From IMG/VR virus record IMGVR_UViG_3300032242_000550, positions 1 to 64,000 of that record: a DNA stretch of 64,000 bases; one strand, written 5' to 3'. The notes below the pieces were generated by a model. The model had not been told where the DNA came from and did no database searches. It saw only the letters and a list, made by a program, of their open reading frames with translations. Numbering within the stretch: the first letter of the stretch is position 1; each line of letters opens with the position of its first letter. A program made the position numbers and the translations under genes. Below, in pieces: positions 1 to 64,000 of this stretch. This DNA is from a virus.

Positions 1-548
1 ATATTCAAATCAAGACCACGCATAAAGTCTGTTGGCAATTCTTCCATATCTGGATCCATCAAACTAGATTTGATGATTGTAAAGATTTGTGGACTAATAA
101 TAAATCTACGAATCGGGTTAGCTGGTGTTTTATCTTCACCAATTGGGTTTTGACGAACAAAACCTTGGAACAAATAACTACGTTTCTTCCAGTATTTGTT
201 TGCCAATTCTTTCAAGCTTTCATCTTTATACCAAGGACGAACTTCAGTTAAGATTGGGCATTGTGCTTTTGGATCATACATCTCAACGCAAGGTACTTGT
301 ACTTCAATACGTTTAACGTTAGGATCACCCTTAACTCCATTGAATGGAAGTTTAATAATTTGTCGTTCTACCCAGAAGTATGGGTTATTGCTATCTGCAT
401 CAGGCAATAGACGCAATGTAGCTGTTGTGCCTTCGTCCATGTTCCAGTGGGGGTAGATAGAGTTATCTGATGTTTTCTGTGTTGAACCAGAATTTGATTT
501 ATTTTCTTGTGCCGCAATGCGGGCACGAATTTCTGCTAATGATGCCAT
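1..548 (-). CDS. T4 gp32-like single-stranded DNA-binding protein (3' end runs off the window; absent from the ORF track)
   Basis: Manual translation from ATG at 548: MASLAEIRARIAAQENK...IYPHWNMDEGTTATLRLLPDADSNNPYFWVERQ...VPCVEMY...CPIL...ANKYWKKRSYLFQGFV, open to position 1. The LRLLPD, Cys...CP and KRSY pattern fits gp32-family SSB. AAGGA Shine-Dalgarno upstream. Confidence 0.8.
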   Translation of the reverse strand, partial: MASLAEIRARIAAQENKSNSGSTQKTSDNSIYPHWNMDEGTTATLRLLPDADSNNPYFWVERQIIKLPFNGVKGDPNVKRIEVQVPCVEMYDPKAQCPILTEVRPWYKDESLKELANKYWKKRSYLFQGFVRQNPIGEDKTPANPIRRFIISPQIFTIIKSSLMDPDMEELPTDFMRGLDLN

Positions 549-619
549 GATTTTATTTCCTTATAAATTGAGATGGTCTCTTTTTTAATATTCGCCACTA
601 CCTATTAGTGACTAACACA

Positions 620-664
620 AGAGATAGTATAGCAGACTATCTCTGTATGTCAATAGTATTTATC
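620..664 (-). promoter_or_regulatory. Dual promoter of the SSB gene: late-type GATAAATA box plus sigma70 TTGACA-N16-TATACT overlapped by a 9-bp inverted repeat
   Basis: Minus strand GATAAATA 664-657, TTGACA 653-648, TATACT 631-626; inverted repeat AGAGATAGT (620-628) / ACTATCTCT (636-644). Confidence 0.6.
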
Positions 665-699
665 CCTGTTATGGGTAAATACATTTTTTATATAGGTTT

Positions 700-2133
700 T
701 TAACCCTTTTTAATGTAATCTAAACCGATTAGATTGTCCAACATACGTGCATATGTTTTATCTAATCCTTCAGTAAACAAATCAAGTTGGTTTCTTACAG
801 GTTCTTCCCATAATTTACTTTTAACTACTACTAACCAATTATTAACTTGTTCTGCTGTTAGTGGTGTATCTTCATCTGCTAGATTATATAGCATAGGAGT
901 ATATTTTTCTACGATGTAATGTATTTGTTCATCTGAATATTGTCTATCAGCTTTTTCCAAATCTCTCCAATATTTATTTTTAAATATTCTAACCAATGCA
1001 GGTAAATGTTTTGACAGCCATTCATCATATTCTTTATTACCATATTTTTGTAATGGCTTAATTGGTTTCTCTTGCACACCCTCAGCTAATTTTCTACCAA
1101 GCATATTTTCTGCACCTTTAGTGATATTCTTTTCTGATTCAGGACCTTTAGCTAATTGTCCTAATACATCTGCATTAGGTCCAGGGCCTGATCTAGGTTC
1201 TATACTTGAATCATTTTGTGCTTGTGCAGGATTAACAGCTAATTTACGAGTTACATCGTTAATCAAATCAAGCTTTGCACTGATTTCAGATTTCATATTA
1301 TTAATTTCTTCTGCATCTTGTTGCACACCGGCTCTTAATTGTAAGATGATACCTTTTTCTTTATCCATCTTTTTCAATTCATTACCAAAGTTATCAATTT
1401 CTTTTTGATAACCTTTAATAAGTTCTGCATATTTTTGAATTTCACCGGCGTGTGTTTGTTGCATAGAACCAACTTCACCTTTTTTCTTTTCAATATATTT
1501 TGCAAATCTGCCTTCTTTTTTATCCAAATCAGATTGAGTTTTACGTAATTGGTCTTCTAGTTTTTTATATAATTCATCTCCAACTGTTTTTTGATTGTTC
1601 AATGTGATTATCAACGAATTTACTTTTGCTAAATCTTTATCATCAACTGAAGGATTGTTAGCAATTTGTTTAATTTGTAGTTCTATATTTTTAAACTTCT
1701 CTGGATCCATACCAGGTTTAGTTTTCAACATTTCCAAATCTTTTTGTAATTTTTCTAAATCATCTGCACTAACTTTTGCTTTTTGTTGTGTTTGAGCACC
1801 GCCAGCAGTTAATGCACCGCTTAACTGTTTTAATCTAGCAACTTCACGATCGGTTTCTATTGATTGTTGTTCAAAGTCTTGTAGTTCTTGACCAAGTGAT
1901 TGTACTGCACCTCTTAGTCGTTCATTCTCACGTTTTTGAGTATCAATTAATTTATTTTGTGTAGTGTCAGTTTGTTCCTGATCACGCATCTGATCCGCAA
2001 TATACAATGTTAATGCCTGTTGACCATCATAGCCAGGATACTTCATCCTAGCTTTATGAATTAAATCTTTATCAATAGGCAAACCTTTAACAGTATTGCT
2101 ATTTTTTTCATTTAATAATGATGCAATTTTCAT
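700..2133 (-). CDS. Coiled-coil phage protein, possibly head-internal or scaffold
   Basis: 477 aa, K/E/Q-rich heptads; N-terminus MKIASLLNE; start overlaps the upstream stop. Confidence 0.55.
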   Translation of the reverse strand: MKIASLLNEKNSNTVKGLPIDKDLIHKARMKYPGYDGQQALTLYIADQMRDQEQTDTTQNKLIDTQKRENERLRGAVQSLGQELQDFEQQSIETDREVARLKQLSGALTAGGAQTQQKAKVSADDLEKLQKDLEMLKTKPGMDPEKFKNIELQIKQIANNPSVDDKDLAKVNSLIITLNNQKTVGDELYKKLEDQLRKTQSDLDKKEGRFAKYIEKKKGEVGSMQQTHAGEIQKYAELIKGYQKEIDNFGNELKKMDKEKGIILQLRAGVQQDAEEINNMKSEISAKLDLINDVTRKLAVNPAQAQNDSSIEPRSGPGPNADVLGQLAKGPESEKNITKGAENMLGRKLAEGVQEKPIKPLQKYGNKEYDEWLSKHLPALVRIFKNKYWRDLEKADRQYSDEQIHYIVEKYTPMLYNLADEDTPLTAEQVNNWLVVVKSKLWEEPVRNQLDLFTEGLDKTYARMLDNLIGLDYIKKG

Positions 2134-4469
2134 TTTTTAATTCCGGCAATATTTAATATTCTTGCTAAATCATCACTACCTTCAATTACCGTTTCATTAG
2201 TTAACGGTGTATCCAACTTCTTAACTGGAGGTTTTGGTGTGGGATAATATGCAGATTTTGCACGTTTATCAGTACCTTTAATCTTTGGATTATCTACTCT
2301 AGGATTTACATGCTTCCATGGATCTAATGGATTACTCTCTTCACCTTCTCCAACTAAATCACCAATCGTTGCTGGCTTATTTGCTTTAGGACCTTTGTTA
2401 CGCCATTGTCCTGCTTCACCAGTAGCATAATCACCTGCGAATTCATCTTCTGCAACTTCTTCTTTACTACTATATTTGGCACGAATATTTTGCATTTTCT
2501 TTTCGCTAGCATGTTCACTTCCGGCTTTACGTAGTGCATCCATACCATCTTTACCATACTTCTTATTACCTAAGTATGCTTGCAATCCGCTTTCTTCAAC
2601 TTCTTCTTCCTCAAGAGTTGACATGCGTTTTTTCAATGCAGCCATACCTGCTGGACTTGTCATATTCTTTTCATCTGCTTTAGCTAAATCTTGTGTAGTG
2701 ACTTTCCAATCACCTCCTGCAGCCTTACGTTGTACTGCAGGTGTATTGATTTTTTGATCGGCTTGTTCTGCATCATCTAACCCTTCACCAACTGGTTTAT
2801 CTTTTGGTTCTGGTTTTTTACCAGTCTGCGGAACACCGGCTGACTTTTGTAATTTCTTAATTAGGTCCTCTTCACTTCCACCGCCTAATTTGTCAAATAC
2901 TTTACTACCAACTTTCTTAACAGTATCTAATATACCTTCATCTACTGTTTCATCTTCAGGAAGCACACCTTTAGGACCATGTTTGCCTTTACTCACTTGA
3001 ATGTTTTGTTTTAACTGATTAGCAGGGCCAGCGGCTAGTGTACCTTTACGACCTGTTCTATCTGTCTTACGTAAATCATCTGGCCCATGTTGTTTACGTT
3101 GACCCAATCTATCAAAATTAGGTTTTTTACCACCCCAACTAGGATAACTATTACCACCACGCAATGCCTTCATAGCATCACCTATAGAATGATATGTATC
3201 ATCAACGTCTACATTATTTTCGCTATCATGGTAATGAACTTCAATTTCACCAGTCTTCCAGTTATGCTCAATACTACCACTAGCATAATAACCACCTTCA
3301 CCGTCATCATACTCATACACTTCTATGTCAGGATCATGTGAATTTTCTTTGTGCCAGCCTGACCAATTACCACCAAGTGATTTGAGTGCTAGGCCTAGAT
3401 CGCCCTGACCTAATGGCCCTTTACCTTCAGGAATTCCAATTGGATTTAAAGCCTGTTGACCACCGTCACCCTCACTTAAACTATCAGCCCATTCACTTAA
3501 TTCATTAACTTCTTTCATCTCAGCTACTTTTTTATGTAACTTACTTAATATTGGCATTACACTTTCAATACGTGGATCTAATGTTTCTTGTACAAACAAT
3601 TCATTTAAGTTGTTTTCTTCACTTTCATCTTCCATTAATGGAGGAGTATATGATTCAAAATAACTATTGTAACCACGTGATCCGCGCATCTTGCTTAATG
3701 ATTCACGCAAACTTTGATAGTGGTTAATACCCTCGTTAACCAATTGTTGTGCTGATTCATTGAACTGATTATTACGTACAGCACGTACAAAACCAGACAT
3801 TTTATTATATTCTTCACATAATCCAACAATATGATTCCAACGATCATCATGAGGTAGTCCACCTTCAGCTAAATGACGGGCATATATCTGTGCAACACCT
3901 GGTTTAGTTGTAGGAGCAAGAATTCTTTCACCTTGTGTATTCTCCAAAAAGATACGGTTTACATTACGATAACGCTGTTCACCTTCTTCAATTTGACGAG
4001 TGTGTTCAATAACAATCTTAACTGTTGGAATATTGTCATTATAACTAGCTTTCTTACCCATTGGATAATAGCCTTCTGATATTCTTTCTTGCTTTTTCAT
4101 ATGTTCCCTTTTTGCCATATCATATTTTAAATGGTCTCTGTTTTTAACTTCAAAACTCAATTGGTGTTGCTGTGCAAAACGCTTTAAATGATTTAATAGT
4201 TTATACCATGAATCATCTCCACCATTATCTTCTTTCTCACTATTAGCAACATCATCACCAAAATAGATTATTAACTTGTGTAATCCATCAATAGATGCTG
4301 TTACCGTGCCATATTCTTCACCGTCTTTAGTAAATTTAAACTGAAAGACTTCTGCTTCTTCTGGAACTGGAATTTCCTTACCAGAAGTATCTAATAATGT
4401 AGGAGCATAACCTCTACTACGTAATAACTCAAATAATGAGCGGTTAATTGATTCTTGATTTTTAGCCAT
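2130..4469 (-). CDS. Putative prohead core / head-internal protein with acidic low-complexity C-terminal half
   Basis: 779 aa next to the terminase; late box just upstream; many [ILV]-x-E sites; C-terminal DDLARILNIAGIKK. Confidence 0.55.
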   Translation of the reverse strand: MAKNQESINRSLFELLRSRGYAPTLLDTSGKEIPVPEEAEVFQFKFTKDGEEYGTVTASIDGLHKLIIYFGDDVANSEKEDNGGDDSWYKLLNHLKRFAQQHQLSFEVKNRDHLKYDMAKREHMKKQERISEGYYPMGKKASYNDNIPTVKIVIEHTRQIEEGEQRYRNVNRIFLENTQGERILAPTTKPGVAQIYARHLAEGGLPHDDRWNHIVGLCEEYNKMSGFVRAVRNNQFNESAQQLVNEGINHYQSLRESLSKMRGSRGYNSYFESYTPPLMEDESEENNLNELFVQETLDPRIESVMPILSKLHKKVAEMKEVNELSEWADSLSEGDGGQQALNPIGIPEGKGPLGQGDLGLALKSLGGNWSGWHKENSHDPDIEVYEYDDGEGGYYASGSIEHNWKTGEIEVHYHDSENNVDVDDTYHSIGDAMKALRGGNSYPSWGGKKPNFDRLGQRKQHGPDDLRKTDRTGRKGTLAAGPANQLKQNIQVSKGKHGPKGVLPEDETVDEGILDTVKKVGSKVFDKLGGGSEEDLIKKLQKSAGVPQTGKKPEPKDKPVGEGLDDAEQADQKINTPAVQRKAAGGDWKVTTQDLAKADEKNMTSPAGMAALKKRMSTLEEEEVEESGLQAYLGNKKYGKDGMDALRKAGSEHASEKKMQNIRAKYSSKEEVAEDEFAGDYATGEAGQWRNKGPKANKPATIGDLVGEGEESNPLDPWKHVNPRVDNPKIKGTDKRAKSAYYPTPKPPVKKLDTPLTNETVIEGSDDLARILNIAGIKK

Positions 4470-4490
4470 ATTGTATTTATCTTTTATGTC

Positions 4491-6038
4491 TTAGCTTATG
4501 ACCGCAAAGAAGGGCAACGGAGCTAGATATTCATCGTGGTCACGTATCTGTGTCTCTAAATTAACATGATAATCACTTAAATGCTGTAACATACGTGTTA
4601 CCAACAAACTAGCCATTATCAAATCGTCCGTATCACCAATTTTGGCGGCATAACTACCACCATGTGCTACAAACGCTTTTAATTCACTTATAAGACTACG
4701 ACTATTTACAGTCATTTTTTTACTTTCAACCAATGTTTTGAACTTAGCACAGCTTGCTAATTTGCTTTTATTTGTTGTGTTGAATCCTCTACGGCCTTTA
4801 CCTGCTTCACTAATAAAGATACCCGGGATATTGCTTTCCCCATATTCATTTAGTGATACGATAGCGGCTTCACCGATGCCATTACATTCAATACTGTAAT
4901 AGATACTATTGGGTTCGTTGGTACATTCTGCTATATATTTGTTTATTTGTGCTAGTAGTTTGATTTGGTTTGGGATATCAGTTTTGTTATGTTTCCATTC
5001 ACCAACCTGGGTAGTTGTATTTGCTTCAAAGATTTGTATAGCTGCCGGATCACCACCTGTACCAAGACTTGGATCTAATCCCACACAATAGATATTACCT
5101 TTCTTTGGCTTCTCATACCAACGAACTTGACCTATGCGACTTACAGGTTCTATACCTTCCATCATTAATAATGTATTTGGATTAATCAATGTCTCATCAG
5201 CAATAATGAATTCACAACCAATCTCTCGGTTGAAACGATCCTCACCAAGCTGTGCTTTCATTTCATCAGCCCACTTTTGGTCTCGTCCTGGTTGTTCATT
5301 CCAATATGCTCTATATGCCCTAAACCCGTTTATACCTAGTTCTGTTGTGTTACCAAAATCATCTTCCGTCTTGTTAGCACTTTTCCAAATGAAGGCAAAC
5401 TGATCCTCATCGCTGTTTGGTGTACTTGTGATAATCGCTTTACCACCAGTACTCAATGTAGGAGTAATAGATGTCCAGAATTCTTTAGCGATACTTGGTC
5501 TAACGAACGCAAATTCGTCCAGATATAATAGTGTAATAGACATACCACGACCTGTATTTTCAGTAGTTGTTGCTGATACAATACGACTACCATTCTCAAA
5601 GTCTAATGAGCCTTTGTTGTATGTTGTTACACCTGCTTTAATATGATCAGGACAGTTTTCATATGCATAGCGAATACGTTGCATAATCTCTTGTGCACCT
5701 GTATACTTGTGTGCCGCAACTAAGATAGTACTGTCTGGCACAAACATGGCGTACCACAGTAAGTATCCTGCGGCACTAGTTGACTTACCTGATTGTCGTG
5801 GCATCAATGAGATAGAGTAACGATATCTATGATATGTATCAATCAATCGTTCCTGATAAGGCCAAGGGTGATACAACATACTACCTCTTGTGGGGTGTTG
5901 TATGTAGAAGAAGTTATCCATAAAATATAGATAACCATTAATTGGGTCACAGCATTTGATAAAATCCTGTAGTTCTTTATCAGTTTTAAAAACTGTTTTA
6001 GTATAAGGATTCTTTACTAGTGATGGTGAATTACTCAT
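4491..6038 (-). CDS. terL: Terminase large subunit (T4 gp17-like)
   Basis: PWPYQ adenine-binding motif, Walker A MPRQSGKST, Walker B LLYLDEFAF, coupling motif ITSTPN, nuclease GLDPSLG...DPAA and C-terminal DDLIMA. Confidence 0.95.
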   Translation of the reverse strand: MSNSPSLVKNPYTKTVFKTDKELQDFIKCCDPINGYLYFMDNFFYIQHPTRGSMLYHPWPYQERLIDTYHRYRYSISLMPRQSGKSTSAAGYLLWYAMFVPDSTILVAAHKYTGAQEIMQRIRYAYENCPDHIKAGVTTYNKGSLDFENGSRIVSATTTENTGRGMSITLLYLDEFAFVRPSIAKEFWTSITPTLSTGGKAIITSTPNSDEDQFAFIWKSANKTEDDFGNTTELGINGFRAYRAYWNEQPGRDQKWADEMKAQLGEDRFNREIGCEFIIADETLINPNTLLMMEGIEPVSRIGQVRWYEKPKKGNIYCVGLDPSLGTGGDPAAIQIFEANTTTQVGEWKHNKTDIPNQIKLLAQINKYIAECTNEPNSIYYSIECNGIGEAAIVSLNEYGESNIPGIFISEAGKGRRGFNTTNKSKLASCAKFKTLVESKKMTVNSRSLISELKAFVAHGGSYAAKIGDTDDLIMASLLVTRMLQHLSDYHVNLETQIRDHDEYLAPLPFFAVIS

Positions 6039-6073
6039 AATGAGTATTTATTTGGTTAATAACCTGTTTATAA

Positions 6074-9000
6074 TTAAGACCAAGTGCCGGCTGATGTGTT
6101 AGCACCTATCGCACCTAATGGCATTAATCTAACATACGACCCTGCATTTATAGTCCAAGTTACAGGAGTGTTTTGATCCTGACTTACCATAAAGTTAACA
6201 TTACCGCCAGTAGTAACATCTATCGTGCCCTGTATTATATTATGAGTAAATGTAGCAGTATCTGCTACAGTCTGTGCCGTAGTGATTGCGGCGCCAGTAG
6301 CATTTTGACTCATCATGGTAATACCAGCAGAATATGCATCAATAGCTGTAGTTTTATTAGATATTACATTATAATTATGTTGCGCTACTGCTACACCACT
6401 ACCCAATGCTAATGCATAACTTAATACACCTGCCTTGCTACATTGTGAATTGAATAATATTTCATATTGATAGCGAGTGTTTGATGCTAGTGTAACACCA
6501 TTTGTTAATCCAAATAAACTGAGCAATGTATTTTTAGCATTACCAATACTTTGTTGAGCATTCAATACAAATACAAGTTGATTGCCACCTACCCCGTTAA
6601 CTGTGCTTATGCTAGCCCATGATAAGTTACCAGAACCATTTGTTAGTAGAATATTGTTAGCACTACCACCAGAAATGTGTAAATTAGCTACTGCGCCAAG
6701 TGTGACATTGCTTGTGTTGGCAAAATTAACCACACCGTTACTAGTAAATCCAGTTAGTGTACCAACACTAGTAATGTTAGGTTGACTATTTGTATAGACT
6801 GTGCCTGCTACTAATGCATTACCTACTTGCCCCGATACATTAGCTCCCGCTACACTGTTAGCTGTTGCCGCAAATGATACTTGTCCACTTACATTGGCAC
6901 CTGCTACACTATTAGCTGTCGTTGCAAATGCAACTGCACCTGTGACATTGGCGCCGGCTACTGCATTGGCTGAGGCAGCAACTGTTGCACTTGCTACAGT
7001 ACCGCTTACATTAGCACCTGCTACTGAGTTAGCTGTTGTTGCATATGCAACTGCACCTGTGACATTAGCGCCGGCTACGCTATTTGCTGTTCCAGCTGTT
7101 ACTGCATATGTTGCATTAGCTACAGTACCGCTTACATTAGCACCTGCTACTGCGTTGGCTGTTGTTGCATACGCCACTGCACCTGATACATTAGCACCAA
7201 CTACAAAGTTAGCAACTGCGGCATAATTTACTTGACCACTAACATTGGCGCCGGCTACACTATTGGCTGTATTAGCAATATTGCTATTACCTGTAATACT
7301 AATGCCCCATGTTCCGGTTGCATTAGTACCATCGGTCTTTGGAGCGCCTACTGTGTTATAACTGATTGTTACTGCACTACCACCGTTAAATGTAGCACCA
7401 CTAGCTGAGCCAGTGCCGCTATTATTGATTGTCAATGAATGTGTAACATTACCTGCATATGCCGCATAGTTAGCATTAGCAACTGTACCAACAATGTTAG
7501 CACTATTGATATTTGATATTTGATATCCATTACCAGAAAGATTAGCATTAATATTTCCTGTAATATTTGCACCATTCAAATTAGTTAATCCGGCACCGTT
7601 GCCTGCCAATGTATTAGCAGTAAAGTTGTTTGCCTTCAGGTTACCTGAATAGTCTTTTAGCTGTGGACCATATGTCATAGCGCCGGTGCTAGTATTATAT
7701 GTAATAATGTTACCTAATCCATCTCCACTACCAACACCTGACACATAGAACCCACCGTTTAAACTAATGCCTTGACTTCCACCACCCCAAATCAGATTAC
7801 CATCTGTTTTCATTTGGAATATTGTATTGTCATCGCCATCAGTAACAATTACATTACCTTTAATTGTAGTATCAGTTTCGCTGATAGTCAAATGAACATT
7901 ATCACTTGTTGTACCACCTGCGACAAACTTAACTACTTCACCTGTAGTGTCCGTACCAATTACTAAATTACCTTGATTGATAAACAAGTAACCATCATTT
8001 GCTGTTGTGCTATTGAATGCAGGATCGGTATAGTTGCTACCATTGATACCCATATCAATATAGTGATTGCCATCGTTACCTATGTCATTTACAAGAACTA
8101 AATCACTTGATGCGCTTGTGCCCGGACTATGGTTTTGACTTACAATTTGACTGTAACTATTAACATTGCTATCTACTTGAACATATGCATTTGGATAATC
8201 TAATTGTTCATTTATTAAACCAAAATGTCCACCGTTCTGTACATTTAAGAAATCTATATTAGCATTGGCAGCCAACAAATTATTAGTTGTTAATCCAGCA
8301 CCATCTGTGTTCCACGCATTGTTTGGTAAGTCATATAGAATACTTACTTTGTAACTTGAACTATTGTTGCCAAGAACAATACCACCCTGATTAATCTGAC
8401 TGTTACTCGTTGAGTTAGCCGCTAAGTATAATACTTTGCTATCTAAGTTAGCACTATTAGCAGTAGTTGTTGTACCGTTAACTGTTAAGTTACCAGTGAT
8501 TGTTAAGTTAGCAAAAGTCAATGTTGAACTTGTGTTTAAATCTTGCGGAGCACTGATATTAAAGTTTTGTCCACCTAAATCAGTGACAATGATTCTATTT
8601 GCAGTACCGGTTATGCTTTGTACACCAGTAGCGTCAATACCTACATCACCTACTGTAGCTGTTTGTGTTAAACCTAAACCAACTGTTACACTAGTAACCG
8701 CGCTGGTATCATTGAACGCTGTGTTTTGATATGTGTCATCAGCAAATGTAATGCCTCCGTTACCGTTATAAGTTCCAGTACCAGTTCCTCTAGTTGAAGT
8801 ATTTGGTAGAGTAAGACCTTTTGGTGTTATAAATGCTGATAGAGTTTTAGCATTAGAGCCAGTATTTCCTAAAGGTGTTGTATAAAAGTTTATCTGTGAG
8901 CCTGCATTAGAATCAGTAAAAGTTTGTGAGGCTGCAAGTTCAATAGTAGTACCACCTACAGGATATCCTGTAGTCCCGTAGCCAACACCGCTTAAGCGTA

Positions 9001-10528
9001 AAAATGTGTCTCCGGCTTGTGTGGCTGTGGGGGTAGTATAATTGCCTCTTGAAATGCGACTGGTTATTACTGAGTATGCACCACTACCAGCAAAAGTTCC
9101 AACAGCATCTAATGTAATACGACTAGCATTACTTTCATTGCCAACAATGTGTAACATACCACCTGGGTTAGATACATTAGGATATGTACCTGAAATACTA
9201 CCATTGATAAGCATTGCTCCGGGAGTATTTCCTGGTTGAGCACCAGTATCAATTCGTACTTTACCGTCACTTGTGACTTTGAATGTTTTATGTCCAGCAC
9301 TATCACTAACTGTTAGTGGACGATTAATGTTAAGATTACCAGTTGCTCCTGGTGTACCAATGTTGAATTCTTCTGCTGGATTATCTAGGTAGAGTGTATT
9401 ACCACTCATAATAAACTGTCCAACTGTTAATCCAGTACCACCATTGATAATCAAGTTGCCGTTGTTTGCACCGATACTTTGGTCAATACCTAAATATGTA
9501 TCATAAATGTAAATTGTGTTACTACCAAAGTATGCTTGCTTGATTCTACGAGTAGGAGAACCAAGAGTAAATGTGTCATCAGTGAGTGGTACTAGGTTCC
9601 CAGCCCAAATAATACCTCCACCAGAACCCGGAGTTAATACAATATCAGTATTAGCCGATGTGGTAACTGCAAGTCCAGCATTCAATGTTTGTCTTGCTAC
9701 TGGAATCAGTGTACCGTATGTTGGAACAGGTGTTGTTAATCCATAGAATGTACTAGATGTTACTACAACATTGCTATTACCACCAGTACCAATGTATACA
9801 ACATCACTGGGAACAGGAACGCCTGCACCAGATAACACATCATTTATTTCTAGTTTTGGACTAGGTGTTGTTGTAAACTGAAATACTGCCCACGGTGCTG
9901 GAACTTCATTAGGATTTCCATAACTACCTGCAGGTAATGCGGTTAATGTTCCATCACTATTTGCTAATATTTGATTTAGAGTTAATGTAGCAATAACATA
10001 TACAATTGCCGCATTGCCACTTAATAGTGTACCTGTTGGTATTGCTACCTTATCGGTGTATAGTGTATTGCTACCAGTATTAAATCTTAGATTACCACTG
10101 GCACTAAAATTACCATTGTTGTTGAATTGTAGTTCTGTTGTGTTTCCTGCGGCTGCACCGGTCAAATTGACATTAGTTAAGTTACCACCATCACCCGAGA
10201 AATATGTTGCGGATAATACATTTGTTGAACTATCAAAGGTAAAGCTAGGACTAGCACCAAAGTTACCACTATTATTATATTGTACCCAAGTGTTTGATCC
10301 ATATACAGTACCGTTACCAGAACCACCGCCAATTAATATACCGCCCGGTGTATTACCGTCACTAGAATAAAAATTGTTACGTGCCGGATCCCACCAAATG
10401 CGTCCCGCTTGACCTACAAAGTTTGCGGTGTTTGATGTGGCTTCTTGAGTATTGCCATCTACAAAGTTGTCACGGCTAGTAAATAGTTTTTGAATAAAAA
10501 CTGTATTGTTGGTGTTACCACTGCTCAT
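6074..10528 (-). CDS. Long tail fibre / adhesin-like virion protein
   Basis: 1484 aa G/N/T/S/A-rich; VQYNNSGNF and LQFNNNGNF repeats, LGSPTRR motif, SQPNITSVGTL motif typical of phage fibres; internal tandem repeats. Confidence 0.8.
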   Translation of the reverse strand: MSSGNTNNTVFIQKLFTSRDNFVDGNTQEATSNTANFVGQAGRIWWDPARNNFYSSDGNTPGGILIGGGSGNGTVYGSNTWVQYNNSGNFGASPSFTFDSSTNVLSATYFSGDGGNLTNVNLTGAAAGNTTELQFNNNGNFSASGNLRFNTGSNTLYTDKVAIPTGTLLSGNAAIVYVIATLTLNQILANSDGTLTALPAGSYGNPNEVPAPWAVFQFTTTPSPKLEINDVLSGAGVPVPSDVVYIGTGGNSNVVVTSSTFYGLTTPVPTYGTLIPVARQTLNAGLAVTTSANTDIVLTPGSGGGIIWAGNLVPLTDDTFTLGSPTRRIKQAYFGSNTIYIYDTYLGIDQSIGANNGNLIINGGTGLTVGQFIMSGNTLYLDNPAEEFNIGTPGATGNLNINRPLTVSDSAGHKTFKVTSDGKVRIDTGAQPGNTPGAMLINGSISGTYPNVSNPGGMLHIVGNESNASRITLDAVGTFAGSGAYSVITSRISRGNYTTPTATQAGDTFLRLSGVGYGTTGYPVGGTTIELAASQTFTDSNAGSQINFYTTPLGNTGSNAKTLSAFITPKGLTLPNTSTRGTGTGTYNGNGGITFADDTYQNTAFNDTSAVTSVTVGLGLTQTATVGDVGIDATGVQSITGTANRIIVTDLGGQNFNISAPQDLNTSSTLTFANLTITGNLTVNGTTTTANSANLDSKVLYLAANSTSNSQINQGGIVLGNNSSSYKVSILYDLPNNAWNTDGAGLTTNNLLAANANIDFLNVQNGGHFGLINEQLDYPNAYVQVDSNVNSYSQIVSQNHSPGTSASSDLVLVNDIGNDGNHYIDMGINGSNYTDPAFNSTTANDGYLFINQGNLVIGTDTTGEVVKFVAGGTTSDNVHLTISETDTTIKGNVIVTDGDDNTIFQMKTDGNLIWGGGSQGISLNGGFYVSGVGSGDGLGNIITYNTSTGAMTYGPQLKDYSGNLKANNFTANTLAGNGAGLTNLNGANITGNINANLSGNGYQISNINSANIVGTVANANYAAYAGNVTHSLTINNSGTGSASGATFNGGSAVTISYNTVGAPKTDGTNATGTWGISITGNSNIANTANSVAGANVSGQVNYAAVANFVVGANVSGAVAYATTANAVAGANVSGTVANATYAVTAGTANSVAGANVTGAVAYATTANSVAGANVSGTVASATVAASANAVAGANVTGAVAFATTANSVAGANVSGQVSFAATANSVAGANVSGQVGNALVAGTVYTNSQPNITSVGTLTGFTSNGVVNFANTSNVTLGAVANLHISGGSANNILLTNGSGNLSWASISTVNGVGGNQLVFVLNAQQSIGNAKNTLLSLFGLTNGVTLASNTRYQYEILFNSQCSKAGVLSYALALGSGVAVAQHNYNVISNKTTAIDAYSAGITMMSQNATGAAITTAQTVADTATFTHNIIQGTIDVTTGGNVNFMVSQDQNTPVTWTINAGSYVRLMPLGAIGANTSAGTWS
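6830..7275 (-). repeat. Eight tandem ~18-24 aa repeats (ANSVAGANV[ST]GxVxxA) in the tail fibre
   Basis: GANV[ST]G occurs 8 times; DNA shows recurring acattagcacctgctac-like units. Confidence 0.9.
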
Positions 10529-10537
10529 AGCAACTCC

Positions 10538-10897
10538 TTAAACATCTAACGGTTCGTCATCACCAAGTGCGTCAATTGCTACAACATTGATACCAGCATT
10601 ACGCTTGATATGATCTAATTCATCATATGAATGTGACATTTCTTCTTCTTGTTCGGCTTCATCATATACATTCTCTACGCCAGTAGCTTTCTTTAGTAAT
10701 TCCAACTTTAACTGTAATGGTGGAATAAAGATATCATCAGGCTGTTGTGCTAAACCACTACCATCACCGGCTGGCTCAAGAGTAGTAACTGGTTCTTCTG
10801 GTTGTATTTCTGGGGCTAGTGCACCGGGCTCACTTATAGAATGCTGTTGTGCATCTATCATATCAGCTAAATTTCGTAGAATTTCACTTGGTTTCAT
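10538..10897 (-). CDS. Acidic hypothetical protein, probably virion/head associated
   Basis: 119 aa; AAGGAAA Shine-Dalgarno; late box at 10955-10962; DELDHIKRNAGI motif. Confidence 0.6.
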   Translation of the reverse strand: MKPSEILRNLADMIDAQQHSISEPGALAPEIQPEEPVTTLEPAGDGSGLAQQPDDIFIPPLQLKLELLKKATGVENVYDEAEQEEEMSHSYDELDHIKRNAGINVVAIDALGDDEPLDV

Positions 10898-10967
10898 GTT
10901 TATTTCCTTTAAGTAACTTTATGGATAGCCATAAAAATACTCTCATATAGAGAGTATTTATCTTAGT

Positions 10968-11663
10968 TTACTTAATATCTAAAGGTCTTTGTTTAGTAGC
11001 AAGTACACAATAGTATTGTTCTTTCATTTCCAATGGATTTTCAGGATCATTTGGATTAGGAGCATTTAAATCAAACTCAAAATTGTCAAATCTATTGATA
11101 CTAAACCCAGTACGTTCTAATAATGCAGCCAACTGTTGTTCACCTAAAATACTATAATGATTCAAGTTATATTCATGTCGTCGTGGACAATCAGGGGCGG
11201 GAACTTCAATGTAAATTTTGCCACCTTGTTTTAATACACGATTGTATTCCATCAAACTAAAGATAGGATATGGACTATGCTCTAATGCATGACGTAAAAA
11301 GATAAAGTCTACACTTTCATCATAGTAACCGTCTTTTTGTGGTAAAAAGCTTAAATCATATGTTTTAATTGTATGACCTTTACTTTCACATGTTTGAATA
11401 TCGCTGGGGCTTAGTGTTATACCGGTAAGATCGGTGTACCCACGTTCTTTCATATCATCTAGGAAATAGCCTGCACCGCATCCTAAATCAAGTATTTTAT
11501 AATCTTTTGGGAGATTTAGTGGGTCAATGTATTCACTGACTATTTTAGATGTTAAACCTTTATGAAAACCACTTTCACCTTCTGCATATATATGAGCGGT
11601 ATAAAGCCATTCGTTGTAGAATTTTAGCTTGATTAAATCAAGCGTGTTATTAATATCAATCAT
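10968..11663 (-). CDS. Class I SAM-dependent methyltransferase
   Basis: Motif I ILDLGCGAGY, VDFIFLRHALEH, RVLKQGGKIYIEVP. Confidence 0.9.
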   Translation of the reverse strand: MIDINNTLDLIKLKFYNEWLYTAHIYAEGESGFHKGLTSKIVSEYIDPLNLPKDYKILDLGCGAGYFLDDMKERGYTDLTGITLSPSDIQTCESKGHTIKTYDLSFLPQKDGYYDESVDFIFLRHALEHSPYPIFSLMEYNRVLKQGGKIYIEVPAPDCPRRHEYNLNHYSILGEQQLAALLERTGFSINRFDNFEFDLNAPNPNDPENPLEMKEQYYCVLATKQRPLDIK

Positions 11664-11715
11664 TGAGAATCCTGTAATTTGATATAATTACTTATTCTCA
11701 ATTCAATTGATTAAA

Positions 11716-12090
11716 TTATTTTCTTTTATAGCCCTTAAATGGCTTAACTGTACTGGTTTTGTTAGTATCAGTAGGTTCTTGACTTTTACTATAAGGAATA
11801 ACTACTTTTGTATCTGACGGTATAGTTTTTGAGGCTGCAACAAACATATTATGTTCTTCTTCTGAGTAAGGATGAATAGTGTTATATTTTTCAGCAAAAC
11901 TAGCATTATCCATTTCTACTGCATCTAAACTTTTACCATCAGCCATTGCCATAGCCATCATTAAACGATTCATATGATATATACGGTCATAACCACCTAC
12001 ATCACGAATCTTTGTAATACCCGGGGATGCATCACCGTGATGTTTGTGAATATTACCTTCACCTTCAGTTAAAAATTCATATGCTCTCAT
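11716..12090 (-). CDS. Putative head-internal protein, paralog of 12087-12482
   Basis: N-terminus MRAYEFLTEG; C-terminus SPVK-like STVKPFKGYKRK shared with the neighbour. Confidence 0.6.
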   Translation of the reverse strand: MRAYEFLTEGEGNIHKHHGDASPGITKIRDVGGYDRIYHMNRLMMAMAMADGKSLDAVEMDNASFAEKYNTIHPYSEEEHNMFVAASKTIPSDTKVVIPYSKSQEPTDTNKTSTVKPFKGYKRK

Positions 12091-12482
12091 TTTCTTTTAT
12101 ATCCCTTGAACCCTTTGACTGGGCTAATTTTATCTACATCAGGTGCTTCTTCACTAGCCATAGTGCCGATCTGTATTGCATCACTTGGTGGCATACCCAT
12201 AGAACGTAACGCATCATGTATATAATCACCTACATGCGGATCATAACTTACTACAATTTCATTTTCACCAAATACTGACTCTTTACCGTCAAAATCAGGA
12301 ACACCGTCTTTAGCACGTTGACTAGCACCCTTAGCTCCGGCAATCGCTACACCAAAGCGATATTGTAAATATGGATCTTGATTCTTAAGCGCAGGAATCT
12401 TAAATGCTCCGGGCAATGCTAAACCCACATCATGTGTGATTGTACCGGTGCGACCTTCAGTTATAAATTCACTTGCTCTCAT
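12087..12482 (-). CDS. Putative head-internal protein, paralog of 11716-12090
   Basis: N-terminus MRASEFITEG; C-terminus SPVKGFKGYKRK. Confidence 0.6.
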   Translation of the reverse strand: MRASEFITEGRTGTITHDVGLALPGAFKIPALKNQDPYLQYRFGVAIAGAKGASQRAKDGVPDFDGKESVFGENEIVVSYDPHVGDYIHDALRSMGMPPSDAIQIGTMASEEAPDVDKISPVKGFKGYKRK

Positions 12483-13339
12483 TCGGATTGTTCCGTAGTT
12501 AAAATAATACCATTTTCAGTACCTAATAAATATCCTGGCGGATAGTTATTCAATGACAATTCAATTCCTGCAGGAACAATTGTGTTTTTATATGTTACTA
12601 ATGCTGAAATAAAATGTTCTATTACTTCATTCTGTAATGGATTAATTAATACTCTAACATTACCACCAATTACATCCATATCATATCTACATACAACATT
12701 GCCTTCAAATAATGTACTATGCCCTGTAAATCTTACACCAGCTAAATTGTTGGTAATACTTGCATTAAGTGTAATATCCTGCATGTCAGGGCCAGGTGCA
12801 CTAGAACGAATCTGGAACTGTGCTTGATAAAATTGCTGTACCGGTACTTCAAATATAACTTGGTTTGTTGTTGTACCTATCGTATATTCTGTTAATGTAA
12901 CATTGGTTGTAAGAAATAAATTACTGAAATTATTATTAATCTTACCAAACGCAACACGCAATGGATCTCCATTACCATCATTTGCAGTAGCACCAATATT
13001 AATATATTCTTGATACCCGTATGGACCAGTTGTCAACTCTAACGGTGGAGGAATACTTAATGTCTTTTTAGGTACTATAGAAAGACCAGTTGAACTATCA
13101 AAAGTATTATTAATGTAAATATTACTAATATTGATAGTATTTGTATTACCAGATGAATTTGTTATATATGGATCTGCGTTAGGACCAAATGGATCTACTA
13201 ATTCTACAATCTGGTTATTGGCTCCGGTTAATGTGAATAAATTAGCAAAATTGTTATTAATCTTGTCAAAGGCTAAACGTAACGGATCGCCGGATCCATC
13301 GTTCGGTAATTCGCCTGTATCAATAATCTCTTGCGCCAT
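12479..13339 (-). CDS. Virion protein with two T4 gp9/gp10-like N-terminal motifs
   Basis: IIDTGELPNDGSGDPLRLAFDKINNNFANLF and YINIGATANDGNGDPLRVAFGKINNNFSNLF; late box at 13361-13368. Confidence 0.7.
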   Translation of the reverse strand: MAQEIIDTGELPNDGSGDPLRLAFDKINNNFANLFTLTGANNQIVELVDPFGPNADPYITNSSGNTNTINISNIYINNTFDSSTGLSIVPKKTLSIPPPLELTTGPYGYQEYINIGATANDGNGDPLRVAFGKINNNFSNLFLTTNVTLTEYTIGTTTNQVIFEVPVQQFYQAQFQIRSSAPGPDMQDITLNASITNNLAGVRFTGHSTLFEGNVVCRYDMDVIGGNVRVLINPLQNEVIEHFISALVTYKNTIVPAGIELSLNNYPPGYLLGTENGIILTTEQSE

Positions 13340-13366
13340 AATTCATCCTAACCTATATAGTATTTA

Positions 13367-13627
13367 TCAAAAGCCAAACCAATTCTTCTTTGGCGGCTCT
13401 ATAACTATAGGGGTCTTGCTACGCTGTATCTCTTGTAATGCACGTATCGCTTCCATCTTAACTTGATTGTCTGCACTCTTTGTCATATCAATCAATACAC
13501 TTATACGTGCGGCTTCACTCATAGTAGCATCACGACTTATGGCTTTTTGCGCTTCTAAATATAATTCAAAATCTTTATTGGTCGCACATCCAACTAATAA
13601 TATACACAATAACACTAGATACTTCAT
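13367..13627 (-). CDS. Small lipoprotein
   Basis: Lipobox LLVG-C after a hydrophobic signal; 86 aa. Confidence 0.7.
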   Translation of the reverse strand: MKYLVLLCILLVGCATNKDFELYLEAQKAISRDATMSEAARISVLIDMTKSADNQVKMEAIRALQEIQRSKTPIVIEPPKKNWFGF

Positions 13628-13636
13628 AATATGCTA

Positions 13637-13897
13637 TTATTTTACGCTTTCAAATATCTTTTTCTGTTCGTTATACCACTCTTGCCATCCATCAACTTTA
13701 GTTGAGCATTCATAGTATAATGTATAGTTCTGTACGATAACCTTAAGCATTTCAGTTATAGCTACTTTATCACCCTCAACTTTCTTTAAGTTTTCACAAC
13801 TTTTCATTAGCTCAGGGGTAGCATTGGGAAACTTTACTGTTACAGGTACGGTAGTACTACAGCTTGCTAATAATAGTAGAACTAGGAGATATCTCAT
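13637..13897 (-). CDS. o-spanin (Rz1-like) lipoprotein
   Basis: Lipobox LLAS-C, FPNATPELMKSC motif, overlaps the stop of the i-spanin candidate. Confidence 0.7.
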   Translation of the reverse strand: MRYLLVLLLLASCSTTVPVTVKFPNATPELMKSCENLKKVEGDKVAITEMLKVIVQNYTLYYECSTKVDGWQEWYNEQKKIFESVK

Positions 13898-14346
13898 TTT
13901 TTATCTCCCTTTTCCGCAGCCTTATTAAGTGTATCAATTACATCTTTAGGTACTGGGCAGTTTTCAATATATTTGATTACTTCTTCTTTTTTGACTATTT
14001 CTTTGTCAATATATTGTATAATATCTTTACCCTTTTCACGGATAACCTTAGTTTTTTCTACAATCTTTTCTTGTATTTCTATATTCTTATTAGCGGATTC
14101 AGCTTGGGCCTGTGCTACTTTAGCTTCCATTTCTTTGACTCTGAGTTCCCACTCTTTATAATCAGCTAGTCCACCCTCAAGATATACAGCAAATACAAGT
14201 ACAACAATGCTACAAATCTGTATAGCAAATTGATATGTTTTGACAAGAGGAATGAATCCTAGGACGAATCCTGCTATTGTGCCCAAAATACCTAATCCAA
14301 AGATTATATGTATTGCGGCGTCGGGTAGTATTGATAGTATCCACAT
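13894..14346 (-). CDS. i-spanin (Rz-like)
   Basis: N-terminal transmembrane segments, coiled coil and C-terminal CPVP; followed by an overlapping lipoprotein gene; exact TATAAATA at 14355-14362. Confidence 0.7.
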   Translation of the reverse strand: MWILSILPDAAIHIIFGLGILGTIAGFVLGFIPLVKTYQFAIQICSIVVLVFAVYLEGGLADYKEWELRVKEMEAKVAQAQAESANKNIEIQEKIVEKTKVIREKGKDIIQYIDKEIVKKEEVIKYIENCPVPKDVIDTLNKAAEKGDKK

Positions 14347-14353
14347 AGTACCC

Positions 14354-15580
14354 TTATTTATACACGATTTGTGCTAATTCAGGATTTACTTCAGCTAAAG
14401 ACAGTTTTTGATATTTATCCACTGTGGTAGTAAAATCTGCAAATTTTTGTAGTATGTATTGATAATCTACCTCTGATGTACATTTATTTTTTAATGCTTG
14501 TAATTGCACATCAAAAAAGTCATTTTGATATTTGCAATGGTTCTTTACCCAATGTTCAATCTTATCCCAGCATTTTATTTTATATTCTGTTGGTAAATTT
14601 ACTACATTTAAATAATTAGGAAATTCTAAATTGTTTAAGTCTATCTCTAACACAGTTTTTCCTGCTACTCTATTAAATTCCTCACAGTAATCAAGCAATT
14701 GTGTTATGTTTCCTATATTAGTAATTTGTACAACTATAGAGACTTTTACAACAATATTAGGATAATTACAAGATAATAGTGTCTGTAGGTTATTACTTAT
14801 TTGCCCCCAATTGCTAGGATATCTTATGTATTCCTGTACAGTTTTATATCCATCAATACTTGCAAGAAATATTACCTTTTTAAACTCTGAAAGCAGTTCA
14901 AAAAACTTATTGTTATTATTAGTCATATTTGAATTAGTGACCAATAATATATCTTTACTATAGCCTAACTCAATCAATTTTTCCAATAGTTCAAAATTCT
15001 TTTTAATTAATGTAGGTTCGCCACCAGTTATATAGAGAATTTTAATATTCTCTAATTGAGAATTAATATTATCTTGAAATGTAGTAGTTTCATACCATTG
15101 GTTGATATCATTATCAACACTTATATAATACTTTTTTAATTCAGAATGTTCACTAACCTGTTTATTAAGTTGGCTACTATTGCGAGGGTTACAGCTTCTA
15201 CATTGCAAATTACACAAATTACCAAATCTTAAATCAATATATTCTATTTTAGTATCTGCTATAGGACTAGTTTTATCAAGCTGATCCCTATACATGTGAT
15301 TATAATTTAATCTTCTGCTTTCTTTACCGTAATTTTCATAATTAACACATTGGATACATCCAGTAACTGGTTCACCCTTAAGCATCTTTTCTCTTATATC
15401 AACGTATTCTGGACTGTTGTAAAAATCTTCTATCTTATCATGTCCTAAATTATATATAGTGCCATCTGGTTTTTTAATAGAGCCTTTATATATACAACAT
15501 GGTTTAATATTACCTTCTGGATCAACTGCTATATGATTCCATGCTAATATACAAAAACTTTTATTATCTATAGAATTCAT
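14354..15580 (-). CDS. Radical SAM protein with N-terminal SPASM/twitch-like Fe-S domain
   Basis: CNLQCRSC (CxxxCxxC) and GGEP; N-terminal CILAW...KPCC...CIQC. Confidence 0.9.
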   Translation of the reverse strand: MNSIDNKSFCILAWNHIAVDPEGNIKPCCIYKGSIKKPDGTIYNLGHDKIEDFYNSPEYVDIREKMLKGEPVTGCIQCVNYENYGKESRRLNYNHMYRDQLDKTSPIADTKIEYIDLRFGNLCNLQCRSCNPRNSSQLNKQVSEHSELKKYYISVDNDINQWYETTTFQDNINSQLENIKILYITGGEPTLIKKNFELLEKLIELGYSKDILLVTNSNMTNNNNKFFELLSEFKKVIFLASIDGYKTVQEYIRYPSNWGQISNNLQTLLSCNYPNIVVKVSIVVQITNIGNITQLLDYCEEFNRVAGKTVLEIDLNNLEFPNYLNVVNLPTEYKIKCWDKIEHWVKNHCKYQNDFFDVQLQALKNKCTSEVDYQYILQKFADFTTTVDKYQKLSLAEVNPELAQIVYK

Positions 15581-16643
15581 GTACTTTGTCCTTTATATAT
15601 TCAGTTTCATTATCAGTTAATTCAGGATACATAGGTAAACTAATTACCCCACGACTTAACATCACACTAGTACTTAGCATATCTGGTTTAACTAAATTTT
15701 TACCAATTGGCAAATCTCCCAAGACATATTCATAATGAATCTTACTGTCAATTCCAGTAGACTGTAAATGTGTATGTAAACTATTTCTGTCGTCTAGATA
15801 CAATACAAACTTTTGATGTGCATGCGGATCACTTGTATCACTTAAACAACTTAATGGTAGTTTTTTAAAACTATCACACCAATACTTTGCTATCTGACTT
15901 CTACGCACTTGCCACTCATCAATATACTTTGCTCTGACTAATATTTGAGCACAATCTTGTTCGCTCATTTTACTATTATTACCAACATCATGGAAGTAGG
16001 GTTTGTTATTATCTCTGTACTTTACTGCGTACAGATATAACTGTTCATTGTTAGTGACAATAGCACCACCGTTGCCCGAGCTTGGTAAATTTTTAGTAGG
16101 ATCAAAACTGATTGACATACCACTACCCACATCACCTTGACACTCTAACCAATGTTGTGCTCCGTCAACTATGACACCAAATGCATTTGGATAACTAGCA
16201 TCAGGCCATGGCTTGCGACCTGCAAAGCCCATCAAACAATCATATGTACCAGGTGATTCATTGAGTTTTGTATCAATATCAAATATACCGTTCTTGTCTG
16301 TATCAACTAAGTTGACATTCCATCCTGCAGTTAAGAATGCGTTAAGTGTTGCTGGATATGTTAAATTAGGAATATGTATAGTAGGATTGAACGGGATACC
16401 TTTACTGAGCCAATCTTTCTTTTTGTATCTTGCGATAATCTCTAATGCTTGTGTACCGCTATGTACAGTAACAGCATACTTTGTTTTAGTACGATGTTTT
16501 AGCCATTCTTCAAACGAGCGGGTATAATGACCACCCACAAGTTGTCCGTCTTTAAGGGCACGGTGTGTTGCATCAAGCAACTCTTCACCAATGTTCTTAT
16601 ACTGTCTTGCTAGACCAAAATGAGGAATTACTAAGCCACTCAT
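15564..16643 (-). CDS. DegT/DnrJ/EryC1 PLP-dependent sugar aminotransferase
   Basis: HSGTQAL, VDGAQ, SFDPTKNL (PLP lysine), GGAIVT, ISLPMYPEL. Confidence 0.92.
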   Translation of the reverse strand: MSGLVIPHFGLARQYKNIGEELLDATHRALKDGQLVGGHYTRSFEEWLKHRTKTKYAVTVHSGTQALEIIARYKKKDWLSKGIPFNPTIHIPNLTYPATLNAFLTAGWNVNLVDTDKNGIFDIDTKLNESPGTYDCLMGFAGRKPWPDASYPNAFGVIVDGAQHWLECQGDVGSGMSISFDPTKNLPSSGNGGAIVTNNEQLYLYAVKYRDNNKPYFHDVGNNSKMSEQDCAQILVRAKYIDEWQVRRSQIAKYWCDSFKKLPLSCLSDTSDPHAHQKFVLYLDDRNSLHTHLQSTGIDSKIHYEYVLGDLPIGKNLVKPDMLSTSVMLSRGVISLPMYPELTDNETEYIKDKVHEFYR

Positions 16644-17586
16644 AATACTTTTGAAAGCCTTCTTCTACATCAACTTTAGGATCATATCCAAAGTCTTTTC
16701 TTGCCGCATCAATGTTCAATGCACCACGACTTGGGAAGTCAGCGTCTTTATCACGTACATTAATTGACCCTTTACCTGCACATTTTACTGCTAGATTAGC
16801 AGCCTCTAGTAACGTTCTGCTATGGCTCTTTGTGATATTATAAGTCTTGTTCTCGGTGTTATTACTCAATGCGGCGGCAACTATACCATCTGCGGCATCT
16901 TCTACATATGTAAAGTCTAATGTTTCATTGGCACCATTAACATTCAATACACCACCACGCATTGCAGTAAGCATAAATTTAGCAATAACACGATCCTCAA
17001 CATCTAATTCACCATATACAGCACTTGGGCGAATGATAGTATGAACAAGATTAGTTCTGCGTGTGTAATCTTTTACCAAATCTTCACCGGCAAGTTTCAA
17101 TATACCATACTGACCTTGTGGTTTACAATCATAATCTTCTTTTACATCATCAGTAAAATCACCATATACCATTGAGCTACTGATATAGATGAATTTACGT
17201 ACCTCATACTTATCACTAGCTTCTAGCAAGTTGAGTAACCCTTCACTCATAACACGACTTCCCCATGCTGGATTTGCATTGACTACCTTTTGTCTTGGGA
17301 AGCTAGCCATATGTATTACAATCTCTGGTTCTTCAATTCTAAAAATTTCATCTACATCTTCTGCATTGCAAATATCTTTAGTATAGATAAAACTTAGTGT
17401 GTTGAGGAACTTATCGTTGATTACCTTCTTCTCACGCTCAGCCATCAAGTAGTCAATTTCATCTTGTGGGATGATGCCATAGTTTGTTTTAGTATCCATA
17501 ATGGATACATGATGACCTAAATCTTGTAATCGTACAACTACATTGTGTCCAATAAGTCCTAATCCGCCTGTTACTAGTATATTCAT
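16597..17586 (-). CDS. NAD-dependent nucleotide-sugar epimerase/dehydratase (extended SDR)
   Basis: ILVTGGLGLIG, ISSSMVYG, YGILK (YxxxK), DFTYVED. Start moved to ATG 17586, which forms an ATGA overlap with the upstream stop. Confidence 0.92.
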   Translation of the reverse strand: MNILVTGGLGLIGHNVVVRLQDLGHHVSIMDTKTNYGIIPQDEIDYLMAEREKKVINDKFLNTLSFIYTKDICNAEDVDEIFRIEEPEIVIHMASFPRQKVVNANPAWGSRVMSEGLLNLLEASDKYEVRKFIYISSSMVYGDFTDDVKEDYDCKPQGQYGILKLAGEDLVKDYTRRTNLVHTIIRPSAVYGELDVEDRVIAKFMLTAMRGGVLNVNGANETLDFTYVEDAADGIVAAALSNNTENKTYNITKSHSRTLLEAANLAVKCAGKGSINVRDKDADFPSRGALNIDAARKDFGYDPKVDVEEGFQKYYEWLSNSSFWSSKTV

Positions 17587-17915
17587 TCGTATTTCAACTT
17601 CCAATATGTTAATTGTTTATGTGTTAGATATGCTCTAATTTGATATGTTTGCCCATATGTAGTATAATCTACATTACGATGCCAACTGGGTGCTGGTACA
17701 GAGTTTTCCATGATCCATTTACCGGCTTCAGTTTGTTGCCACTCATATATAGGTTGTGCTACAAACAAATCAGGATCTTCAACATCACCCATTCTTATAG
17801 TATGAACTACATGAGTAATAGTTACCATTTCTTCCCCAGTATCAGACAGTTGTATCTGATATTTAGGTCTAGTAAATTCGTCTTTAGACGGCCATGTTGG
17901 CTTTAATTGGGCCAT
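17583..17915 (-). CDS. Hypothetical phage protein
   Basis: 110 aa, overlaps thyA end and the SDR start; GDVEDPDL motif; ends YWKLKYE. Confidence 0.65.
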   Translation of the reverse strand: MAQLKPTWPSKDEFTRPKYQIQLSDTGEEMVTITHVVHTIRMGDVEDPDLFVAQPIYEWQQTEAGKWIMENSVPAPSWHRNVDYTTYGQTYQIRAYLTHKQLTYWKLKYE

Positions 17916-18783
17916 GACTTTGATAATCCTCTAAATGTATGTCTTCCATTGTCATATCAAAGATGTTAGTCTTTTCTAGATTTAACATCAATGTGGGCAA
18001 TGGATATGGTTCACGACCTAATTGTTCTTTAACTTGTTCAATATGGTCTTTATAGATATGTGTATCACCTGTACTAATAACTAGTTCACCTACTTTTAGT
18101 CCAGTATGATGTGCCAATAGATGTGTAAGTAGTGCATAGCTAGCAATGTTAAAAGGTAAGCCCAGAAAAACATCAACGCTACGCTGATACATATGGCAAG
18201 ATAATTCACGATTTTTGTTAACATAGTATTGACTCATAACGTGACAAGGGGGCAATGCCATTTCGTCTAACTCGCTCACGTTCCAGGCACTGAGAATGTG
18301 CCTACGCCCATTAGGATCTTCAGTTAATCCTTTAATGAGATTTGCCAATTGGTCAACTTCCGTGCGGTCAACGGCGAGGCGTGTACCACCTTTGTGCGCC
18401 GGACCCATGTCTTTTTCAACACGGTCTTTGTTCCAATGACGCCATTGTACTCCATATACACGTCCGAGATCACCTTCGTATTTTGCTTTTGGTTTCCAAT
18501 ACGGTGCAAGTGCGTTTGGCGTCCAGATAGTAACCTTTCCTTCACTACTACCGTGGGTAAGTTCTGCCAATCTACGCTCATCACTAGATCCCTCAATAAA
18601 CCAAAGTAGTTCACCGACACAAGCACGCCAAGCAAGTTTTTTAGTTGTGACTGCGGGAAAGCCTCTACGCAAATCAAAGCGAATATGACGTCCAAACACA
18701 CTATAGGTACCCACACCAGTTCTGTCATCTTTAAGTTCTCCGTTGTCTAATATATCACGTAATAGTTCTAAATATTGTTTCAT
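17884..18783 (-). CDS. thyA: Thymidylate synthase
   Basis: DDRTGVGT, ELLWF, LGRVYGVQWR, catalytic LPPCH, YQRSVDVFLGLPFNIASY, GDTHIY. Confidence 0.97.
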   Translation of the reverse strand: MKQYLELLRDILDNGELKDDRTGVGTYSVFGRHIRFDLRRGFPAVTTKKLAWRACVGELLWFIEGSSDERRLAELTHGSSEGKVTIWTPNALAPYWKPKAKYEGDLGRVYGVQWRHWNKDRVEKDMGPAHKGGTRLAVDRTEVDQLANLIKGLTEDPNGRRHILSAWNVSELDEMALPPCHVMSQYYVNKNRELSCHMYQRSVDVFLGLPFNIASYALLTHLLAHHTGLKVGELVISTGDTHIYKDHIEQVKEQLGREPYPLPTLMLNLEKTNIFDMTMEDIHLEDYQSHGPIKANMAV

Positions 18784-18800
18784 AATTCATTGTATCATAT

Positions 18801-18834
18801 AAAAAGAAAAGCCCCGACAATTCAGGGCTTTTTG
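18801..18834 (-). terminator. Intrinsic terminator upstream of thyA, probably bidirectional
   Basis: AAAGCCC...GGGCTTT stem flanked by A and T tracts. Confidence 0.7.
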
Positions 18835-18835
18835 A

Positions 18836-19132
18836 TTAAAGTTTGCCTAGTAGTCGGTCAGTTTCGGGTTGAACAGTTTCAGCTATACTTTGTACATTAA
18901 GAACAAATTCTACACTAACTATCAAATCTTCTAGTTCATGTAGTTTTCTACTTACAGCATCCTCTACTTGATCTGGATCTAAACCTTGTTGAAGCAACTT
19001 TTGAATATTAATCGTTTGTTGTTTCTTACCTGTTAGTTTAATAACTAGTTTCTTAATAAACTCTACAGGTATTTTGTTCTTCTCAATATCTTCAAGGATA
19101 TGTTCCCATTTATCAATAAAATCAGGCGACAT
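18836..19132 (-). CDS. Hypothetical phage protein
   Basis: 98 aa ORF overlapping the upstream gene, followed by a terminator. Confidence 0.7.
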   Translation of the reverse strand: MSPDFIDKWEHILEDIEKNKIPVEFIKKLVIKLTGKKQQTINIQKLLQQGLDPDQVEDAVSRKLHELEDLIVSVEFVLNVQSIAETVQPETDRLLGKL

Positions 19133-19835
19133 TAGTTACTTTTTTTGTATATTTTCTTTTTGCTGGTGCAACAGTTTCTGCAATTACTTCAGCCTTTTTA
19201 GCTTTAGTTGCCTTAGCTGGTTTAGGTGCCAATGAAGGATCTAATTGTTGTGCTTCGGTAGTTAACCGTTGTGCTTCTGCTAACAAACCTTTAGCTTCAC
19301 GTTCCATTTTTTGTGCTTGCTCTAAACGTTGTTTAGCTAATGAAGCATCACCTAATAGGTCATTTGATGAACTAGATACTGGTTGATTACCTTGTGGTCC
19401 ACGCATTCTACGTGCAACATCAACTGGATCTTGTAATCCCATACTCTTATCCATCTCAGCCATACGCTTAACTGCCTCTTCACCTAACTTCATTTCATTA
19501 AGCATCTTGTTAAGTTCATTTAACTTGATACGTGTGTTTGGTGCAGGTGTCATTACAATTTGTTCTGTATTGACTTTCTTAAGTTGACCTTCAGCGTGTA
19601 AAACGTGTAATATTGGTCTACCATCTTGTGTATATGTTCTGTTCAATGCATCAGCTAGATTTTCACTACTTTGTCCAATATCGCTTTCAATACAGCGAAT
19701 TAGTGGATCGTGAATATGTTGATTAATTGTTTCGGTATATGTTACCAAGCACATATGAGGCTCGCCTGGTACTTCTCGGAAAATTACAGCTACTTTTCTG
19801 TCCCCGTGTTTCCCTACGTGTCTTGTAAAACTCAT
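19122..19835 (-). CDS. Hypothetical phage protein with basic K/A/P-rich tail
   Basis: 237 aa; AAGGAG Shine-Dalgarno; C-terminal PAKATKAKK...PAKRKYTKK. Confidence 0.75.
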   Translation of the reverse strand: MSFTRHVGKHGDRKVAVIFREVPGEPHMCLVTYTETINQHIHDPLIRCIESDIGQSSENLADALNRTYTQDGRPILHVLHAEGQLKKVNTEQIVMTPAPNTRIKLNELNKMLNEMKLGEEAVKRMAEMDKSMGLQDPVDVARRMRGPQGNQPVSSSSNDLLGDASLAKQRLEQAQKMEREAKGLLAEAQRLTTEAQQLDPSLAPKPAKATKAKKAEVIAETVAPAKRKYTKKVTNVA

Positions 19836-19909
19836 ATTATGTTCTCCTTGTAATATGCTAAAACTATTTAATAAGAAATATATTGACTACAATATTTCTA
19901 TATGCCCAT

Positions 19910-20161
19910 TTATGACCATTTCAATTCATAAAATAATGCTTCTTGTGGATCTTCAAATGCAATACAGCTAGGAGTTAACAACTCAAATAGGTTATTAGAT
20001 ACTGTAGGATGTGTTACACTAAACCTACCACTAAGCTTATCTAATACCCATTGCTTAGATTCAGATGTGCATGGATATGATGTTACAATAAAATGCTTAG
20101 GTGTATAAGGTAATTCTCTCTCACTAAACCATGTGATAGGATCTAACTTATATTCTATCAT
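19910..20161 (-). CDS. Hypothetical phage protein
   Basis: 83 aa; ATGA coupling; ends AFEDPQEALFYELKWS. Confidence 0.7.
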   Translation of the reverse strand: MIEYKLDPITWFSERELPYTPKHFIVTSYPCTSESKQWVLDKLSGRFSVTHPTVSNNLFELLTPSCIAFEDPQEALFYELKWS

Positions 20162-20589
20162 TTAGTTAAATTATCCAACATCTTGTATTTTTCGTAGGCT
20201 TCTACTACTGCAGGCGTACTGTTATCATTTGTGGGTACAACTTGCATCCACAATCCATAACCCAACTTAGCAGGATGGTCATAGTAAAAATAATGTCCGG
20301 TTGTTCTACCTTCACTATCAAATACTCTAGGTTGATGTATCCTACCTGAAAAATACAATTTAGTAGCTAGATTTTTTACTTCATTCAAATCATAATCACC
20401 TAGTCCATATTGCGCAGGATTACGTGCATACGGATTACCTTCTGCGTGATATTGTTCTACTACTTTCATAAAGGAACCGTAGTCAGGACACAATGTACGT
20501 GTTATAATGAACATAACATCATCCTCGGACACTTCACCTGCCATCAAGCTAAGTAAACAACTACCAAGGCTTGTACCAATATACTTCAT
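20158..20589 (-). CDS. Hypothetical phage protein
   Basis: 143 aa; ATGA overlaps at both ends. Confidence 0.7.
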   Translation of the reverse strand: MKYIGTSLGSCLLSLMAGEVSEDDVMFIITRTLCPDYGSFMKVVEQYHAEGNPYARNPAQYGLGDYDLNEVKNLATKLYFSGRIHQPRVFDSEGRTTGHYFYYDHPAKLGYGLWMQVVPTNDNSTPAVVEAYEKYKMLDNLTK

Positions 20590-20957
20590 ACGATCAATTT
20601 TCTTTCACTTTTAACATAATCACTATAAACTTTTTTACCATTAGCTCTAATCCATTCTACAATAGGTTGTGGATTGTCATTAAATATTTCTGTAAGTTCT
20701 TTATACTTTAATGTGCTAGTGAATTCATAAATCTCATAGGCACGTTGACTATTAGACCTAGCACGAAGGATAAGCATTTGTAATGGGATACCTGTAGGTC
20801 TTGCCGGGATTTGTTCTTCTTTAAGAATACTAATGACTTTTTGCTTTTCCCATTCGTTGTATCTATCCATATGATAGTCAACATCATGTAGGCTTTCAAG
20901 GCCGTTACAGTCCCACATTGCCAAATAGTGTTTATTTTTCTTTCTTGACGAGGGCAT
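20586..20957 (-). CDS. Hypothetical phage protein
   Basis: 123 aa; AMWDCNGLE motif; coupled to neighbours. Confidence 0.7.
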   Translation of the reverse strand: MPSSRKKNKHYLAMWDCNGLESLHDVDYHMDRYNEWEKQKVISILKEEQIPARPTGIPLQMLILRARSNSQRAYEIYEFTSTLKYKELTEIFNDNPQPIVEWIRANGKKVYSDYVKSERKLIV

Positions 20958-21177
20958 ATAATATCTCTGCTTTATTGATTATATCTCTTAATGAAGGTTC
21001 GGTCTCTGCTAATTGAAGAATATTTCTCCACTCATACCATCTAGTGATATAATGTTTATCAGGATCTTCTTTAATCAAAGTACGGTCAGACGATCCACTA
21101 CTACGTGAGTAGACCGTCTTTCCACCATCAGGACTTTCGTAAATAATTATTTCTTCACTAGACTTAATCATTGTCAT
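20932..21177 (-). CDS. Hypothetical phage protein
   Basis: 81 aa; IYESPDGGKTVYSR motif. Confidence 0.7.
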   Translation of the reverse strand: MTMIKSSEEIIIYESPDGGKTVYSRSSGSSDRTLIKEDPDKHYITRWYEWRNILQLAETEPSLRDIINKAEILYALVKKEK

Positions 21178-21274
21178 CTTTTATCATTTCTAATAATTTA
21201 TTTAGGATAATAATAAACATCCAAATTAAACATAGTACAACGACTGAAATTACAATTTCATCTAACAAACTCAT
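21164..21274 (-). CDS. Possible 36-aa single-pass membrane peptide (not in the ORF track)
   Basis: MSLLDEIVISVVVLCLIWMFIIILNKLLEMIKDDND fills the gap between two genes. Confidence 0.4.
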   Translation of the reverse strand: MSLLDEIVISVVVLCLIWMFIIILNKLLEMIKDDND

Positions 21275-21279
21275 AACAT

Positions 21280-22551
21280 TTACTTTTCATCATAAATCGC
21301 ATATGTACCGAATGGGGGATTGGGATTCTTGTCACCATGAATGATCCATGTTGTATCACAATAGTCTGCATCACCCCAACTACCGTAAGGATATCCATCA
21401 GTAAATACAATCAATCGTTTAGGTACATTACCAACATCTTTCAAGTATGTAAAGATACAATCAAAATCAGTACCTCCACCGCCCATTGGCTCATATTCGT
21501 CAATCAGATCCATGTTCTCACTACTGAAGTCTTTTGGGTTATATGTCTCTGTATCAAAACAGAATACATGGACCTTATAACCATCAAAGCTATCCATCAT
21601 GCCACCAATCTCACCTAGAAATGCTTGTGCTTGCTTGTTACTGATACTACCTGACATATCAATAGCAATTACAACATCAATTTCTTCACCGGGATTCATA
21701 CCGGGCATGATTGCATCCATGTGCCAACCTCTACGTGAGGGACGCATCCAAGAGTAATCTGCACGAATAGCACTTGTCAGATTAGTTTGAATCAGTTCAC
21801 GCCAGGGCATAACTGGGTTAGTATGTTGTTTGATTAGTCTTTCAACACCTAAGGGCAATGAACCTGCTTCTGCACTACTTGCGGCATTGATAATAGCTTG
21901 TTTAACTTCCTGACGTACACGTTCACGTTCTTCAGGACTCATTGAGGGACGCTTACCTTTACCCTCACTATCACCTTCACCGTCTCCCTCACCTTCACCA
22001 TCCATGTGGTCATCAATCATCTGGTCAAGCAAATCTTCAATAGAGATTTTCTGAACATTTTTCATTAAGTCATCATAAATTTCTTCTGCAGGCTTACCAT
22101 CATATTTTGTTTCATATAAGCAAGGTACTGTCTTAATGAACTCACCGACTCTATGACGTTTCAAATCAGCATTGACAGCATAGTCATCAGCAATGTTCCA
22201 GATTTGTGGATCACGATTACCTCTACGACCCATGTGGTCATATACAACGTGCAACACTTCATGCCCAACTAAGAATTCAACTTCTTTAGGTTTCAACATC
22301 ATAATGAAACGACTATTGTAGTAAAACTTTAAGCCATCAGTTGCCGCTGTACTACACCACTCATCTGCATTGATTAATTGCATACGTGTAGCAAGATTGC
22401 CGAAAAAACTATGACGTAGTAATAGACCAATACGTGCGGTAACTAATCGTTCACGTGCTTGGTAGTCAACTTTACTATCTGTAGGTCCTACAAGATTCTC
22501 AAATTTCTTACTACGACTACGTTTTTTGCTGGGATTAAGTACATCACTCAT
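21280..22551 (-). CDS. HExxH metallopeptidase-like domain plus vWA domain protein (DUF2201-like)
   Basis: TAATDG, GHEVLH (HExxH), WNIADDYAVN; MIDAS motif DMSGS, GGGGTDF, VFTDG. Confidence 0.88.
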   Translation of the reverse strand: MSDVLNPSKKRSRSKKFENLVGPTDSKVDYQARERLVTARIGLLLRHSFFGNLATRMQLINADEWCSTAATDGLKFYYNSRFIMMLKPKEVEFLVGHEVLHVVYDHMGRRGNRDPQIWNIADDYAVNADLKRHRVGEFIKTVPCLYETKYDGKPAEEIYDDLMKNVQKISIEDLLDQMIDDHMDGEGEGDGEGDSEGKGKRPSMSPEERERVRQEVKQAIINAASSAEAGSLPLGVERLIKQHTNPVMPWRELIQTNLTSAIRADYSWMRPSRRGWHMDAIMPGMNPGEEIDVVIAIDMSGSISNKQAQAFLGEIGGMMDSFDGYKVHVFCFDTETYNPKDFSSENMDLIDEYEPMGGGGTDFDCIFTYLKDVGNVPKRLIVFTDGYPYGSWGDADYCDTTWIIHGDKNPNPPFGTYAIYDEK

Positions 22552-22577
22552 ATTGGTCCTTTGTTGTTTATGTATGT

Positions 22578-22606
22578 ATTATACACAAGTTTAAATTTAT
22601 TGTCAA
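22578..22606 (-). promoter_or_regulatory. sigma70-type early promoter
   Basis: TTGACA-ataaatttaaacttgtg(17)-TATAAT. Confidence 0.85.
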
Positions 22607-22607
22607 A

Positions 22608-22772
22608 TCACATTGACAATTTGCGATAGCCTTTGTCAAAGTAAATCCTTGCATAGTCTGTGGCTCCTTTAAGATAAAGATCCTCGGCTACTGTTCTGTT
22701 TAGACCACGATCTCGGGCACTTTGACCCTTAGCGTAGAAATACTTTTTGCCTGATAATATCTTTGTTGCCAT
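22608..22772 (-). CDS. Small basic hypothetical protein (54 aa)
   Basis: Likely start MATKILSGKK at 22772, immediately after the ATPase stop, rather than 22826. Confidence 0.55.
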   Translation of the reverse strand: MATKILSGKKYFYAKGQSARDRGLNRTVAEDLYLKGATDYARIYFDKGYRKLSM

Positions 22773-22773
22773 T

Positions 22774-23874
22774 TTAGTTACCTGCATCAACAATATATTT
22801 GCCATACTTCTTGTGGAAGTCATCAAAATTCTTCAACTGACTTGGCTCAATCGGCAACTTGTATGTTTTAAGTGCAATCTTTGCGCCCATAACAACCAAT
22901 TCAGTTTCAAAGTTTGCCATGATATAACTAAAGAAGTTATCAGCCATTGTGTGAAACTCTTTCATAGAAACTTTCTTAGTTTCCAATGCATCACGCAATT
23001 CATAGCACATAGAAATAGTCAATGAATACATTGCCGAAATTTCTTTCACAGACAAATCTTTCACTTTACCAGAAAGAATGTCACTTGGCTCAGGCATACG
23101 TCCTGCAATCTTACGGTGTGCCGCAAACTTAACAGCAAGACCTTCACCAACAGCACCACTAATCAAATTGAACAATGTATCAGTATCTGTATCATCTTCA
23201 TCATTCAACAAATCTGATACGAAACACCATGAACGAGGTGTAGCAAACGCACGTGAACTAGATTTACTATCAAATTCGTACAAGTCTTGTTTAGCAAAAC
23301 TCAGATAACCCACAACGTCTTTGTGAATACCTTTGTCAACTGCCCAATTCTGCCATGCAGTAAAATCTGCTCGCATTTCCAAGTGCAAGAAACGATTAGC
23401 TAGGGGCATCGGCATTCTAAATGTAACACCTTTATCACTATCACGATTACCTGCCGCTACAATAACAACGTTATCGGGCAATACATACTTACCAACTCTA
23501 CGATTCAAAATCAATTGATAACCTGCTGCCTGTACTGCAGGGCTTGCACTATTCATTTCATCTAAGAATAACACAACAATCGGGTATTGACTTGCAAGTT
23601 CTTCATCAGGCAAATCAACCGGTGCCGCCCAGTCCATCTTATTAATATCTTTGTTGAAGAATGGGATACCACGAATATCTGTAGGTTCCATTTGTGCCAT
23701 ACGCAAATCAATCATATGACCTTTAAGTTCTTCTGTAACTTCTGCTACAACTTCACTTTTACCGATGCCGGGCGGGCCCCACAAGAATAGTGGACGTTTT
23801 GCTTTGAAAGCTTTGAGAATAGCTTTACGGGCCTGTACTGACGTAATTGTCAGATTGTCTGATACTGATGCCAT
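22774..23874 (-). CDS. MoxR-family AAA+ ATPase
   Basis: Walker A GPPGIGKS, DIRGIP, Walker B LFLDEMN, AAGNR, arginine finger LANRF, ATPRSW; CAGGAG Shine-Dalgarno. Confidence 0.92.
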   Translation of the reverse strand: MASVSDNLTITSVQARKAILKAFKAKRPLFLWGPPGIGKSEVVAEVTEELKGHMIDLRMAQMEPTDIRGIPFFNKDINKMDWAAPVDLPDEELASQYPIVVLFLDEMNSASPAVQAAGYQLILNRRVGKYVLPDNVVIVAAGNRDSDKGVTFRMPMPLANRFLHLEMRADFTAWQNWAVDKGIHKDVVGYLSFAKQDLYEFDSKSSSRAFATPRSWCFVSDLLNDEDDTDTDTLFNLISGAVGEGLAVKFAAHRKIAGRMPEPSDILSGKVKDLSVKEISAMYSLTISMCYELRDALETKKVSMKEFHTMADNFFSYIMANFETELVVMGAKIALKTYKLPIEPSQLKNFDDFHKKYGKYIVDAGN

Positions 23875-23905
23875 TAGTTGCTCCTGTTAAAAATTTGATA
23901 TATGA

Positions 23906-23934
23906 AGTATAGTAGAAAACTGATTTATTGTCAA
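23906..23934 (-). promoter_or_regulatory. sigma70-type early promoter
   Basis: TTGACA-ataaatcagttttctac(17)-TATACT. Confidence 0.85.
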
Positions 23935-24007
23935 ATTTTGTATTGTTGTTTATTTACAACAACTATCAATTTGATTAACTAGTCAGTTTTCTATCTTCAA
24001 TACATGT

Positions 24008-24036
24008 ATTGTATCACCGTTTTGATTTATTGTCAA
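24008..24036 (-). promoter_or_regulatory. sigma70-type early promoter
   Basis: TTGACA-ataaatcaaaacggtga(17)-TACAAT. Confidence 0.8.
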
Positions 24037-24038
24037 AT

Positions 24039-24335
24039 TTACGCAATACTCTTGTATGCTGTACTAAGCATAGTTTGCAGTAGAGTGCTGGCCCTGCTCA
24101 CATCAAAGTTTTCTTGACGATAGTGCCATTTTTTCTTACGTTCTGCAATTTCTAGTAGGTCCATTAATTGATACTTGTCTTTTAGATCACGTGTACCCAT
24201 AAGCAATTTTTGCATATCTACAATGTCTAAGCTGTACTCTACCCATTTCATTGTGCTATTGATTTTCTTTTTGGGTATCATTAATGGACCTTCAACTGAA
24301 GTTCTGTATTTTGTTACATAGTTTGCTACGTTCAT
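24039..24335 (-). CDS. Hypothetical early protein
   Basis: 98 aa; TAAGGA Shine-Dalgarno; own sigma70 promoter. Confidence 0.75.
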   Translation of the reverse strand: MNVANYVTKYRTSVEGPLMIPKKKINSTMKWVEYSLDIVDMQKLLMGTRDLKDKYQLMDLLEIAERKKKWHYRQENFDVSRASTLLQTMLSTAYKSIA

Positions 24336-24362
24336 AATAGGTCCTTAGTTAATTGAAACTCT

Positions 24363-24391
24363 ATTATAGACCCAAAATGATTTATTGTCAA
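24363..24391 (-). promoter_or_regulatory. sigma70-type early promoter
   Basis: TTGACA-ataaatcattttgggtc(17)-TATAAT. Confidence 0.85.
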
Positions 24392-24392
24392 A

Positions 24393-24647
24393 TTACTTCA
24401 TAAGATTGGCCATCAATAACAATTTTTCTAAGTGATTGATAGCTATATTGATATCGGCTACTTTATCATCAAGCATATTGAACTTGCCCGTTCTGCGTAT
24501 AGCTACCTCAAGTTTGCTTAATTCAGTAACCATTTTGTCAATGTTTTTGTGCATACGAACTAGATCTGGATTATATCCAATGCCATTCATTTGACTATGT
24601 AAGTCAATGCTAACTTGATTCCAATCTATTGCACGTTGTATTTTCAT
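24393..24647 (-). CDS. Hypothetical early protein
   Basis: Probable start MKIQRAIDW at 24647; the longer track ORF runs through a promoter and a terminator. Confidence 0.65.
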   Translation of the reverse strand: MKIQRAIDWNQVSIDLHSQMNGIGYNPDLVRMHKNIDKMVTELSKLEVAIRRTGKFNMLDDKVADINIAINHLEKLLLMANLMK

Positions 24648-24653
24648 ATTGTA

Positions 24654-24683
24654 ACTATAACATAGTAATGGATATTTAGTCAA
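24654..24683 (-). promoter_or_regulatory. sigma70-type promoter with an embedded CTAAATA late-type box
   Basis: TTGACT-aaatatccattactatgt(18)-TATAGT. Confidence 0.55.
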
Positions 24684-24713
24684 CAAAAAAGGCACCATAG
24701 TGCCTTTGTTTTT
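24682..24713 (-). terminator. Intrinsic terminator, bidirectional
   Basis: AAAGGCAC-CATA-GTGCCTTT flanked by A/T tracts, right after the repeat-protein gene. Confidence 0.8.
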
Positions 24714-24725
24714 GTGTTTATGTGA

Positions 24726-25667
24726 TTATGATAACCCGTAACTTGCGGCTGCAAGTTGTTGTCTAGCAGAACCAACACCTGCGGTATCTGTGGCTACTAT
24801 GCCAGTATTTGATACTAGGTTTGTTATTGCTGTATAAGAATAGCCAAATCCAAATATAGCAGTATCTACCCCATATCCGGCGGCTGCTAGGTCACATCTA
24901 GCAGTACCTACACCTGTGGTATCAGTAGCAACTACACCAGTATTTGATACTAGGTTGGTCATTGAATAACGAGGAGTCTGATTATTAGGGTCGGTAGTTC
25001 CATATCCAAATATAGCTTTATCAGTTCCATAACCTGCGGCTGCTAGGTCACATCTGACAGTGCCAACGCCTGTGGTGTCAGTAGCAACTACACCGGTGTT
25101 TGAAACTTTGTTGGTCATTGATAACGCTACAGAACCGTTATTCCCATATCCAAAGATAGCTTTATCCGTACCATAACCTGCCGATGCCAAAGCATATCTA
25201 GCAGTGCCAGTACCACCCGTGTCAGTAGCAACCACTCCAGTGTTTGAAACTAGATTGGTAATTGATTGTTGTGAGGTAGTATAACCGTATCCAAAGATAG
25301 CTTTATCCGTACCATAACCTGCGGCTGCTATATAGTATCTAGCAGTACCAACACCTGTGGTGTCTGTGGCGACTACACCTGTATTTGATACTAGGTTGGT
25401 CATTGATTTAGTTCCTGCATTGAACCCATACCCAAATATAGCCTTATCGGTGCCATAACCTGCGGCTGCTAGAAGCATTCTAGCTTGGCCAACACCTGTA
25501 GTGTCACTAGCAACTACTCCTGTGTTGCTTACAAGGTTTGTTATTGCCGTATACCCTCCTCCGTTAATATATCCATATCCAAATATAGCCTTAGCTGAAG
25601 GTGGAGGTTTAGCTATACTAAACCCACCGGTAAATGTTATACCACCTAAAAACGTCATGTCTGCCAT
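24726..25667 (-). CDS. Six-repeat, probably beta-propeller, virion-associated protein
   Basis: Six ~47-aa units AIFGYG-x(n)-TNLVSNTGVVATDTTGVGTAR-xx-LAAAGYGTDK; late box CTAAATA at 25686-25692; AGGGG Shine-Dalgarno. Confidence 0.8.
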   Translation of the reverse strand: MADMTFLGGITFTGGFSIAKPPPSAKAIFGYGYINGGGYTAITNLVSNTGVVASDTTGVGQARMLLAAAGYGTDKAIFGYGFNAGTKSMTNLVSNTGVVATDTTGVGTARYYIAAAGYGTDKAIFGYGYTTSQQSITNLVSNTGVVATDTGGTGTARYALASAGYGTDKAIFGYGNNGSVALSMTNKVSNTGVVATDTTGVGTVRCDLAAAGYGTDKAIFGYGTTDPNNQTPRYSMTNLVSNTGVVATDTTGVGTARCDLAAAGYGVDTAIFGFGYSYTAITNLVSNTGIVATDTAGVGSARQQLAAASYGLS

Positions 25668-25700
25668 ACTATATCCCCTTTAATATATTTAGCAAAAAAC

Positions 25701-25727
25701 AAAAAAGGCTCATAAAGAGCCTTTTTA
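25701..25727 (-). terminator. Intrinsic terminator after the porin gene
   Basis: AAAAAGGCTC-ATAAA-GAGCCTTTTT. Confidence 0.8.
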
Positions 25728-25745
25728 TATAATCTTAATTAAAGA

Positions 25746-26651
25746 TTAAAAGCTATGTGCTAAACCAATACCAAATTGCTTAACATCATTAGCTGTACCA
25801 CCTGCGTCAACATTGCGATAAGCAACTAAAACATTTGTACGCTTGCTAAAAGCATAGTTAACACCTACGTTATATGCTTTAGTTTCACCTGCGACTAAAC
25901 CAGTCTTAGTAGCATAGCTGCCTTTTAAGCTAACAGCACCAGTAACTGGTAATGTTGCGCCATAAAAATGACCTTTAGTCTTAACAATACCGGTTTTATC
26001 TTCACTTTGAATAGTAGATAACTCTAAACCACCTACTTTACCACCCAATGTTACTACATTAGTATAGTCTGTACCTGATGCAAAACGTGCGGCTGCGCCA
26101 GTTACTGGACCTAATTTACCACCAAGACTCCAACTAGTAGCTTCTGGTGTAGCAGGACTTGTGTACATACTACGGTCATATGTAATAGCGACAGAACTAA
26201 AATTTGTAGCTAAATAAGCACCATCACCAATACGCTTGTCACGGATGTTAATAACATCTGGAGAAACAGATGCATATGTTGCACCTGCAAATGGATCAGC
26301 GTTTTTCATAGTGATATATTCGCTATGTTCTTTACGACCTAAATCAATACTACCAACTCTAGTAGAAATACCTATAGTGCTTTGGCGATCACCAAATTGT
26401 GTTGCAGCTCCTGCTTTTGGATCATCGGCTGCTACAGATGTATCAAGTATAACTCTAGCTGTTAAGCCACTGCCTAACTTTTCTTCAACTTTGATACCGA
26501 AACGGCTTGAATCATTAACTAGTGAGTTAACTTTGGTAGTACCAGTTTTTGTGCTATCAGCAAATTCGCTGAGTCTGCCATACACAGTTACCTGTGCTGA
26601 TGCAACCATTGTCGTTGCTGCCAATAATGTCGCTAATGCGATTTTTTTCAT
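25746..26651 (-). CDS. Gram-negative outer-membrane porin
   Basis: Signal peptide MKKIALATLLAATTMVASA/Q, VTVYGRL, SSRFGIKVEEKLGSGL, YAFSKRT, alternating beta-strands and C-terminal Phe (GLAHSF). Confidence 0.9.
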   Translation of the reverse strand: MKKIALATLLAATTMVASAQVTVYGRLSEFADSTKTGTTKVNSLVNDSSRFGIKVEEKLGSGLTARVILDTSVAADDPKAGAATQFGDRQSTIGISTRVGSIDLGRKEHSEYITMKNADPFAGATYASVSPDVINIRDKRIGDGAYLATNFSSVAITYDRSMYTSPATPEATSWSLGGKLGPVTGAAARFASGTDYTNVVTLGGKVGGLELSTIQSEDKTGIVKTKGHFYGATLPVTGAVSLKGSYATKTGLVAGETKAYNVGVNYAFSKRTNVLVAYRNVDAGGTANDVKQFGIGLAHSF

Positions 26652-26696
26652 AAGATTTTCCTTTAAAATTAAACCTGTTTCAACAGGCTAGACTAA

Positions 26697-26704
26697 TATT
26701 TATA
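26697..26704 (-). promoter_or_regulatory. T4-type late promoter for the porin
   Basis: Exact TATAAATA 46 nt upstream of the ATG. Confidence 0.65.
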
Positions 26705-26758
26705 ACAATTTTTATGACCCATATAAAATAGTTGTTTACGTAAAAACAACTAGTATAA

Positions 26759-27637
26759 CTAGATTTTAGTACATAAAAACAGTTTTTCTGATATAATTTT
26801 GGCTAAAGGCATGCCAAAAGTCTTTGAACTAACAAAACTATCACTATCACTATTGTAATCAAGCCATGGACTAAAACCCAATACTAAATGTATTCTATCA
26901 TTTGGGTTATTGCAAGTTTTATTAATATTAACTCTATGTGGTATTCTAGTGTTCCATATATATGCTTTTCCAAGTTCAAGATGCACATCTTTTAGTGAAA
27001 GAGTATTACCATACTCATCTGAACCTTCAATATCTAATATATATTCTTCTGAAGTTTGTATAGGTATATTGATTCTAAATAAATGATTTGGGCTTTCATC
27101 TATATGCCAACCTGAATCTGTTGGAGTTTTCTCAAACATATTTAAATATGCAACTCTACTTCTTATTAATGGACAAGAAAATTTATTCAATAAAAAACCC
27201 AAATGTCTGTCTATTACAGGTAACACTTTTCTAAAACCATATGAATCATAATATGTGTTTTTTATATTTTGATGATTGCCCTTACCATTCTTAAATGCAA
27301 AAGATTGAGATAAAAATCTAGAACCAAACGTTTGATGATATATTGAAACATCACTATCAATATAGTCTGGGTTATATGTCAATGAAAAACCCTGATAAGA
27401 TTTAGATTCTTGTTCACCGGTCTTCCATGGCACAATACCTATCTCATTTTTTATACTATTTACAGCATTTAATATTTCAGTATGACTAGGCAAACCCAAT
27501 TCTTCTAAAGTATATTCATAGAAGTTATAATTTTCTAAACTGTTTTTATTGATTTCTTTACCAAATATACCTAGGTCTGTTAAGTAGCCGGCAGTGCTTT
27601 TGTTTTCTGGCACATCACTTAATTTAAGTTCAAACAT
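26759..27637 (-). CDS. 2OG-Fe(II) oxygenase-like protein (Asp/Asn beta-hydroxylase-like fold)
   Basis: RSRVAYL, WHID (HxD), RINIPIQT, WNTRIPHRV (distal His), RIHLVLG. Confidence 0.7.
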   Translation of the reverse strand: MFELKLSDVPENKSTAGYLTDLGIFGKEINKNSLENYNFYEYTLEELGLPSHTEILNAVNSIKNEIGIVPWKTGEQESKSYQGFSLTYNPDYIDSDVSIYHQTFGSRFLSQSFAFKNGKGNHQNIKNTYYDSYGFRKVLPVIDRHLGFLLNKFSCPLIRSRVAYLNMFEKTPTDSGWHIDESPNHLFRINIPIQTSEEYILDIEGSDEYGNTLSLKDVHLELGKAYIWNTRIPHRVNINKTCNNPNDRIHLVLGFSPWLDYNSDSDSFVSSKTFGMPLAKIISEKLFLCTKI

Positions 27638-27656
27638 AACGTTATTTAGTATTGGT

Positions 27657-27710
27657 AAAGGCTCCGTAGAGCCTTTATTGAGTAAAAAAATAGGGACCGA
27701 AGTCCCTATT
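27657..27710 (-). terminator. Tandem UNCG-tetraloop hairpins terminating the tmRNA
   Basis: Minus strand AATAGGGAC-TTCG-GTCCCTATT-TTTTT, then AAAGGCTC-TACG-GAGCCTTT. Confidence 0.85.
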
Positions 27711-27984
27711 GCTATTTTTGGTTACAAGGTATAACTACCTCGCTATCAGGCGTTTGCTGCCAATAGATATTGTGAATCGTTTGCGATTACTTTTTTTGCT
27801 TCTACGGCCGAGATACTCCCAACCCTAACGGCTTCTGCTTTGCCGAGCTGTCCACTCTGTTACTCTTTGCCCAATCGATCCTGTGTCATCCCCACCTAAA
27901 TATACATCATACACTTAGGTGGAGATGGCCGGCGCTGCCCCGGCGTCTTGAACTTATTTTACATCACTTCATACAGCAATAACT
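27711..27984 (-). ncRNA. ssrA: Circularly permuted (two-piece) tmRNA, alphaproteobacterial type; tag (A)ANDSQYLLAANA
   Basis: Minus strand order: T-arm GCCGG-GGCAGCG-CCGGC, acceptor 3' strand CATCTCC-ACC (27927-27918), self-complementary intervening segment, 5' strand GGGGATG (27893-27887; G3-U70 Ala identity), D-loop ACACAGGATCGA, tag ORF 27784-27746 with TGA TAG, and 3' pseudoknot GAGGT-A-GTTAT-ACCTT-GTAACCAAAA-ATAGC. The 5' end is approximate. Confidence 0.93.
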
Positions 27985-30900
27985 TCAATTGTATTTAGTA
28001 TTAAAATACTCTTTTAACCAAGGCCAATCATAACTTAGACGTAATTTGTCTAAATCACCATTGACTGATTCATAGTATTCTACAGCATCTATCGCACCAT
28101 TTATACTATATTGGGCGTAATCACCCTCACCCACAGTTGACCATATCTTTAATCGTTGTCTACTAACTTTACTATCTTCACAACGTAACTTAATAGCTTC
28201 ACGGAAACTAGTACGCCATGTGCTAAACTCATCAGTATTATACCTTGCCACACCACTATTCAACTCTACAACTTCATGTTCATTATCCAATGTAAAGTCT
28301 AACCCTTTACCCATATTGCTCAATGTAATCTGTCTGTTATAAGCAATCAAGGCTTGATGGCCGTATACCAAACCATTAACAGGATTACTTGCATAAAAGA
28401 TATAATGTTTAGGTATCTGTAATCTATCTGGTTGCCATGTCCAATCAAACTTACTGTTAACACGTAACTTAGCAAATACAGTAAACATCCATGAGGTACG
28501 GCTTGCATTTGCGGCAGCATGATAGGCAGCAACACGACCATTGACCCCATCAACACGAACAACACGATTCTTCAATCCTTTAGTTACATTCAATAAATGT
28601 TCATAGTTTTCATCGGCTCCAGTTTCACCATTACTTAGGAATACTATATCTAATGGCTTTGACTGTCCCATCTTAGTTGCTTTAGCTATATATGGATAAT
28701 CATACAACTCTTTTTCAACATAATCGTTAGCTTCTTTGGGTACAACAATACGTGTACCACCTACATTTGTAATCAATATGTTCTTTGATTCACTAGACCA
28801 CATGCTGATTGGTTCATCATTAATATCAGGAGCAATACAATTATCACTTGTTGTAAACACTGCATATGGGAAATTATATGTATGTTCTTTAAAGTTTAAA
28901 TGTGTATCTGCTTCTGTTACAAAACTAGGTGCAGATAAACGTTTTAGTTTCTGATGCTGATTAAAATTAATCTTCTCTATGTTCTCTAACTTATCCAAAT
29001 CTTCTACCAGAATACGTAACTTGTTTACATTAATAAAGAACGTGTCACCAAACTTCTGTTTATCACTAGGAAACACATGTAATTGTTCTAGTGAGAATGG
29101 ATCAACTATATAAGTAAAATCAAAATTACTGTAATCACAAATAGAACTACATACCCAAATATAATGATCTTTCTTAATACCCAACTCATATAGCATGTTT
29201 TTTAATGTGGTTAAGTAATCATTTTCATATTTGATTGTGTAAACGTTTTCACGTTTTGTTTTGTTTTCAATCAAGGAAACCATGTCAGTTAAACCATCGT
29301 TACCGTAATCAATTAGATATACATCATATAGGCAGTTACTAGCTATAGCACGTTTTGTTTTTACAAAGTTTAGATTGTTTAGATGTTCTATGACCTTTAC
29401 GTATTTTGTATCTTCTGCAAATGTTTCTTTATTAACCATAAACGTAGTACCCCAATGACTCCATTGTGTACCAAACACATGAACCATTGACATTTGCCAT
29501 GGGTTAGGATAATAGCTAAAATCAAATTTAGTATAATCTAATTCGCTGTTTAATATCCAACATAGTTCTGTTGTAGATTTGTTTATACAGCGATTGATAG
29601 TATCAACCCAACTGTTTAAGTATCTTGTCTTTTGTAGTGTAGGGAACTGTAATTTAAGTTGTTCAAATCGTACGGCAGATTCTTTATTACCCTTATCCAC
29701 AAAGAATGCATCTACTTGTTTAAACAGTTTAGATAGATATATTTCATCTAGTTTTGTATTTTCAATGAAGTTTATATCTCTATATCCTTCTTTATACATT
29801 TTTCCATTAACTAGATATGTTTGTGTTGTTTCACTTTCAGGGCTACCAAACGTATTAATATTGAATGCCTGTTCTTTAGTAGGCTTCCAATTAAAATCAA
29901 ACTTAGTATAATCAATATTTTTACGCAATGCCCAGAAGATTTCATCACTATGTTGTTCTATCAAACTATCTAATGTGGTTTCAATATAGTATTGAGGATA
30001 TTGTATTGCTTCAGAGGATAACAATATATTTTCTAATAATACAACAGTTCCATCATTGTTTGGAGTAACATATTTAGGACCATCTTGTAAATGAACATCT
30101 TCTAATAGTGTACCAAACTGATAGATATAAGGTGGGCTATGTATATCTGGATGCCAACTAAAATCAAATACGTTTTTATCAAACCCGGCTGGTATAATCC
30201 AATTGGTAAAATTTTGTTTAATTTTTGCTATAGGATAATCCATATATTTGATATCTGTTGCTCCATTTGCAACATATCTAGGACCACCTATCTTATCCCA
30301 TGTGCTAGGGAACTGATAGATATATGCAGGTTCGGTACTATCTGGATGCCAACTATAATCAAACTCTAGTATATTATCAGGTATATCCCAATTTGTTTTA
30401 TCAGAAACACGTGTTGCTTTAAGTATATCCATGTACTTAGTAGGTGTATCTGTTTTACAGTTTGGTGGAGTAAACGTTGGACCATCTGTTTTTTGCCATT
30501 GTGTACCAAATTGATATATTAGTGGTTCGTCATTTATATTTGGATGCCAGCTAAAATCAAACAGTGTGGTATCTAAGCCTGCAGGTACAGTCCAATATGT
30601 CATATCTTGTTTAACTTTTGCTGTTGGATAATCTATATATTTTACTTCAGTAGCACCTTCTACAGTAAATTTAGGTCCGCCTGTACGACTCCAAGTACTA
30701 GCAAATTGATAAATGTAGGGTGGTTCTGTATCATCTGGATGCCAACTAAAATCAAATGATGATTGTTCTACATTACCTGGGATCAACCAATTAGTAAATC
30801 TCCATGCTACCACACTTGCTTTAAGTGTATTAATGTATTTTATCTCTGTAGCACCGGGTACTACATATCTAGGTCCACCTGTTTTTTGATGTACGGTAGC

Positions 30901-32124
30901 AAATTGATATATGTAGGGTGGGTCATTAGGATTAGGTTCCCAACTGTAATCAAAACTATTTTGTACTACATATGATGGTATTTCCCAGTTATCCATACAG
31001 GGTTTACGTGTGGCACGTTCTTCCATGTATTTGTATTCAGTAGCACCTTCAACAACATATTGAATAGATATTTTATCTTCAGGTTTATTCCATTGATTAC
31101 CCCATGCATAGATATATGGAGGACTCCACGGATCGGGTACCCATGAATAATCTATACCATCACAGTTTTCTAAATGTGTAAATCGTGTACTATTAGGTAA
31201 TAATTTTGCTCTCAATGATTCATCTTCAATGAATTTATATTCAGTTGCACCCGGTACACGATATTCAACTGTTGGCATAATCTCTGCAAGATATTGAGTG
31301 TTGCCAAACATATATATAAATGCAGGCTCACGTGGATCTGGTCTCCAACTGAAATCAAATGAGTTTTTATCTATTGATTTTAATTCTGTCCATCTATCAT
31401 ACTCAGGTAATACTACAACTGAGTTGTCCATATACTTACGTTCAGTTGCACCAGGACAATGATATTCTAATGTAGGTTTTAACTCGGCACTGATATATTT
31501 GTTTCCCCATGTATAGATGTATGCAGGCTCACGTGGGTCAGGTCTCCAAGTAAAATCAAATGTATCTTTATCTACTGCTTGTATTTCTACCCACTTATCC
31601 CATTCAGGTAATAAATCTACTGAATCATTCATGTATTTTACATTAGTAGCACCTTCAACATGATATTCTACATAATGTTTAATTTCTGCTGGATAGAATT
31701 TACAACCCCACTTATATATGTAGGGTGGGTCATATGGGTTAGGTTCCCAACTGTAATCAAAACTTAACTCATTAATTTTGTCTAGTACTACCCAATTATC
31801 ATGTTTTATATTTTTTCTATGTAGTGGTTCAACATCAGCACGATAGATAATAATTTCACTATCTTGTGTTGAACATAACCATGTTCCACTATCTTTTTGA
31901 TATTGACTGGGCCATACGTTATTATGTTCACTAGTCCAAACTTCGTCATCGGGTAAGAAGTCAAAATCCCAATCCCAATCAAAGTTTGTATAGTCACAAT
32001 ATTCATTGATTATCCAAAAGTGTTCGGTGGTACATTGATTTCTAGCATGTGCCAAATCAATTGCATGTTTTTCTCTTGGGTGTGCGTTGGGTTTATTACC
32101 GTAATAAAATACATCTCTAAGCAT
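27985..32124 (-). CDS. Large repeat protein with degenerate GT-A-like glycosyltransferase modules
   Basis: 1379 aa; nine W/P/Y-rich ~65-aa repeats; C-terminal domain aligns by eye with 43824-44777 (RVDGV.G..AA..AA, N..NGL.YG, WR..FRE..K). Confidence 0.7.
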   Translation of the reverse strand: MLRDVFYYGNKPNAHPREKHAIDLAHARNQCTTEHFWIINEYCDYTNFDWDWDFDFLPDDEVWTSEHNNVWPSQYQKDSGTWLCSTQDSEIIIYRADVEPLHRKNIKHDNWVVLDKINELSFDYSWEPNPYDPPYIYKWGCKFYPAEIKHYVEYHVEGATNVKYMNDSVDLLPEWDKWVEIQAVDKDTFDFTWRPDPREPAYIYTWGNKYISAELKPTLEYHCPGATERKYMDNSVVVLPEYDRWTELKSIDKNSFDFSWRPDPREPAFIYMFGNTQYLAEIMPTVEYRVPGATEYKFIEDESLRAKLLPNSTRFTHLENCDGIDYSWVPDPWSPPYIYAWGNQWNKPEDKISIQYVVEGATEYKYMEERATRKPCMDNWEIPSYVVQNSFDYSWEPNPNDPPYIYQFATVHQKTGGPRYVVPGATEIKYINTLKASVVAWRFTNWLIPGNVEQSSFDFSWHPDDTEPPYIYQFASTWSRTGGPKFTVEGATEVKYIDYPTAKVKQDMTYWTVPAGLDTTLFDFSWHPNINDEPLIYQFGTQWQKTDGPTFTPPNCKTDTPTKYMDILKATRVSDKTNWDIPDNILEFDYSWHPDSTEPAYIYQFPSTWDKIGGPRYVANGATDIKYMDYPIAKIKQNFTNWIIPAGFDKNVFDFSWHPDIHSPPYIYQFGTLLEDVHLQDGPKYVTPNNDGTVVLLENILLSSEAIQYPQYYIETTLDSLIEQHSDEIFWALRKNIDYTKFDFNWKPTKEQAFNINTFGSPESETTQTYLVNGKMYKEGYRDINFIENTKLDEIYLSKLFKQVDAFFVDKGNKESAVRFEQLKLQFPTLQKTRYLNSWVDTINRCINKSTTELCWILNSELDYTKFDFSYYPNPWQMSMVHVFGTQWSHWGTTFMVNKETFAEDTKYVKVIEHLNNLNFVKTKRAIASNCLYDVYLIDYGNDGLTDMVSLIENKTKRENVYTIKYENDYLTTLKNMLYELGIKKDHYIWVCSSICDYSNFDFTYIVDPFSLEQLHVFPSDKQKFGDTFFINVNKLRILVEDLDKLENIEKINFNQHQKLKRLSAPSFVTEADTHLNFKEHTYNFPYAVFTTSDNCIAPDINDEPISMWSSESKNILITNVGGTRIVVPKEANDYVEKELYDYPYIAKATKMGQSKPLDIVFLSNGETGADENYEHLLNVTKGLKNRVVRVDGVNGRVAAYHAAANASRTSWMFTVFAKLRVNSKFDWTWQPDRLQIPKHYIFYASNPVNGLVYGHQALIAYNRQITLSNMGKGLDFTLDNEHEVVELNSGVARYNTDEFSTWRTSFREAIKLRCEDSKVSRQRLKIWSTVGEGDYAQYSINGAIDAVEYYESVNGDLDKLRLSYDWPWLKEYFNTKYN
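30055..31800 (-). repeat. Nine ~65-aa intragenic repeats D[FY][ST]WxP...P[PA]YIY...Y...GATExKY
   Basis: Counted directly in the translation. Confidence 0.9.
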
Positions 32125-32180
32125 TACTATACTTATTAATGATTGTACATCTTCTAAACTTTCCTACACACAAACTATGA

Positions 32181-32188
32181 TATAAATA
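32181..32188 (+). promoter_or_regulatory. T4-type late promoter for the plus-strand island
   Basis: Exact TATAAATA followed by an AGGA Shine-Dalgarno and GTG start at 32208. Confidence 0.7.
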
Positions 32189-32207
32189 ACTGTTTAGGAA
32201 TACAATA

Positions 32208-33269
32208 GTGAGTGAATATACCAATTATGAATTTACCCCGGGCAAACCAATCAGAACTTATAATACAAATGGTACATGGAGAGATTGGAGCACCGATGAA
32301 TTAGTAGGTGCAAAATTAAACTATCTTACTGGATGGAAATGTGGTGCGGGTGTTGATAGTTTATTCATTGATATGGATGGTGGTGTGTGGACTGCTAGCT
32401 GTCGTGTAGGTGGCAACTTGGGTAGTGTTTGGGACGACTTTGTAGTGCCAGAAGATTGGATAGATTGTACTAAAAACGTCTGTAGTTGTGGTGCTGACTT
32501 ATTCATACCCAAAACTAGTGTTATAGAATTTAAACCGTTATTACGTAAAGGTCAAGGATTAGATGCTCAACCTGAATTACGTAATGATAACTTAACAGAA
32601 TATGTTGCTATGGAACGTACACATGCTAGTACACAGAAACAAATTTACTGGGAAATAGGTCGTAGATGTAACTATGACTGTAGCTATTGCTGGCCATGGA
32701 TACACAACAACACTGATCCACATAAATCATTAGAAGAACTAATGAAAGCTACACATTTGATTGAGAAAAAATTCACTAAGGGTGAAAGTGTTAATTTCAT
32801 TATCAGTGGTGGTGAACCAACTGTCAACAAAGATTTCTTAGATTGGTTACGTTACTTAAATGCATGTGGACATCATGTTAGTTTGCATAGTAATGGTAGT
32901 CGTTTACCTGACTATTACAAAGAAGTTATACATTATGGTGACTTAAATCTTAGTGTACATTATGAATTCTATGATAGAAAGAAGTTTGTTAAGGTAGTTG
33001 AAGCTATTGCAAAAGAAAAAGCAGAAAATGGTGATTGCGGACATTTAGAAGTTAAGTTCATGATGGCACCACATAATCGTGATGAAACATTAAGTCTAGA
33101 AGCAGAATTAAAAGAACTACCATACTTTAGTGATTACTGTACATGGGCTATTGTTCCTATTCGCGGTGATTTGAATAACAAAACTAGTGCGCCTGATTCA
33201 GGATCGGGTAGTGAAGTTATGGTAGGTTATACTAAAGAAGATTATATTTTATTTGGCGATAGAAAATGA
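32208..33269 (+). CDS. Radical SAM protein with N-terminal auxiliary Cys-rich domain
   Basis: CNYDCSYC, SGGEP, HSNGSR; N-terminal GWKCGAG...SCRVGG...CTKNVCSC. Confidence 0.9.
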   Translation: MSEYTNYEFTPGKPIRTYNTNGTWRDWSTDELVGAKLNYLTGWKCGAGVDSLFIDMDGGVWTASCRVGGNLGSVWDDFVVPEDWIDCTKNVCSCGADLFIPKTSVIEFKPLLRKGQGLDAQPELRNDNLTEYVAMERTHASTQKQIYWEIGRRCNYDCSYCWPWIHNNTDPHKSLEELMKATHLIEKKFTKGESVNFIISGGEPTVNKDFLDWLRYLNACGHHVSLHSNGSRLPDYYKEVIHYGDLNLSVHYEFYDRKKFVKVVEAIAKEKAENGDCGHLEVKFMMAPHNRDETLSLEAELKELPYFSDYCTWAIVPIRGDLNNKTSAPDSGSGSEVMVGYTKEDYILFGDRK

Positions 33270-34015
33270 AAATAGTATTAGTCACCGGAGGATTTGACCC
33301 ACTACATTCAGGTCATATTGAATACTTTAAGGCTGCAAAAAAGCTCGGAGATAAACTAATTGTTGGGTTGAATAGTGATGCATGGTTAGCTCGTAAAAAG
33401 GGTCAACCATTCATGCCCTACACCGAACGTATGTCAATCATTGAGAATTTAGTAATGGTAGAACATTGTGTCATTTTCAACGATGATGATGGATCTAGCA
33501 TTCAGGCTATACATAATGTAAAGATGATGTATCCAGATGCAGATATTATCTTTGCAAATGGTGGTGATAGGACAGCTACAAACATTCCCGAAATGTGTGT
33601 TAAAGATGTTGAATTTGTATTTGGTGTGGGTGGTAGTAATAAAAAGAACAGTAGCAGTTGGATATTAGAAGAATGGAAAAGTCCTAAAACAATACGACCC
33701 TGGGGTTATTATCGTGTGTTACATGAAGTTCCGGGTATGAAGGTTAAAGAACTTACAGTTGACTCAGGATCTAGTTTAAGTATGCAACGACACGAATATC
33801 GTGCAGAGTATTGGATTGTCTCAGAGGGTGAGGCTACAGTATATTGGGACAAGTATAGCAATACAAAACTAACGAAACATAGTTCAGAAGTCATACAAAA
33901 ACAAGAATGGCATAGATTAGTTAATGAAACATCTATGCCACTAAAGCTTGTTGAAATTCAATACGGAGAACAATGTATTGAAGAAGATATAATAAGATCA
34001 GATTACAAGCGTTAA
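33266..34015 (+). CDS. Cytidylyltransferase-like (HxGH) domain fused to a mannose-6-phosphate isomerase-type cupin
   Basis: TGGFDPLHSGH, VGLNSD, FANGGDR; RPWGYYRVL, SLSMQRH..RAEYW, IQYGEQCIEEDI. Confidence 0.88.
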   Translation: MKIVLVTGGFDPLHSGHIEYFKAAKKLGDKLIVGLNSDAWLARKKGQPFMPYTERMSIIENLVMVEHCVIFNDDDGSSIQAIHNVKMMYPDADIIFANGGDRTATNIPEMCVKDVEFVFGVGGSNKKNSSSWILEEWKSPKTIRPWGYYRVLHEVPGMKVKELTVDSGSSLSMQRHEYRAEYWIVSEGEATVYWDKYSNTKLTKHSSEVIQKQEWHRLVNETSMPLKLVEIQYGEQCIEEDIIRSDYKR

Positions 34016-34744
34016 GCTATAATCTTCTGGTAATATATTATATTCTTTTAGCATATTAATTTTCATCTCTTTATGAAGGTTTTCCCAAACATGCCATCTT
34101 TCTTCCCACTCTTTTAAAGATTTTATTAAGTCATTAATGGAAGGTAAAAAATCAATATGAGTAGGACGAGAAATATTTGGATTACATAAGTTTCCTAAGA
34201 AGTTTAAGCTTATATTATTTTCTAAATAAAAGTCTCGCAAGTCAGTATGGTTATTCATTACTGTTGCTTTTTGATATCTTGTACAATAAATCTTAAAAAC
34301 ATTCATTGACATAATTTGAAAGGTGTCTGATATTCCCATGCTAACTGTATTATCAGCCGTAATTAATGATTCCCATATAATATGTAATGACCCATTATAA
34401 TTAAAATTATTATTTACTCTCATGAAGGGTACGATATCAGGTCTAGTCTCAATAACTATATCATAATCATTATATATAAAATTATTGGATATACATTTAC
34501 ATAGCCAACTAGGACCTTGAGAACCGTTATAATGTTTATCTGTACTAACTTTGAGAAATTTTATTAAGTTTTGTCCCTTAAAACTATCTATTATTCTATC
34601 CTCATCTAAACCAGGTATATCCCAAGTTACAAAATAATAATCTACTGATTTAGCAAGTTTACTATAATCTTTAAACACATATTCTTTAATTTGATGCCAG
34701 GTTCTTACATGACCTCTTAATACAACTGCGATTCTATCAAACAT
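33998..34744 (-). CDS. Hypothetical protein, possibly glycosyltransferase-like
   Basis: IAVVLRGHVRTW, DYYFVTW and YDIVIETRPD motifs resemble uncharacterised polysaccharide-locus proteins. Confidence 0.5.
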   Translation of the reverse strand: MFDRIAVVLRGHVRTWHQIKEYVFKDYSKLAKSVDYYFVTWDIPGLDEDRIIDSFKGQNLIKFLKVSTDKHYNGSQGPSWLCKCISNNFIYNDYDIVIETRPDIVPFMRVNNNFNYNGSLHIIWESLITADNTVSMGISDTFQIMSMNVFKIYCTRYQKATVMNNHTDLRDFYLENNISLNFLGNLCNPNISRPTHIDFLPSINDLIKSLKEWEERWHVWENLHKEMKINMLKEYNILPEDYSLTLVI

Positions 34745-35189
34745 TTAAGTCCTTAATTTTATTAATATAATCGGTACATACTCCATAACATTTGGCATTT
34801 TTAACTATAGCTAACGTTGGATCAATATTTTCTGGTAGAACCATAATACTAGTGGTTCTTAAGTCTTGTCCGGGATAAGTCCAAATAAACCCTTTACTGG
34901 TTAATGTGAAATCATCTGTTTGATGCCAAAAGTAGTTGAAATTGGTATTGGTTAAATAATATAAAGCACTTAGATTTTTTGCATGAATCCATAAATTAGT
35001 ATTTGATAAAAAGTCATGTGATATTTTATATTGAGGGAAATCATGACCTAAATATAAATGAGAATCGTTTACCCATAGATCCACTTCGCAATCTATACCC
35101 AGATCGCAAACAGTACGTATTTGTTCAGGGTGATTTTCAATAGTCTCATCCGGTCCGTTGAGTAAACCTCTATGTGCAATTAGTTTCAT
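34737..35189 (-). CDS. Small GDPD / PI-PLC-like phosphodiesterase-fold protein
   Basis: MKLIAHRG, EN, EVDLW, LGHD, WIHAKN, GVCTDY. Confidence 0.75.
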   Translation of the reverse strand: MKLIAHRGLLNGPDETIENHPEQIRTVCDLGIDCEVDLWVNDSHLYLGHDFPQYKISHDFLSNTNLWIHAKNLSALYYLTNTNFNYFWHQTDDFTLTSKGFIWTYPGQDLRTTSIMVLPENIDPTLAIVKNAKCYGVCTDYINKIKDLNV

Positions 35190-36553
35190 TTTTTATGGTT
35201 CTTTAAAAATGTATCTAAGTCTTCCGGAGTGCCTATACCCCACATGTTTTCAACACGTTTAACTTTAATCTTTTTCCCGTCATCAATTGCTTCATTAAAC
35301 ACCGGACATACATAAAACTCATTGTTAACTCGTATATCTTTGTCAATCATTTGTTCAGCATATTTAACATAATCACTACCTCTTTTCCAATAGTAAATGC
35401 CCACTGTTGCCTCATTACTGATAACTTTTTTCTCTGCTACTGTATTTACGAACCCATCAACTCCCACCTTAGCATAACTCCATTTGGGATGTGTTGATTC
35501 AAATGTCAATATTCCACCATCAATTTCATCGGCGGTAAATGCATACATACATTCATTACTATTCCAATCTATATATTGGTCACTGTTAGCCATAATTAAA
35601 GGTCTATCATTATTAATAAATTCTTTAGCTAATAATGTTGAACAGGCAGCACCTTCTGTAATTCCATTAACCTGTACTATATCACAATTTGGGGCAATAA
35701 GGTTTAACAAGTAATTTAATTTATACTTTTCATAATGTTCCTGTTGAACAATGAAAATATAATGTGCTTCTATGTTTAAATTTTCTACCACTACTTGGAT
35801 CATTGGTTTACCATTAACTTCTATTAATGGTTTGGGGAAAGTATAACCCTGTTGTGCAAATCTACTACCGGCGCCTGCCATTGGTATTAGTACATTTAAT
35901 CTGCTATCTTTCCATGGCACAGAGGTAGTAACTAGTTGAGAATTCATTTTTTGTAAATGTGTATTTATTTTATCCCAAGTCAGGTCAGTTGAATTTTCTA
36001 CTGCTAATAATGATGCCCCACTATCTAATACTGCTTGTCTTCCAATATGACTATCTTCTATTATTAGTGTGTTTTTTGGTAATTCGTTTAATGCTGTCAT
36101 GCATTTCCAATACATTTCTGGAAATGGCTTTGGATGCTGAACATCCTGATTACTGACATAATAATCAACATACTCTATAACACCTATCTTAAGTAAACTA
36201 AGCTTAACTGTTTCCCTAATACTATTACTAGCAACTGCTATTGAACATCCAATGGATTTAAGTTTAACAAATATATCTATTAGTTTTTCATCAACACTAA
36301 ATGTTTTAATAAGTTGAGTTGTAGCAATTTGCTTACGTTGCCATACTATGTCATAAAATTCTTCTGGCAATCCTTTTGCTTTTGATAATAGTTTTAATTT
36401 CTTAGAGGTACTTAATCCATCATAGATGGATAGATGTTCATCTCTATTAATTACATATTTAGGGTCTATACTGAGTAAAGCGTTATTAAGACTGATGTAG
36501 TGTAATTCACGGCTTTCAATTAATACTCCATCTAAATCAAATATTATTAGCAT
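35186..36553 (-). CDS. HAD phosphatase fused to a sugar-phosphate nucleotidyltransferase
   Basis: HAD motifs FDLDGVL, ASNS, KPFPE, IEDS; NTP-transferase IPMAGAGSRF...PKPLIEV, NSDQ, GIGTPEDL. Confidence 0.9.
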   Translation of the reverse strand: MLIIFDLDGVLIESRELHYISLNNALLSIDPKYVINRDEHLSIYDGLSTSKKLKLLSKAKGLPEEFYDIVWQRKQIATTQLIKTFSVDEKLIDIFVKLKSIGCSIAVASNSIRETVKLSLLKIGVIEYVDYYVSNQDVQHPKPFPEMYWKCMTALNELPKNTLIIEDSHIGRQAVLDSGASLLAVENSTDLTWDKINTHLQKMNSQLVTTSVPWKDSRLNVLIPMAGAGSRFAQQGYTFPKPLIEVNGKPMIQVVVENLNIEAHYIFIVQQEHYEKYKLNYLLNLIAPNCDIVQVNGITEGAACSTLLAKEFINNDRPLIMANSDQYIDWNSNECMYAFTADEIDGGILTFESTHPKWSYAKVGVDGFVNTVAEKKVISNEATVGIYYWKRGSDYVKYAEQMIDKDIRVNNEFYVCPVFNEAIDDGKKIKVKRVENMWGIGTPEDLDTFLKNHKK

Positions 36554-37113
36554 CTCTGTAAAATCATTAATAGTCTATCATTTGTGACTTTTTGCCAACC
36601 ATTATCTATCATTTTATTAATTTCATTGATAACATCAGGGCATTCCTGTCCATAGTCATGTGCCGCAAGATATCCACCAACTTTAACAAACTTACTCCAA
36701 AATTCTAAGTTAGTAGCTAAATTGGGGTTACCATGGTCTCCGTCTTCAAAGTATAAATCAATTTCTTTATCCCAGGTACTCGCACAAGCAGGACTATATC
36801 CTTCTATAAATTGTATATTGCTAAATCTATTGATGTTGTTTAGTAAATGTTGTTTGGATATTTTATCATTTAATACTTGTTCAACAATATATGTTTGTAC
36901 ATATTCATTGTAGGGTTCATTCCAATTGCTGCCATGGTCACAACAATCAAATGTTGTAATAATTGCATCCGGACGTGTTTCTGCTATTCGCACCGTTGAA
37001 CCACCTAAATAAGTACCTATCTCTACGATTGTAGGGTTGGGTGGTAAAAGTTTTGCTATCTGTAATAAACAATCTATCTCGGGAATTGCATGAATCTTTG
37101 AATAATCAATCAT
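36547..37113 (-). CDS. Class I SAM methyltransferase (Methyltransf_24-like)
   Basis: IVEIGTYLGGST, IDLYFEDGDH, VKVGGYLAAHDY. Confidence 0.85.
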   Translation of the reverse strand: MIDYSKIHAIPEIDCLLQIAKLLPPNPTIVEIGTYLGGSTVRIAETRPDAIITTFDCCDHGSNWNEPYNEYVQTYIVEQVLNDKISKQHLLNNINRFSNIQFIEGYSPACASTWDKEIDLYFEDGDHGNPNLATNLEFWSKFVKVGGYLAAHDYGQECPDVINEINKMIDNGWQKVTNDRLLMILQRC

Positions 37114-38332
37114 TTTTAATCCTAGTATTACCGTAATGTATAACTTTACATCCTGTTATACTATCTATCGTACGCCACGGGTCTAAAATAACGCTACCGT
37201 GTTCTATATTAAAGTAGAATTGATTTGGTAATATCTCAACTCCAGTACCCGCATAAGTTACTGCAGGATTATGTGCCATTAAAATTACTGCACATCCTTG
37301 CCAAACATCATCAGTTAACGGGTCGGCATATGAAACTTTATGTCCTGCTTCTTCAACAAAATACCCAACCAATTCACTATAACTACCAATAGTATAGGGT
37401 ACATATGGCTTATATGCTCGTCCATGAATTACAATAGGTAATTTGTGTTCAACAGATAGATTAACTAATTTTAATGCTAGATTCTTAGCTTGTTGGTCTC
37501 TACTATGCATAACAGCATGAAACAAATCATATCCTAAATCTAAACGTTCTGCTAGATAGCGTAATGCAATATTATCTCTTGGATGACATGCTCCGGCATC
37601 ACCCATACCAGCAGTTAAATATCTTGGCCCTGTAATACGTTGTGTTGCGGCTTTCAATGCATCAGTAACTACATCTACATTGATATTGCCGTTCTTTTCC
37701 GCAACATCTTGTATCATATTCACCAAGCCAATCTTAGTACTAATAAACGTATTGTAAAATATCTTAATAGATTCAGCTTCATCCCATGTACCAATATTGA
37801 TTCTAGGATCGTTTGCCATTAATGGCTTATAAAAATCTACTAATAGTTTTGCATCACCGGTTTCACTACCATCACTAGTTCCAATGATAATACATTCTGG
37901 GTTAACCATATCCCATTTAACGCTTCCCATAGCTATCAAGTATGGATTATAAATGAATCGTGCATTGGTAATGCAAGGTTCTAAATGTTGTCGTACTGTT
38001 CCGGGAAGTACAGTAGAGATTAGTACTACCAATTGAGTTTTGTTAACATATTTGTTTATTTCAGTTAATACCTGCTGAACAATACTATAATCAAAATCTT
38101 TTGATGGTAAATCAGCGATTGGTTTACTACCACCATACATAGGATCGTGTGGTGTAGGCACTGCAACAAAGATTAAATCACGTCCGTTAACAGCTTCTTG
38201 TATCGTATCTGTTAACGGAATTTGACTATCGGGGTCTTTAACTACATCATATCCAACTATATTATAATGTTGGCTCATAACTTCTGCACACGGTAAACCT
38301 AATTTACCACAGCCAATCATTGCTACTTGCAT
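37106..38332 (-). CDS. UDP-glucose/GDP-mannose dehydrogenase family protein
   Basis: IGCGKLG, FVAVPTP, STVLPGT, YNP, AESIKIFYN, catalytic GACHPRD. Confidence 0.9.
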   Translation of the reverse strand: MQVAMIGCGKLGLPCAEVMSQHYNIVGYDVVKDPDSQIPLTDTIQEAVNGRDLIFVAVPTPHDPMYGGSKPIADLPSKDFDYSIVQQVLTEINKYVNKTQLVVLISTVLPGTVRQHLEPCITNARFIYNPYLIAMGSVKWDMVNPECIIIGTSDGSETGDAKLLVDFYKPLMANDPRINIGTWDEAESIKIFYNTFISTKIGLVNMIQDVAEKNGNINVDVVTDALKAATQRITGPRYLTAGMGDAGACHPRDNIALRYLAERLDLGYDLFHAVMHSRDQQAKNLALKLVNLSVEHKLPIVIHGRAYKPYVPYTIGSYSELVGYFVEEAGHKVSYADPLTDDVWQGCAVILMAHNPAVTYAGTGVEILPNQFYFNIEHGSVILDPWRTIDSITGCKVIHYGNTRIKND

Positions 38333-39594
38333 AACTTTTCCTTAATAAAATCTACTACTTCTTGCTCTGGTCTACGTGACATTAGCAAGTTATAATTATG
38401 TTCTAGTATATATTTGTTTTCTTGTATTAGGTTAAATAACTGTTCTGTGGTATATTTACTAGATATATCTTCTACTAACTTAACTATTTTATCCATTCTT
38501 TTATGACAATCAAATTCTTCATCATAACTTTCATCCCATAATGTATCAAACGTTTTATATCCCAAACTACGTAAACGTTTTAATATATAAGGATTGCCTA
38601 TTACAATAAAGGGCATACCCAATGATAATGGTTTAAATGTTTTTTCTGTTAAAAACAGATTACTTGAATCTGAGGAAAATAATGTTTCTGTTGTTATGAA
38701 TATCAAATTCTTAGCTGAGAAATTATATTTTATATTATCCCAATGATTACTACTAAAGTCAGAGGTGTCAAGTACCCATGGTAAAGAACTTAACATTTCT
38801 GCAAAATCAGTATTATCTTTAATCTTATCAATAAACTGATTATTGTTATAGCTAACAATTTCATCTATAGAACGTACATCTTTTAAACTGGCATTAAAGT
38901 CCGTTAGTAACTTTTTATTATACATTTGATACATGAAATAATATCTAAGTTCTCTTGGAATACGATTCAAACATAAAAACTTTTTTAAATTAGGACTATT
39001 TATGTCGCTACTTGACGGTTGTTTAGTTGTGGTCATTCGCATCGCAGTTTCAAAATATTGCCAGGTAATCATTTTTATTTCATTATCAACAATATCATTG
39101 TTCATATTACCCGATATCAAAACTACATTACGTGTGTTAATAGATGCTTTAGCTAATTTATCCTTTAATAAAACATAGTAGTCTTGTGTATAATAATCAC
39201 TTTCATGTGCATCATTTAACACTAATAAACATTGTCCTGAGTTTACCGCATTAATTAATCCAATTGGCAGATGCTCAAAGAAGTTATAATTATCGGGTAT
39301 ACCCTTAATACCGTTACGTGAATGAAGATTACGCACAGTATTACCCAAATATCTAAATGTCAAAACATACACAAAGGGTTCACTAGTAGATAAAGCTTCA
39401 TGCATTGTAATAGCTTTAGTTGGTATATTGTTTTTTTCTAATACAGTTTGTAATGGGGCATGATAGTCATAATAACATTCTTCAAAAATGCCATTCATAG
39501 GGTAATATTTATTATCATATGAATTTATATGCCAACGCCACGTGGGCTGATAGTCTGCTACTATACCATCATATGCAAAATTAATTGGATTCAT
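38323..39594 (-). CDS. Hypothetical protein, GT-B / GT10-like C-terminus
   Basis: FLCLNR..R..R, ITTET, FLTEKTFKP...PFIVIG...LRSLGYKTF...WDESYD. Confidence 0.55.
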   Translation of the reverse strand: MNPINFAYDGIVADYQPTWRWHINSYDNKYYPMNGIFEECYYDYHAPLQTVLEKNNIPTKAITMHEALSTSEPFVYVLTFRYLGNTVRNLHSRNGIKGIPDNYNFFEHLPIGLINAVNSGQCLLVLNDAHESDYYTQDYYVLLKDKLAKASINTRNVVLISGNMNNDIVDNEIKMITWQYFETAMRMTTTKQPSSSDINSPNLKKFLCLNRIPRELRYYFMYQMYNKKLLTDFNASLKDVRSIDEIVSYNNNQFIDKIKDNTDFAEMLSSLPWVLDTSDFSSNHWDNIKYNFSAKNLIFITTETLFSSDSSNLFLTEKTFKPLSLGMPFIVIGNPYILKRLRSLGYKTFDTLWDESYDEEFDCHKRMDKIVKLVEDISSKYTTEQLFNLIQENKYILEHNYNLLMSRRPEQEVVDFIKEKLCK

Positions 39595-40798
39595 TTAATA
39601 AACTCCAATACTCAGGGAATGTTGTTGCAAAAGATTCATTACGATAGTCATCATGTAAATTGGTTACTTTAATAAATTCAGCTAAATTATCACTTGATCC
39701 TTCATTATCTAACATAAAAGCCAAGACTTCTTTAATACCAAATATTTCTTGTACATATGATAATGAATGTGCATCTAATTTTTCAACCTTAGCTTTGATA
39801 ATATTCTTAATATTAGTGGGTAAATTCTTAATGGACATCTTGTCTGGCCAATGTAATAGATTGAATTTTAAGTTTAATTTGAGATTTTCTGCATTAAACT
39901 TTATTAATTCATCAATATAAAATATATTGTACATACTTATGGTACAGTATAAACTCATTGATACATTAGATTTACTATTAGCTTGGTATTTCTTTATATT
40001 ACTTACTACCTCATCCCACTTAGCAGGATGACGTTGATATTCAAATCTAGGACCAATATCATCTAAACTTATGTTAAATTCAACCAATGCCATTTTATCC
40101 CAAACTTGTGATACAGCCTCATCATATATAGTTCCATTGGTATTGTAAAACAGTTCAATATCTAATTTTCTTATATCTGGATAGTTAGATAGCATTTCCA
40201 TAATTCTAGCATGTTCTGGTTGCATTAACGGTTCGCCACCATAAAATTCAATAATATGTAGATCTGGTATAAGTTCTTTAAACGTTTCAAAGTTCAGTTC
40301 ATTTTTAATAAACTTACGTTCTGCATACTTACTGAATATCTTAATAGTATGTTCGTGGTATTCACCTGTATCTAATGATTCTTTCAACCAATTAGAACTA
40401 CAGTATGGTCCACATATTCTACATTTTAAATTGCATAGACTGCTAAACTTTAAATCCATTGTGATAATTTTAGGATCTTGGTATCTAACAGGATACTTAT
40501 GTCCTTTATGACGATGCCATTTAGATACGTTTTCTCTATGTTGACGTAGACTGGTAATTCCAGCTGATTCTTCATCCCAACAGGCTTTACATGCTTCAGG
40601 CTCAACACCATTTAAAAAATCATTTCTAATTTTTTCCATTGCAGGCTGATAGAATAATTCTTGTATAGTCTTATCATGCAATGTTTCTGTATCAATCTCT
40701 GTATCTACTTTGTTAAGATTATACTTACAGCAAGGTGATACAGAACCACTAGGATTTAATACTATATTTGAGAAAGGAAATAAACACTTACGAGACAT
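39581..40798 (-). CDS. Radical SAM protein with N-terminal SPASM/twitch-like domain
   Basis: CNLKCRIC, YGGEP, NTNGT; N-terminal CLFPF...SPCC...CKACW. Confidence 0.9.
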   Translation of the reverse strand: MSRKCLFPFSNIVLNPSGSVSPCCKYNLNKVDTEIDTETLHDKTIQELFYQPAMEKIRNDFLNGVEPEACKACWDEESAGITSLRQHRENVSKWHRHKGHKYPVRYQDPKIITMDLKFSSLCNLKCRICGPYCSSNWLKESLDTGEYHEHTIKIFSKYAERKFIKNELNFETFKELIPDLHIIEFYGGEPLMQPEHARIMEMLSNYPDIRKLDIELFYNTNGTIYDEAVSQVWDKMALVEFNISLDDIGPRFEYQRHPAKWDEVVSNIKKYQANSKSNVSMSLYCTISMYNIFYIDELIKFNAENLKLNLKFNLLHWPDKMSIKNLPTNIKNIIKAKVEKLDAHSLSYVQEIFGIKEVLAFMLDNEGSSDNLAEFIKVTNLHDDYRNESFATTFPEYWSLLNESN

Positions 40799-42186
40799 TA
40801 AACAGCCTTACACATGTTGTAAAATTCAGTATATTCAGGGAAAGTATCTGTAAACTTCATACTTCTACGTACATCAAAATCATCAAACCACATCCAAAAT
40901 AATCGTCTTTGTTGATCTCTATCCATAGTGTTAGTTTTTATACTTTCACTTAAGGTACGTATAAAATCCATAAATTCAATCCATCTACCATATTTGTCTG
41001 GTACTAATGGCATAATATCTTTCTTAGTATCCATGTACTCTATACATTCATCAATATACTTTGCGAAATCAGGTGTCAATATAGATGGACTTTGATGGCT
41101 AGGGAACGTCACTACACTCTGTTTAATAGCAACTGGTCGTCCATGTTTATGATATAAACTTTCAGCATACATTACAAAATCTTTAATACTAGATATACTC
41201 AATGCATTAATTGCAGGCATAAATCCAAATCCAAAGTCTAGTTCTTTATGGCTCAATACTTTGTCAATGTTACTAGTGAATCTATCCCACTTAATACCAT
41301 TACGTATATATTCTGCTCTTTCACCCACACTTTCCATACTAACTAATATCTCAACATCAAATACTTCACTTAGTTTAGGTAGATATGTTAAGAACTTATC
41401 CAAATAATTCTTTGGTGTATTCATGTTAGTAACTATCCAAAAACTTACTTTCTTGTCAGGGGCAATAGCTTGTTTACTTGCTAATAACTTATCAACAAAC
41501 GTATAGAATTCTGGCATGATAAGTGGTTCACCACCAATAATACCAATACGTGTACAATACTTAACACCTACAGTATCAAACCATTCCCAAAACTTTTCAT
41601 TGAATATATCAGGTGCTTTGGGGAATTCTCTATCATATTGTTCTTGCGAGATACGTCCTAATTTGATTTCTTCAGTAGCCCATTGTGTGCTGTAGTGATG
41701 GTTACAATACATACATTTCATATCACACGTATTACCCAAACTAATCTCTAACATATATGGATGATCTGATTTTAATTTAGGATCGTTTATATCAGTAATA
41801 TTCTGTAAGGTGTCTAAAAATACTTCTTCACTATACTGTTGTTCAGGAATCTGTTTACGCATAGTCATATGACGCCAATATGCTTCTGGTGTATGTCTTG
41901 GACTAGTCATACCACTATCTTCAATGTTCCAACATGTTTTACAGTCTTGTGTTTTTACACCTTGAATTAAATCTAAACGGCTTTGTAGCATCTTAGGACT
42001 ATTAAGAAATGCATCTATCCCATGCGTTTTTAGTTCATCTTCAGATACTTTATTACTAGGTGTTCTACAGCAACTACGAAATTCTCCCCTATCCATATTA
42101 AATATAGGATAGTTCCATTTCAAATCACATATGGTGTCTAACGGACTAAATCTCTCAGCAGAATTATATATCGGTATTGTTTTCAT
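40798..42186 (-). CDS. Radical SAM protein with N-terminal SPASM/twitch-like domain
   Basis: CDMKCMYC, IGGEP; N-terminal CDLKW...RSCC...CKTCW. Confidence 0.9.
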   Translation of the reverse strand: MKTIPIYNSAERFSPLDTICDLKWNYPIFNMDRGEFRSCCRTPSNKVSEDELKTHGIDAFLNSPKMLQSRLDLIQGVKTQDCKTCWNIEDSGMTSPRHTPEAYWRHMTMRKQIPEQQYSEEVFLDTLQNITDINDPKLKSDHPYMLEISLGNTCDMKCMYCNHHYSTQWATEEIKLGRISQEQYDREFPKAPDIFNEKFWEWFDTVGVKYCTRIGIIGGEPLIMPEFYTFVDKLLASKQAIAPDKKVSFWIVTNMNTPKNYLDKFLTYLPKLSEVFDVEILVSMESVGERAEYIRNGIKWDRFTSNIDKVLSHKELDFGFGFMPAINALSISSIKDFVMYAESLYHKHGRPVAIKQSVVTFPSHQSPSILTPDFAKYIDECIEYMDTKKDIMPLVPDKYGRWIEFMDFIRTLSESIKTNTMDRDQQRRLFWMWFDDFDVRRSMKFTDTFPEYTEFYNMCKAV

Positions 42187-42883
42187 CTTTTAATAACTTT
42201 TCTAAAAATTGTTTTACTTTTGGTGCATTAGATATTAAATTATAAGGGTCACCTGTTATTTGCTTTTGGTATCTAGGGTTAAATTTAACAGGAATTCCTA
42301 AATACTTCTCCAGGTCATCTATTGCGTGTTCGTATCGTATAGTGTCGTATTTAATGTTTAATTGAGATAACATCGTATTAAAAATACCTCGCTGTTTATA
42401 TAACCATTCTGCATTACCCGTACGAACAATTTCAAAAGATGAATCTATTGGGTGCGGTTGATTATTATCAAGAGTATTCCATTTATTTGTATGTAATGCT
42501 ATTAAAAAACTTAACAAATGATGTTCTACATTTTCTCTCTGTATAACAATAAATTTAAAATTTAAATCAGTAAGTCTTTTAACAATATCGGCTATATAGG
42601 GTTCCATTGAATCAACTAAAAACAATCTCATTACTAATGACTGATCCAATCTTGCCTCAGTTAATCGTTCAAATACGTATTTGATTCGTTCTTCATATGA
42701 GTCAAATTGAATGTTTACAGGGATGATGCGTTTATTTTCAGAGATACCAATTAACTTAATTAATGTTTTTTCAGTAAAGGGTTCAGCAAGATCAATAGAC
42801 CCTATCGTTTGCGAAATCATCCCTGCTATATATTGACTACCAGTTCTTGGCAAGCCCAATAAACAGTATCTATGTGTGCTCAT
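42164..42883 (-). CDS. Sulfotransferase-like (Stf0-type P-loop) protein
   Basis: PSB-like GLPRTGSQY, EPF, 3'-PB-like IQRENV...LS, IRYE. Confidence 0.65.
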   Translation of the reverse strand: MSTHRYCLLGLPRTGSQYIAGMISQTIGSIDLAEPFTEKTLIKLIGISENKRIIPVNIQFDSYEERIKYVFERLTEARLDQSLVMRLFLVDSMEPYIADIVKRLTDLNFKFIVIQRENVEHHLLSFLIALHTNKWNTLDNNQPHPIDSSFEIVRTGNAEWLYKQRGIFNTMLSQLNIKYDTIRYEHAIDDLEKYLGIPVKFNPRYQKQITGDPYNLISNAPKVKQFLEKLLKDENNTDI

Positions 42884-43830
42884 GGTTCTTTAGTACTCAT
42901 TATGTCAAAGTTACAATGACACATTGTTTTATTACATATTACAGGAGTTTTAGGTACTATAAAATCTTCAAAGATATTGCCAATCTTGCCACCAACACGA
43001 CACCATCCACGGTATATGTCACCGCCCAAATCTACAATAATTTGTTCTGCACCGGCATAACACTTCCATCCACTCCAATCATTAGTCTTTTGACTAATAA
43101 ATCTATGTGCGCTAGATACAACTTCAGTGCCATCATTTTTAATCATCTTCATAGCACCACGATAATATTCAAATGATTTGGTATACTTAATATGTTTAAC
43201 AATCAATTCATGTTGTTTATCAAATATCTTCTTTTGAAACTCATCATAATCATACAATGTATCACCAAAGTCATGTATTAATGGTTGCAATGCCATACTG
43301 ATATTACCGATACCTTTAACTTTATTTGCTACAGCATAACAAAAGTCAAACTTATCTGGACTCATCATAATATTTACATGGGTACGTACATCATCATGTA
43401 ACACTTTTACTACCTGTACAAAATGATCCGAATCTGCAAATTCTGGATGAAAGCTTAAACATACGTGGTCAAAGTATTGTTTATTATCTTCCCACCAACG
43501 TAGTGTTCTACTACCGTTACTGATTAGTCCTACTTTGGCACCTAATTCAGTACAATGCTTACATATCTCTACAAAGTGTTTGTATAGTGTTACCTCACCA
43601 CCTGTTAATTCAAAATAGACTTTACGTGGGGCAACTTGTTCTACTATACGTGTAATAAACTCTTTAACTTTTTCTAGTTCAGGCCATTTAATATCACCTG
43701 AATGAAGATTCTCTGGACAATAACTACATTCAAAGTTACAAGTGTTACCCATACACCAATTGACTACAAACCATTCTTCATGTGTAGGGTTACTGTGTAC
43801 TAATTTAATATAATCGTGTTCCATTACCAT
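42880..43830 (-). CDS. Radical SAM protein with C-terminal auxiliary Cys-rich domain
   Basis: CNFECSYC, TGGEV, ISNGSR; C-terminal GWKCYAG...WCRVGG...CNKTMCHC. Confidence 0.9.
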   Translation of the reverse strand: MVMEHDYIKLVHSNPTHEEWFVVNWCMGNTCNFECSYCPENLHSGDIKWPELEKVKEFITRIVEQVAPRKVYFELTGGEVTLYKHFVEICKHCTELGAKVGLISNGSRTLRWWEDNKQYFDHVCLSFHPEFADSDHFVQVVKVLHDDVRTHVNIMMSPDKFDFCYAVANKVKGIGNISMALQPLIHDFGDTLYDYDEFQKKIFDKQHELIVKHIKYTKSFEYYRGAMKMIKNDGTEVVSSAHRFISQKTNDWSGWKCYAGAEQIIVDLGGDIYRGWCRVGGKIGNIFEDFIVPKTPVICNKTMCHCNFDIMSTKEP

Positions 43831-44777
43831 CCTTCTATTTTTCGTATTACATCCATCTCTTTTACTAATGGACCGAGATTATATTTATCAGCACTATAAT
43901 GACGCTTGAAGAACTTGCTTTGACTTCCATCAAAGTAATTCATCGGTAATCCCAATTTGTTATTTAATGCCGCACCCAACAATGTTGATTCACGATCTGG
44001 ATCACGATTCTCATGTTCTTCCCATAATACAGTATAGTTATCAAACCACTGTACATTAGCAGGATCCCATTCGGTGAGCATAGTCATATATGTACCAAGT
44101 CGTGCACCATAGATAGCCCACTCACCATTCTCTACATCACGTCCAATATTGTGCCAAATAGTTAAGTTGTTTAGGTTACGACTAGCAACAGTTTCTTTTA
44201 ATGCATCAACAGTGGGTTTTGCACCACGGTCAAGTACCATTTTTACTCCTTCACGGAAGCCAGCTCGCCAGGCTTGAAAAGGAGTGTAATTTGGATATGT
44301 AGTTGAATAGCAATCATACATTGCCCAGTATAGATTATCCTTGCTATCTAAACAAAAATCAGCAATACGTGATACATCACCTTCTGTTTGATGTTCATGT
44401 GTTTTCATTTCACGCACATATGTTTTTGTCCAACTACTCATTCCACCATTGCCATAACGTAAGCCATTAATGTTGTTGATTGCTTTCCAACGATATTGTG
44501 CTAATTTATATTTAGGATCTTTATCGGTGAAATCTAATTGTAGGTTAAAGAAACTTTCATTTGGCATATTGTCACCATCAATTAATATGAAACGTTCTGT
44601 ATCACTTGCTATACCGGCGGCTTTATGTGCCGCATCGGATCCTTTAACACCATCAACACGTTTAGCCCACGGGACCATGTTCTTAATTTTTAGCCAGAAT
44701 TCTTCTTTTTGTGGTTCATCGTAACTGAGATAGATACAATCTAAATCTGCTACATCAACAATATCATCAGAGTTCAT
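43824..44777 (-). CDS. Putative GT-A fold glycosyltransferase
   Basis: DCIYLSYDEP, VDGVKGSDAAHKAA, FILIDGD (DxD after a hydrophobic strand). Confidence 0.65.
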   Translation of the reverse strand: MNSDDIVDVADLDCIYLSYDEPQKEEFWLKIKNMVPWAKRVDGVKGSDAAHKAAGIASDTERFILIDGDNMPNESFFNLQLDFTDKDPKYKLAQYRWKAINNINGLRYGNGGMSSWTKTYVREMKTHEHQTEGDVSRIADFCLDSKDNLYWAMYDCYSTTYPNYTPFQAWRAGFREGVKMVLDRGAKPTVDALKETVASRNLNNLTIWHNIGRDVENGEWAIYGARLGTYMTMLTEWDPANVQWFDNYTVLWEEHENRDPDRESTLLGAALNNKLGLPMNYFDGSQSKFFKRHYSADKYNLGPLVKEMDVIRKIEGW

Positions 44778-45093
44778 ATGTTACTAATTTCCATTTAGTT
44801 ATGTTATCGTAGGAACTATCTACCACTATGCTTAAATCTTCAGTAGCACAAGTTGTACCTTCAACATCAGGTATTAATTTAGATACAACTGAGCCTGCAA
44901 TTGCACCTGCTACTTTGCCGTCTATTACTACAACATCGGGGCGTCCTTGTGCATAAGTATCACTATCAATTACTACATACTTACCTGCAGGCTTCTCACA
45001 TGTGTAAAATAACACATTACCTTTATCATCGTAATATAACCTAAATTCAGGTTTAATGATAGGTGGTGCTTCCCAAATTATTACTTGTTCCAT
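44767..45093 (-). CDS. Hypothetical protein
   Basis: 108 aa; FRLYYD..G motif; overlaps both neighbours. Confidence 0.7.
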   Translation of the reverse strand: MEQVIIWEAPPIIKPEFRLYYDDKGNVLFYTCEKPAGKYVVIDSDTYAQGRPDVVVIDGKVAGAIAGSVVSKLIPDVEGTTCATEDLSIVVDSSYDNITKWKLVTYEL

Positions 45094-45839
45094 AGATAAC
45101 TTTCTAGTAGTTTATCACTAAATGACTTAACATGATAGTGAAATGGATAAGATTGTGTATATGTATTAACTCTAATAGATTCTGGTAACAATTCATATAC
45201 CAATGTTTTAGTCCAATCTTCACTGGGTATACCATTAATATATTGTTTCATGTGAATCATACTCATCTCGGTAAAGTTTGGTAATGTAGTTTTTTCTATC
45301 CCTACAATATGACAAGCTATAGCATATACCCAATCAGTTGATACTTCTTCTTGTGGATTACATTTTAATATAGCTTTATACTCATCCCAGTGTTCAAAAA
45401 TATCTCTTACTACTGTGTAAAACAGTTTAGCTGTTTCTGATTTCTTAAAATAAGTTATACTATTGTATGTATCTGGTAGATTGTTTTCATCAATAAACTT
45501 ACGGTAAACTCTAGTATCTGATAATTCTCCCTTAAAGTTTCTAATATGTGTTGAAACTACTACATCATTAACATTTAATATATCCCACCAATGTTCAATA
45601 TTACGTGGGATAATCATATCTGCTTCTAGTTTAATTGTTTCATCATATGGGCTAGCCTCATATACTTGCCAATCATTAAAATATCCACCTAGATTACCAT
45701 ATGGTAACATATTACCGGTAAGTATACTTACATTGCTATTGGGCATAACTTTTTTGATACTTAATTCTAATGCTTTAGCGCAGTTAGTATAACTAACCTT
45801 GTCAGTATCTTGTGCTATAATTACGAAACCTCTAGTCAT
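45081..45839 (-). CDS. Putative GT-A (GT8-like) glycosyltransferase
   Basis: SPYDETIKLEAD (ExD), TYFKKS, DWVYAIA, HMK; paralog of the upstream gene. Confidence 0.65.
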   Translation of the reverse strand: MTRGFVIIAQDTDKVSYTNCAKALELSIKKVMPNSNVSILTGNMLPYGNLGGYFNDWQVYEASPYDETIKLEADMIIPRNIEHWWDILNVNDVVVSTHIRNFKGELSDTRVYRKFIDENNLPDTYNSITYFKKSETAKLFYTVVRDIFEHWDEYKAILKCNPQEEVSTDWVYAIACHIVGIEKTTLPNFTEMSMIHMKQYINGIPSEDWTKTLVYELLPESIRVNTYTQSYPFHYHVKSFSDKLLESYLWNK

Positions 45840-46639
45840 GCTATTAGCTCCATAAAATTATCTTTATTCATAACATGAAAGTCCATATCTTTAATGGTGA
45901 TATATTCTTTACGTATTTTACCACGACGCCAATTATCATACATTACTGTATATTCTGTATTGAATTCATTGGTATTATTTCTGTAGATTGACGTATTTTT
46001 GCCCACATGTACTAAATTCCACGGGATAATATCCCTACTATTATCACTATGTCCATTTGCAATACGTAGTGCTAGTGTTAGTGCATAGTCATTACGATAT
46101 ACCCCACCTACAAAACTATGTATATTGCAATAATGGTCATAGTTTTTTTGAACCATTTCTAAACATTCAAATATTTGTTTGGCTCTTGATGTTTTCTTAA
46201 ATGCAACTACAGTAGCCCATAGTGTTTTAAAGCTATATGCACTTAATACTTCTTGTGCAACACCCGGTTGCATTAAGTAGCTGGTTGTGTCATGGCAACA
46301 GAAATCATCGTACAAGTTAAATGTATGTAGTAGCTTATCTGAGTTTACCATATAATCTGTATCTAACAATAGTGTTTCATCATATGGGCTATATTCATAT
46401 GCATGATATCTACCCTTATTAATCCAGATGTTATGTTCTCTTATATTATTTTTATCTGCGTTAGTAATTACAGTGTTATCAAATGTATAAGTGGATGTAA
46501 TTGGGATAGATTCAGTATCAGTAATTAGAGTTACCGGAAGATTTAAGAAATGGTTTATGCGTTTAGCCGTAGCAACTGCCATATTATAGTAATTGACCTT
46601 GGGTGAATTGAACGCAAATAATATTGCACCTTTAGTCAT
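45836..46639 (-). CDS. Putative GT-A (GT8-like) glycosyltransferase
   Basis: SPYDETLLLDTD (DxD), WATVVAFKK, RNDYALTLA, HVMNK. Confidence 0.7.
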   Translation of the reverse strand: MTKGAILFAFNSPKVNYYNMAVATAKRINHFLNLPVTLITDTESIPITSTYTFDNTVITNADKNNIREHNIWINKGRYHAYEYSPYDETLLLDTDYMVNSDKLLHTFNLYDDFCCHDTTSYLMQPGVAQEVLSAYSFKTLWATVVAFKKTSRAKQIFECLEMVQKNYDHYCNIHSFVGGVYRNDYALTLALRIANGHSDNSRDIIPWNLVHVGKNTSIYRNNTNEFNTEYTVMYDNWRRGKIRKEYITIKDMDFHVMNKDNFMELIA

Positions 46640-46941
46640 CGTATTGTCTCAATCTCTTTCCATTCTTTATACCAATCAAGCATAACTTTGTTATATGTAT
46701 CTTTTATTACTGTCAGTAGTTGGTCACGATTAACATGTACTGGGTTATTAAAGTTGTCAATTAGTATTACAAAGTTATCGTCTATTGCGGACAAAAATGA
46801 AATAAGTTCAGGGCTAGCTTTCCAAAGTCCCCCTTGTTCAGCAATAATAAATTTGCCGTCGTATTTGTCTTTTAGTTGCGCTTTTGCGCTATTGTGATTG
46901 AAGCGGGCTTTAGCCTCGCTGATTAAGGTTTTAGTATCCAT
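46636..46941 (-). CDS. Hypothetical protein heading the glycosylation-like operon
   Basis: 101 aa; AGGAG Shine-Dalgarno; late box CTAAATA at 46958-46964. Confidence 0.75.
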   Translation of the reverse strand: MDTKTLISEAKARFNHNSAKAQLKDKYDGKFIIAEQGGLWKASPELISFLSAIDDNFVILIDNFNNPVHVNRDQLLTVIKDTYNKVMLDWYKEWKEIETIR

Positions 46942-46989
46942 TAAACACTCCTAAAAGTATTTAGACGGATACTATGTTGTTGAGAAAAA

Positions 46990-47940
46990 TTAACTACCTG
47001 ATACTGTACCACTAACAGTTGGTGTGCCCCAGCTGTTATTGATGTATGTAGTTTCGGGAGGACGTATCGTTACAGTAGTAGCAGAACCAGTTGATACTGT
47101 TAATCCGTTTGGAATTTCATCCCAAACAGTAGAAATTGTAATTACAGAACCAGTATCACCATTTGAACCTTGTGTTCCATTTGTTCTAACAAACATATTA
47201 ATATTAGTTGACAAGTAACCAGAAGGACCTGTACTAGCTGTTTGATAGAAAACATTTGCGTTACTTGTAGTCCAAGCAAAGTAACCGCTATTAGTACCTA
47301 TAGTAGGACTATTACCACCGCCACCAACTTTAGTAACACCGTTGTAGCTTGTTCCAGCTATAGATGCTGTACCACTAGTAGGTGAGCTTAATACAACTGT
47401 ACCAACATTACTTGCTAAGTTATTTAATAATAAGTCAATACCTGAACCAGCTGGGTGTGAACATGTAATTGCTAGTTGACCGCCTGCATTGAAGAAATAA
47501 CGTGCGGCATCACCACTACTAAAAGTAACAGTATGTGTAAAGGTAATAGCATTAAACCAAGTGCTACCATATGTAGCTGTATTTGCAGTTGTTCCACCTT
47601 GTGATACCGCGTTTAGTCTGTTATTATATATTGTTGTTAGATTTGTAACAACGTTAGCATTATATGTAATTACTCCGCCTGTAACAGGAGCAGATACGCT
47701 AGTAATACTTGAACTTTGATGACTGGCTGAGTTTGCTGTTTTATTTACAAGGCTAGCCCATTCAGTAGCGCCAATTGTAGCACCTACGGAAACAGTACCT
47801 ACTGCAGATTGACCATAGCCAGCTGATGTGCCACCAGTAGCCCAAACCGTGTTAAGTGTACCTGAACTAGTGTTTGGATTTGTTCCAACAAGTCCATTAT
47901 AATCGGATGCGTTTATTACTTGATATTGTGCGTAACTCAT
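46990..47940 (-). CDS. Virion structural protein (tail-associated)
   Basis: 316 aa S/T/G-rich; GYGQ and ARYFFNAGG motifs; downstream of baseplate genes. Confidence 0.7.
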   Translation of the reverse strand: MSYAQYQVINASDYNGLVGTNPNTSSGTLNTVWATGGTSAGYGQSAVGTVSVGATIGATEWASLVNKTANSASHQSSSITSVSAPVTGGVITYNANVVTNLTTIYNNRLNAVSQGGTTANTATYGSTWFNAITFTHTVTFSSGDAARYFFNAGGQLAITCSHPAGSGIDLLLNNLASNVGTVVLSSPTSGTASIAGTSYNGVTKVGGGGNSPTIGTNSGYFAWTTSNANVFYQTASTGPSGYLSTNINMFVRTNGTQGSNGDTGSVITISTVWDEIPNGLTVSTGSATTVTIRPPETTYINNSWGTPTVSGTVSGS

Positions 47941-47943
47941 TTT

Positions 47944-49143
47944 TTATCCTTTAATTGAAACAAATGCTTCTACTGTTCCAACATTCTCTGTAGTTTTATT
48001 TGATAAAGCACGACCAATAGTATTAAATGATGTTGCCTCTCCAGGTCCTGCAGCACGTGCAATACCGTTACCTGCACTTACTAGTCGTTGTCCTTTACGA
48101 ACTTTACCTGTTACTTTAACTTGTACTCGCCCACCAACAGCGATTGGAGGATGAGTTTTATCATCTCCTGCACGTGCGTTCATTAAATAAGCCGCAGTAT
48201 TTGATACTACACCAAATACATCTTCACTTAATTCTTGTACTACCGCAGTAATTTCAGCATCACCACCTATTTCAACTACTGTACCTGCATCGTATTCCAT
48301 ATCTGCTTCAAAACGTTCTGCTAAGTCAGCATATGTTGCATTTAATCTTGCACCACTATCTAATGTCCAAGTGCCAGAAATATTTCCGCCACCAGCAATC
48401 GTTGCTGTTGTAATTTTTGTAGGAGCAATGTTTCCAGTAAATTGCCCAATGCCAGTACCAGTTAGATAATTATAAACATTACTATTAGTATATGTACCAG
48501 TTGGATTGAATGGTGAACCGTTAGCATAATAATAATTGTCTGTCTTTACACCTGTACTAAAAACAGCGTTACCATTTGCTACAACAAGACTATTTCCACT
48601 TAAACCACCTGTCAATGTCCATGTACCGTTTAAATTGCCTGGAGTAACGTTAGCACCAGTAGTGATATTTGCAGTGATAATAGAAGTAATGTTAGCTGTT
48701 GTTACATTTGCAGTACCAATGCTAGCGTTTGCAGTAACTGTTAATAGTCTAGTTGAAATTGAGTCTGCAATTGAGTTATTAGTAGCAGTAATGTTATTCG
48801 CTAATAGATTTCCTGTTAATGTAACATTACCAAAAGTTGTTGATCCAGATCCACCTGCGGCTGCTAATGTGATCCAAGAACTTGCTGTAGTAGTTCCGTC
48901 AGCTGGGCATACACATAGTGTACTAGAACTTATATTATACCATAATTGACCACGTAATGGATTAGCTGGTGGAACAGAATTTGCATAATTCTCTAGTTGA
49001 TGAACAAAGTTAGTATCAAGCGATTGACCATATCCGGCATAATTCCTGCCCGGTAAGCCCAGTGATGTACTTGTTGTGTTGATAGTACCGTCAGCAATGG
49101 TTGTTAGTACTGTTCCATCACTCTTTACAATCGTATATGCCAT
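47944..49143 (-). CDS. Tail fibre / baseplate protein with a C-terminal intramolecular-chaperone-like domain
   Basis: GRNYAGYG...NFVHQLENYA...P.NPLRGQLWY; C-terminal YADLAERF...GTVV...GVVS...GRVQVKV.GKVRKG.RLVS. Confidence 0.75.
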   Translation of the reverse strand: MAYTIVKSDGTVLTTIADGTINTTSTSLGLPGRNYAGYGQSLDTNFVHQLENYANSVPPANPLRGQLWYNISSSTLCVCPADGTTTASSWITLAAAGGSGSTTFGNVTLTGNLLANNITATNNSIADSISTRLLTVTANASIGTANVTTANITSIITANITTGANVTPGNLNGTWTLTGGLSGNSLVVANGNAVFSTGVKTDNYYYANGSPFNPTGTYTNSNVYNYLTGTGIGQFTGNIAPTKITTATIAGGGNISGTWTLDSGARLNATYADLAERFEADMEYDAGTVVEIGGDAEITAVVQELSEDVFGVVSNTAAYLMNARAGDDKTHPPIAVGGRVQVKVTGKVRKGQRLVSAGNGIARAAGPGEATSFNTIGRALSNKTTENVGTVEAFVSIKG

Positions 49144-49174
49144 GTTAAATTACCCCAATATTCTCTTATTTATC

Positions 49175-49795
49175 TTAAATTGTCACTAAATTAGTCAAAC
49201 TTTGTATTCTAACAGTATAATCTATCTGGATCTGTCTGTTTAAACTCTTTTGAACTGGGTGAAAAATCACGTGAGTCAATAGTCTAGTAAGCACATTTCC
49301 ATTACTATCCGTTCCGTAATTTGCTAATAAACCCAATTCGTCAAAAATATATGCTGAATTAGTTTGTGTACTGTTATCAAATGCAGCCTGTCCTGATGGC
49401 TCACCGTAATCCAATAAGCATTGAACTAATATATCAGTATAAACCTTACCTGTAGTATGACTAACTGTCATTTTATTACGTGTAGGATCTAAGTTAAAAA
49501 CACTAGTATCATCAACGATTTTAGCGTATGTTTGATTGTATAATGCCGCATTCTGACCTGTAGTATTTGGGGGTAGATATGTGATTACACCTGTTTCATC
49601 TACGCTTGCACCACCGTTCCCAAATGCCATTTGATAGATTTCTCCATAACCACGACTGCTTAATGTGTCAGCAATGGCTTCACTCATGTTTTCGTAATTG
49701 ATAGCATTATGCTTATCAACTAAAACTTCTCCGCTATTAGGGTCATAAATCTTTAAAAACCCTTCTACTTTATATGATAGTGTTATTACTGACAT
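49175..49795 (-). CDS. Virion structural protein (baseplate-associated)
   Basis: 206 aa; MAFGNGG, LDYGEP, FDELGL, THVIFHPVQKS. Confidence 0.7.
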   Translation of the reverse strand: MSVITLSYKVEGFLKIYDPNSGEVLVDKHNAINYENMSEAIADTLSSRGYGEIYQMAFGNGGASVDETGVITYLPPNTTGQNAALYNQTYAKIVDDTSVFNLDPTRNKMTVSHTTGKVYTDILVQCLLDYGEPSGQAAFDNSTQTNSAYIFDELGLLANYGTDSNGNVLTRLLTHVIFHPVQKSLNRQIQIDYTVRIQSLTNLVTI

Positions 49796-49947
49796 TAATT
49801 ATCGCCTCGTGTTTGAACCAAAACTTCTTTTGTGTTTGGATCAGTTATTTTTAAAAAAGATGAAAAATAAAAGCCACCATGCTCATTTGGTTTAGGACCA
49901 TATTCCTGTACAGGTTTAGCTTTATTTTCGTCTATATTATCACTCAT
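49795..49947 (-). CDS. 50-aa protein similar to the N-terminus of the downstream gene (not in the ORF track)
   Basis: MSDNIDENKAKPVQEYGPKPNEHGGFYFSSFLKITDPNTKEVLVQTRGDN; TAATG coupling to the next gene; late box at 49953-49960. Confidence 0.75.
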   Translation of the reverse strand: MSDNIDENKAKPVQEYGPKPNEHGGFYFSSFLKITDPNTKEVLVQTRGDN

Positions 49948-49962
49948 ATATTTATTTATCAT

Positions 49963-52900
49963 TTAAGATACATCCGTATTTAAGAAATATGCTGCCATTG
50001 TTTCGCTAATTTGCAACGGATCGCCCTCTACTACATTGTAAACATTACTATTCCAAGTTACATTATACTCAGGTTCTGGTAATAAATTAGTAGATAATAT
50101 TCCGTATACTTCGGTATACAACGGAATATATGTTTGTTCTCCGGTACCATTTGCACCACGCTGTAATCCTGTAATAGTATTATTATCTAAATCTACTGTT
50201 GTAAATCTAATTTGCTCACCGTTAATATATAACAAGTTACCCATAATCGTAGTTATAACTAGTTGATCTCCTGTGCTTACCTGACTGGTTATTTCTAATA
50301 CCGGAGCTAAATCAATGACTACCACAGAATAATGACTAGAACTTACATAACTACTTGTGGTTGTATTATATACAATTACTTGAGAAATAGTGTTCTTATC
50401 AGCATTTAAACTTATACTTGTAACTCCACTAACTACTGCCGGTGCAATAACATTTTGTACTACAGTATCGGTAATTCTAGTTACATCTGCCACATATATT
50501 GTTTCATCTGTGTAATTTAATGGTTCAACTAACCAAGTAGTAGTGTTACTATTTGCTCTAAATACAGTACCAAAACCATTCTTGTTAACGTTTTGTATGT
50601 ATACCAATTCGTTAGGAGTTGCATTAGGTACCATACTAGTTATAGTAATTTTGTCACTAGATACAATTGGAACTAATATACTTAAATTATTATTGTTGTT
50701 CAAATACAATGATGCAGGAGGTACACGGTATCCGTTAACAGTGACCCATAATCTGTTAACATTGATTTGGTCCCAATAATTGTTAATTATGAATGATGTA
50801 TTCTGCCAGATATAACCACCTGAAACATATGTAGAAACATTTGTTATTGGTATATTAATCGCTGTCAAACTAGCTGAATATGCAATCTCATACAAATCAA
50901 CTTGGGTAGTATTAATTACATGTACATAATACGTATTGTTGTTTAATTGTACAGAACCAACTGTTCCGTTAATTCTTATTACATTATTTGTAGATAAATT
51001 ATGTGCTGTACTAGTTGTTACACGAACAGCAGGTTGTCCACCTACAGTAGTTACCATGTTGCCACTACTTGTTGATGTTATAGTATATACTGGACCACCT
51101 AATGTAGCACTAATAGTAAAATGTGTTGGATCTACTATAGAGTTAATATAATAAACTGTACCGTCAGTTAATATATTTGCAATACTAATTCCTTTAAATT
51201 GTACAGTCTGGTTAACAATAAAACCATTAGTAGAAGTACATGTTAATTGATTTGGTCGTACTCCGTCAGTGGATATTGTTGTATCCGTAACATACGTAGT
51301 AGCTAATGGTGTAGTAATTTGATTACTAATACCAGAAATACTTACAACAGATTTACCACTAAGATCATATTGAGTATTGAAATATTGACGATTGGTTAGG
51401 TTATAACTTGTTACAGCTATAACATCGTTTAAAGAAGCACCAGTAGTTAGTGTTAATACGTTGGTAGTATCATTGATAGAATACCCACTACTTAAACGTA
51501 TACCATTCTTCTCAACTATTGCATTTGTAGGATTATCACCACTTACATAGTTAGTTAAAATAAAGGTAGTTTGTCCTGCAGTTGCAACAAATTTCTCTGT
51601 TTCTGGTACTGTATATCCATATTGGATTCCAAAGGTCTCGCCAAATACAGTATATGTTAAATAGTCCACTGAGTCATCATATTGTGCCGCAAATACTAAT
51701 TTTGCGGTGATACCGTTATCAGTTATACCAAATGTATAATCATTAGTAACTGCAACTGCACCTCCAACATGTGTGGTTAGTGTTAATGTTGGACCACCTA
51801 ATGTAGATGAAATCGTAAAGTTAGTACCATCAACAATCGTTTTAACATAGTATGTAGTTAATGAACTTATTTGAGGGCAGAATATAGTGTCACTAAAGAC
51901 AATCGTATCATTTACTGCTACACCATTAGTAGTATTACATGTAATAGTATTAGTAGAACTAGAAGTACTTGTTATAGTAAGAGTATGTCCACTTACTAGT
52001 TTAGTACCGTTATGATATACTATAGGATCTGTCCACGGCGCTCCACTACCAATTTGAAGTTCTACAACCATTGATCCGGTATCTGTAGATAAAGCAAATG
52101 TAGGACCTGCTACACCATTTACATTGGTTGCTGAAATAGTAATTCTATTTGTTATAGTACTGATTGTTTTAACATAATAATGTGTATCTGCAACAATATT
52201 ACCAAACACACCACCTTGGAATACGATTTGGTCATTTAACGTAAAGTACTCAACATTTTCACATAAAATAGTATCAGTTACGCTATCTGTCTCTGTTGCA
52301 ATAACATTAATTGGTTGTGTACCTGGACGAATTAATCCGGATCCACTGTTTAGTGTTGCTGAATAGTTGCAATTTAAATATATTTCATTGAATCCAGTAG
52401 TATCATTAGTTCTGATAGGGTCTGCTTGTGAGTTAGATTTCTCTAATTGATAACCATTACCCACTTCATATACTTCTATCATTAAACTATTACCCATAGA
52501 TAACGGTGTAGCTAATGTAATTGTTTTTGTAATCCAATTTACACTAAAGCTAGGTGAATATAATCTTGTTGCTAATTGAGTTGCCCCATTAACATTATAT
52601 ACTGATAGTTGAGCCGGTGTCTGAATTAATCCATCAAAACTAAAGATCAATTGACCTGTAACAGGAGTAATTTGTTTTGTCATCACGTTGTACCCAACGT
52701 GTTGATATATATCAGCATCCCAGTTTGTGCCTGGTCGGGTATTAACAATCATGGTTAAGTTATCAGTAACTACACCTGGCACCAATTCTTCAGGGCCGTA
52801 ACCTGCAGTAAATTCGTCTCCAACAATATCATAAACTGTAGGTTCTGTGACAAATATATTGCTAGATGTCCACATGGTTCCGTTCGTACTCTTAAGTATA

Positions 52901-55900
52901 ACATTATTGTTACCAGTAGCTATAAATTCTCCTACTGTGTTATTCCATATTACACTATTTAAATCTTGTGTAGTACCAGATGTCACTGTGGTCAATACAT
53001 TACCGTTTAGTTTACCGATATATCCTGAACGACCTACTATTATAAAGAATCCAAGACTACTAGAATATACAATATCTATTAAGCTTTGTGACCCACTACT
53101 AATATTAGTCCAGTTACTACCGTTAATACTTGTTAATATTGTTCCATTATTTCCAATTACAACGATAAGACCATTACCGCTAGTTACACCGTGTAGTGTA
53201 GGTGTTAATGCAGAAGGGGTTACATTAGTCCACGTTATTCCATTCAAGCTTTGTAATATAACACTCTTAGATCCTGTAGGTATAACACTATAATCAGGGC
53301 CTGTTCCTACCGCTATAAATCCATTGTAATTAGTGATGGCTATACCAGATACACAGTATAGTGTTACAGCAGTAACATTATATCTTTCTACCCATGTAAA
53401 TGCATCACTACTTGAAACAATACTAGTTCCTACACCAACATATACACTATTTAAGTATGCAACACTATTCAAACTTGTGCTGCCGATAGATACTGATCCG
53501 GCTGTTAAACCAGTTGATGCCCAAACAACACCGTCAGTACTAACAAAGATAGGTGTTGCTGTGTTTTGTGAGCTTACAACATATTTTGAACCATTATATA
53601 ATATATCACTTAATGCAACAGGTTGCTCTGTTATCTTATTAGATAACCATGTACTACCAGTAGTACTAGTTGCTATATCTGAATATGTAGGTGTATTAGC
53701 TGATGTAAGGTATCTACTACCGTTCCAAGTCACAGAAGTAACATCCACCTCTGTTGGTGAGAATGGTCTATCTTCTAATATAGTGTCTAACGGAAATTCA
53801 TCAGCTGGAGCAAATGCATTACCCATATATGTACTGTTTGGATATGTTATACCATCTACTAGTTGTGTTAGGTCTAGCCCTGGCATATTTACAGTAGGAG
53901 CATAGTAGCCTACAATTCTATCTAATGCATTAAGGTTACTATTGTCGCTAGATATTTCTTCCCATTTACCAAATACAAACTGTGTATCATTGTTACTTAT
54001 AATACATTGATAAACTCTGTTGTTATACTTAACTATGCTTTGATTTAAACTGAATGGTTCTGGTAATACAATATAGTCACCGGCATTATATTCTAAACCA
54101 ATCCCACTTACTGGCATTTGTAATAATGGATCACTGTAAAGACCACATGTTGTTGCTGTAATTACTTTCAAGTAATATTTTTCTACTATTTCATTAGGAG
54201 TACCTGAACTAATAAATGAAGCAATCTGTCCATTAGTACCTATACCTGTAACTGTTATTACTAAATCATTAGCAGGAGTTGTTCCACCAATAAGAGTTCC
54301 TAAAATAGTTATAGTATTATTTACTGCATAACCTAAAGTAGAACCTATTAACAATGACTCATAACCACCTAATATAGTACGTACATTAACTGTAGGAGAT
54401 AATAATATCTCTTGTGTCAATACTATATCAGTAGACTCATCTGTTAATGTTTTAATACCACCGCCTAATGTATCTGATATAGTGATATACGGTTGACCAG
54501 TTACTGTTAAGTTTGATCCACTATCACCTGTCAAGTCTACTTCAGAACCTGAAGGAGTTAATGAAATCTTGAACTGTGTACTGGTAATTGAGCCGGGCAA
54601 TACATAATATGTAGTATCTAATACGATTCCACCAAAAGCTGCACCAGTAAACATAACTGCCATATTACCATAGAAACCATTAGTAGTTGTACAAGTTATT
54701 ACATTACTAGCACTTGTAGATGTTACTTGTGTTTGCACAGTGCCTAATCCTGCTACATAATATGTTGTGCCACCGATTAATGTACTATAATTTGTAGGTA
54801 CTGTGAATGGCATATTAACGTAAATATTACTTAATCCACCACTAACAGATGATATACTTAAATAGTTACCTGACGATGTAGCATTATCTATTGTACGTTC
54901 TATTAGATTACCGTTTGTTCCACTTAATCCTGTAACAAAATTTGTTGTAGGATAGAATGTAAATTGTTGACCATTAATCTGTCCGGGACTTAATGGTATT
55001 CCAGCATTACATATCATAGAACCAGTACCAGATGACAATTTTACAGTATTCTTTTGATTTGTACCAATCATTGTTACTGTGCTAGTTCCAGGATTAAATA
55101 CTGCACCATTGATTGTAGTAGATAATTGGAACTGAACTGCATTAGTAATTGTACTTACATAGTATGTTGTACCTGCTATAATATTAGTTGATCCACTAGT
55201 AACAGCTAAATTAGTAAATATGATTGGATCATTTACTGATAATCCCAATGTAGTTTCACAATTAACAAAATTACCAGATGATGTAGTTGATGTAACATTA
55301 ATCATTACTGGATCAGTTGACGTAGACATGGTAAATGTTGTATCATTGATTACAGTAGTTACATAATATGTTTCATTATCAATAACTCCACCAAACACAT
55401 TACCTGTAAAGAATATTGGTAATCCGTTATAGAACCCTGAGGTACCGCCTGATCCAGTAGCATTTAACGGAATAGTTATAGTATTAGTTGTACCTGTAGT
55501 AGTAGTTGCTGTTAGTATACCAGGATAGAAAAGTGTTACTATTGCTGTATCAGTAGTTTCACCTACATACATTAATAACCCTGCACTACTGATAGTTGCA
55601 TCACCTAATTGGAATGTTCCGCCACCAATTGTAGCAGATATAGTAATATCTGTCTCATTCAATATTGATTTAACATAGTAAGTTGTATTATTAACTAACA
55701 AACTACTGCCAACTGCACCTTGGAATTTAACTGGCATATTAACATAGAAACCAGTTGTAGGTCCAACGTAACCTGCATCAGGTGCACCGCCGGTTGATGG
55801 TGCAATCGTAATTACATCTGTAGATGCAACCGTTGATATTACATTTCTAGTACGTGATGACCATGTTAGTGTTTCATTGTTGGTAAGATTTTGAATTTCT

Positions 55901-58900
55901 AATGTTGCACCTTGACTACTAGCCAATATTGTATTAATTGAAGGCTGTGTAGAAGATAATATAATGCCAGAACTAGCTATGTTTTGTGCATTTGTATACG
56001 ATCCTGCATATGCACTACCATAGAATGCGCCACTTACCCAATCAGTTAGTGATGCATTATAAGATGTTCTATCAAATTTCAATGTTATTTGATTTTCTCT
56101 TGTTGGTACAGATGTTGTTACACAACTTGCTCTTGGAGTAACACTTAATGTGTTGTTACTACCAAAACCAGCATTGTAGAATACTACTCTATTTGTATCA
56201 TTGATTGCATCACCGTAACTAGTATACAATCCAATTGCAAATGTTGGAGTATTTTCTAGTACATTTACATAATAATATTGGTCAACCTCTAGTCCACCAA
56301 CTGGTGTAGTATCAGCACCAACAGTATATTTTATTAAATCCCCTGTTTGTAGTGAGGGAGCAGGTAATAAGATTATATCTGTTACAGTACTTACATCAGT
56401 TGATGCAAAGTTTACTGATATAGAAGGCTCTATAACAATCTTTGGTAGTACAGCATATCCCTCACCCGCATCAATTACATCTATACGTAATATTGAGTCT
56501 AGGTTCATCACAGCTTGCAATACTGCTTCACGTCTTGGTGCTGGATACATTGGATCAATATATGCAACTACTCTAGGTGCAGTAGCATATCCACGCCCAC
56601 CGTTTAATACTAATACAGCTGGTAGATCAATAGTGATTATTTCACCAGGTAAATGTGTTGATATAGTAGTTCCATCAACACCGCGAGTTAATCCACTTAG
56701 TGTACTAGTTGAACTATCTACAGAAGAATAACCAATTAACTCTTCTCCGATTAATATCGTACCATTAATTGGGAAGCCATATGCGTTATCAACTACTAAA
56801 ACATTACTGTTTAATGTAATATATGATACCGATACTGTAATTTTATAGTTTTTAACACCGGTAATAGACAAACCATAATTGTTAAACCACTGACTATATA
56901 ATTCAGTCTGCCATATTGGATCACTTGGTAAATATTGATTTATACCACTTGGATTAGCATATACTAACTCAGGAGTAATGAATTGTTGCACATCAGTATT
57001 ATATTGAGCCGGTAAATCAAAATCTGTGATTAGACCAGGATATACATCTGTACCTGTATATTTAAACAAGAAGTCTTTAATAACCACATGATATGGTTTA
57101 ACTTCATTAATATAGCCACTTAAGAAATCTTGGTTATCAGATTGAAATACTTCTAATGGTAATAATTCACGAATAGTATGTCCAACATCAACAAATGATG
57201 TTTTGTTTAACCATGGTAAATAGTTTTGTGCTTCAATGGTTTCACTTTGAATATATTCAAACAATAGAATCAAACTATTATTTCTATAGATCAATAATTC
57301 GTTAGTGTAAATTTCTTCATTCAATGCTCTAACAATATTACGTGTTTCACGTGATGGATATGTATCATATGGTGTAGTATCAAAGAAGTTATCACCAAAG
57401 CCTAATCTTGCACTTGAGTAATCCCATAAACTACTACTAAACTCAATTGTACCATTTTGTAAGCCAATACGTTCCCAAACATTTGTATTAGTATATACAT
57501 ATGTCTCAGATTTACCATCACCATTTGCGGCAACAGTAACAATCAATCCTGGAGTAGCATCTATTGTTGACAAATCTGCATACATAGGTACTTGTAATGC
57601 TGATTTAGTATTATTATCATACCCAGTCGCCCACCAATTAATATAATTCCAATAGTTAGTTGTATCATATATTAATGTTACTGGACCTAACCATTGTGGG
57701 TTATCAAGTGTAGATGGATTATATGCGCCATTATCATTATCAAATAAGAAATTAGAATGTCTAGTCTCTGCTATTGGATATTGTGCTAATACTTCATTAG
57801 CATAAGTCAAATAATTCTTTAATGCAAGGAATCTATTGACAAAGAAGCTTTGTCTTGGTCTTGCATATATACCATATTGTACTGGTTTAGGTAAGTATGG
57901 GTCAGGAACAACAGCTCCGGATTCATCTACACCACATAAACTATCCAACATTCTATCATATAATGATTCTGGTACATCTAATCCAGTAGTGCTAGGTAGT
58001 CCGGGTAAGAAATCATCTGCATACTTAGTACGTATTAAACTGTATAAACCATGTGATACATCATCATTTGTGCCGGTAGAGAAACCAATATGTAATACTG
58101 TATCGTTTGCATTAATGTTACTACCACAGTTATATAATGCAAATATATCTTGTTCTAACGGACTAAAGTAACTGATACCAGAATTTGTAGGTGACGCAAT
58201 ATAACTTTGAATGATATTATCAGATAGTGTTTTACCCTGCTTAGTAAAAATTATATTAGTATTTCTTACCCAATAGAAATATACCGGAGCTAATACACCT
58301 GTGGCATTTAATACATATTCTATTGCATATGAATCAATATTATATGGGGTGCCAGGACCAGGGTATGCTATTGGTAATACATTACTAGTTATCCAACTAT
58401 AAACAGTTATATCACTACCAGGGAATACTTGTCCCCACCATTTGCTATTATATACAATATCATTCTGATGATAATTTACAAATCTTGTAGTACTAGTATT
58501 GAACCAAATCTGACCAAGTTGTGCTGTTCCCCATACCATAGCACCTTTATTAACATTAGGACTATTATAACCAGCTGGATCAACATTTGATACTACATCA
58601 ATGTTCTGTCTAACTGAGCCTAATATCTTGCCTTGTAACGGATCAATATAATCTAAATTATCTAATGTGTTATTAGTACTAGCACTATATAATTGAATAT
58701 TTTGAATTCGGTTAATATCAACTACTGGACTTGAACTTCTATAAACACTCCAATCAGGTGTACCTGTAGTATTAATATAAGTTACTATCTGTCCAGCAAC
58801 TGTTGTTGGTTTAAAGTTTGGCGTACCAATAACAACATGTGACGCATTAAACTCTAATGCATGACCATATAACGGTTGACTACCATATGTTTCATTAATA

Positions 58901-61900
58901 TCATTTACACTCTGTGCATATACAAAATTACCAACATTTGCTAAAGATTCATTATATACTGATAGGTAATCAAACATATATACTGCACCGGCATTCTTAT
59001 ATGTGTCTACCCACTGAGTAGCATTATTGTCAAACAATGTGTCGTTGTCATAATTCTCATCATCGGTACTATCAAACGTTGTTGCTTCATAACGTGTACT
59101 AGTAGGTGCACTTACAACAAATGAATCAAATTCATTAAACTTTACTACACTACCAAATTGTGTTGTACCTTGACTATGTGGATCATTAATTACTTGAGTA
59201 AGAGTATATACATTAAATCCTAATTCAGCCCACGTGGCACTATTTAATACAGCAATACTAAGCTTATTATTAGATAAAGCTAGTGCATTGTCTATTAAGC
59301 TAATAATTAATTTACCATTAATTGATGTTGATTGTACGTTAGTGATATTTGCGTGATTGATAGCTGTAGATGCATCAACTGCATTACCAACCGGTAATGT
59401 TACTATATAACCATTAATTAATATAGTTCTAGGTGTAGTGATATTACAATCAACTGTACCAATAACCATACCATAACTGCCGCCGCCATTAGTATAACGA
59501 TAAACAGCACCTTCTTGGTTTAGTTCATTCAATTCAAACGGTGCACCAACTAGTATCTCAGTAGCATATGAATTTGTATCTACACTAGTACCAAACTGCA
59601 CACCAATTCTAGGAGTATGTTCTGTTGTTAGTGTTTGGTCAAATACAAAATTATTACTACTGATATTAATAATATCACCTGCTAATAAACTCTGAACTAT
59701 ACTAATAGTAGATCCTACAGTGTAATATAAAGAATCACTAATTACAGTGCCATTAACTGATACATAAAGAGGTGTATCTTGTTGTACCGCACTCATTGAT
59801 CCAGTAAGTGTAGACAATTGTAAAACCGATCCTCCACGTGTAGCGGATACTGTAAATGAATTACTAGTTGGCTTTGTTAGTACATAATAAACTGTATTCA
59901 ATGATACCCCACCGTATACATTACCGGTGAATATAATTGGTGTACCTATTAGTAAACTAGATACACTATTAAGTGATGTAAATGCATCAGATGTAGAATC
60001 TGTAGAAGTAATGTCAGTTATAGTTGTTGTATACGGTGTCCATGCCAATGTGAATGTTTGTGGAACATAAGGTATACTTGTAAATTGTGCTTCAACGTTT
60101 TGTGTAGTTCTGTTATATACATATGTATAACCCCAATTATCTATTTCAGGACTATAGTTTTTAGTTGGGGTACCTATTACTACAGTACTACCGTAATAAT
60201 CAGTTGCAATTGAATGACCAAAACTTTCAGATGGTGTTAACCCTCTGTTAATTACAGTAGAATATTCATATAAACCAGTGGTACTAGATAAACGGTAAAC
60301 ATATACTAAACTAGCAGATGATGTAATTGCTGAGATATATAACCACTTAGTATCACCCGAAATAGCAACAGAGCTACCCCAATTTGTAACACCAGCTGGT
60401 GCTGATATATAGTAAGGAGCCCATGGTTGATTTGGTATAGGATCAATTACAGCAGAACTTAATGGAACCAATTGGTCAAGTAACGTATTGGTTATTAATT
60501 TATATATATAAACACGTGGTGTACCTGTAGGTTGTGATATGACATATATATCATTACTATGTTGAATAGTAGTACCATATGTTGTAGTACCAGTTAGTGT
60601 TTGTCTCAATTCATATCTATTAAACAATTGGTTAAAGACATAACGATATGCTTCACCGGCAACTGCATCACCTACTAGATATCCTAAGGTATCTGTATAA
60701 GCCACCGCACTACCAAATGTTTCTGAACCTTCTTTAACTAATTCACTGTCATAGAGATAATTTAGACTTTTACGATATACTGCCCAATCACCATTGGTAT
60801 CTGTATCTACCCAAACTTTATTTTTAACAAATTCACTATTCAATAACGGTAAATTTATAATATCGCTTGGGTTATCTACACGTTGTGATTGGAACTTAAA
60901 TCCAATGCCCTGACCAGTTATTGTAGTGATTGCTGGATCTAGTGTTACATTAACTAAAACACTGTTTAGGTCTATTACTGTATTAACTATATAATAACCA
61001 TTCAAGCTAGTATTAAAATTAACAACAGCAAAAGGCTGATATTTTGTTAAGCCGTGTGGATTATTAAACACTAAAGTTGCAGTACCATTTAAGTTATTCT
61101 TTGCAAATATTATTGAACCCAAACTTACTGGGGTCATTACTTGCCAAGTACCTTGATAATCAGCTAACCAAACATATTGACCTACATATAGTTTTGATAT
61201 AGGTGTTACACTACCACTAGGTGAGGTACTGTTTGCTAAGTTATAGTAATAGTATGCCGCAATACGCACATCATTGAAATTAACATAACCTGCAGTTGGG
61301 AATAACGTTGAAGGTGAATCTGGTGGTAATAATGGTAATACATTTGTATTAGTAATAGGACGACCATAATTATATAGACTATATAACGGAACTTCTTGTT
61401 GTACTCCGTCTGTAGGTACTCCATTAGTTAGCCCAACAATACATGGGTTACCTGTTAATTCAGATTGATTAAGTTTAAAATCAATAAAGTTGCTGTTTAA
61501 TACACCACCAAACTCTCCTGACTTAATAGCCCAATTTTCATAGATATTATAGTCAATACCACCTTGTGGTAAGTTTGCACCCTTAAAGGCGCTGGCTGCA
61601 TTTAATGTACCTTTGTTCTTAATAAAGTTTTTATAAACATTAATTTGAGTAATTTCAGTTAGGTCAACTAATGCTAAGTAATCACGTGGACGATAACCAA
61701 TTAAACTGAAACTTAATAGGTCTGCATCGTTTTCTAAATTAGGACGATTTACATCATAGTATAGTGTACTTTCAAATGAACGTGTACTTGTATTAGGTAA
61801 TAATCCTTTTTGAATTTCATTATAAGGAGTTTCTTTCCACTCACGTTCTTCAAACACTTCTTTAGGTTGTATGATAGTAAGAGCTATCCAATATTTGTTT

Positions 61901-63999
61901 TTATACTTAACTATACTACCAGTTGTATATTTTACTGTCTTGTTCCAATCAAGTATATTATCTTGATTTAAGATAAAGCCTTGTGCATCAACTGTACCAT
62001 TCCATTCAGCAGTTTTCGCACCACGTACTAATATACGATTTTGACGTAACCCTGTAGGCAAATTATATATGACATCGGCAAACAATGTTACATTATCAAA
62101 CACGATACCATGTTCAAAGTTACTAATATTAAATTGTCCATATGCAACAGTATCACCTTGATTCAAAGGTTGTGCAGTAAATAATGTTCCATCACGTACT
62201 ATACTTAAATCGGTACTTTGTATTGGATATAAATTTTGATTTAGTAAAAAGTTCTGTTTTTGTAATGTCAATGGCTGAACTATATAGCTATCTTTATTGA
62301 TAGAAATAAGATTAGAAGCTGGATTGATATTAACAATACTACCTACTTCCCAACCACACTGTGCCCAATATAAGTATTCGGCTACCATTTGTTTCCAACT
62401 TACTTCTAGGCCAGATTCAATTTGGTCAAATAACACACCCTGACTTGCTAAATATCTGCCGTAACCATCTAAAAATTGTGCTACTTCTTGTACTGTAACA
62501 AACTCAGTTCCATACGCTACTAATTGCGGAGTGTCGTAATAATTTTTAGCCAGTTGTACACTTAACCCTTGTACAGATACTCGTTCATAGTTACCATTAA
62601 TTTTTGGTTTTAATATTTTAAAATATGCATTAGTTTGACTATTACCATATACTTTATAACCAGTCTCTGTCAATTGCACAACCACACCGCTATATACGAT
62701 TTTATCAAAAGGTTGATTGTCATACAACAATACTTGATAGCTTTCGTCAGGTATCAATAGACTACTATTGTTACTATTGGCAGTTGATTTTTCAACATAA
62801 AATTTTAATAAATTCTTATCACTAAACCCAGCTAATCTATAAACCAATCTGACATCTATGTTGTTTAACAAATCAGTAATATTAGTAGTTGCGTCAACAC
62901 CTGCTTGTTTTTCGTAGTCAACAATCCAGTTGATATAACTTGTTTTAGCTATACCATTACCATAGATTTCTACATCACTTATAACTAAATGACTTCTATC
63001 GTTTACCAAATATTGACCAAATTCTGTATTATATTTGTAGTTGTCAATATCTACACCCAGATTATAGAATTCTGCTGGTTTAGTTAATGCCAATATACGC
63101 ATTAAATCAAAAGGCCAGCTACTACTTCTACGATAGCTGAATTCAGCAGGTCCAACATCACCCACTACCCAATCACGATTAAATGATGTATTGCTATAGT
63201 TACCTACAATAGAAACAAAAGGTGATACTAGATTACCTTGACTATCTACAGGTAACACTTGTAATAATTCTGGACGTATTGCGCTAGGTATCACGACTGG
63301 ATGTCCGTTATTATAATCAATACCTTGAGCTAAGTCATTCCATAATATTAAGTTATCACTAGTATATGGTGCCATACCATATCTACTTGTCCACCAAGTT
63401 GGTTCATCTGTATAACCCAACATCTCCCATGGACTAGTATCTGGATTACTAGTATCATAGAAATATTCATATATACCTCTCCAATAACCTTGAGGTATAA
63501 CTGCTCCGTTTATCTTATTACCACTTTGGTTATAGTTGTATGAATATTGATTGTTAGAACTATAGAATTGTTTTTTATAATTAATTCTATTTTGTCCAAC
63601 CCAATCTAAGAAGCTAGTTGAATAAATCTCTAATATTTCATCATAACTATAATCAGTATCTCTAAAGAAGCCTGGTAATATTTCATATTCTTGAATTGGA
63701 ATAATATTACTTAATTTTAAGTTATTATAGATACGTTTCTCAAACTCAAGTAATACCTGATCTCTAAAATCAAACAATATACCATCAATATATTCACCAT
63801 ATAACTTATTATATGAACCATCATGCCCTACAATAAAATACGTAGGTTGATAATATGATGAATCTAGTACAACTGTTGGTATAGTAGATGGGTATAATCC
63901 CAATTTCGTTGGTGTATTAGGGACATAACTACCGTATGTTTGATTATATTCTTTAATAGTAATTTGATCGCCGGCATTTAAATCTAATGTAACTGTTAA
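49963..63999 (-). CDS. Giant baseplate-wedge / tail protein (more than 4670 aa, start lies beyond the window)
   Basis: Frame stays open from 63903 to the window edge (LTVTLDLNAGDQITIKEY...). YINEVKPYH motif, FG-GAP-like repeats, about 11 TYYV beta modules, SxDGxxW propeller repeats. Confidence 0.8.
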   Translation of the reverse strand, partial: LTVTLDLNAGDQITIKEYNQTYGSYVPNTPTKLGLYPSTIPTVVLDSSYYQPTYFIVGHDGSYNKLYGEYIDGILFDFRDQVLLEFEKRIYNNLKLSNIIPIQEYEILPGFFRDTDYSYDEILEIYSTSFLDWVGQNRINYKKQFYSSNNQYSYNYNQSGNKINGAVIPQGYWRGIYEYFYDTSNPDTSPWEMLGYTDEPTWWTSRYGMAPYTSDNLILWNDLAQGIDYNNGHPVVIPSAIRPELLQVLPVDSQGNLVSPFVSIVGNYSNTSFNRDWVVGDVGPAEFSYRRSSSWPFDLMRILALTKPAEFYNLGVDIDNYKYNTEFGQYLVNDRSHLVISDVEIYGNGIAKTSYINWIVDYEKQAGVDATTNITDLLNNIDVRLVYRLAGFSDKNLLKFYVEKSTANSNNSSLLIPDESYQVLLYDNQPFDKIVYSGVVVQLTETGYKVYGNSQTNAYFKILKPKINGNYERVSVQGLSVQLAKNYYDTPQLVAYGTEFVTVQEVAQFLDGYGRYLASQGVLFDQIESGLEVSWKQMVAEYLYWAQCGWEVGSIVNINPASNLISINKDSYIVQPLTLQKQNFLLNQNLYPIQSTDLSIVRDGTLFTAQPLNQGDTVAYGQFNISNFEHGIVFDNVTLFADVIYNLPTGLRQNRILVRGAKTAEWNGTVDAQGFILNQDNILDWNKTVKYTTGSIVKYKNKYWIALTIIQPKEVFEEREWKETPYNEIQKGLLPNTSTRSFESTLYYDVNRPNLENDADLLSFSLIGYRPRDYLALVDLTEITQINVYKNFIKNKGTLNAASAFKGANLPQGGIDYNIYENWAIKSGEFGGVLNSNFIDFKLNQSELTGNPCIVGLTNGVPTDGVQQEVPLYSLYNYGRPITNTNVLPLLPPDSPSTLFPTAGYVNFNDVRIAAYYYYNLANSTSPSGSVTPISKLYVGQYVWLADYQGTWQVMTPVSLGSIIFAKNNLNGTATLVFNNPHGLTKYQPFAVVNFNTSLNGYYIVNTVIDLNSVLVNVTLDPAITTITGQGIGFKFQSQRVDNPSDIINLPLLNSEFVKNKVWVDTDTNGDWAVYRKSLNYLYDSELVKEGSETFGSAVAYTDTLGYLVGDAVAGEAYRYVFNQLFNRYELRQTLTGTTTYGTTIQHSNDIYVISQPTGTPRVYIYKLITNTLLDQLVPLSSAVIDPIPNQPWAPYYISAPAGVTNWGSSVAISGDTKWLYISAITSSASLVYVYRLSSTTGLYEYSTVINRGLTPSESFGHSIATDYYGSTVVIGTPTKNYSPEIDNWGYTYVYNRTTQNVEAQFTSIPYVPQTFTLAWTPYTTTITDITSTDSTSDAFTSLNSVSSLLIGTPIIFTGNVYGGVSLNTVYYVLTKPTSNSFTVSATRGGSVLQLSTLTGSMSAVQQDTPLYVSVNGTVISDSLYYTVGSTISIVQSLLAGDIINISSNNFVFDQTLTTEHTPRIGVQFGTSVDTNSYATEILVGAPFELNELNQEGAVYRYTNGGGSYGMVIGTVDCNITTPRTILINGYIVTLPVGNAVDASTAINHANITNVQSTSINGKLIISLIDNALALSNNKLSIAVLNSATWAELGFNVYTLTQVINDPHSQGTTQFGSVVKFNEFDSFVVSAPTSTRYEATTFDSTDDENYDNDTLFDNNATQWVDTYKNAGAVYMFDYLSVYNESLANVGNFVYAQSVNDINETYGSQPLYGHALEFNASHVVIGTPNFKPTTVAGQIVTYINTTGTPDWSVYRSSSPVVDINRIQNIQLYSASTNNTLDNLDYIDPLQGKILGSVRQNIDVVSNVDPAGYNSPNVNKGAMVWGTAQLGQIWFNTSTTRFVNYHQNDIVYNSKWWGQVFPGSDITVYSWITSNVLPIAYPGPGTPYNIDSYAIEYVLNATGVLAPVYFYWVRNTNIIFTKQGKTLSDNIIQSYIASPTNSGISYFSPLEQDIFALYNCGSNINANDTVLHIGFSTGTNDDVSHGLYSLIRTKYADDFLPGLPSTTGLDVPESLYDRMLDSLCGVDESGAVVPDPYLPKPVQYGIYARPRQSFFVNRFLALKNYLTYANEVLAQYPIAETRHSNFLFDNDNGAYNPSTLDNPQWLGPVTLIYDTTNYWNYINWWATGYDNNTKSALQVPMYADLSTIDATPGLIVTVAANGDGKSETYVYTNTNVWERIGLQNGTIEFSSSLWDYSSARLGFGDNFFDTTPYDTYPSRETRNIVRALNEEIYTNELLIYRNNSLILLFEYIQSETIEAQNYLPWLNKTSFVDVGHTIRELLPLEVFQSDNQDFLSGYINEVKPYHVVIKDFLFKYTGTDVYPGLITDFDLPAQYNTDVQQFITPELVYANPSGINQYLPSDPIWQTELYSQWFNNYGLSITGVKNYKITVSVSYITLNSNVLVVDNAYGFPINGTILIGEELIGYSSVDSSTSTLSGLTRGVDGTTISTHLPGEIITIDLPAVLVLNGGRGYATAPRVVAYIDPMYPAPRREAVLQAVMNLDSILRIDVIDAGEGYAVLPKIVIEPSISVNFASTDVSTVTDIILLPAPSLQTGDLIKYTVGADTTPVGGLEVDQYYYVNVLENTPTFAIGLYTSYGDAINDTNRVVFYNAGFGSNNTLSVTPRASCVTTSVPTRENQITLKFDRTSYNASLTDWVSGAFYGSAYAGSYTNAQNIASSGIILSSTQPSINTILASSQGATLEIQNLTNNETLTWSSRTRNVISTVASTDVITIAPSTGGAPDAGYVGPTTGFYVNMPVKFQGAVGSSLLVNNTTYYVKSILNETDITISATIGGGTFQLGDATISSAGLLMYVGETTDTAIVTLFYPGILTATTTTGTTNTITIPLNATGSGGTSGFYNGLPIFFTGNVFGGVIDNETYYVTTVINDTTFTMSTSTDPVMINVTSTTSSGNFVNCETTLGLSVNDPIIFTNLAVTSGSTNIIAGTTYYVSTITNAVQFQLSTTINGAVFNPGTSTVTMIGTNQKNTVKLSSGTGSMICNAGIPLSPGQINGQQFTFYPTTNFVTGLSGTNGNLIERTIDNATSSGNYLSISSVSGGLSNIYVNMPFTVPTNYSTLIGGTTYYVAGLGTVQTQVTSTSASNVITCTTTNGFYGNMAVMFTGAAFGGIVLDTTYYVLPGSITSTQFKISLTPSGSEVDLTGDSGSNLTVTGQPYITISDTLGGGIKTLTDESTDIVLTQEILLSPTVNVRTILGGYESLLIGSTLGYAVNNTITILGTLIGGTTPANDLVITVTGIGTNGQIASFISSGTPNEIVEKYYLKVITATTCGLYSDPLLQMPVSGIGLEYNAGDYIVLPEPFSLNQSIVKYNNRVYQCIISNNDTQFVFGKWEEISSDNSNLNALDRIVGYYAPTVNMPGLDLTQLVDGITYPNSTYMGNAFAPADEFPLDTILEDRPFSPTEVDVTSVTWNGSRYLTSANTPTYSDIATSTTGSTWLSNKITEQPVALSDILYNGSKYVVSSQNTATPIFVSTDGVVWASTGLTAGSVSIGSTSLNSVAYLNSVYVGVGTSIVSSSDAFTWVERYNVTAVTLYCVSGIAITNYNGFIAVGTGPDYSVIPTGSKSVILQSLNGITWTNVTPSALTPTLHGVTSGNGLIVVIGNNGTILTSINGSNWTNISSGSQSLIDIVYSSSLGFFIIVGRSGYIGKLNGNVLTTVTSGTTQDLNSVIWNNTVGEFIATGNNNVILKSTNGTMWTSSNIFVTEPTVYDIVGDEFTAGYGPEELVPGVVTDNLTMIVNTRPGTNWDADIYQHVGYNVMTKQITPVTGQLIFSFDGLIQTPAQLSVYNVNGATQLATRLYSPSFSVNWITKTITLATPLSMGNSLMIEVYEVGNGYQLEKSNSQADPIRTNDTTGFNEIYLNCNYSATLNSGSGLIRPGTQPINVIATETDSVTDTILCENVEYFTLNDQIVFQGGVFGNIVADTHYYVKTISTITNRITISATNVNGVAGPTFALSTDTGSMVVELQIGSGAPWTDPIVYHNGTKLVSGHTLTITSTSSSTNTITCNTTNGVAVNDTIVFSDTIFCPQISSLTTYYVKTIVDGTNFTISSTLGGPTLTLTTHVGGAVAVTNDYTFGITDNGITAKLVFAAQYDDSVDYLTYTVFGETFGIQYGYTVPETEKFVATAGQTTFILTNYVSGDNPTNAIVEKNGIRLSSGYSINDTTNVLTLTTGASLNDVIAVTSYNLTNRQYFNTQYDLSGKSVVSISGISNQITTPLATTYVTDTTISTDGVRPNQLTCTSTNGFIVNQTVQFKGISIANILTDGTVYYINSIVDPTHFTISATLGGPVYTITSTSSGNMVTTVGGQPAVRVTTSTAHNLSTNNVIRINGTVGSVQLNNNTYYVHVINTTQVDLYEIAYSASLTAINIPITNVSTYVSGGYIWQNTSFIINNYWDQINVNRLWVTVNGYRVPPASLYLNNNNNLSILVPIVSSDKITITSMVPNATPNELVYIQNVNKNGFGTVFRANSNTTTWLVEPLNYTDETIYVADVTRITDTVVQNVIAPAVVSGVTSISLNADKNTISQVIVYNTTTSSYVSSSHYSVVVIDLAPVLEITSQVSTGDQLVITTIMGNLLYINGEQIRFTTVDLDNNTITGLQRGANGTGEQTYIPLYTEVYGILSTNLLPEPEYNVTWNSNVYNVVEGDPLQISETMAAYFLNTDVS

Positions 64000-64000
64000 T

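What the first reader, a model, noticed from the sequence alone, without database searches (positions are those of the whole stretch)
27711..27998. Phage-encoded circularly permuted (two-piece) tmRNA with alphaproteobacterial signatures
Seen: the acceptor half lies upstream of the coding half, joined by a hairpin intervening segment (CACCTAA...TTAGGTG). The acceptor stem GGGGATG/CATCTCC has G3-U70, the T-loop is GGCAGCG, and the terminal pseudoknot loop holds AACCAAA. It has its own late-type box (27992-27998) and a UUCG terminator. Established: alphaproteobacterial tmRNAs are permuted and carry GGCRGUA T-loops and an AACAGAA loop. Phage tmRNAs are known, but a permuted one is easily missed. 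The gene encodes only ACC, so CCA must be completed by a nucleotidyltransferase.
Basis: partly seen in the sequence, partly recalled or inferred. Interest (0 to 1): 0.85.

Follow-up and report, generated by a model that had tools for sequence, protein, structure and literature searches.

The report
Two-piece tmRNA gene in lake phage
An uncultured giant T4-like phage carries a complete, back-to-front ("two-piece") gene for tmRNA, the RNA that frees stalled ribosomes; such phage genes are already published, so this is a well-supported but ordinary new member, belonging to a virus-only branch that looks mostly betaproteobacterial rather than alphaproteobacterial.

Summary
On the minus strand, about 28017 to 27684, lies a complete circularly permuted tmRNA gene. 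Rfam scores: tmRNA_permuted 92.1 bits (cut-off 47) and beta_tmRNA 84.5 (cut-off 84).

The contig is a T4-like phage fragment of 155 kb (gp23 present). It has no tRNA, SmpB or CCA-enzyme gene.

The "alphaproteobacterial" label is only partly right. The alpha model matches only the tRNA-like core. Full length, spacer, 3' loop and all close relatives score as beta type.

The gene belongs to a virus-only branch: at least 70 distinct IMG/VR sequences share an almost invariant spacer. In that branch the alpha-like T-loop GGCAG sits beside canonical T-loops.

24 of 42 predicted pairs show compensatory changes. The tag ANDSQYLLAANA ends in ANA, not LAA. Two other contigs carry the same ending, with only synonymous differences over it.

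Phage two-piece tmRNAs are published (Melnitz, pelagimyophages), and tmRNAs are reported from huge phages. This scan has already reported look-alikes on other DNA.

Verdict: new member of a known kind, low interest.

The parts
27988..28017 (-). Promoter region. Weak sigma-70-like TTAAAA (28017-28012), 18-nt spacer, TACAAT (27993-27988). It overlaps the CTAAATA late-type box at 27998-27992 and lies inside the 3' end of the 1379-aa ORF.
   Evidence: Promoter scan and coordinates. Of 77 relatives, 23 have TTGACN-N16-18-TANNNT here and 11 have a [CT]TAAATA box. CTAAATA is enriched upstream of ORFs in this genome.
27918..27977 (-). Acceptor piece: P2 5' strand GCUGU (27977-27973); T-arm 27944-27928 with T-loop GGCAGCG (27939-27933); acceptor 3' strand CAUCUCC (27927-27921); discriminator A plus CC (27920-27918). 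The final A is not encoded.
   Evidence: cmscan alignment, ARAGORN -ps80, coordinates, compensatory changes in P2, P2a and the T-stem.
27894..27917 (-). Intervening segment UAAGUGUAUGAUGUAUAUUUAGGU. It pairs with itself and with ACC, prolonging the acceptor helix in the precursor, and is presumably removed.
   Evidence: RNAalifold pairs at columns 66-76/101-111. Nearly invariant in 15 relatives. The same type was found in 109 viral stretches.
27846..27893 (-). Start of the coding piece: acceptor 5' strand GGGGAUG (27893-27887, G3 = 27891); D-loop analogue ACACAGGAUCGAUU (27886-27873); P2a and P2 3' strands (ACAGC 27851-27847).
27806..27845 (-). Two hairpins where pseudoknot 1 is expected: CGGC/GCCG (27845-27829) and GGUUGGG/CUCGGCC (27824-27806). 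The second is an insertion relative to the short form and to bacterial beta-type genes.
   Evidence: Alifold of 8 long-form relatives, with compensatory changes: CGGG/CCCG in L013; G-C versus A-U and U.G versus C-G in hairpin 2.
27743..27784 (-). Tag reading frame: resume codon GCA (27784-27782), 12 codons for ANDSQYLLAANA (to 27749), then UGA UAG (27748-27743).
   Evidence: ARAGORN. The same ...LLAANA** ending occurs in L013 and L302. Window versus L013 over the last six codons: only synonymous changes, plus a stop-to-stop change.
27711..27740 (-). 3' element: stem AGGU(A)/(U)ACCU (27740-27727). Proposed second stem GUUA (27735-27732) with UAGC (27714-27711). Crossing loop UGUAACCAAAAA, which holds the AACCAAA motif.
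   Evidence: The first stem is predicted with covariation (columns 273-276/289-292). The second stem was read by eye. It is matched by the beta_tmRNA hairpin and by L013, L040 and L249. It is ambiguous in other relatives.
27684..27710 (-). Intrinsic terminator AAUAGGGAC-UUCG-GUCCCUAUU followed by U7.
   Evidence: Terminator scan. An equivalent UUCG hairpin is present in most relatives.

Best explanation
This is a functional two-piece (circularly permuted) tmRNA gene carried by an uncultured T4-like jumbo phage. It belongs to a virus-only branch whose overall architecture is that of the betaproteobacterial two-piece tmRNA.

Proposed mechanism:
1. One precursor of about 300 nt is transcribed from the promoter at about 28017-27988 and ends at the terminator at 27710-27684.
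2. The acceptor stem forms between the two halves. The 24-nt spacer prolongs it into a long hairpin.
3. Host RNase P cuts before G27893. Host 3' processing trims to ...ACC (27918). The host CCA-adding enzyme adds the last A.
4. The two RNAs stay paired through P2.
5. Host alanyl-tRNA synthetase charges the RNA through G3.U70 and A73.
6. With host SmpB and EF-Tu it enters stalled ribosomes. Translation resumes at GCA 27784 and adds ANDSQYLLAANA.

The likely benefit is more ribosome-rescue capacity during infection, when host mRNA decay leaves many non-stop messages.

Shown here: the sequence and structure features, their conservation and covariation, and the phage context. Inferred: transcription, processing into two RNAs, charging, tagging and the benefit to the phage.
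For: - Model scores: tmRNA_permuted 92.1 bits against cut-off 47, over the full model; beta_tmRNA 84.5 against 84, over the full model.
- ARAGORN at -ps80 calls a permuted tmRNA with a resume consensus and a tag frame.
- 24 of 42 consensus pairs keep pairing through changes on both sides, and G3.U70 is invariant in 17 of 17 sequences.
- 109 viral stretches share the spacer type, giving 70 distinct full-length genes with intact tag frames.
- Relatives score 92-161 bits as beta_tmRNA.
- The spacer signature ACC-UAAG...UUUAG-U-GGGG and the loop CCUUGUnACCAAA are shared with a bacterial beta-type gene, L249.
- T4-like capsid gene gp23 is on the same contig, 329 bits.
- The upstream 1379-aa gene is syntenic in the three closest relatives.
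- Published precedents: PMC9004378, PMC7162821, PMC11915505.
Against: - The beta_tmRNA score is only just at its cut-off.
- The T-loop (GGCAGCG) is non-canonical for the beta type.
- The pseudoknot-1 hairpin with its AGGCGA loop is replaced by two other hairpins.
- The middle of P2 pairs poorly under the Rfam model.
- The tag ends in ANA rather than the LAA that most relatives keep, so the degradation signal may differ.
- There is no expression or processing data, and the host is unknown.
Confidence: 0.82

Rival explanations
1. One reading: an alphaproteobacterial-type two-piece tmRNA, taken from or tuned to an alphaproteobacterial host (for example a freshwater SAR11 relative), as was argued for phage Melnitz.
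For: - On the tRNA-like core alone, alpha_tmRNA is the best model in its clan, 51.7-54.9 bits against cut-off 50.
- T-loop GGCAGCG matches the alpha consensus GGCgGUA in 5 of 7 positions.
- D-loop AGGAUCGA matches the alpha consensus.
Against: - The alpha match covers only model positions 73-180. True alpha-type genes match positions 1-355 at 80-109 bits.
- The full length and all close relatives score as beta.
- Within the same spacer-defined branch, 42 of 70 genes have canonical T-loops. The AUCGAUUG D-loop goes with both T-loop types (26 canonical, 21 GGCAG). This suggests the GGCAG loop arose inside the branch.
- AACAGAA also occurs in a bacterial beta-type gene.
- CCA is encoded in the alpha consensus but not here.
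Confidence: 0.1
2. A mosaic gene: a beta-type body that acquired an alpha-type tRNA-like core by recombination between phages of different hosts. In a permuted gene the core is one contiguous block.
For: - Different Rfam models win on the core and on the whole gene.
- Modules do seem to reassort. The ...LLAANA tag region occurs with three different T-loop types: window GGCAGCG, L013 UUCGAAU, L302 CUUCGAAG.
Against: - Outside the T-loop and D-loop the core is not alpha-like. It reads GUUCAAGAC, against beta GUUCUGGAC and alpha gcauCGGAC.
- The P2a pairs CAA/UUG match neither type.
- The spacer inside the supposed imported block is the beta/virus type.
- Intermediate forms exist in the branch.
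Confidence: 0.06
3. Not a working rescue RNA. It could be a decaying passenger picked up from a host, or an SmpB-titrating decoy like the tRNA-like-domain-only RNA of mycobacteriophage DS6A (PMC4131195).
For: - No SmpB gene in the 155 kb held.
- The beta model score is marginal.
- The tag end and T-loop are unusual.
Against: - The gene is complete and has its own promoter and terminator.
- Covariation supports all core helices.
- The tag frame is intact in about 70 relatives.
- Between the window and L013, the last six tag codons differ only by synonymous changes, and UGA is replaced by UAA.
- The contig is only about 45% complete, so absence of SmpB is weak evidence.
Confidence: 0.05

Closest known systems
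Two-piece tmRNA (ssrA) of Methylophilales phage Melnitz, pelagimyophages and other aquatic phages (Buchholz et al. 2022, PMC9004378)
   Same: A T4-like aquatic myophage carries a complete, circularly permuted ssrA with no smpB, and so depends on host factors. That paper counts 53 two-piece types among isolate phage genomes, 50 of them aquatic.
   Different: The authors place the Melnitz gene with alphaproteobacterial sequences and link it to a glutamine riboswitch. Here the gene is beta-type overall, and no riboswitch or other Rfam family lies beside it. blastn finds no full-length relative in 50,697 GenBank phage records.
Betaproteobacterial two-piece tmRNA, Rfam RF01850 (the lineage of Sharkady and Williams 2004, as cited in PMC9004378 and PMC11915505)
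   Same: Permuted order; P2 layout; spacer signature ACC-(U/C)AAG...UUUAG-U-GGGG; CCA not fully encoded in 2 of the 3 bacterial examples; 3' loop CCUUGUnACCAAA; AND... tag start; terminator hairpin directly after.
   Different: Only 47-52% identical to the three bacterial examples. T-loop GGCAGCG instead of UUCGAUU. D-loop AGGAUCGAUU instead of UGGUUUCGACA. Two hairpins replace the AGGCGA-loop hairpin. The tag ends in ANA. It sits on a virus.
Alphaproteobacterial two-piece tmRNA, Rfam RF01849 (Keiler, Shapiro and Williams 2000, as cited in PMC9004378)
   Same: Permuted order; T-loop of the GGCRG type; D-loop AGGAUCGA; related 3' motif ACCU..AAC.(A/C)AA.
   Different: No full-length model match; different spacer; CCA not encoded; P2 and the pseudoknot-1 region are not alpha-like.
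One-piece tmRNAs of mycobacteriophages (Bxz1 group) and Bacillus phage G, and tmRNA plus SmpB of huge phages (PMC4131195, PMC7162821)
   Same: Phage-borne ribosome-rescue RNA.
   Different: Those in PMC4131195 are listed without mention of permutation. Some huge phages also encode SmpB, and none is found on this contig.

Membership tests
Permuted (two-piece) tmRNA, Rfam RF04321 | Covariance-model score above the gathering cut-off over the whole model | tested here: met
   92.1 bits against 47, model positions 1-213, E 1.8e-16.
Permuted (two-piece) tmRNA, Rfam RF04321 | Gene order: 3' tRNA-like half (T-arm, acceptor 3' strand, ACC) upstream of the 5' half (acceptor 5' strand, D-loop, tag frame) | tested here: met
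Permuted (two-piece) tmRNA, Rfam RF04321 | Alanine identity: G3.U70 pair and discriminator A73 | tested here: met
   G27891.U27923 and A27920. The pair is U.G in 17 of 17 aligned sequences.
Permuted (two-piece) tmRNA, Rfam RF04321 | Resume codon and short tag frame ending in stop codon(s) | tested here: met
   GCA at 27784, 12 codons, then UGA UAG. The ending ANA is atypical but recurs in L013 and L302.
Permuted (two-piece) tmRNA, Rfam RF04321 | Helices supported by covariation in relatives | tested here: met
   24 of 42 pairs have compensatory changes.
Permuted (two-piece) tmRNA, Rfam RF04321 | Precursor is cut into two RNAs; the RNA is alanylated and tags proteins | not testable with these tools
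   Needs RNA ends and a tagging assay.
Permuted (two-piece) tmRNA, Rfam RF04321 | Dedicated partner SmpB available | tested here: not met
   No PF01668 match in the 155-kb contig. The contig is about 45% complete, and the host is expected to supply SmpB.
beta_tmRNA, Rfam RF01850 | Full-length model match above the cut-off | tested here: met
   84.5 against 84, marginal. Relatives score 92-161 bits.
beta_tmRNA, Rfam RF01850 | Conserved spacer ends and 3' loop CCUUGuuACcaAA | tested here: met
beta_tmRNA, Rfam RF01850 | Canonical T-loop UUCGAUU and D-loop UGGUUUCGACA | tested here: not met
   GGCAGCG and CAGGAUCGAUU.
beta_tmRNA, Rfam RF01850 | Resides in a betaproteobacterial genome | tested here: not met
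   It sits on a T4-like phage contig. In a sample of 151 genomes of one betaproteobacterial order, only 3 carry the family.
alpha_tmRNA, Rfam RF01849 | Full-length model match | tested here: not met
   Only model positions 73-180, 51.7-54.9 bits. True alpha-type genes match positions 1-355.
alpha_tmRNA, Rfam RF01849 | T-loop GGCRGUA | tested here: inconclusive
   GGCAGCG matches 5 of 7 positions. The same loop type occurs in 22 of 70 members of a branch that is otherwise beta-like.
alpha_tmRNA, Rfam RF01849 | 3' motif GGCAACAGAA | tested here: not met
   The window has GUAACCAAAA. The motif is also not alpha-specific (L251).

The most novel reading that the evidence does not exclude
The virus-only branch has independently evolved the alphaproteobacterial T-loop/D-loop pair inside a beta-type scaffold. 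In a sub-lineage (window, L013, L302) it has also replaced the universal LAA degron end by ...LLAANA. On this reading these phages rescue ribosomes while changing the fate of the tagged proteins, for example by weakening or redirecting ClpXP-type degradation. In the window's lineage expression would also have moved from an early sigma-70 promoter to a late-type promoter.
Probability: 0.15. Interest if true: 0.5.

Novelty: new member of a known kind. Interest (0 to 1): 0.25.

Why it matters
It adds one more case showing that large aquatic phages bring their own ribosome-rescue RNA.

Three practical points follow:
- ARAGORN at default settings misses this gene and 31 of 70 relatives, so phage tmRNA counts made with it are too low.
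- Calling the subtype from the T-loop alone misleads. The gene looks alpha-like only in its tRNA-like core, so tmRNA type should be used with care when predicting hosts.
- The recurring ANA tag end and the nearly invariant spacer are small, testable oddities.

None of this changes the known picture of trans-translation.

Tried and rejected
- ARAGORN at default settings, on the window and on the whole contig: nothing found. This is a sensitivity problem, not evidence against the gene.
- blastn against GenBank phages with the window gene: no match. With the more typical relative L076, only 21-31% partial matches appeared, to tRNA-like cores of Stenotrophomonas, Acinetobacter and Xanthomonas phages. 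No cultured relative was found, so there is no host clue.
Uninformative.
- Using a betaproteobacterial genome as centre, 151 genomes of its order gave only three true beta-type genes. These served as comparators. Names are withheld, so no host could be inferred.
- An internal promoter in the spacer that would start the coding piece at G1: TATATT lies 5 nt before G1, but there is no -35 and no proper extended -10. Dropped as unsupported.
- Weak alpha_tmRNA echoes at 65 kb and 135 kb of the contig: no Rfam family at E <= 0.01. Noise.
- A full-length covariance model of my own was not built.
Full report
**What is there**

Reading the minus strand of 27400-28300 gives, in order:
- a promoter region;
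- a 5' strand GCUGU (27977-27973);
- a T-arm GCCGG-GGCAGCG-CCGGC (27944-27928);
- the acceptor 3' strand CAUCUCC (27927-27921);
- A-C-C (27920-27918);
- a 24-nt spacer (27917-27894);
- the acceptor 5' strand GGGGAUG (27893-27887);
- a D-loop analogue;
- the return strands of P2 (ACAGC 27851-27847);
- two hairpins;
- the frame GCA...GCC UGA UAG (27784-27743);
- a small 3' stem with the loop CCUUGUAACCAAAA;
- a UUCG-loop terminator followed by seven U (27710-27684).

**Is it more than chance**

Rfam 15 gives two matches above their cut-offs on the minus strand:
- tmRNA_permuted (RF04321), 92.1 bits against 47, full model, E 1.8e-16;
- beta_tmRNA (RF01850), 84.5 bits against 84, full model, 28018-27687.

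ARAGORN finds nothing at default settings, either in the window or in the whole contig. With -ps80 it reports a permuted tmRNA with resume consensus and tag ANDSQYLLAANA**.

**Context**

- The window is the first 64 kb of a 155,159-bp IMG/VR virus record, estimated 45% complete.
- A T4-type major capsid gene gp23 is present, 329 bits.
- PHROG matches near the gene are phage-like.
- The contig has no tRNA gene, no SmpB and no CCA-adding enzyme of the PF01743 type.
- The tmRNA would therefore depend on host factors, with the caveat that half the genome is missing.
- Upstream lies a 1379-aa ORF ending at 27985, so the promoter sits in its 3' end. This neighbour is conserved at 70-80% amino-acid identity in the three closest relatives. 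The downstream genes are not conserved.

**Relatives**

- A pattern made of the acceptor stem with a short spacer hit 120 or more viral stretches. About 75 of them are permuted tmRNA genes by ARAGORN at -ps80.
- A pattern made only of the spacer type (CTCCACC-TAARTRTA...TATTTAGGT-GGGG) found 109 viral stretches. These gave 80 distinct sequences, 70 of them full-length, on contigs of up to 340 kb.
- The closest are L088 (82% identity), L049 (80%) and L013 (78%).
- No GenBank phage has a full-length relative.
- ARAGORN at default settings detects only 39 of the 70.

**Structure**

RNAalifold was run on the window, 13 viral relatives and 3 bacterial beta-type genes. It predicts P2, P2a, the T-stem, the 7-bp acceptor stem and an 11-bp prolongation of that stem through ACC and the spacer.
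- 24 of 42 pairs keep pairing through changes on both sides.
- G3.U70 is invariant.

The region where pseudoknot 1 is expected comes in two forms:
- a short form with one hairpin and a conserved AGGCGA loop, as in the bacterial genes;
- a long form, which includes the window, with two hairpins, both supported by compensatory changes.

The 3' element has a stem supported by covariation. A second stem (GUUA with UAGC) would make a small pseudoknot with the AACCAAA motif in the crossing loop. I read that stem by eye. It fits the window, L013, L040 and bacterial L249, but is ambiguous in others.

**Which lineage**

The alpha_tmRNA model matches only the tRNA-like core: model positions 73-180, 54.9 bits. 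On that core alone it beats the other clan members, at 51.7 bits.

This is because the T-loop GGCAGCG and the D-loop AGGAUCGA resemble the alpha consensus GGCgGUA and AGGAUCGAC.

Everything else points to the beta type:
- The full-length winner is beta_tmRNA.
- The close relatives score 92-161 bits as beta. By contrast, genuine alpha-type genes on viral contigs (L047, L057, L070) match alpha_tmRNA end to end at 80-109 bits.
- The spacer ends ACC-UAAG...UUUAG-U-GGGG recur in a bacterial beta-type gene (L249) and in the beta consensus.
- The window's CCUUGUAACCAAAA matches the beta consensus CCUUGuuACcaAA.
- The AACAGAA motif that most relatives carry also occurs in a bacterial beta-type gene (L251), so it is not alpha-specific.
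- The final A of CCA is also missing in two of the three bacterial beta examples.

Inside the spacer-defined branch, 22 of 70 genes have GGCAG-type T-loops and 42 have canonical UUCRA loops. The AUCGAUUG D-loop accompanies both types (21 and 26 cases).

The simplest reading is that the alpha-like T-loop arose within a beta-derived, virus-only branch. Recombination with an alpha-type gene is not excluded, but it has no specific support. Outside the two loops the core is not alpha-like.

The window is only 47-52% identical to the three bacterial beta genes. Only 3 of 151 sampled genomes of that bacterial order carry the family.

**Promoter**

- Of 77 distinct upstream regions, 23 have a clear TTGACN-N16-18-TANNNT promoter. 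This is also what the 5' end of the Rfam beta model captures.
- Eleven, including the window, L088 and L049, instead have a [CT]TAAATA box a few bases before the RNA start.
- The window retains a weak TTAAAA-N18-TACAAT that overlaps the box.
- In this genome CTAAATA lies within 60 nt upstream of long ORFs 11 times out of 41, against 1.1 expected. One case is 27649, just before the next gene.

Timing of expression cannot be decided from sequence.

**Tag**

Most of the branch ends in LAA (43 of 70). Three genes end in ANA: the window with ANDSQYLLAANA, and L013 and L302 with ANDDTFLLAANA.

Between the window and L013 the last six codons differ only by two synonymous changes. The first stop differs as UGA against UAA, and the second stop UAG is kept.

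So the two-codon extension appears to be read and maintained. Whether ANA weakens recognition by ClpXP-type proteases is an inference from what is known of the E. coli tag, not a result.

**Comparison with what is known**

- Phage two-piece tmRNAs are described for the OM43 myophage Melnitz and for pelagimyophages. In that study, 53 two-piece types were found among isolate phage genomes, mostly aquatic (PMC9004378).
- tmRNA and SmpB genes are reported in huge phages (PMC7162821).
- The tmRNA database lists 79 bacteriophage sequences (PMC11915505).
- Earlier reports of this scan on other genomes describe look-alike genes and reach the same verdict. One of them notes a virus-only branch that mixes two bacterial types and is missed by ARAGORN. 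I reached this independently and then found that it agrees.

**Verdict**

This is a real, complete, probably functional phage tmRNA gene and a new member of a known kind. The subtype label should be corrected from alpha to a beta-like, virus-only branch with an alpha-like T-loop. Interest is low. The small open points are the ANA tag end, the invariant spacer and the promoter type.

Noticed in passing
L010, L075, L282, L297, L315, L316, L331, L334, L340, L349, L361, L362 (tag frames of viral tmRNA genes): At least a dozen viral two-piece tmRNA genes of the same spacer-defined branch encode a long conserved tag of about 27-33 aa...(T)GEVTVSGKNVKFSAR...(L/F)AV, in place of the usual 10-aa tag. 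Other long tags also recur, for example ANDDSFDFAALSFTGNTVGGRVALAA and AKTSTFEYFQVPFTVSAMNDEGFELAA.
   Followed up: no
window 27896-27902 (+ strand), inside the tmRNA spacer: The reverse complement of the nearly invariant spacer reads CCTAAATATAC. This is a copy of the CTAAATA late-type box pointing the other way. It is conserved in all branch members because the spacer is. Whether it drives antisense transcription is unknown.
   Followed up: partly
window 27649-27643 (-) and 27676-27657 (-): After the tmRNA terminator come a second hairpin (AAAGGCUC-UACG-GAGCCUUU, no U-tract) and another ATACTAAATA box 5 nt before the ATG of the 292-aa ORF (26759-27637). The 11-nt string AATACTAAATA is shared with the box in front of the tmRNA gene.
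   Followed up: partly
whole contig G000: CTAAATA is under-represented overall (41 seen, about 60 expected from composition). It is about ten-fold enriched within 60 nt upstream of long ORFs (11 against 1.1 expected), which fits a late-promoter motif that differs from T4's TATAAATA.
   Followed up: partly
window 27985-32124 (-): The 1379-aa ORF directly upstream has no PHROG match. It is conserved next to the tmRNA gene in L123, L088 and L049 and contains internal repeats: several self-similar tblastn segments at 24-36% identity.
   Followed up: no
GenBank phage records H1-H18 (for example Stenotrophomonas phages Moby, Mendera, IME-SM1): The tRNA-like core of the relative L076 matches a site in about 160-kb Stenotrophomonas phages. 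That site is annotated as tmRNA in only 4 of 16 of those records, as 'tRNA-OTHER' in 2, and not at all in the rest. It looks like an under-annotated phage tmRNA.
   Followed up: no

Follow-up and report, generated by a model that had tools for sequence, protein, structure and literature searches.

Evidence for complete, shortened and fragmentary copies of a GT-A-like fold in a 1379-aa jumbo phage protein

Domain organization of the locus

We analyzed a 64,000-nt window (the whole stretch of DNA examined) from the record of an uncultured jumbo phage, IMGVR_UViG_3300032242_000550. One ORF in the window is open over its full length and encodes a protein of 1379 aa that is acidic as a whole (pI 5.0, net charge -55). 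Its parts are listed in Table 1, together with the paralog P0002. Folds were assessed with VIA and Foldseek on an AlphaFold (AF2) model with a pLDDT of 83.5. The results support the view that the protein was assembled from copies of a GT-A-like fold, some of them whole and others truncated or reduced to fragments.

Table 1. Features of the 1379-aa protein and its paralog, in window coordinates
Feature	Position	Strand	Evidence
Whole ORF, 1379 aa plus stop	27985..32124	-	
N-terminal module, aa 1-109	31798..32124	-	beta-alpha-beta, then FWIINEYCDYTNFDW; C-terminal-domain HMM at aa 25-61 only iE 0.045
Nine tandem ~66-aa all-beta repeats, aa 110-706	30007..31797	-	HMM, AlphaFold model (pLDDT mostly >90)
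Module A, aa 707-800	29725..30006	-	Repeat HMM iE 1.3e-4 at aa 731-775; secondary structure
Module B, aa 801-927	29344..29724	-	C-terminal-domain HMM iE 8.5e-6 at aa 804-886
Module C, aa 928-1064	28933..29343	-	VIA Z 9.6-10
Linker and small beta region, aa 1065-1155	28660..28932	-	
C-terminal GT-A core, aa 1156-1296	28237..28659	-	VIA Z 10-11.7; conservation
F1217-A1218-K1219 at DxD position	28468..28476	-	Alignment with paralog P0002 (D-G-D) and 141 representatives
C-terminal helical sub-domain, aa 1297-1379	27988..28236	-	Secondary structure, conservation
317-aa DxD-bearing paralog P0002	43824..44777	-	Lineage core gene

The C-terminal domain adopts a GT-A fold

An initial annotation of this DNA held that the C-terminal domain parallels the 317-aa protein, with TVFAK in place of LIDGD. 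BLASTP bore this out. Residues 1158-1344 aligned with residues 12-225 of P0002 at 26% identity (E 1e-9), and all the motif pairs quoted earlier lie inside this alignment, with FTVFAK (1214-1219) opposite ILIDGD.

VIA matched the core to GT-A folds (Z 10-11.7, ~140 residues, rmsd ~3 Å), the partners being B4GALNT1, 6p61, STIV A197, WrtF, SpsA and CvHAS, and every significant Foldseek match was a GT-A protein. When the helical sub-domain was included, the core aligned with the BcsA/HAS GT2 synthases over 204-212 residues (Z 9.7-9.9). We also found that an invariant W-R-T-x-F-R-E-x-x-K opens the first helix of this sub-domain. In VIA, glycosyltransferases and sugar-phosphate nucleotidyltransferases reach equal scores, which by themselves do not tell the two classes apart. 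The G-x-G-x-R/K signature loop of IspD/RmlA-like nucleotidyltransferases is absent after beta1, where the loop reads L-S-N-G-E (S-Y-D-E in P0002) and is GT2-like, not GxGxR.

Two other viral proteins with minimal GT-A cores, STIV A197 (2c0n, Z 10.9) and PBCV-1 A64R (2p72, Z 9.4), matched aa 1156-1296 in VIA. Both are single-domain proteins and have no repeat arm. A64R is a capsid-glycosylating glycosyltransferase that depends on its DxD and Mn.

A conserved lysine occupies the DxD position

No DxD was found after beta4 of the core. The position reads F-A-K here. Among 141 cluster representatives, at most 50% identical to each other, 137 have [FNP]-[AG]-K. K1219 occupies the position of the second Asp of the DxD and is conserved in 97%. 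The gain of the Lys is coupled with gains of H1240 and H1256, this clade having K..H..H versus D..Q..N in the DxD types. The closest kin of the K-clade (RsoM2USA gp348 and an alphaproteobacterial MAG) keep VDGDN, so the ancestor had a canonical DxD. Judging from these alignments, the DxD is not decayed but swapped for a fixed x-A/G-K.

Around this position, Y1254, G1255, D1276, R1308, E1309 and K1312 are 100% conserved. The residues that are both invariant and common to the DxD paralog are D1159, E1167, N1247, Y1254-G1255, D1276, W1303-R1304, F1307-R1308-E1309 and K1312. By their order along the chain, which is the expected one, Y1254-G1255 is a candidate G-loop and D1276 a candidate xED base. 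Conservation is highest in the C-terminal core: across the 22 most distant long homologs its mean identity is 75%, with modules A and C and the linker at 45-57%. Furthermore, there are ~300-aa forms that have no repeats and contain only the N-terminal module, with which they begin, and the C-terminal domain.

The initial annotation considered the C-terminal domain catalytically dead. The conservation of the domain, its fixed Lys, the invariant residues shared with P0002 and the existence of the short forms argue against this, as do active GT-A enzymes without a DxD, which are documented in GT14, bacterial GT6 and WrtF (PMC7185993, PMC12595478). The strong conservation by itself would also fit a ligand-binding pseudoenzyme. 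In GT14 enzymes of the C2GnT-L type, basic side chains stand in place of the DxD and the metal (PMC7185993), and the GT2 fucosyltransferase WrtF is metal-independent without the use of a basic residue (PMC12595478). The C-terminal domain resembles these metal-independent enzymes in having a GT-A fold without a functional DxD, and the basic residue fixed at that position would suit a GT14-type mechanism, with K1219 in putative contact with the donor diphosphate. WrtF was among its best structural matches in VIA (Z 10.0-10.5, rmsd 3.4-3.5, 134-139 residues). The GT14, GT6 and WrtF families have no sequence relationship to the domain.

Degenerate modules and a repeat array of variable length

Degenerate W..DY..FDFxWxP modules were found at about aa 37-56, 731-750, 856-875 and 990-1010, in agreement with the roughly four decayed modules described initially. 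No GT-like copy in the protein carries a DxD. The N-terminal module has predicted disorder at aa 55-103. Module A is a short degenerate GT-A-like half module (FWALRKNIDYTKFDFNWKP), and module B is the N-terminal half of a GT-A domain, with beta-alpha-beta-alpha-beta, the FDF loop and two strands; it is basic (pI 8.9) and strongly conserved (71%). Module C is a second GT-A/nucleotidyltransferase-like domain, which VIA matched to IspDF, the beta-1,4-GalT 8xkd and mimivirus R655 (~130 residues, rmsd 3.0-3.4). In many ~430-aa relatives it lies immediately upstream of the C-terminal domain.

The nine repeats of ~65 aa reported earlier were also recovered. Their FD[FY]xW begins at aa 122, 189, 256, 324, 391, 457, 522, 588 and 653, the units are 27-48% identical to the first, and the consensus is NWxIPxxxDxxxFDFSWxPDxxxPPYIYxFG...GPxYxVxGATxxKY. 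In the AlphaFold model they are small all-beta units, not GT-A domains. The expectation that the modules adopt a GT-A fold thus holds for the C-terminal domain and module C (Z 9.6-11.7) and fails for the repeats. The model of the array looks like beads on a string. Foldseek matched it to nothing in the PDB (best E 2.0, the weak rows being cadherins and S-layer proteins), and the best Z in a wide VIA search was only 4.1. Matches of a single repeat in VIA were nearly all GT-A proteins (B4GALNT1, CesA1, A197, FKRP, Chs1, R699, HAS and SunS) at scores below any significance level, and this bias is suggestive.

The repeat HMM matched module A (Table 1) and module B (856-901, iE 3.8e-6), tying the repeats to the part of the modules from beta4 to beta6 (E 4e-6). 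The direct link between a repeat and the C-terminal domain is weak (iE 0.04; hhalign 19 columns, P 1.9e-4, probability 47%, with the family alignment first trimmed to the C-terminal domain), so the kinship of the repeats to this domain is transitive via the modules. An hhalign comparison of the repeats with the full family alignment matched only repeats inside its N-terminal extensions and was discounted. With this qualification for the repeats, the HMM chain agrees with the FD[FY]xWxP core that the initial annotation had proposed as common to repeats, modules and C-terminal domain, and the sharing exceeds chance.

The number of repeats varies across relatives, in line with the initial annotation. 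Using a repeat HMM built from the nine units, we counted 7-26 copies in 121 homologs, in which protein length equals 777 + 65.7 aa per repeat (r = 0.993). Proteins that are 84-91% identical already differ in repeat number (7, 9, 13). Tandem Repeats Finder detected no DNA-level repeat in the array, which argues that the array is old.

The array (aa 110-706) contains 17% aromatic residues and is acidic (pI 4.7, net charge -33). This composition bears on the idea that the protein glycosylates phage DNA at hypermodified bases while the array tracks along the DNA. DNA-hypermodifying phage glycosyltransferases are known, and the gene cluster makes unusual sugar nucleotides. However, both the array and the whole protein are strongly acidic, and Pfam scans of the cluster found no base-modifying gene (hydroxymethylase or TET-like). 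We consider a role on DNA highly improbable.

Distribution of the family

The family is viral and comprises >1800 long homologs. Clustering at 50% identity gives 824 groups for the C-terminal domain, and clustering at 90% identity gives at least 8000 for P0002. The family marks a widespread lineage of aquatic jumbo phages of 250-525 kb. It is abundant, yet no counterpart was found in the libraries: neither P0001 (the 1379-aa protein) nor P0002 matched a Pfam family at E <= 1, PF00535 (Glycos_transf_2) included, and there was no GT family match among 35 relatives, no PHROG at E <= 0.01, structural families included, no counterpart in the NCBIfam scan, and none among PDB sequences by single-protein or family-profile search. 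BFVD yielded only two uncharacterised homologs. In the ESM Atlas the nearest named cluster, Glycos_transf_2 (0.86), offers no more than a lead. Precomputed Pfam matches on some long homologs (SH3_CYT4, DUF6611, YdaS_toxin and DUF4185) were rejected as artefacts of summed repeats, because no single stretch passes and the families are mutually unrelated. The neighbors of the alphaproteobacterial homolog are PutA, a hydrolase and an AraC regulator, an uninformative context.

Genomic setting and co-occurrence with P0002

The surroundings of the gene are late or structural: the terminase and a ~5900-aa fibre-like ORF lie nearby, as does a protein with a weak Peptidase_G2/IMC match. Pfam scans of the cluster identified genes for sugar-nucleotide and tailoring enzymes as neighbors, with radical-SAM, cytidylyltransferase and methyltransferase genes among them. 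No TATAAATA late box was found upstream on the gene's own strand; a copy at 32181-32188 is oriented towards the divergent radical-SAM gene, and the window as a whole contains fewer copies of the motif than expected by chance.

The only cultured-phage homologs are gp348 and gp350 of Ralstonia phage RsoM2USA, both annotated as hypothetical proteins. They form the same paralog pair, gp348 being 29% identical to the C-terminal domain and gp350 40% identical to P0002. The two genes lie two genes apart in the late region, directly downstream of the genes for the tail sheath and tube. gp348, annotated at 233 aa, lacks repeats and modules and retains VDGDN. Since the RsoM2USA partner still has DGD, both domains of the ancestral pair carried a DxD.

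The location of the gene and of the RsoM2USA pair would suit a virion decoration or fibre-like protein, in which the N-terminal module is an anchor, the repeats a shaft, and the GT-A-like head binds glycan or modifies the host envelope at adsorption. The shaft-like variation in repeat number and the beaded model, with its weak cadherin and S-layer rows, point in the same direction. On the other hand, no PHROG structural family was matched, the repeat-less ~300-aa forms cannot be fibres, no signal peptide or trimerisation feature was seen, and ORF348 and ORF350 are not among the identified virion bands of RsoM2USA (only 10 bands were examined). We regard a virion role as quite improbable.

Because flanks of +/-10 kb around the C-terminal domain reach P0002 in only 1 of 80 viral loci, we searched whole records. 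P0002 was found alongside the repeat protein in 12 of 12 related records. RsoM2USA and MAG contigs also carry the two together. Within one phage lineage, this co-occurrence may only mirror shared descent.

The pairing bears on the proposal of the initial annotation that the protein is a catalytically dead, multivalent partner of P0002, with all GT-like copies dead and serving as scaffold, chain-length ruler or acceptor-binding subunit; a chaperone role would belong to the same reading. The model behind this proposal is COSMC (C1GALT1C1), a pseudo-GT-A chaperone of T-synthase that lost both DxD and xED (PMC7185993); it is paralogous to an active enzyme that has a DxD, and serves as the partner of that enzyme. 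A COSMC-like pseudoenzyme would be expected to combine the loss of both motifs with a relaxed conservation of the active site. Non-catalytic GT-A domains beside catalytic ones are also known, as in the accessory GT-like domains of LH3/COLGALT1, and LH3 is the top fold match. The lack of a DxD in every copy of the fold, the variable repeat number and the constant presence of P0002 are consistent with such a partner. Unlike COSMC, the C-terminal domain appears to have changed the DxD alone, to a fixed Lys; D1276, as candidate base, is invariant in it, and so are the Y-G loop and the R-E-x-x-K helix. That no other part of the protein is as well conserved as this domain, and that the ancestral pair carried two DxD motifs, also argue against the proposal. 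The ruler function finds no support, as the length of the repeat protein (855-2713 aa in related records) does not track that of the conserved giant ORF (5894-6753 aa). A catalytically dead C-terminal domain is not supported, and we consider the proposal as a whole rather unlikely.

Comparison with tandem GT-A proteins and proposed role

The top Foldseek matches of the model were the tandem GT-A proteins LH3, R699, K4CP and PmHS2 (E 2e-5 to 3e-4), with LH3 first. VIA aligned model residues 229-637 to LH3 34-534, and also aligned the model to R699 and CHSY3-CHPF. Tandem GT-A proteins with a non-catalytic or second GT-A domain (human LH3/PLOD3 with its GT and accessory domains, COLGALT1, mimivirus R699, E. 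coli K4CP, P. multocida PmHS2 and LARGE1) likewise have at least two GT-A-like domains per chain. They show no detectable sequence similarity to the 1379-aa protein, which differs from them in lacking a DxD in any domain. Its extra truncated half-domains and beta array of 7-26 units were found in no tandem GT-A protein compared.

Taken together, these data lead us to favor, with a probability of about one half, a multi-domain member of a virus-specific, previously unnamed GT-A branch that combines a re-tooled C-terminal transferase with a non-catalytic arm. The conserved business end would be the C-terminal pair of module C and the GT-A domain, in which the metal-binding DxD has been replaced by the fixed Lys, together with two gained His. 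The C-terminal domain would be a glycosyl (or glycosyl-/alditol-phosphate) transferase, probably metal-independent. It may work in the same phage glycan pathway as P0002 and the neighboring sugar-nucleotide, radical-SAM and methyltransferase genes. The N-terminal module, modules A and B and the repeats would be non-catalytic. The 66-aa beta unit goes back to beta4 to beta6 of the same fold, which makes the array a clear example of a repeat protein that arose out of a piece of an enzyme fold. The arm of variable length may hold a polymeric acceptor, or anchor or space the enzyme.

A bolder version, which we think unlikely in full, is that a GT-A fragment was excised and amplified into an autonomous 66-aa repeat as the unit of a tunable arm, that the DxD/metal to Lys/His switch possibly goes with a non-canonical donor from the radical-SAM and cytidylyltransferase genes, and that the protein builds with P0002 a phage-specific glycan on the virion, for example on the nearby ~6000-aa fibre-like protein. 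If so, the system would parallel, in a phage, the glycosylation of giant-virus fibrils.

An active Lys-for-DxD domain would represent a new metal-independent solution in the GT-A fold and give a handle on a phage-encoded glycan pathway. RsoM2USA, with gp348 and gp350, provides a cultured system for the study of the pair.

Repeats and modules share a core with the C-terminal domain

We found that the 1379-aa repeat protein is a multi-domain protein of GT-A origin that carries a new type of repeat. A motif scan placed FD[FY]xW at residues 122, 189, 256, 324, 391, 457, 522, 588 and 653, giving nine units of about 66 aa, which when aligned had six invariant columns and 27-48% identity to the first unit. 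The core W-x5-6-DY plus FD[FY]xW was located at residues 48, 742, 867 and 1001, and again at 1226 in the C-terminal domain. The initial annotation had described nine repeats of about 65 aa and about four modules with a common core, and the motif scan and HMM matches to the modules bear this out. The shared core is real and statistically supported. The protein is of note for the abundance of its family, the switch from DxD to lysine, and a repeat born from an enzyme fragment.

BLASTP matched residues 1158-1344 of the repeat protein to 12-225 of P0002, its 317-aa DxD-bearing GT-A paralog (26% identity, E 1e-9), with F-T-V-F-A-K opposite I-L-I-D-G-D; all motif pairs previously quoted for the two proteins are in this alignment. 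A profile restricted to the C-terminal domain and built from 34 relatives matched residues 804-886 in module B with its positions 2-87 (iE 8.5e-6). With the repeat profile, matches fell in module A (731-775, iE 1.3e-4), module B (856-901, iE 3.8e-6) and, weakly, the C-terminal domain (1223-1241, iE 0.04). Using hhalign, the repeats and the C-terminal-only profile were aligned over 19 columns (FDfsWxPD...YIf; P 1.9e-4, probability 47%). These sequence matches give a homology chain from repeat to module to C-terminal domain, in which the repeats are, by sequence, the counterpart of the segment from beta4 to beta6 in the modules.

Modelled folds

Neither the repeat protein nor P0002 was recognised by Pfam, PHROGs, NCBIfam or PDB sequences. 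An AlphaFold2 model of residues 700-1379, built with 40 homologs, had a mean pLDDT of 83.5, and every significant Foldseek match to it was a GT-A glycosyltransferase, led by the tandem GT-A proteins LH3 (E 2e-5), mimivirus R699, K4CP, PmHS2, WrtF and SunS. With VIA-align, residues 1156-1296 of the C-terminal domain gave Z 9.4-11.7 (rmsd about 3 A, about 140 residues), matching B4GALNT1, a Leptospira GT (6p61), STIV A197, WrtF, SpsA, chlorovirus HAS and PBCV-1 A64R. With its helices included, the domain aligned with BcsA and hyaluronan synthase over 204-212 residues. Module C (aa 928-1064) reached Z 9.6-10 on IspDF, a beta-1,4-GalT and mimivirus R655. Modules B and C and the C-terminal domain have a common pattern of beta-alpha-beta-alpha-beta, FDF loop and two strands in the model secondary structure; in modules A and N this pattern is shortened.

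The GT-A fold expected of the modules was modelled for the C-terminal domain and module C, but not for the nine repeats. Residues 1-720 were modelled with a mean pLDDT of 82.8, and mostly above 90 in the repeats, each of which forms a small all-beta unit with three to four strands. Foldseek found no match for the repeat model in the PDB, and in BFVD the sole matches were two uncharacterised homologs, both from uncultured Caudovirales. In a wide VIA search with the repeats, the best Z was 4.1, not significant; at these scores, nearly every chain that a single repeat matched was a GT-A enzyme. The models indicate that the repeats are not GT-A domains.

The C-terminal domain has a fixed lysine

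Conservation was assessed in 141 representatives of at most 50% pairwise identity. Lysine takes the second-Asp position of DxD in 137 (97%). Y1254, G1255, D1276, R1308, E1309, K1312 and W1328 are invariant, and N1247 (99%), R1304 (98%), E1167 (97%), H1240 (96%), D1159 (94%) and H1256 (93%) nearly so. The majority of these residues are common to the DxD paralog, and the differences are coupled: DxD types have D-G-D, Q and Y-G-N, whereas the Lys clade has x-A-K, H and Y-G-H. VDGDN is kept in the nearest-scoring relatives outside the Lys clade, gp348 of Ralstonia phage RsoM2USA and an alphaproteobacterial MAG protein, so the ancestor had a canonical DxD motif and the lysine is derived. On this basis, gp348 represents the pre-switch state.

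Conservation across the 22 long homologs that are most distant peaks in the C-terminal core (75% identity; module B 71%, module C 54%, linker 49%, module A 45%). Some inverting GT-A enzymes (GT14) use basic side chains instead of DxD and metal, and the pseudo-GT COSMC has lost both DxD and xED (PMC7185993). WrtF is a metal-independent GT2 (PMC12595478), and it is among the best structural matches of the C-terminal domain. The pattern in this domain agrees better with altered chemistry than with decay, conservation being no proof of catalysis. The pseudo-enzyme label of the initial annotation suits the modules and repeats; for the C-terminal domain, with its fixed lysine and top conservation, it probably does not hold.

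Gene neighbourhood and pairing with P0002

The window comes from a 155-kb IMG/VR virus record (completeness estimate 45%), and its phage genes include a large terminase. Next to the repeat-protein ORF lie sugar-nucleotide and tailoring genes in a block.

Coordinates of features in the window and in Ralstonia phage RsoM2USA
Feature	Position (strand)	Remarks
Porin, Gram-negative type, phage-encoded	25746-26651 (-)	Porin_4, E 8e-26
Permuted tmRNA	27746-27978 (-)	directly 3' of repeat-protein stop; Rfam RF04321 tmRNA_permuted, 92.1 bits (gathering score 47)
Repeat-protein ORF	27985-32124 (-)	open frame on translation, 1379 aa
TATAAATA box	32181-32188 (+)	points to divergent radical-SAM gene, away from repeat protein
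Radical-SAM proteins (four)	32208-33269 (+) and 39581-43830 (-)	one with SPASM domain; interleaved with sugar-nucleotide genes
Cytidylyltransferase-cupin protein		block beside repeat-protein ORF
HAD + nucleotidyltransferase protein		block beside repeat-protein ORF
UDP-glucose dehydrogenase-like protein		block beside repeat-protein ORF
Methyltransferase		block beside repeat-protein ORF
P0002	43824-44777 (-)	317 aa
Giant ORF	49963-63999 (-)	runs on past window; 5943 aa in full record
RsoM2USA gp350 (P0002 type) and gp348 (C-terminal-domain type)	5646-6599 and 8004-8705 (within the phage locus)	two genes apart

At the permuted tmRNA, RF01850 beta_tmRNA also scored 84.5 bits (27687-28018), and ARAGORN gave no report.

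In 12/12 related jumbo-phage records the giant ORF is conserved, with 5894-6753 aa. Its distance from P0002 is about 5 kb in the window and 5.5-9 kb in those records, and the ORF may encode a fibre or a substrate on which the glycan cluster acts. Repeat-protein length does not follow the conserved giant-ORF length in related records, so this comparison lends no support to the proposed chain-length ruler.

All 12 related records (139-525 kb) had a P0002 ortholog (75-94% identical, about 317 aa); where both genes were located, in ten records, the repeat protein was about 10 to 35 kb away. P0002 belongs to the core genes of the lineage and forms at least 8000 clusters at 90% identity; among the matches listed, identity is 83-97%, nearly all are 314-318 aa, and all are annotated as hypothetical. 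In metagenomes, this DGD-bearing protein is both uniform and extraordinarily abundant.

RsoM2USA (MG752970.1) was the only one of 50,697 cultured-phage records with homologs. A few genes separate its gp348 and gp350 from ORF356 and the tail sheath ORF359, which have both been confirmed in the virion. The pairing recurs in this phage and in two MAG contigs, and fits equally with two transferases acting in sequence and with an enzyme plus helper.

The repeat arm has a pI of 4.7, a net charge of -33 and 17% aromatic residues. This acidic, aromatic-rich composition argues against a DNA-binding role and would suit binding to carbohydrate or protein. A virion-fibre role is conceivable for the repeat protein, although PHROGs gave no structural family match.

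Family size and repeat number

We identified 1803 long homologs (758-2414 aa, E <= 1e-3). The C-terminal domain alone as query gave 824 clusters at 50% identity, and was present on at least 599 viral contigs. The nearest 30 ESM Atlas clusters were all viral and unnamed; the nearest named cluster, as a lead only, was Glycos_transf_2 (0.86).

Only six prokaryotic loci matched the search pattern: two on 148- and 183-kb contigs of one MAG, two on 12- and 19-kb contigs of other MAGs, and two on long alphaproteobacterial contigs (about 30% identity). The first four, in MAGs labelled Haliscomenobacter, Pacearchaeota and Fischerella, have homologs 40-53% identical with repeats or modules. These four are probably jumbo-phage contigs mis-binned into MAGs.

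Family members are built as [N-module]-[0-26 repeats]-[0-3 modules]-[C-terminal domain], and the C-terminal domain always comes last. Repeat-number variation, which the initial annotation had proposed as a check, was found: 121 long homologs have 7 to 26 repeats, and their length rises by 65.7 aa with each repeat from a base of 777 aa (r = 0.993). Proteins 84-91% identical to the 1379-aa protein have 7, 9 or 13. Judged by their DNA, the repeats are old. Forms of about 300 aa with the N-module and C-terminal domain are common.
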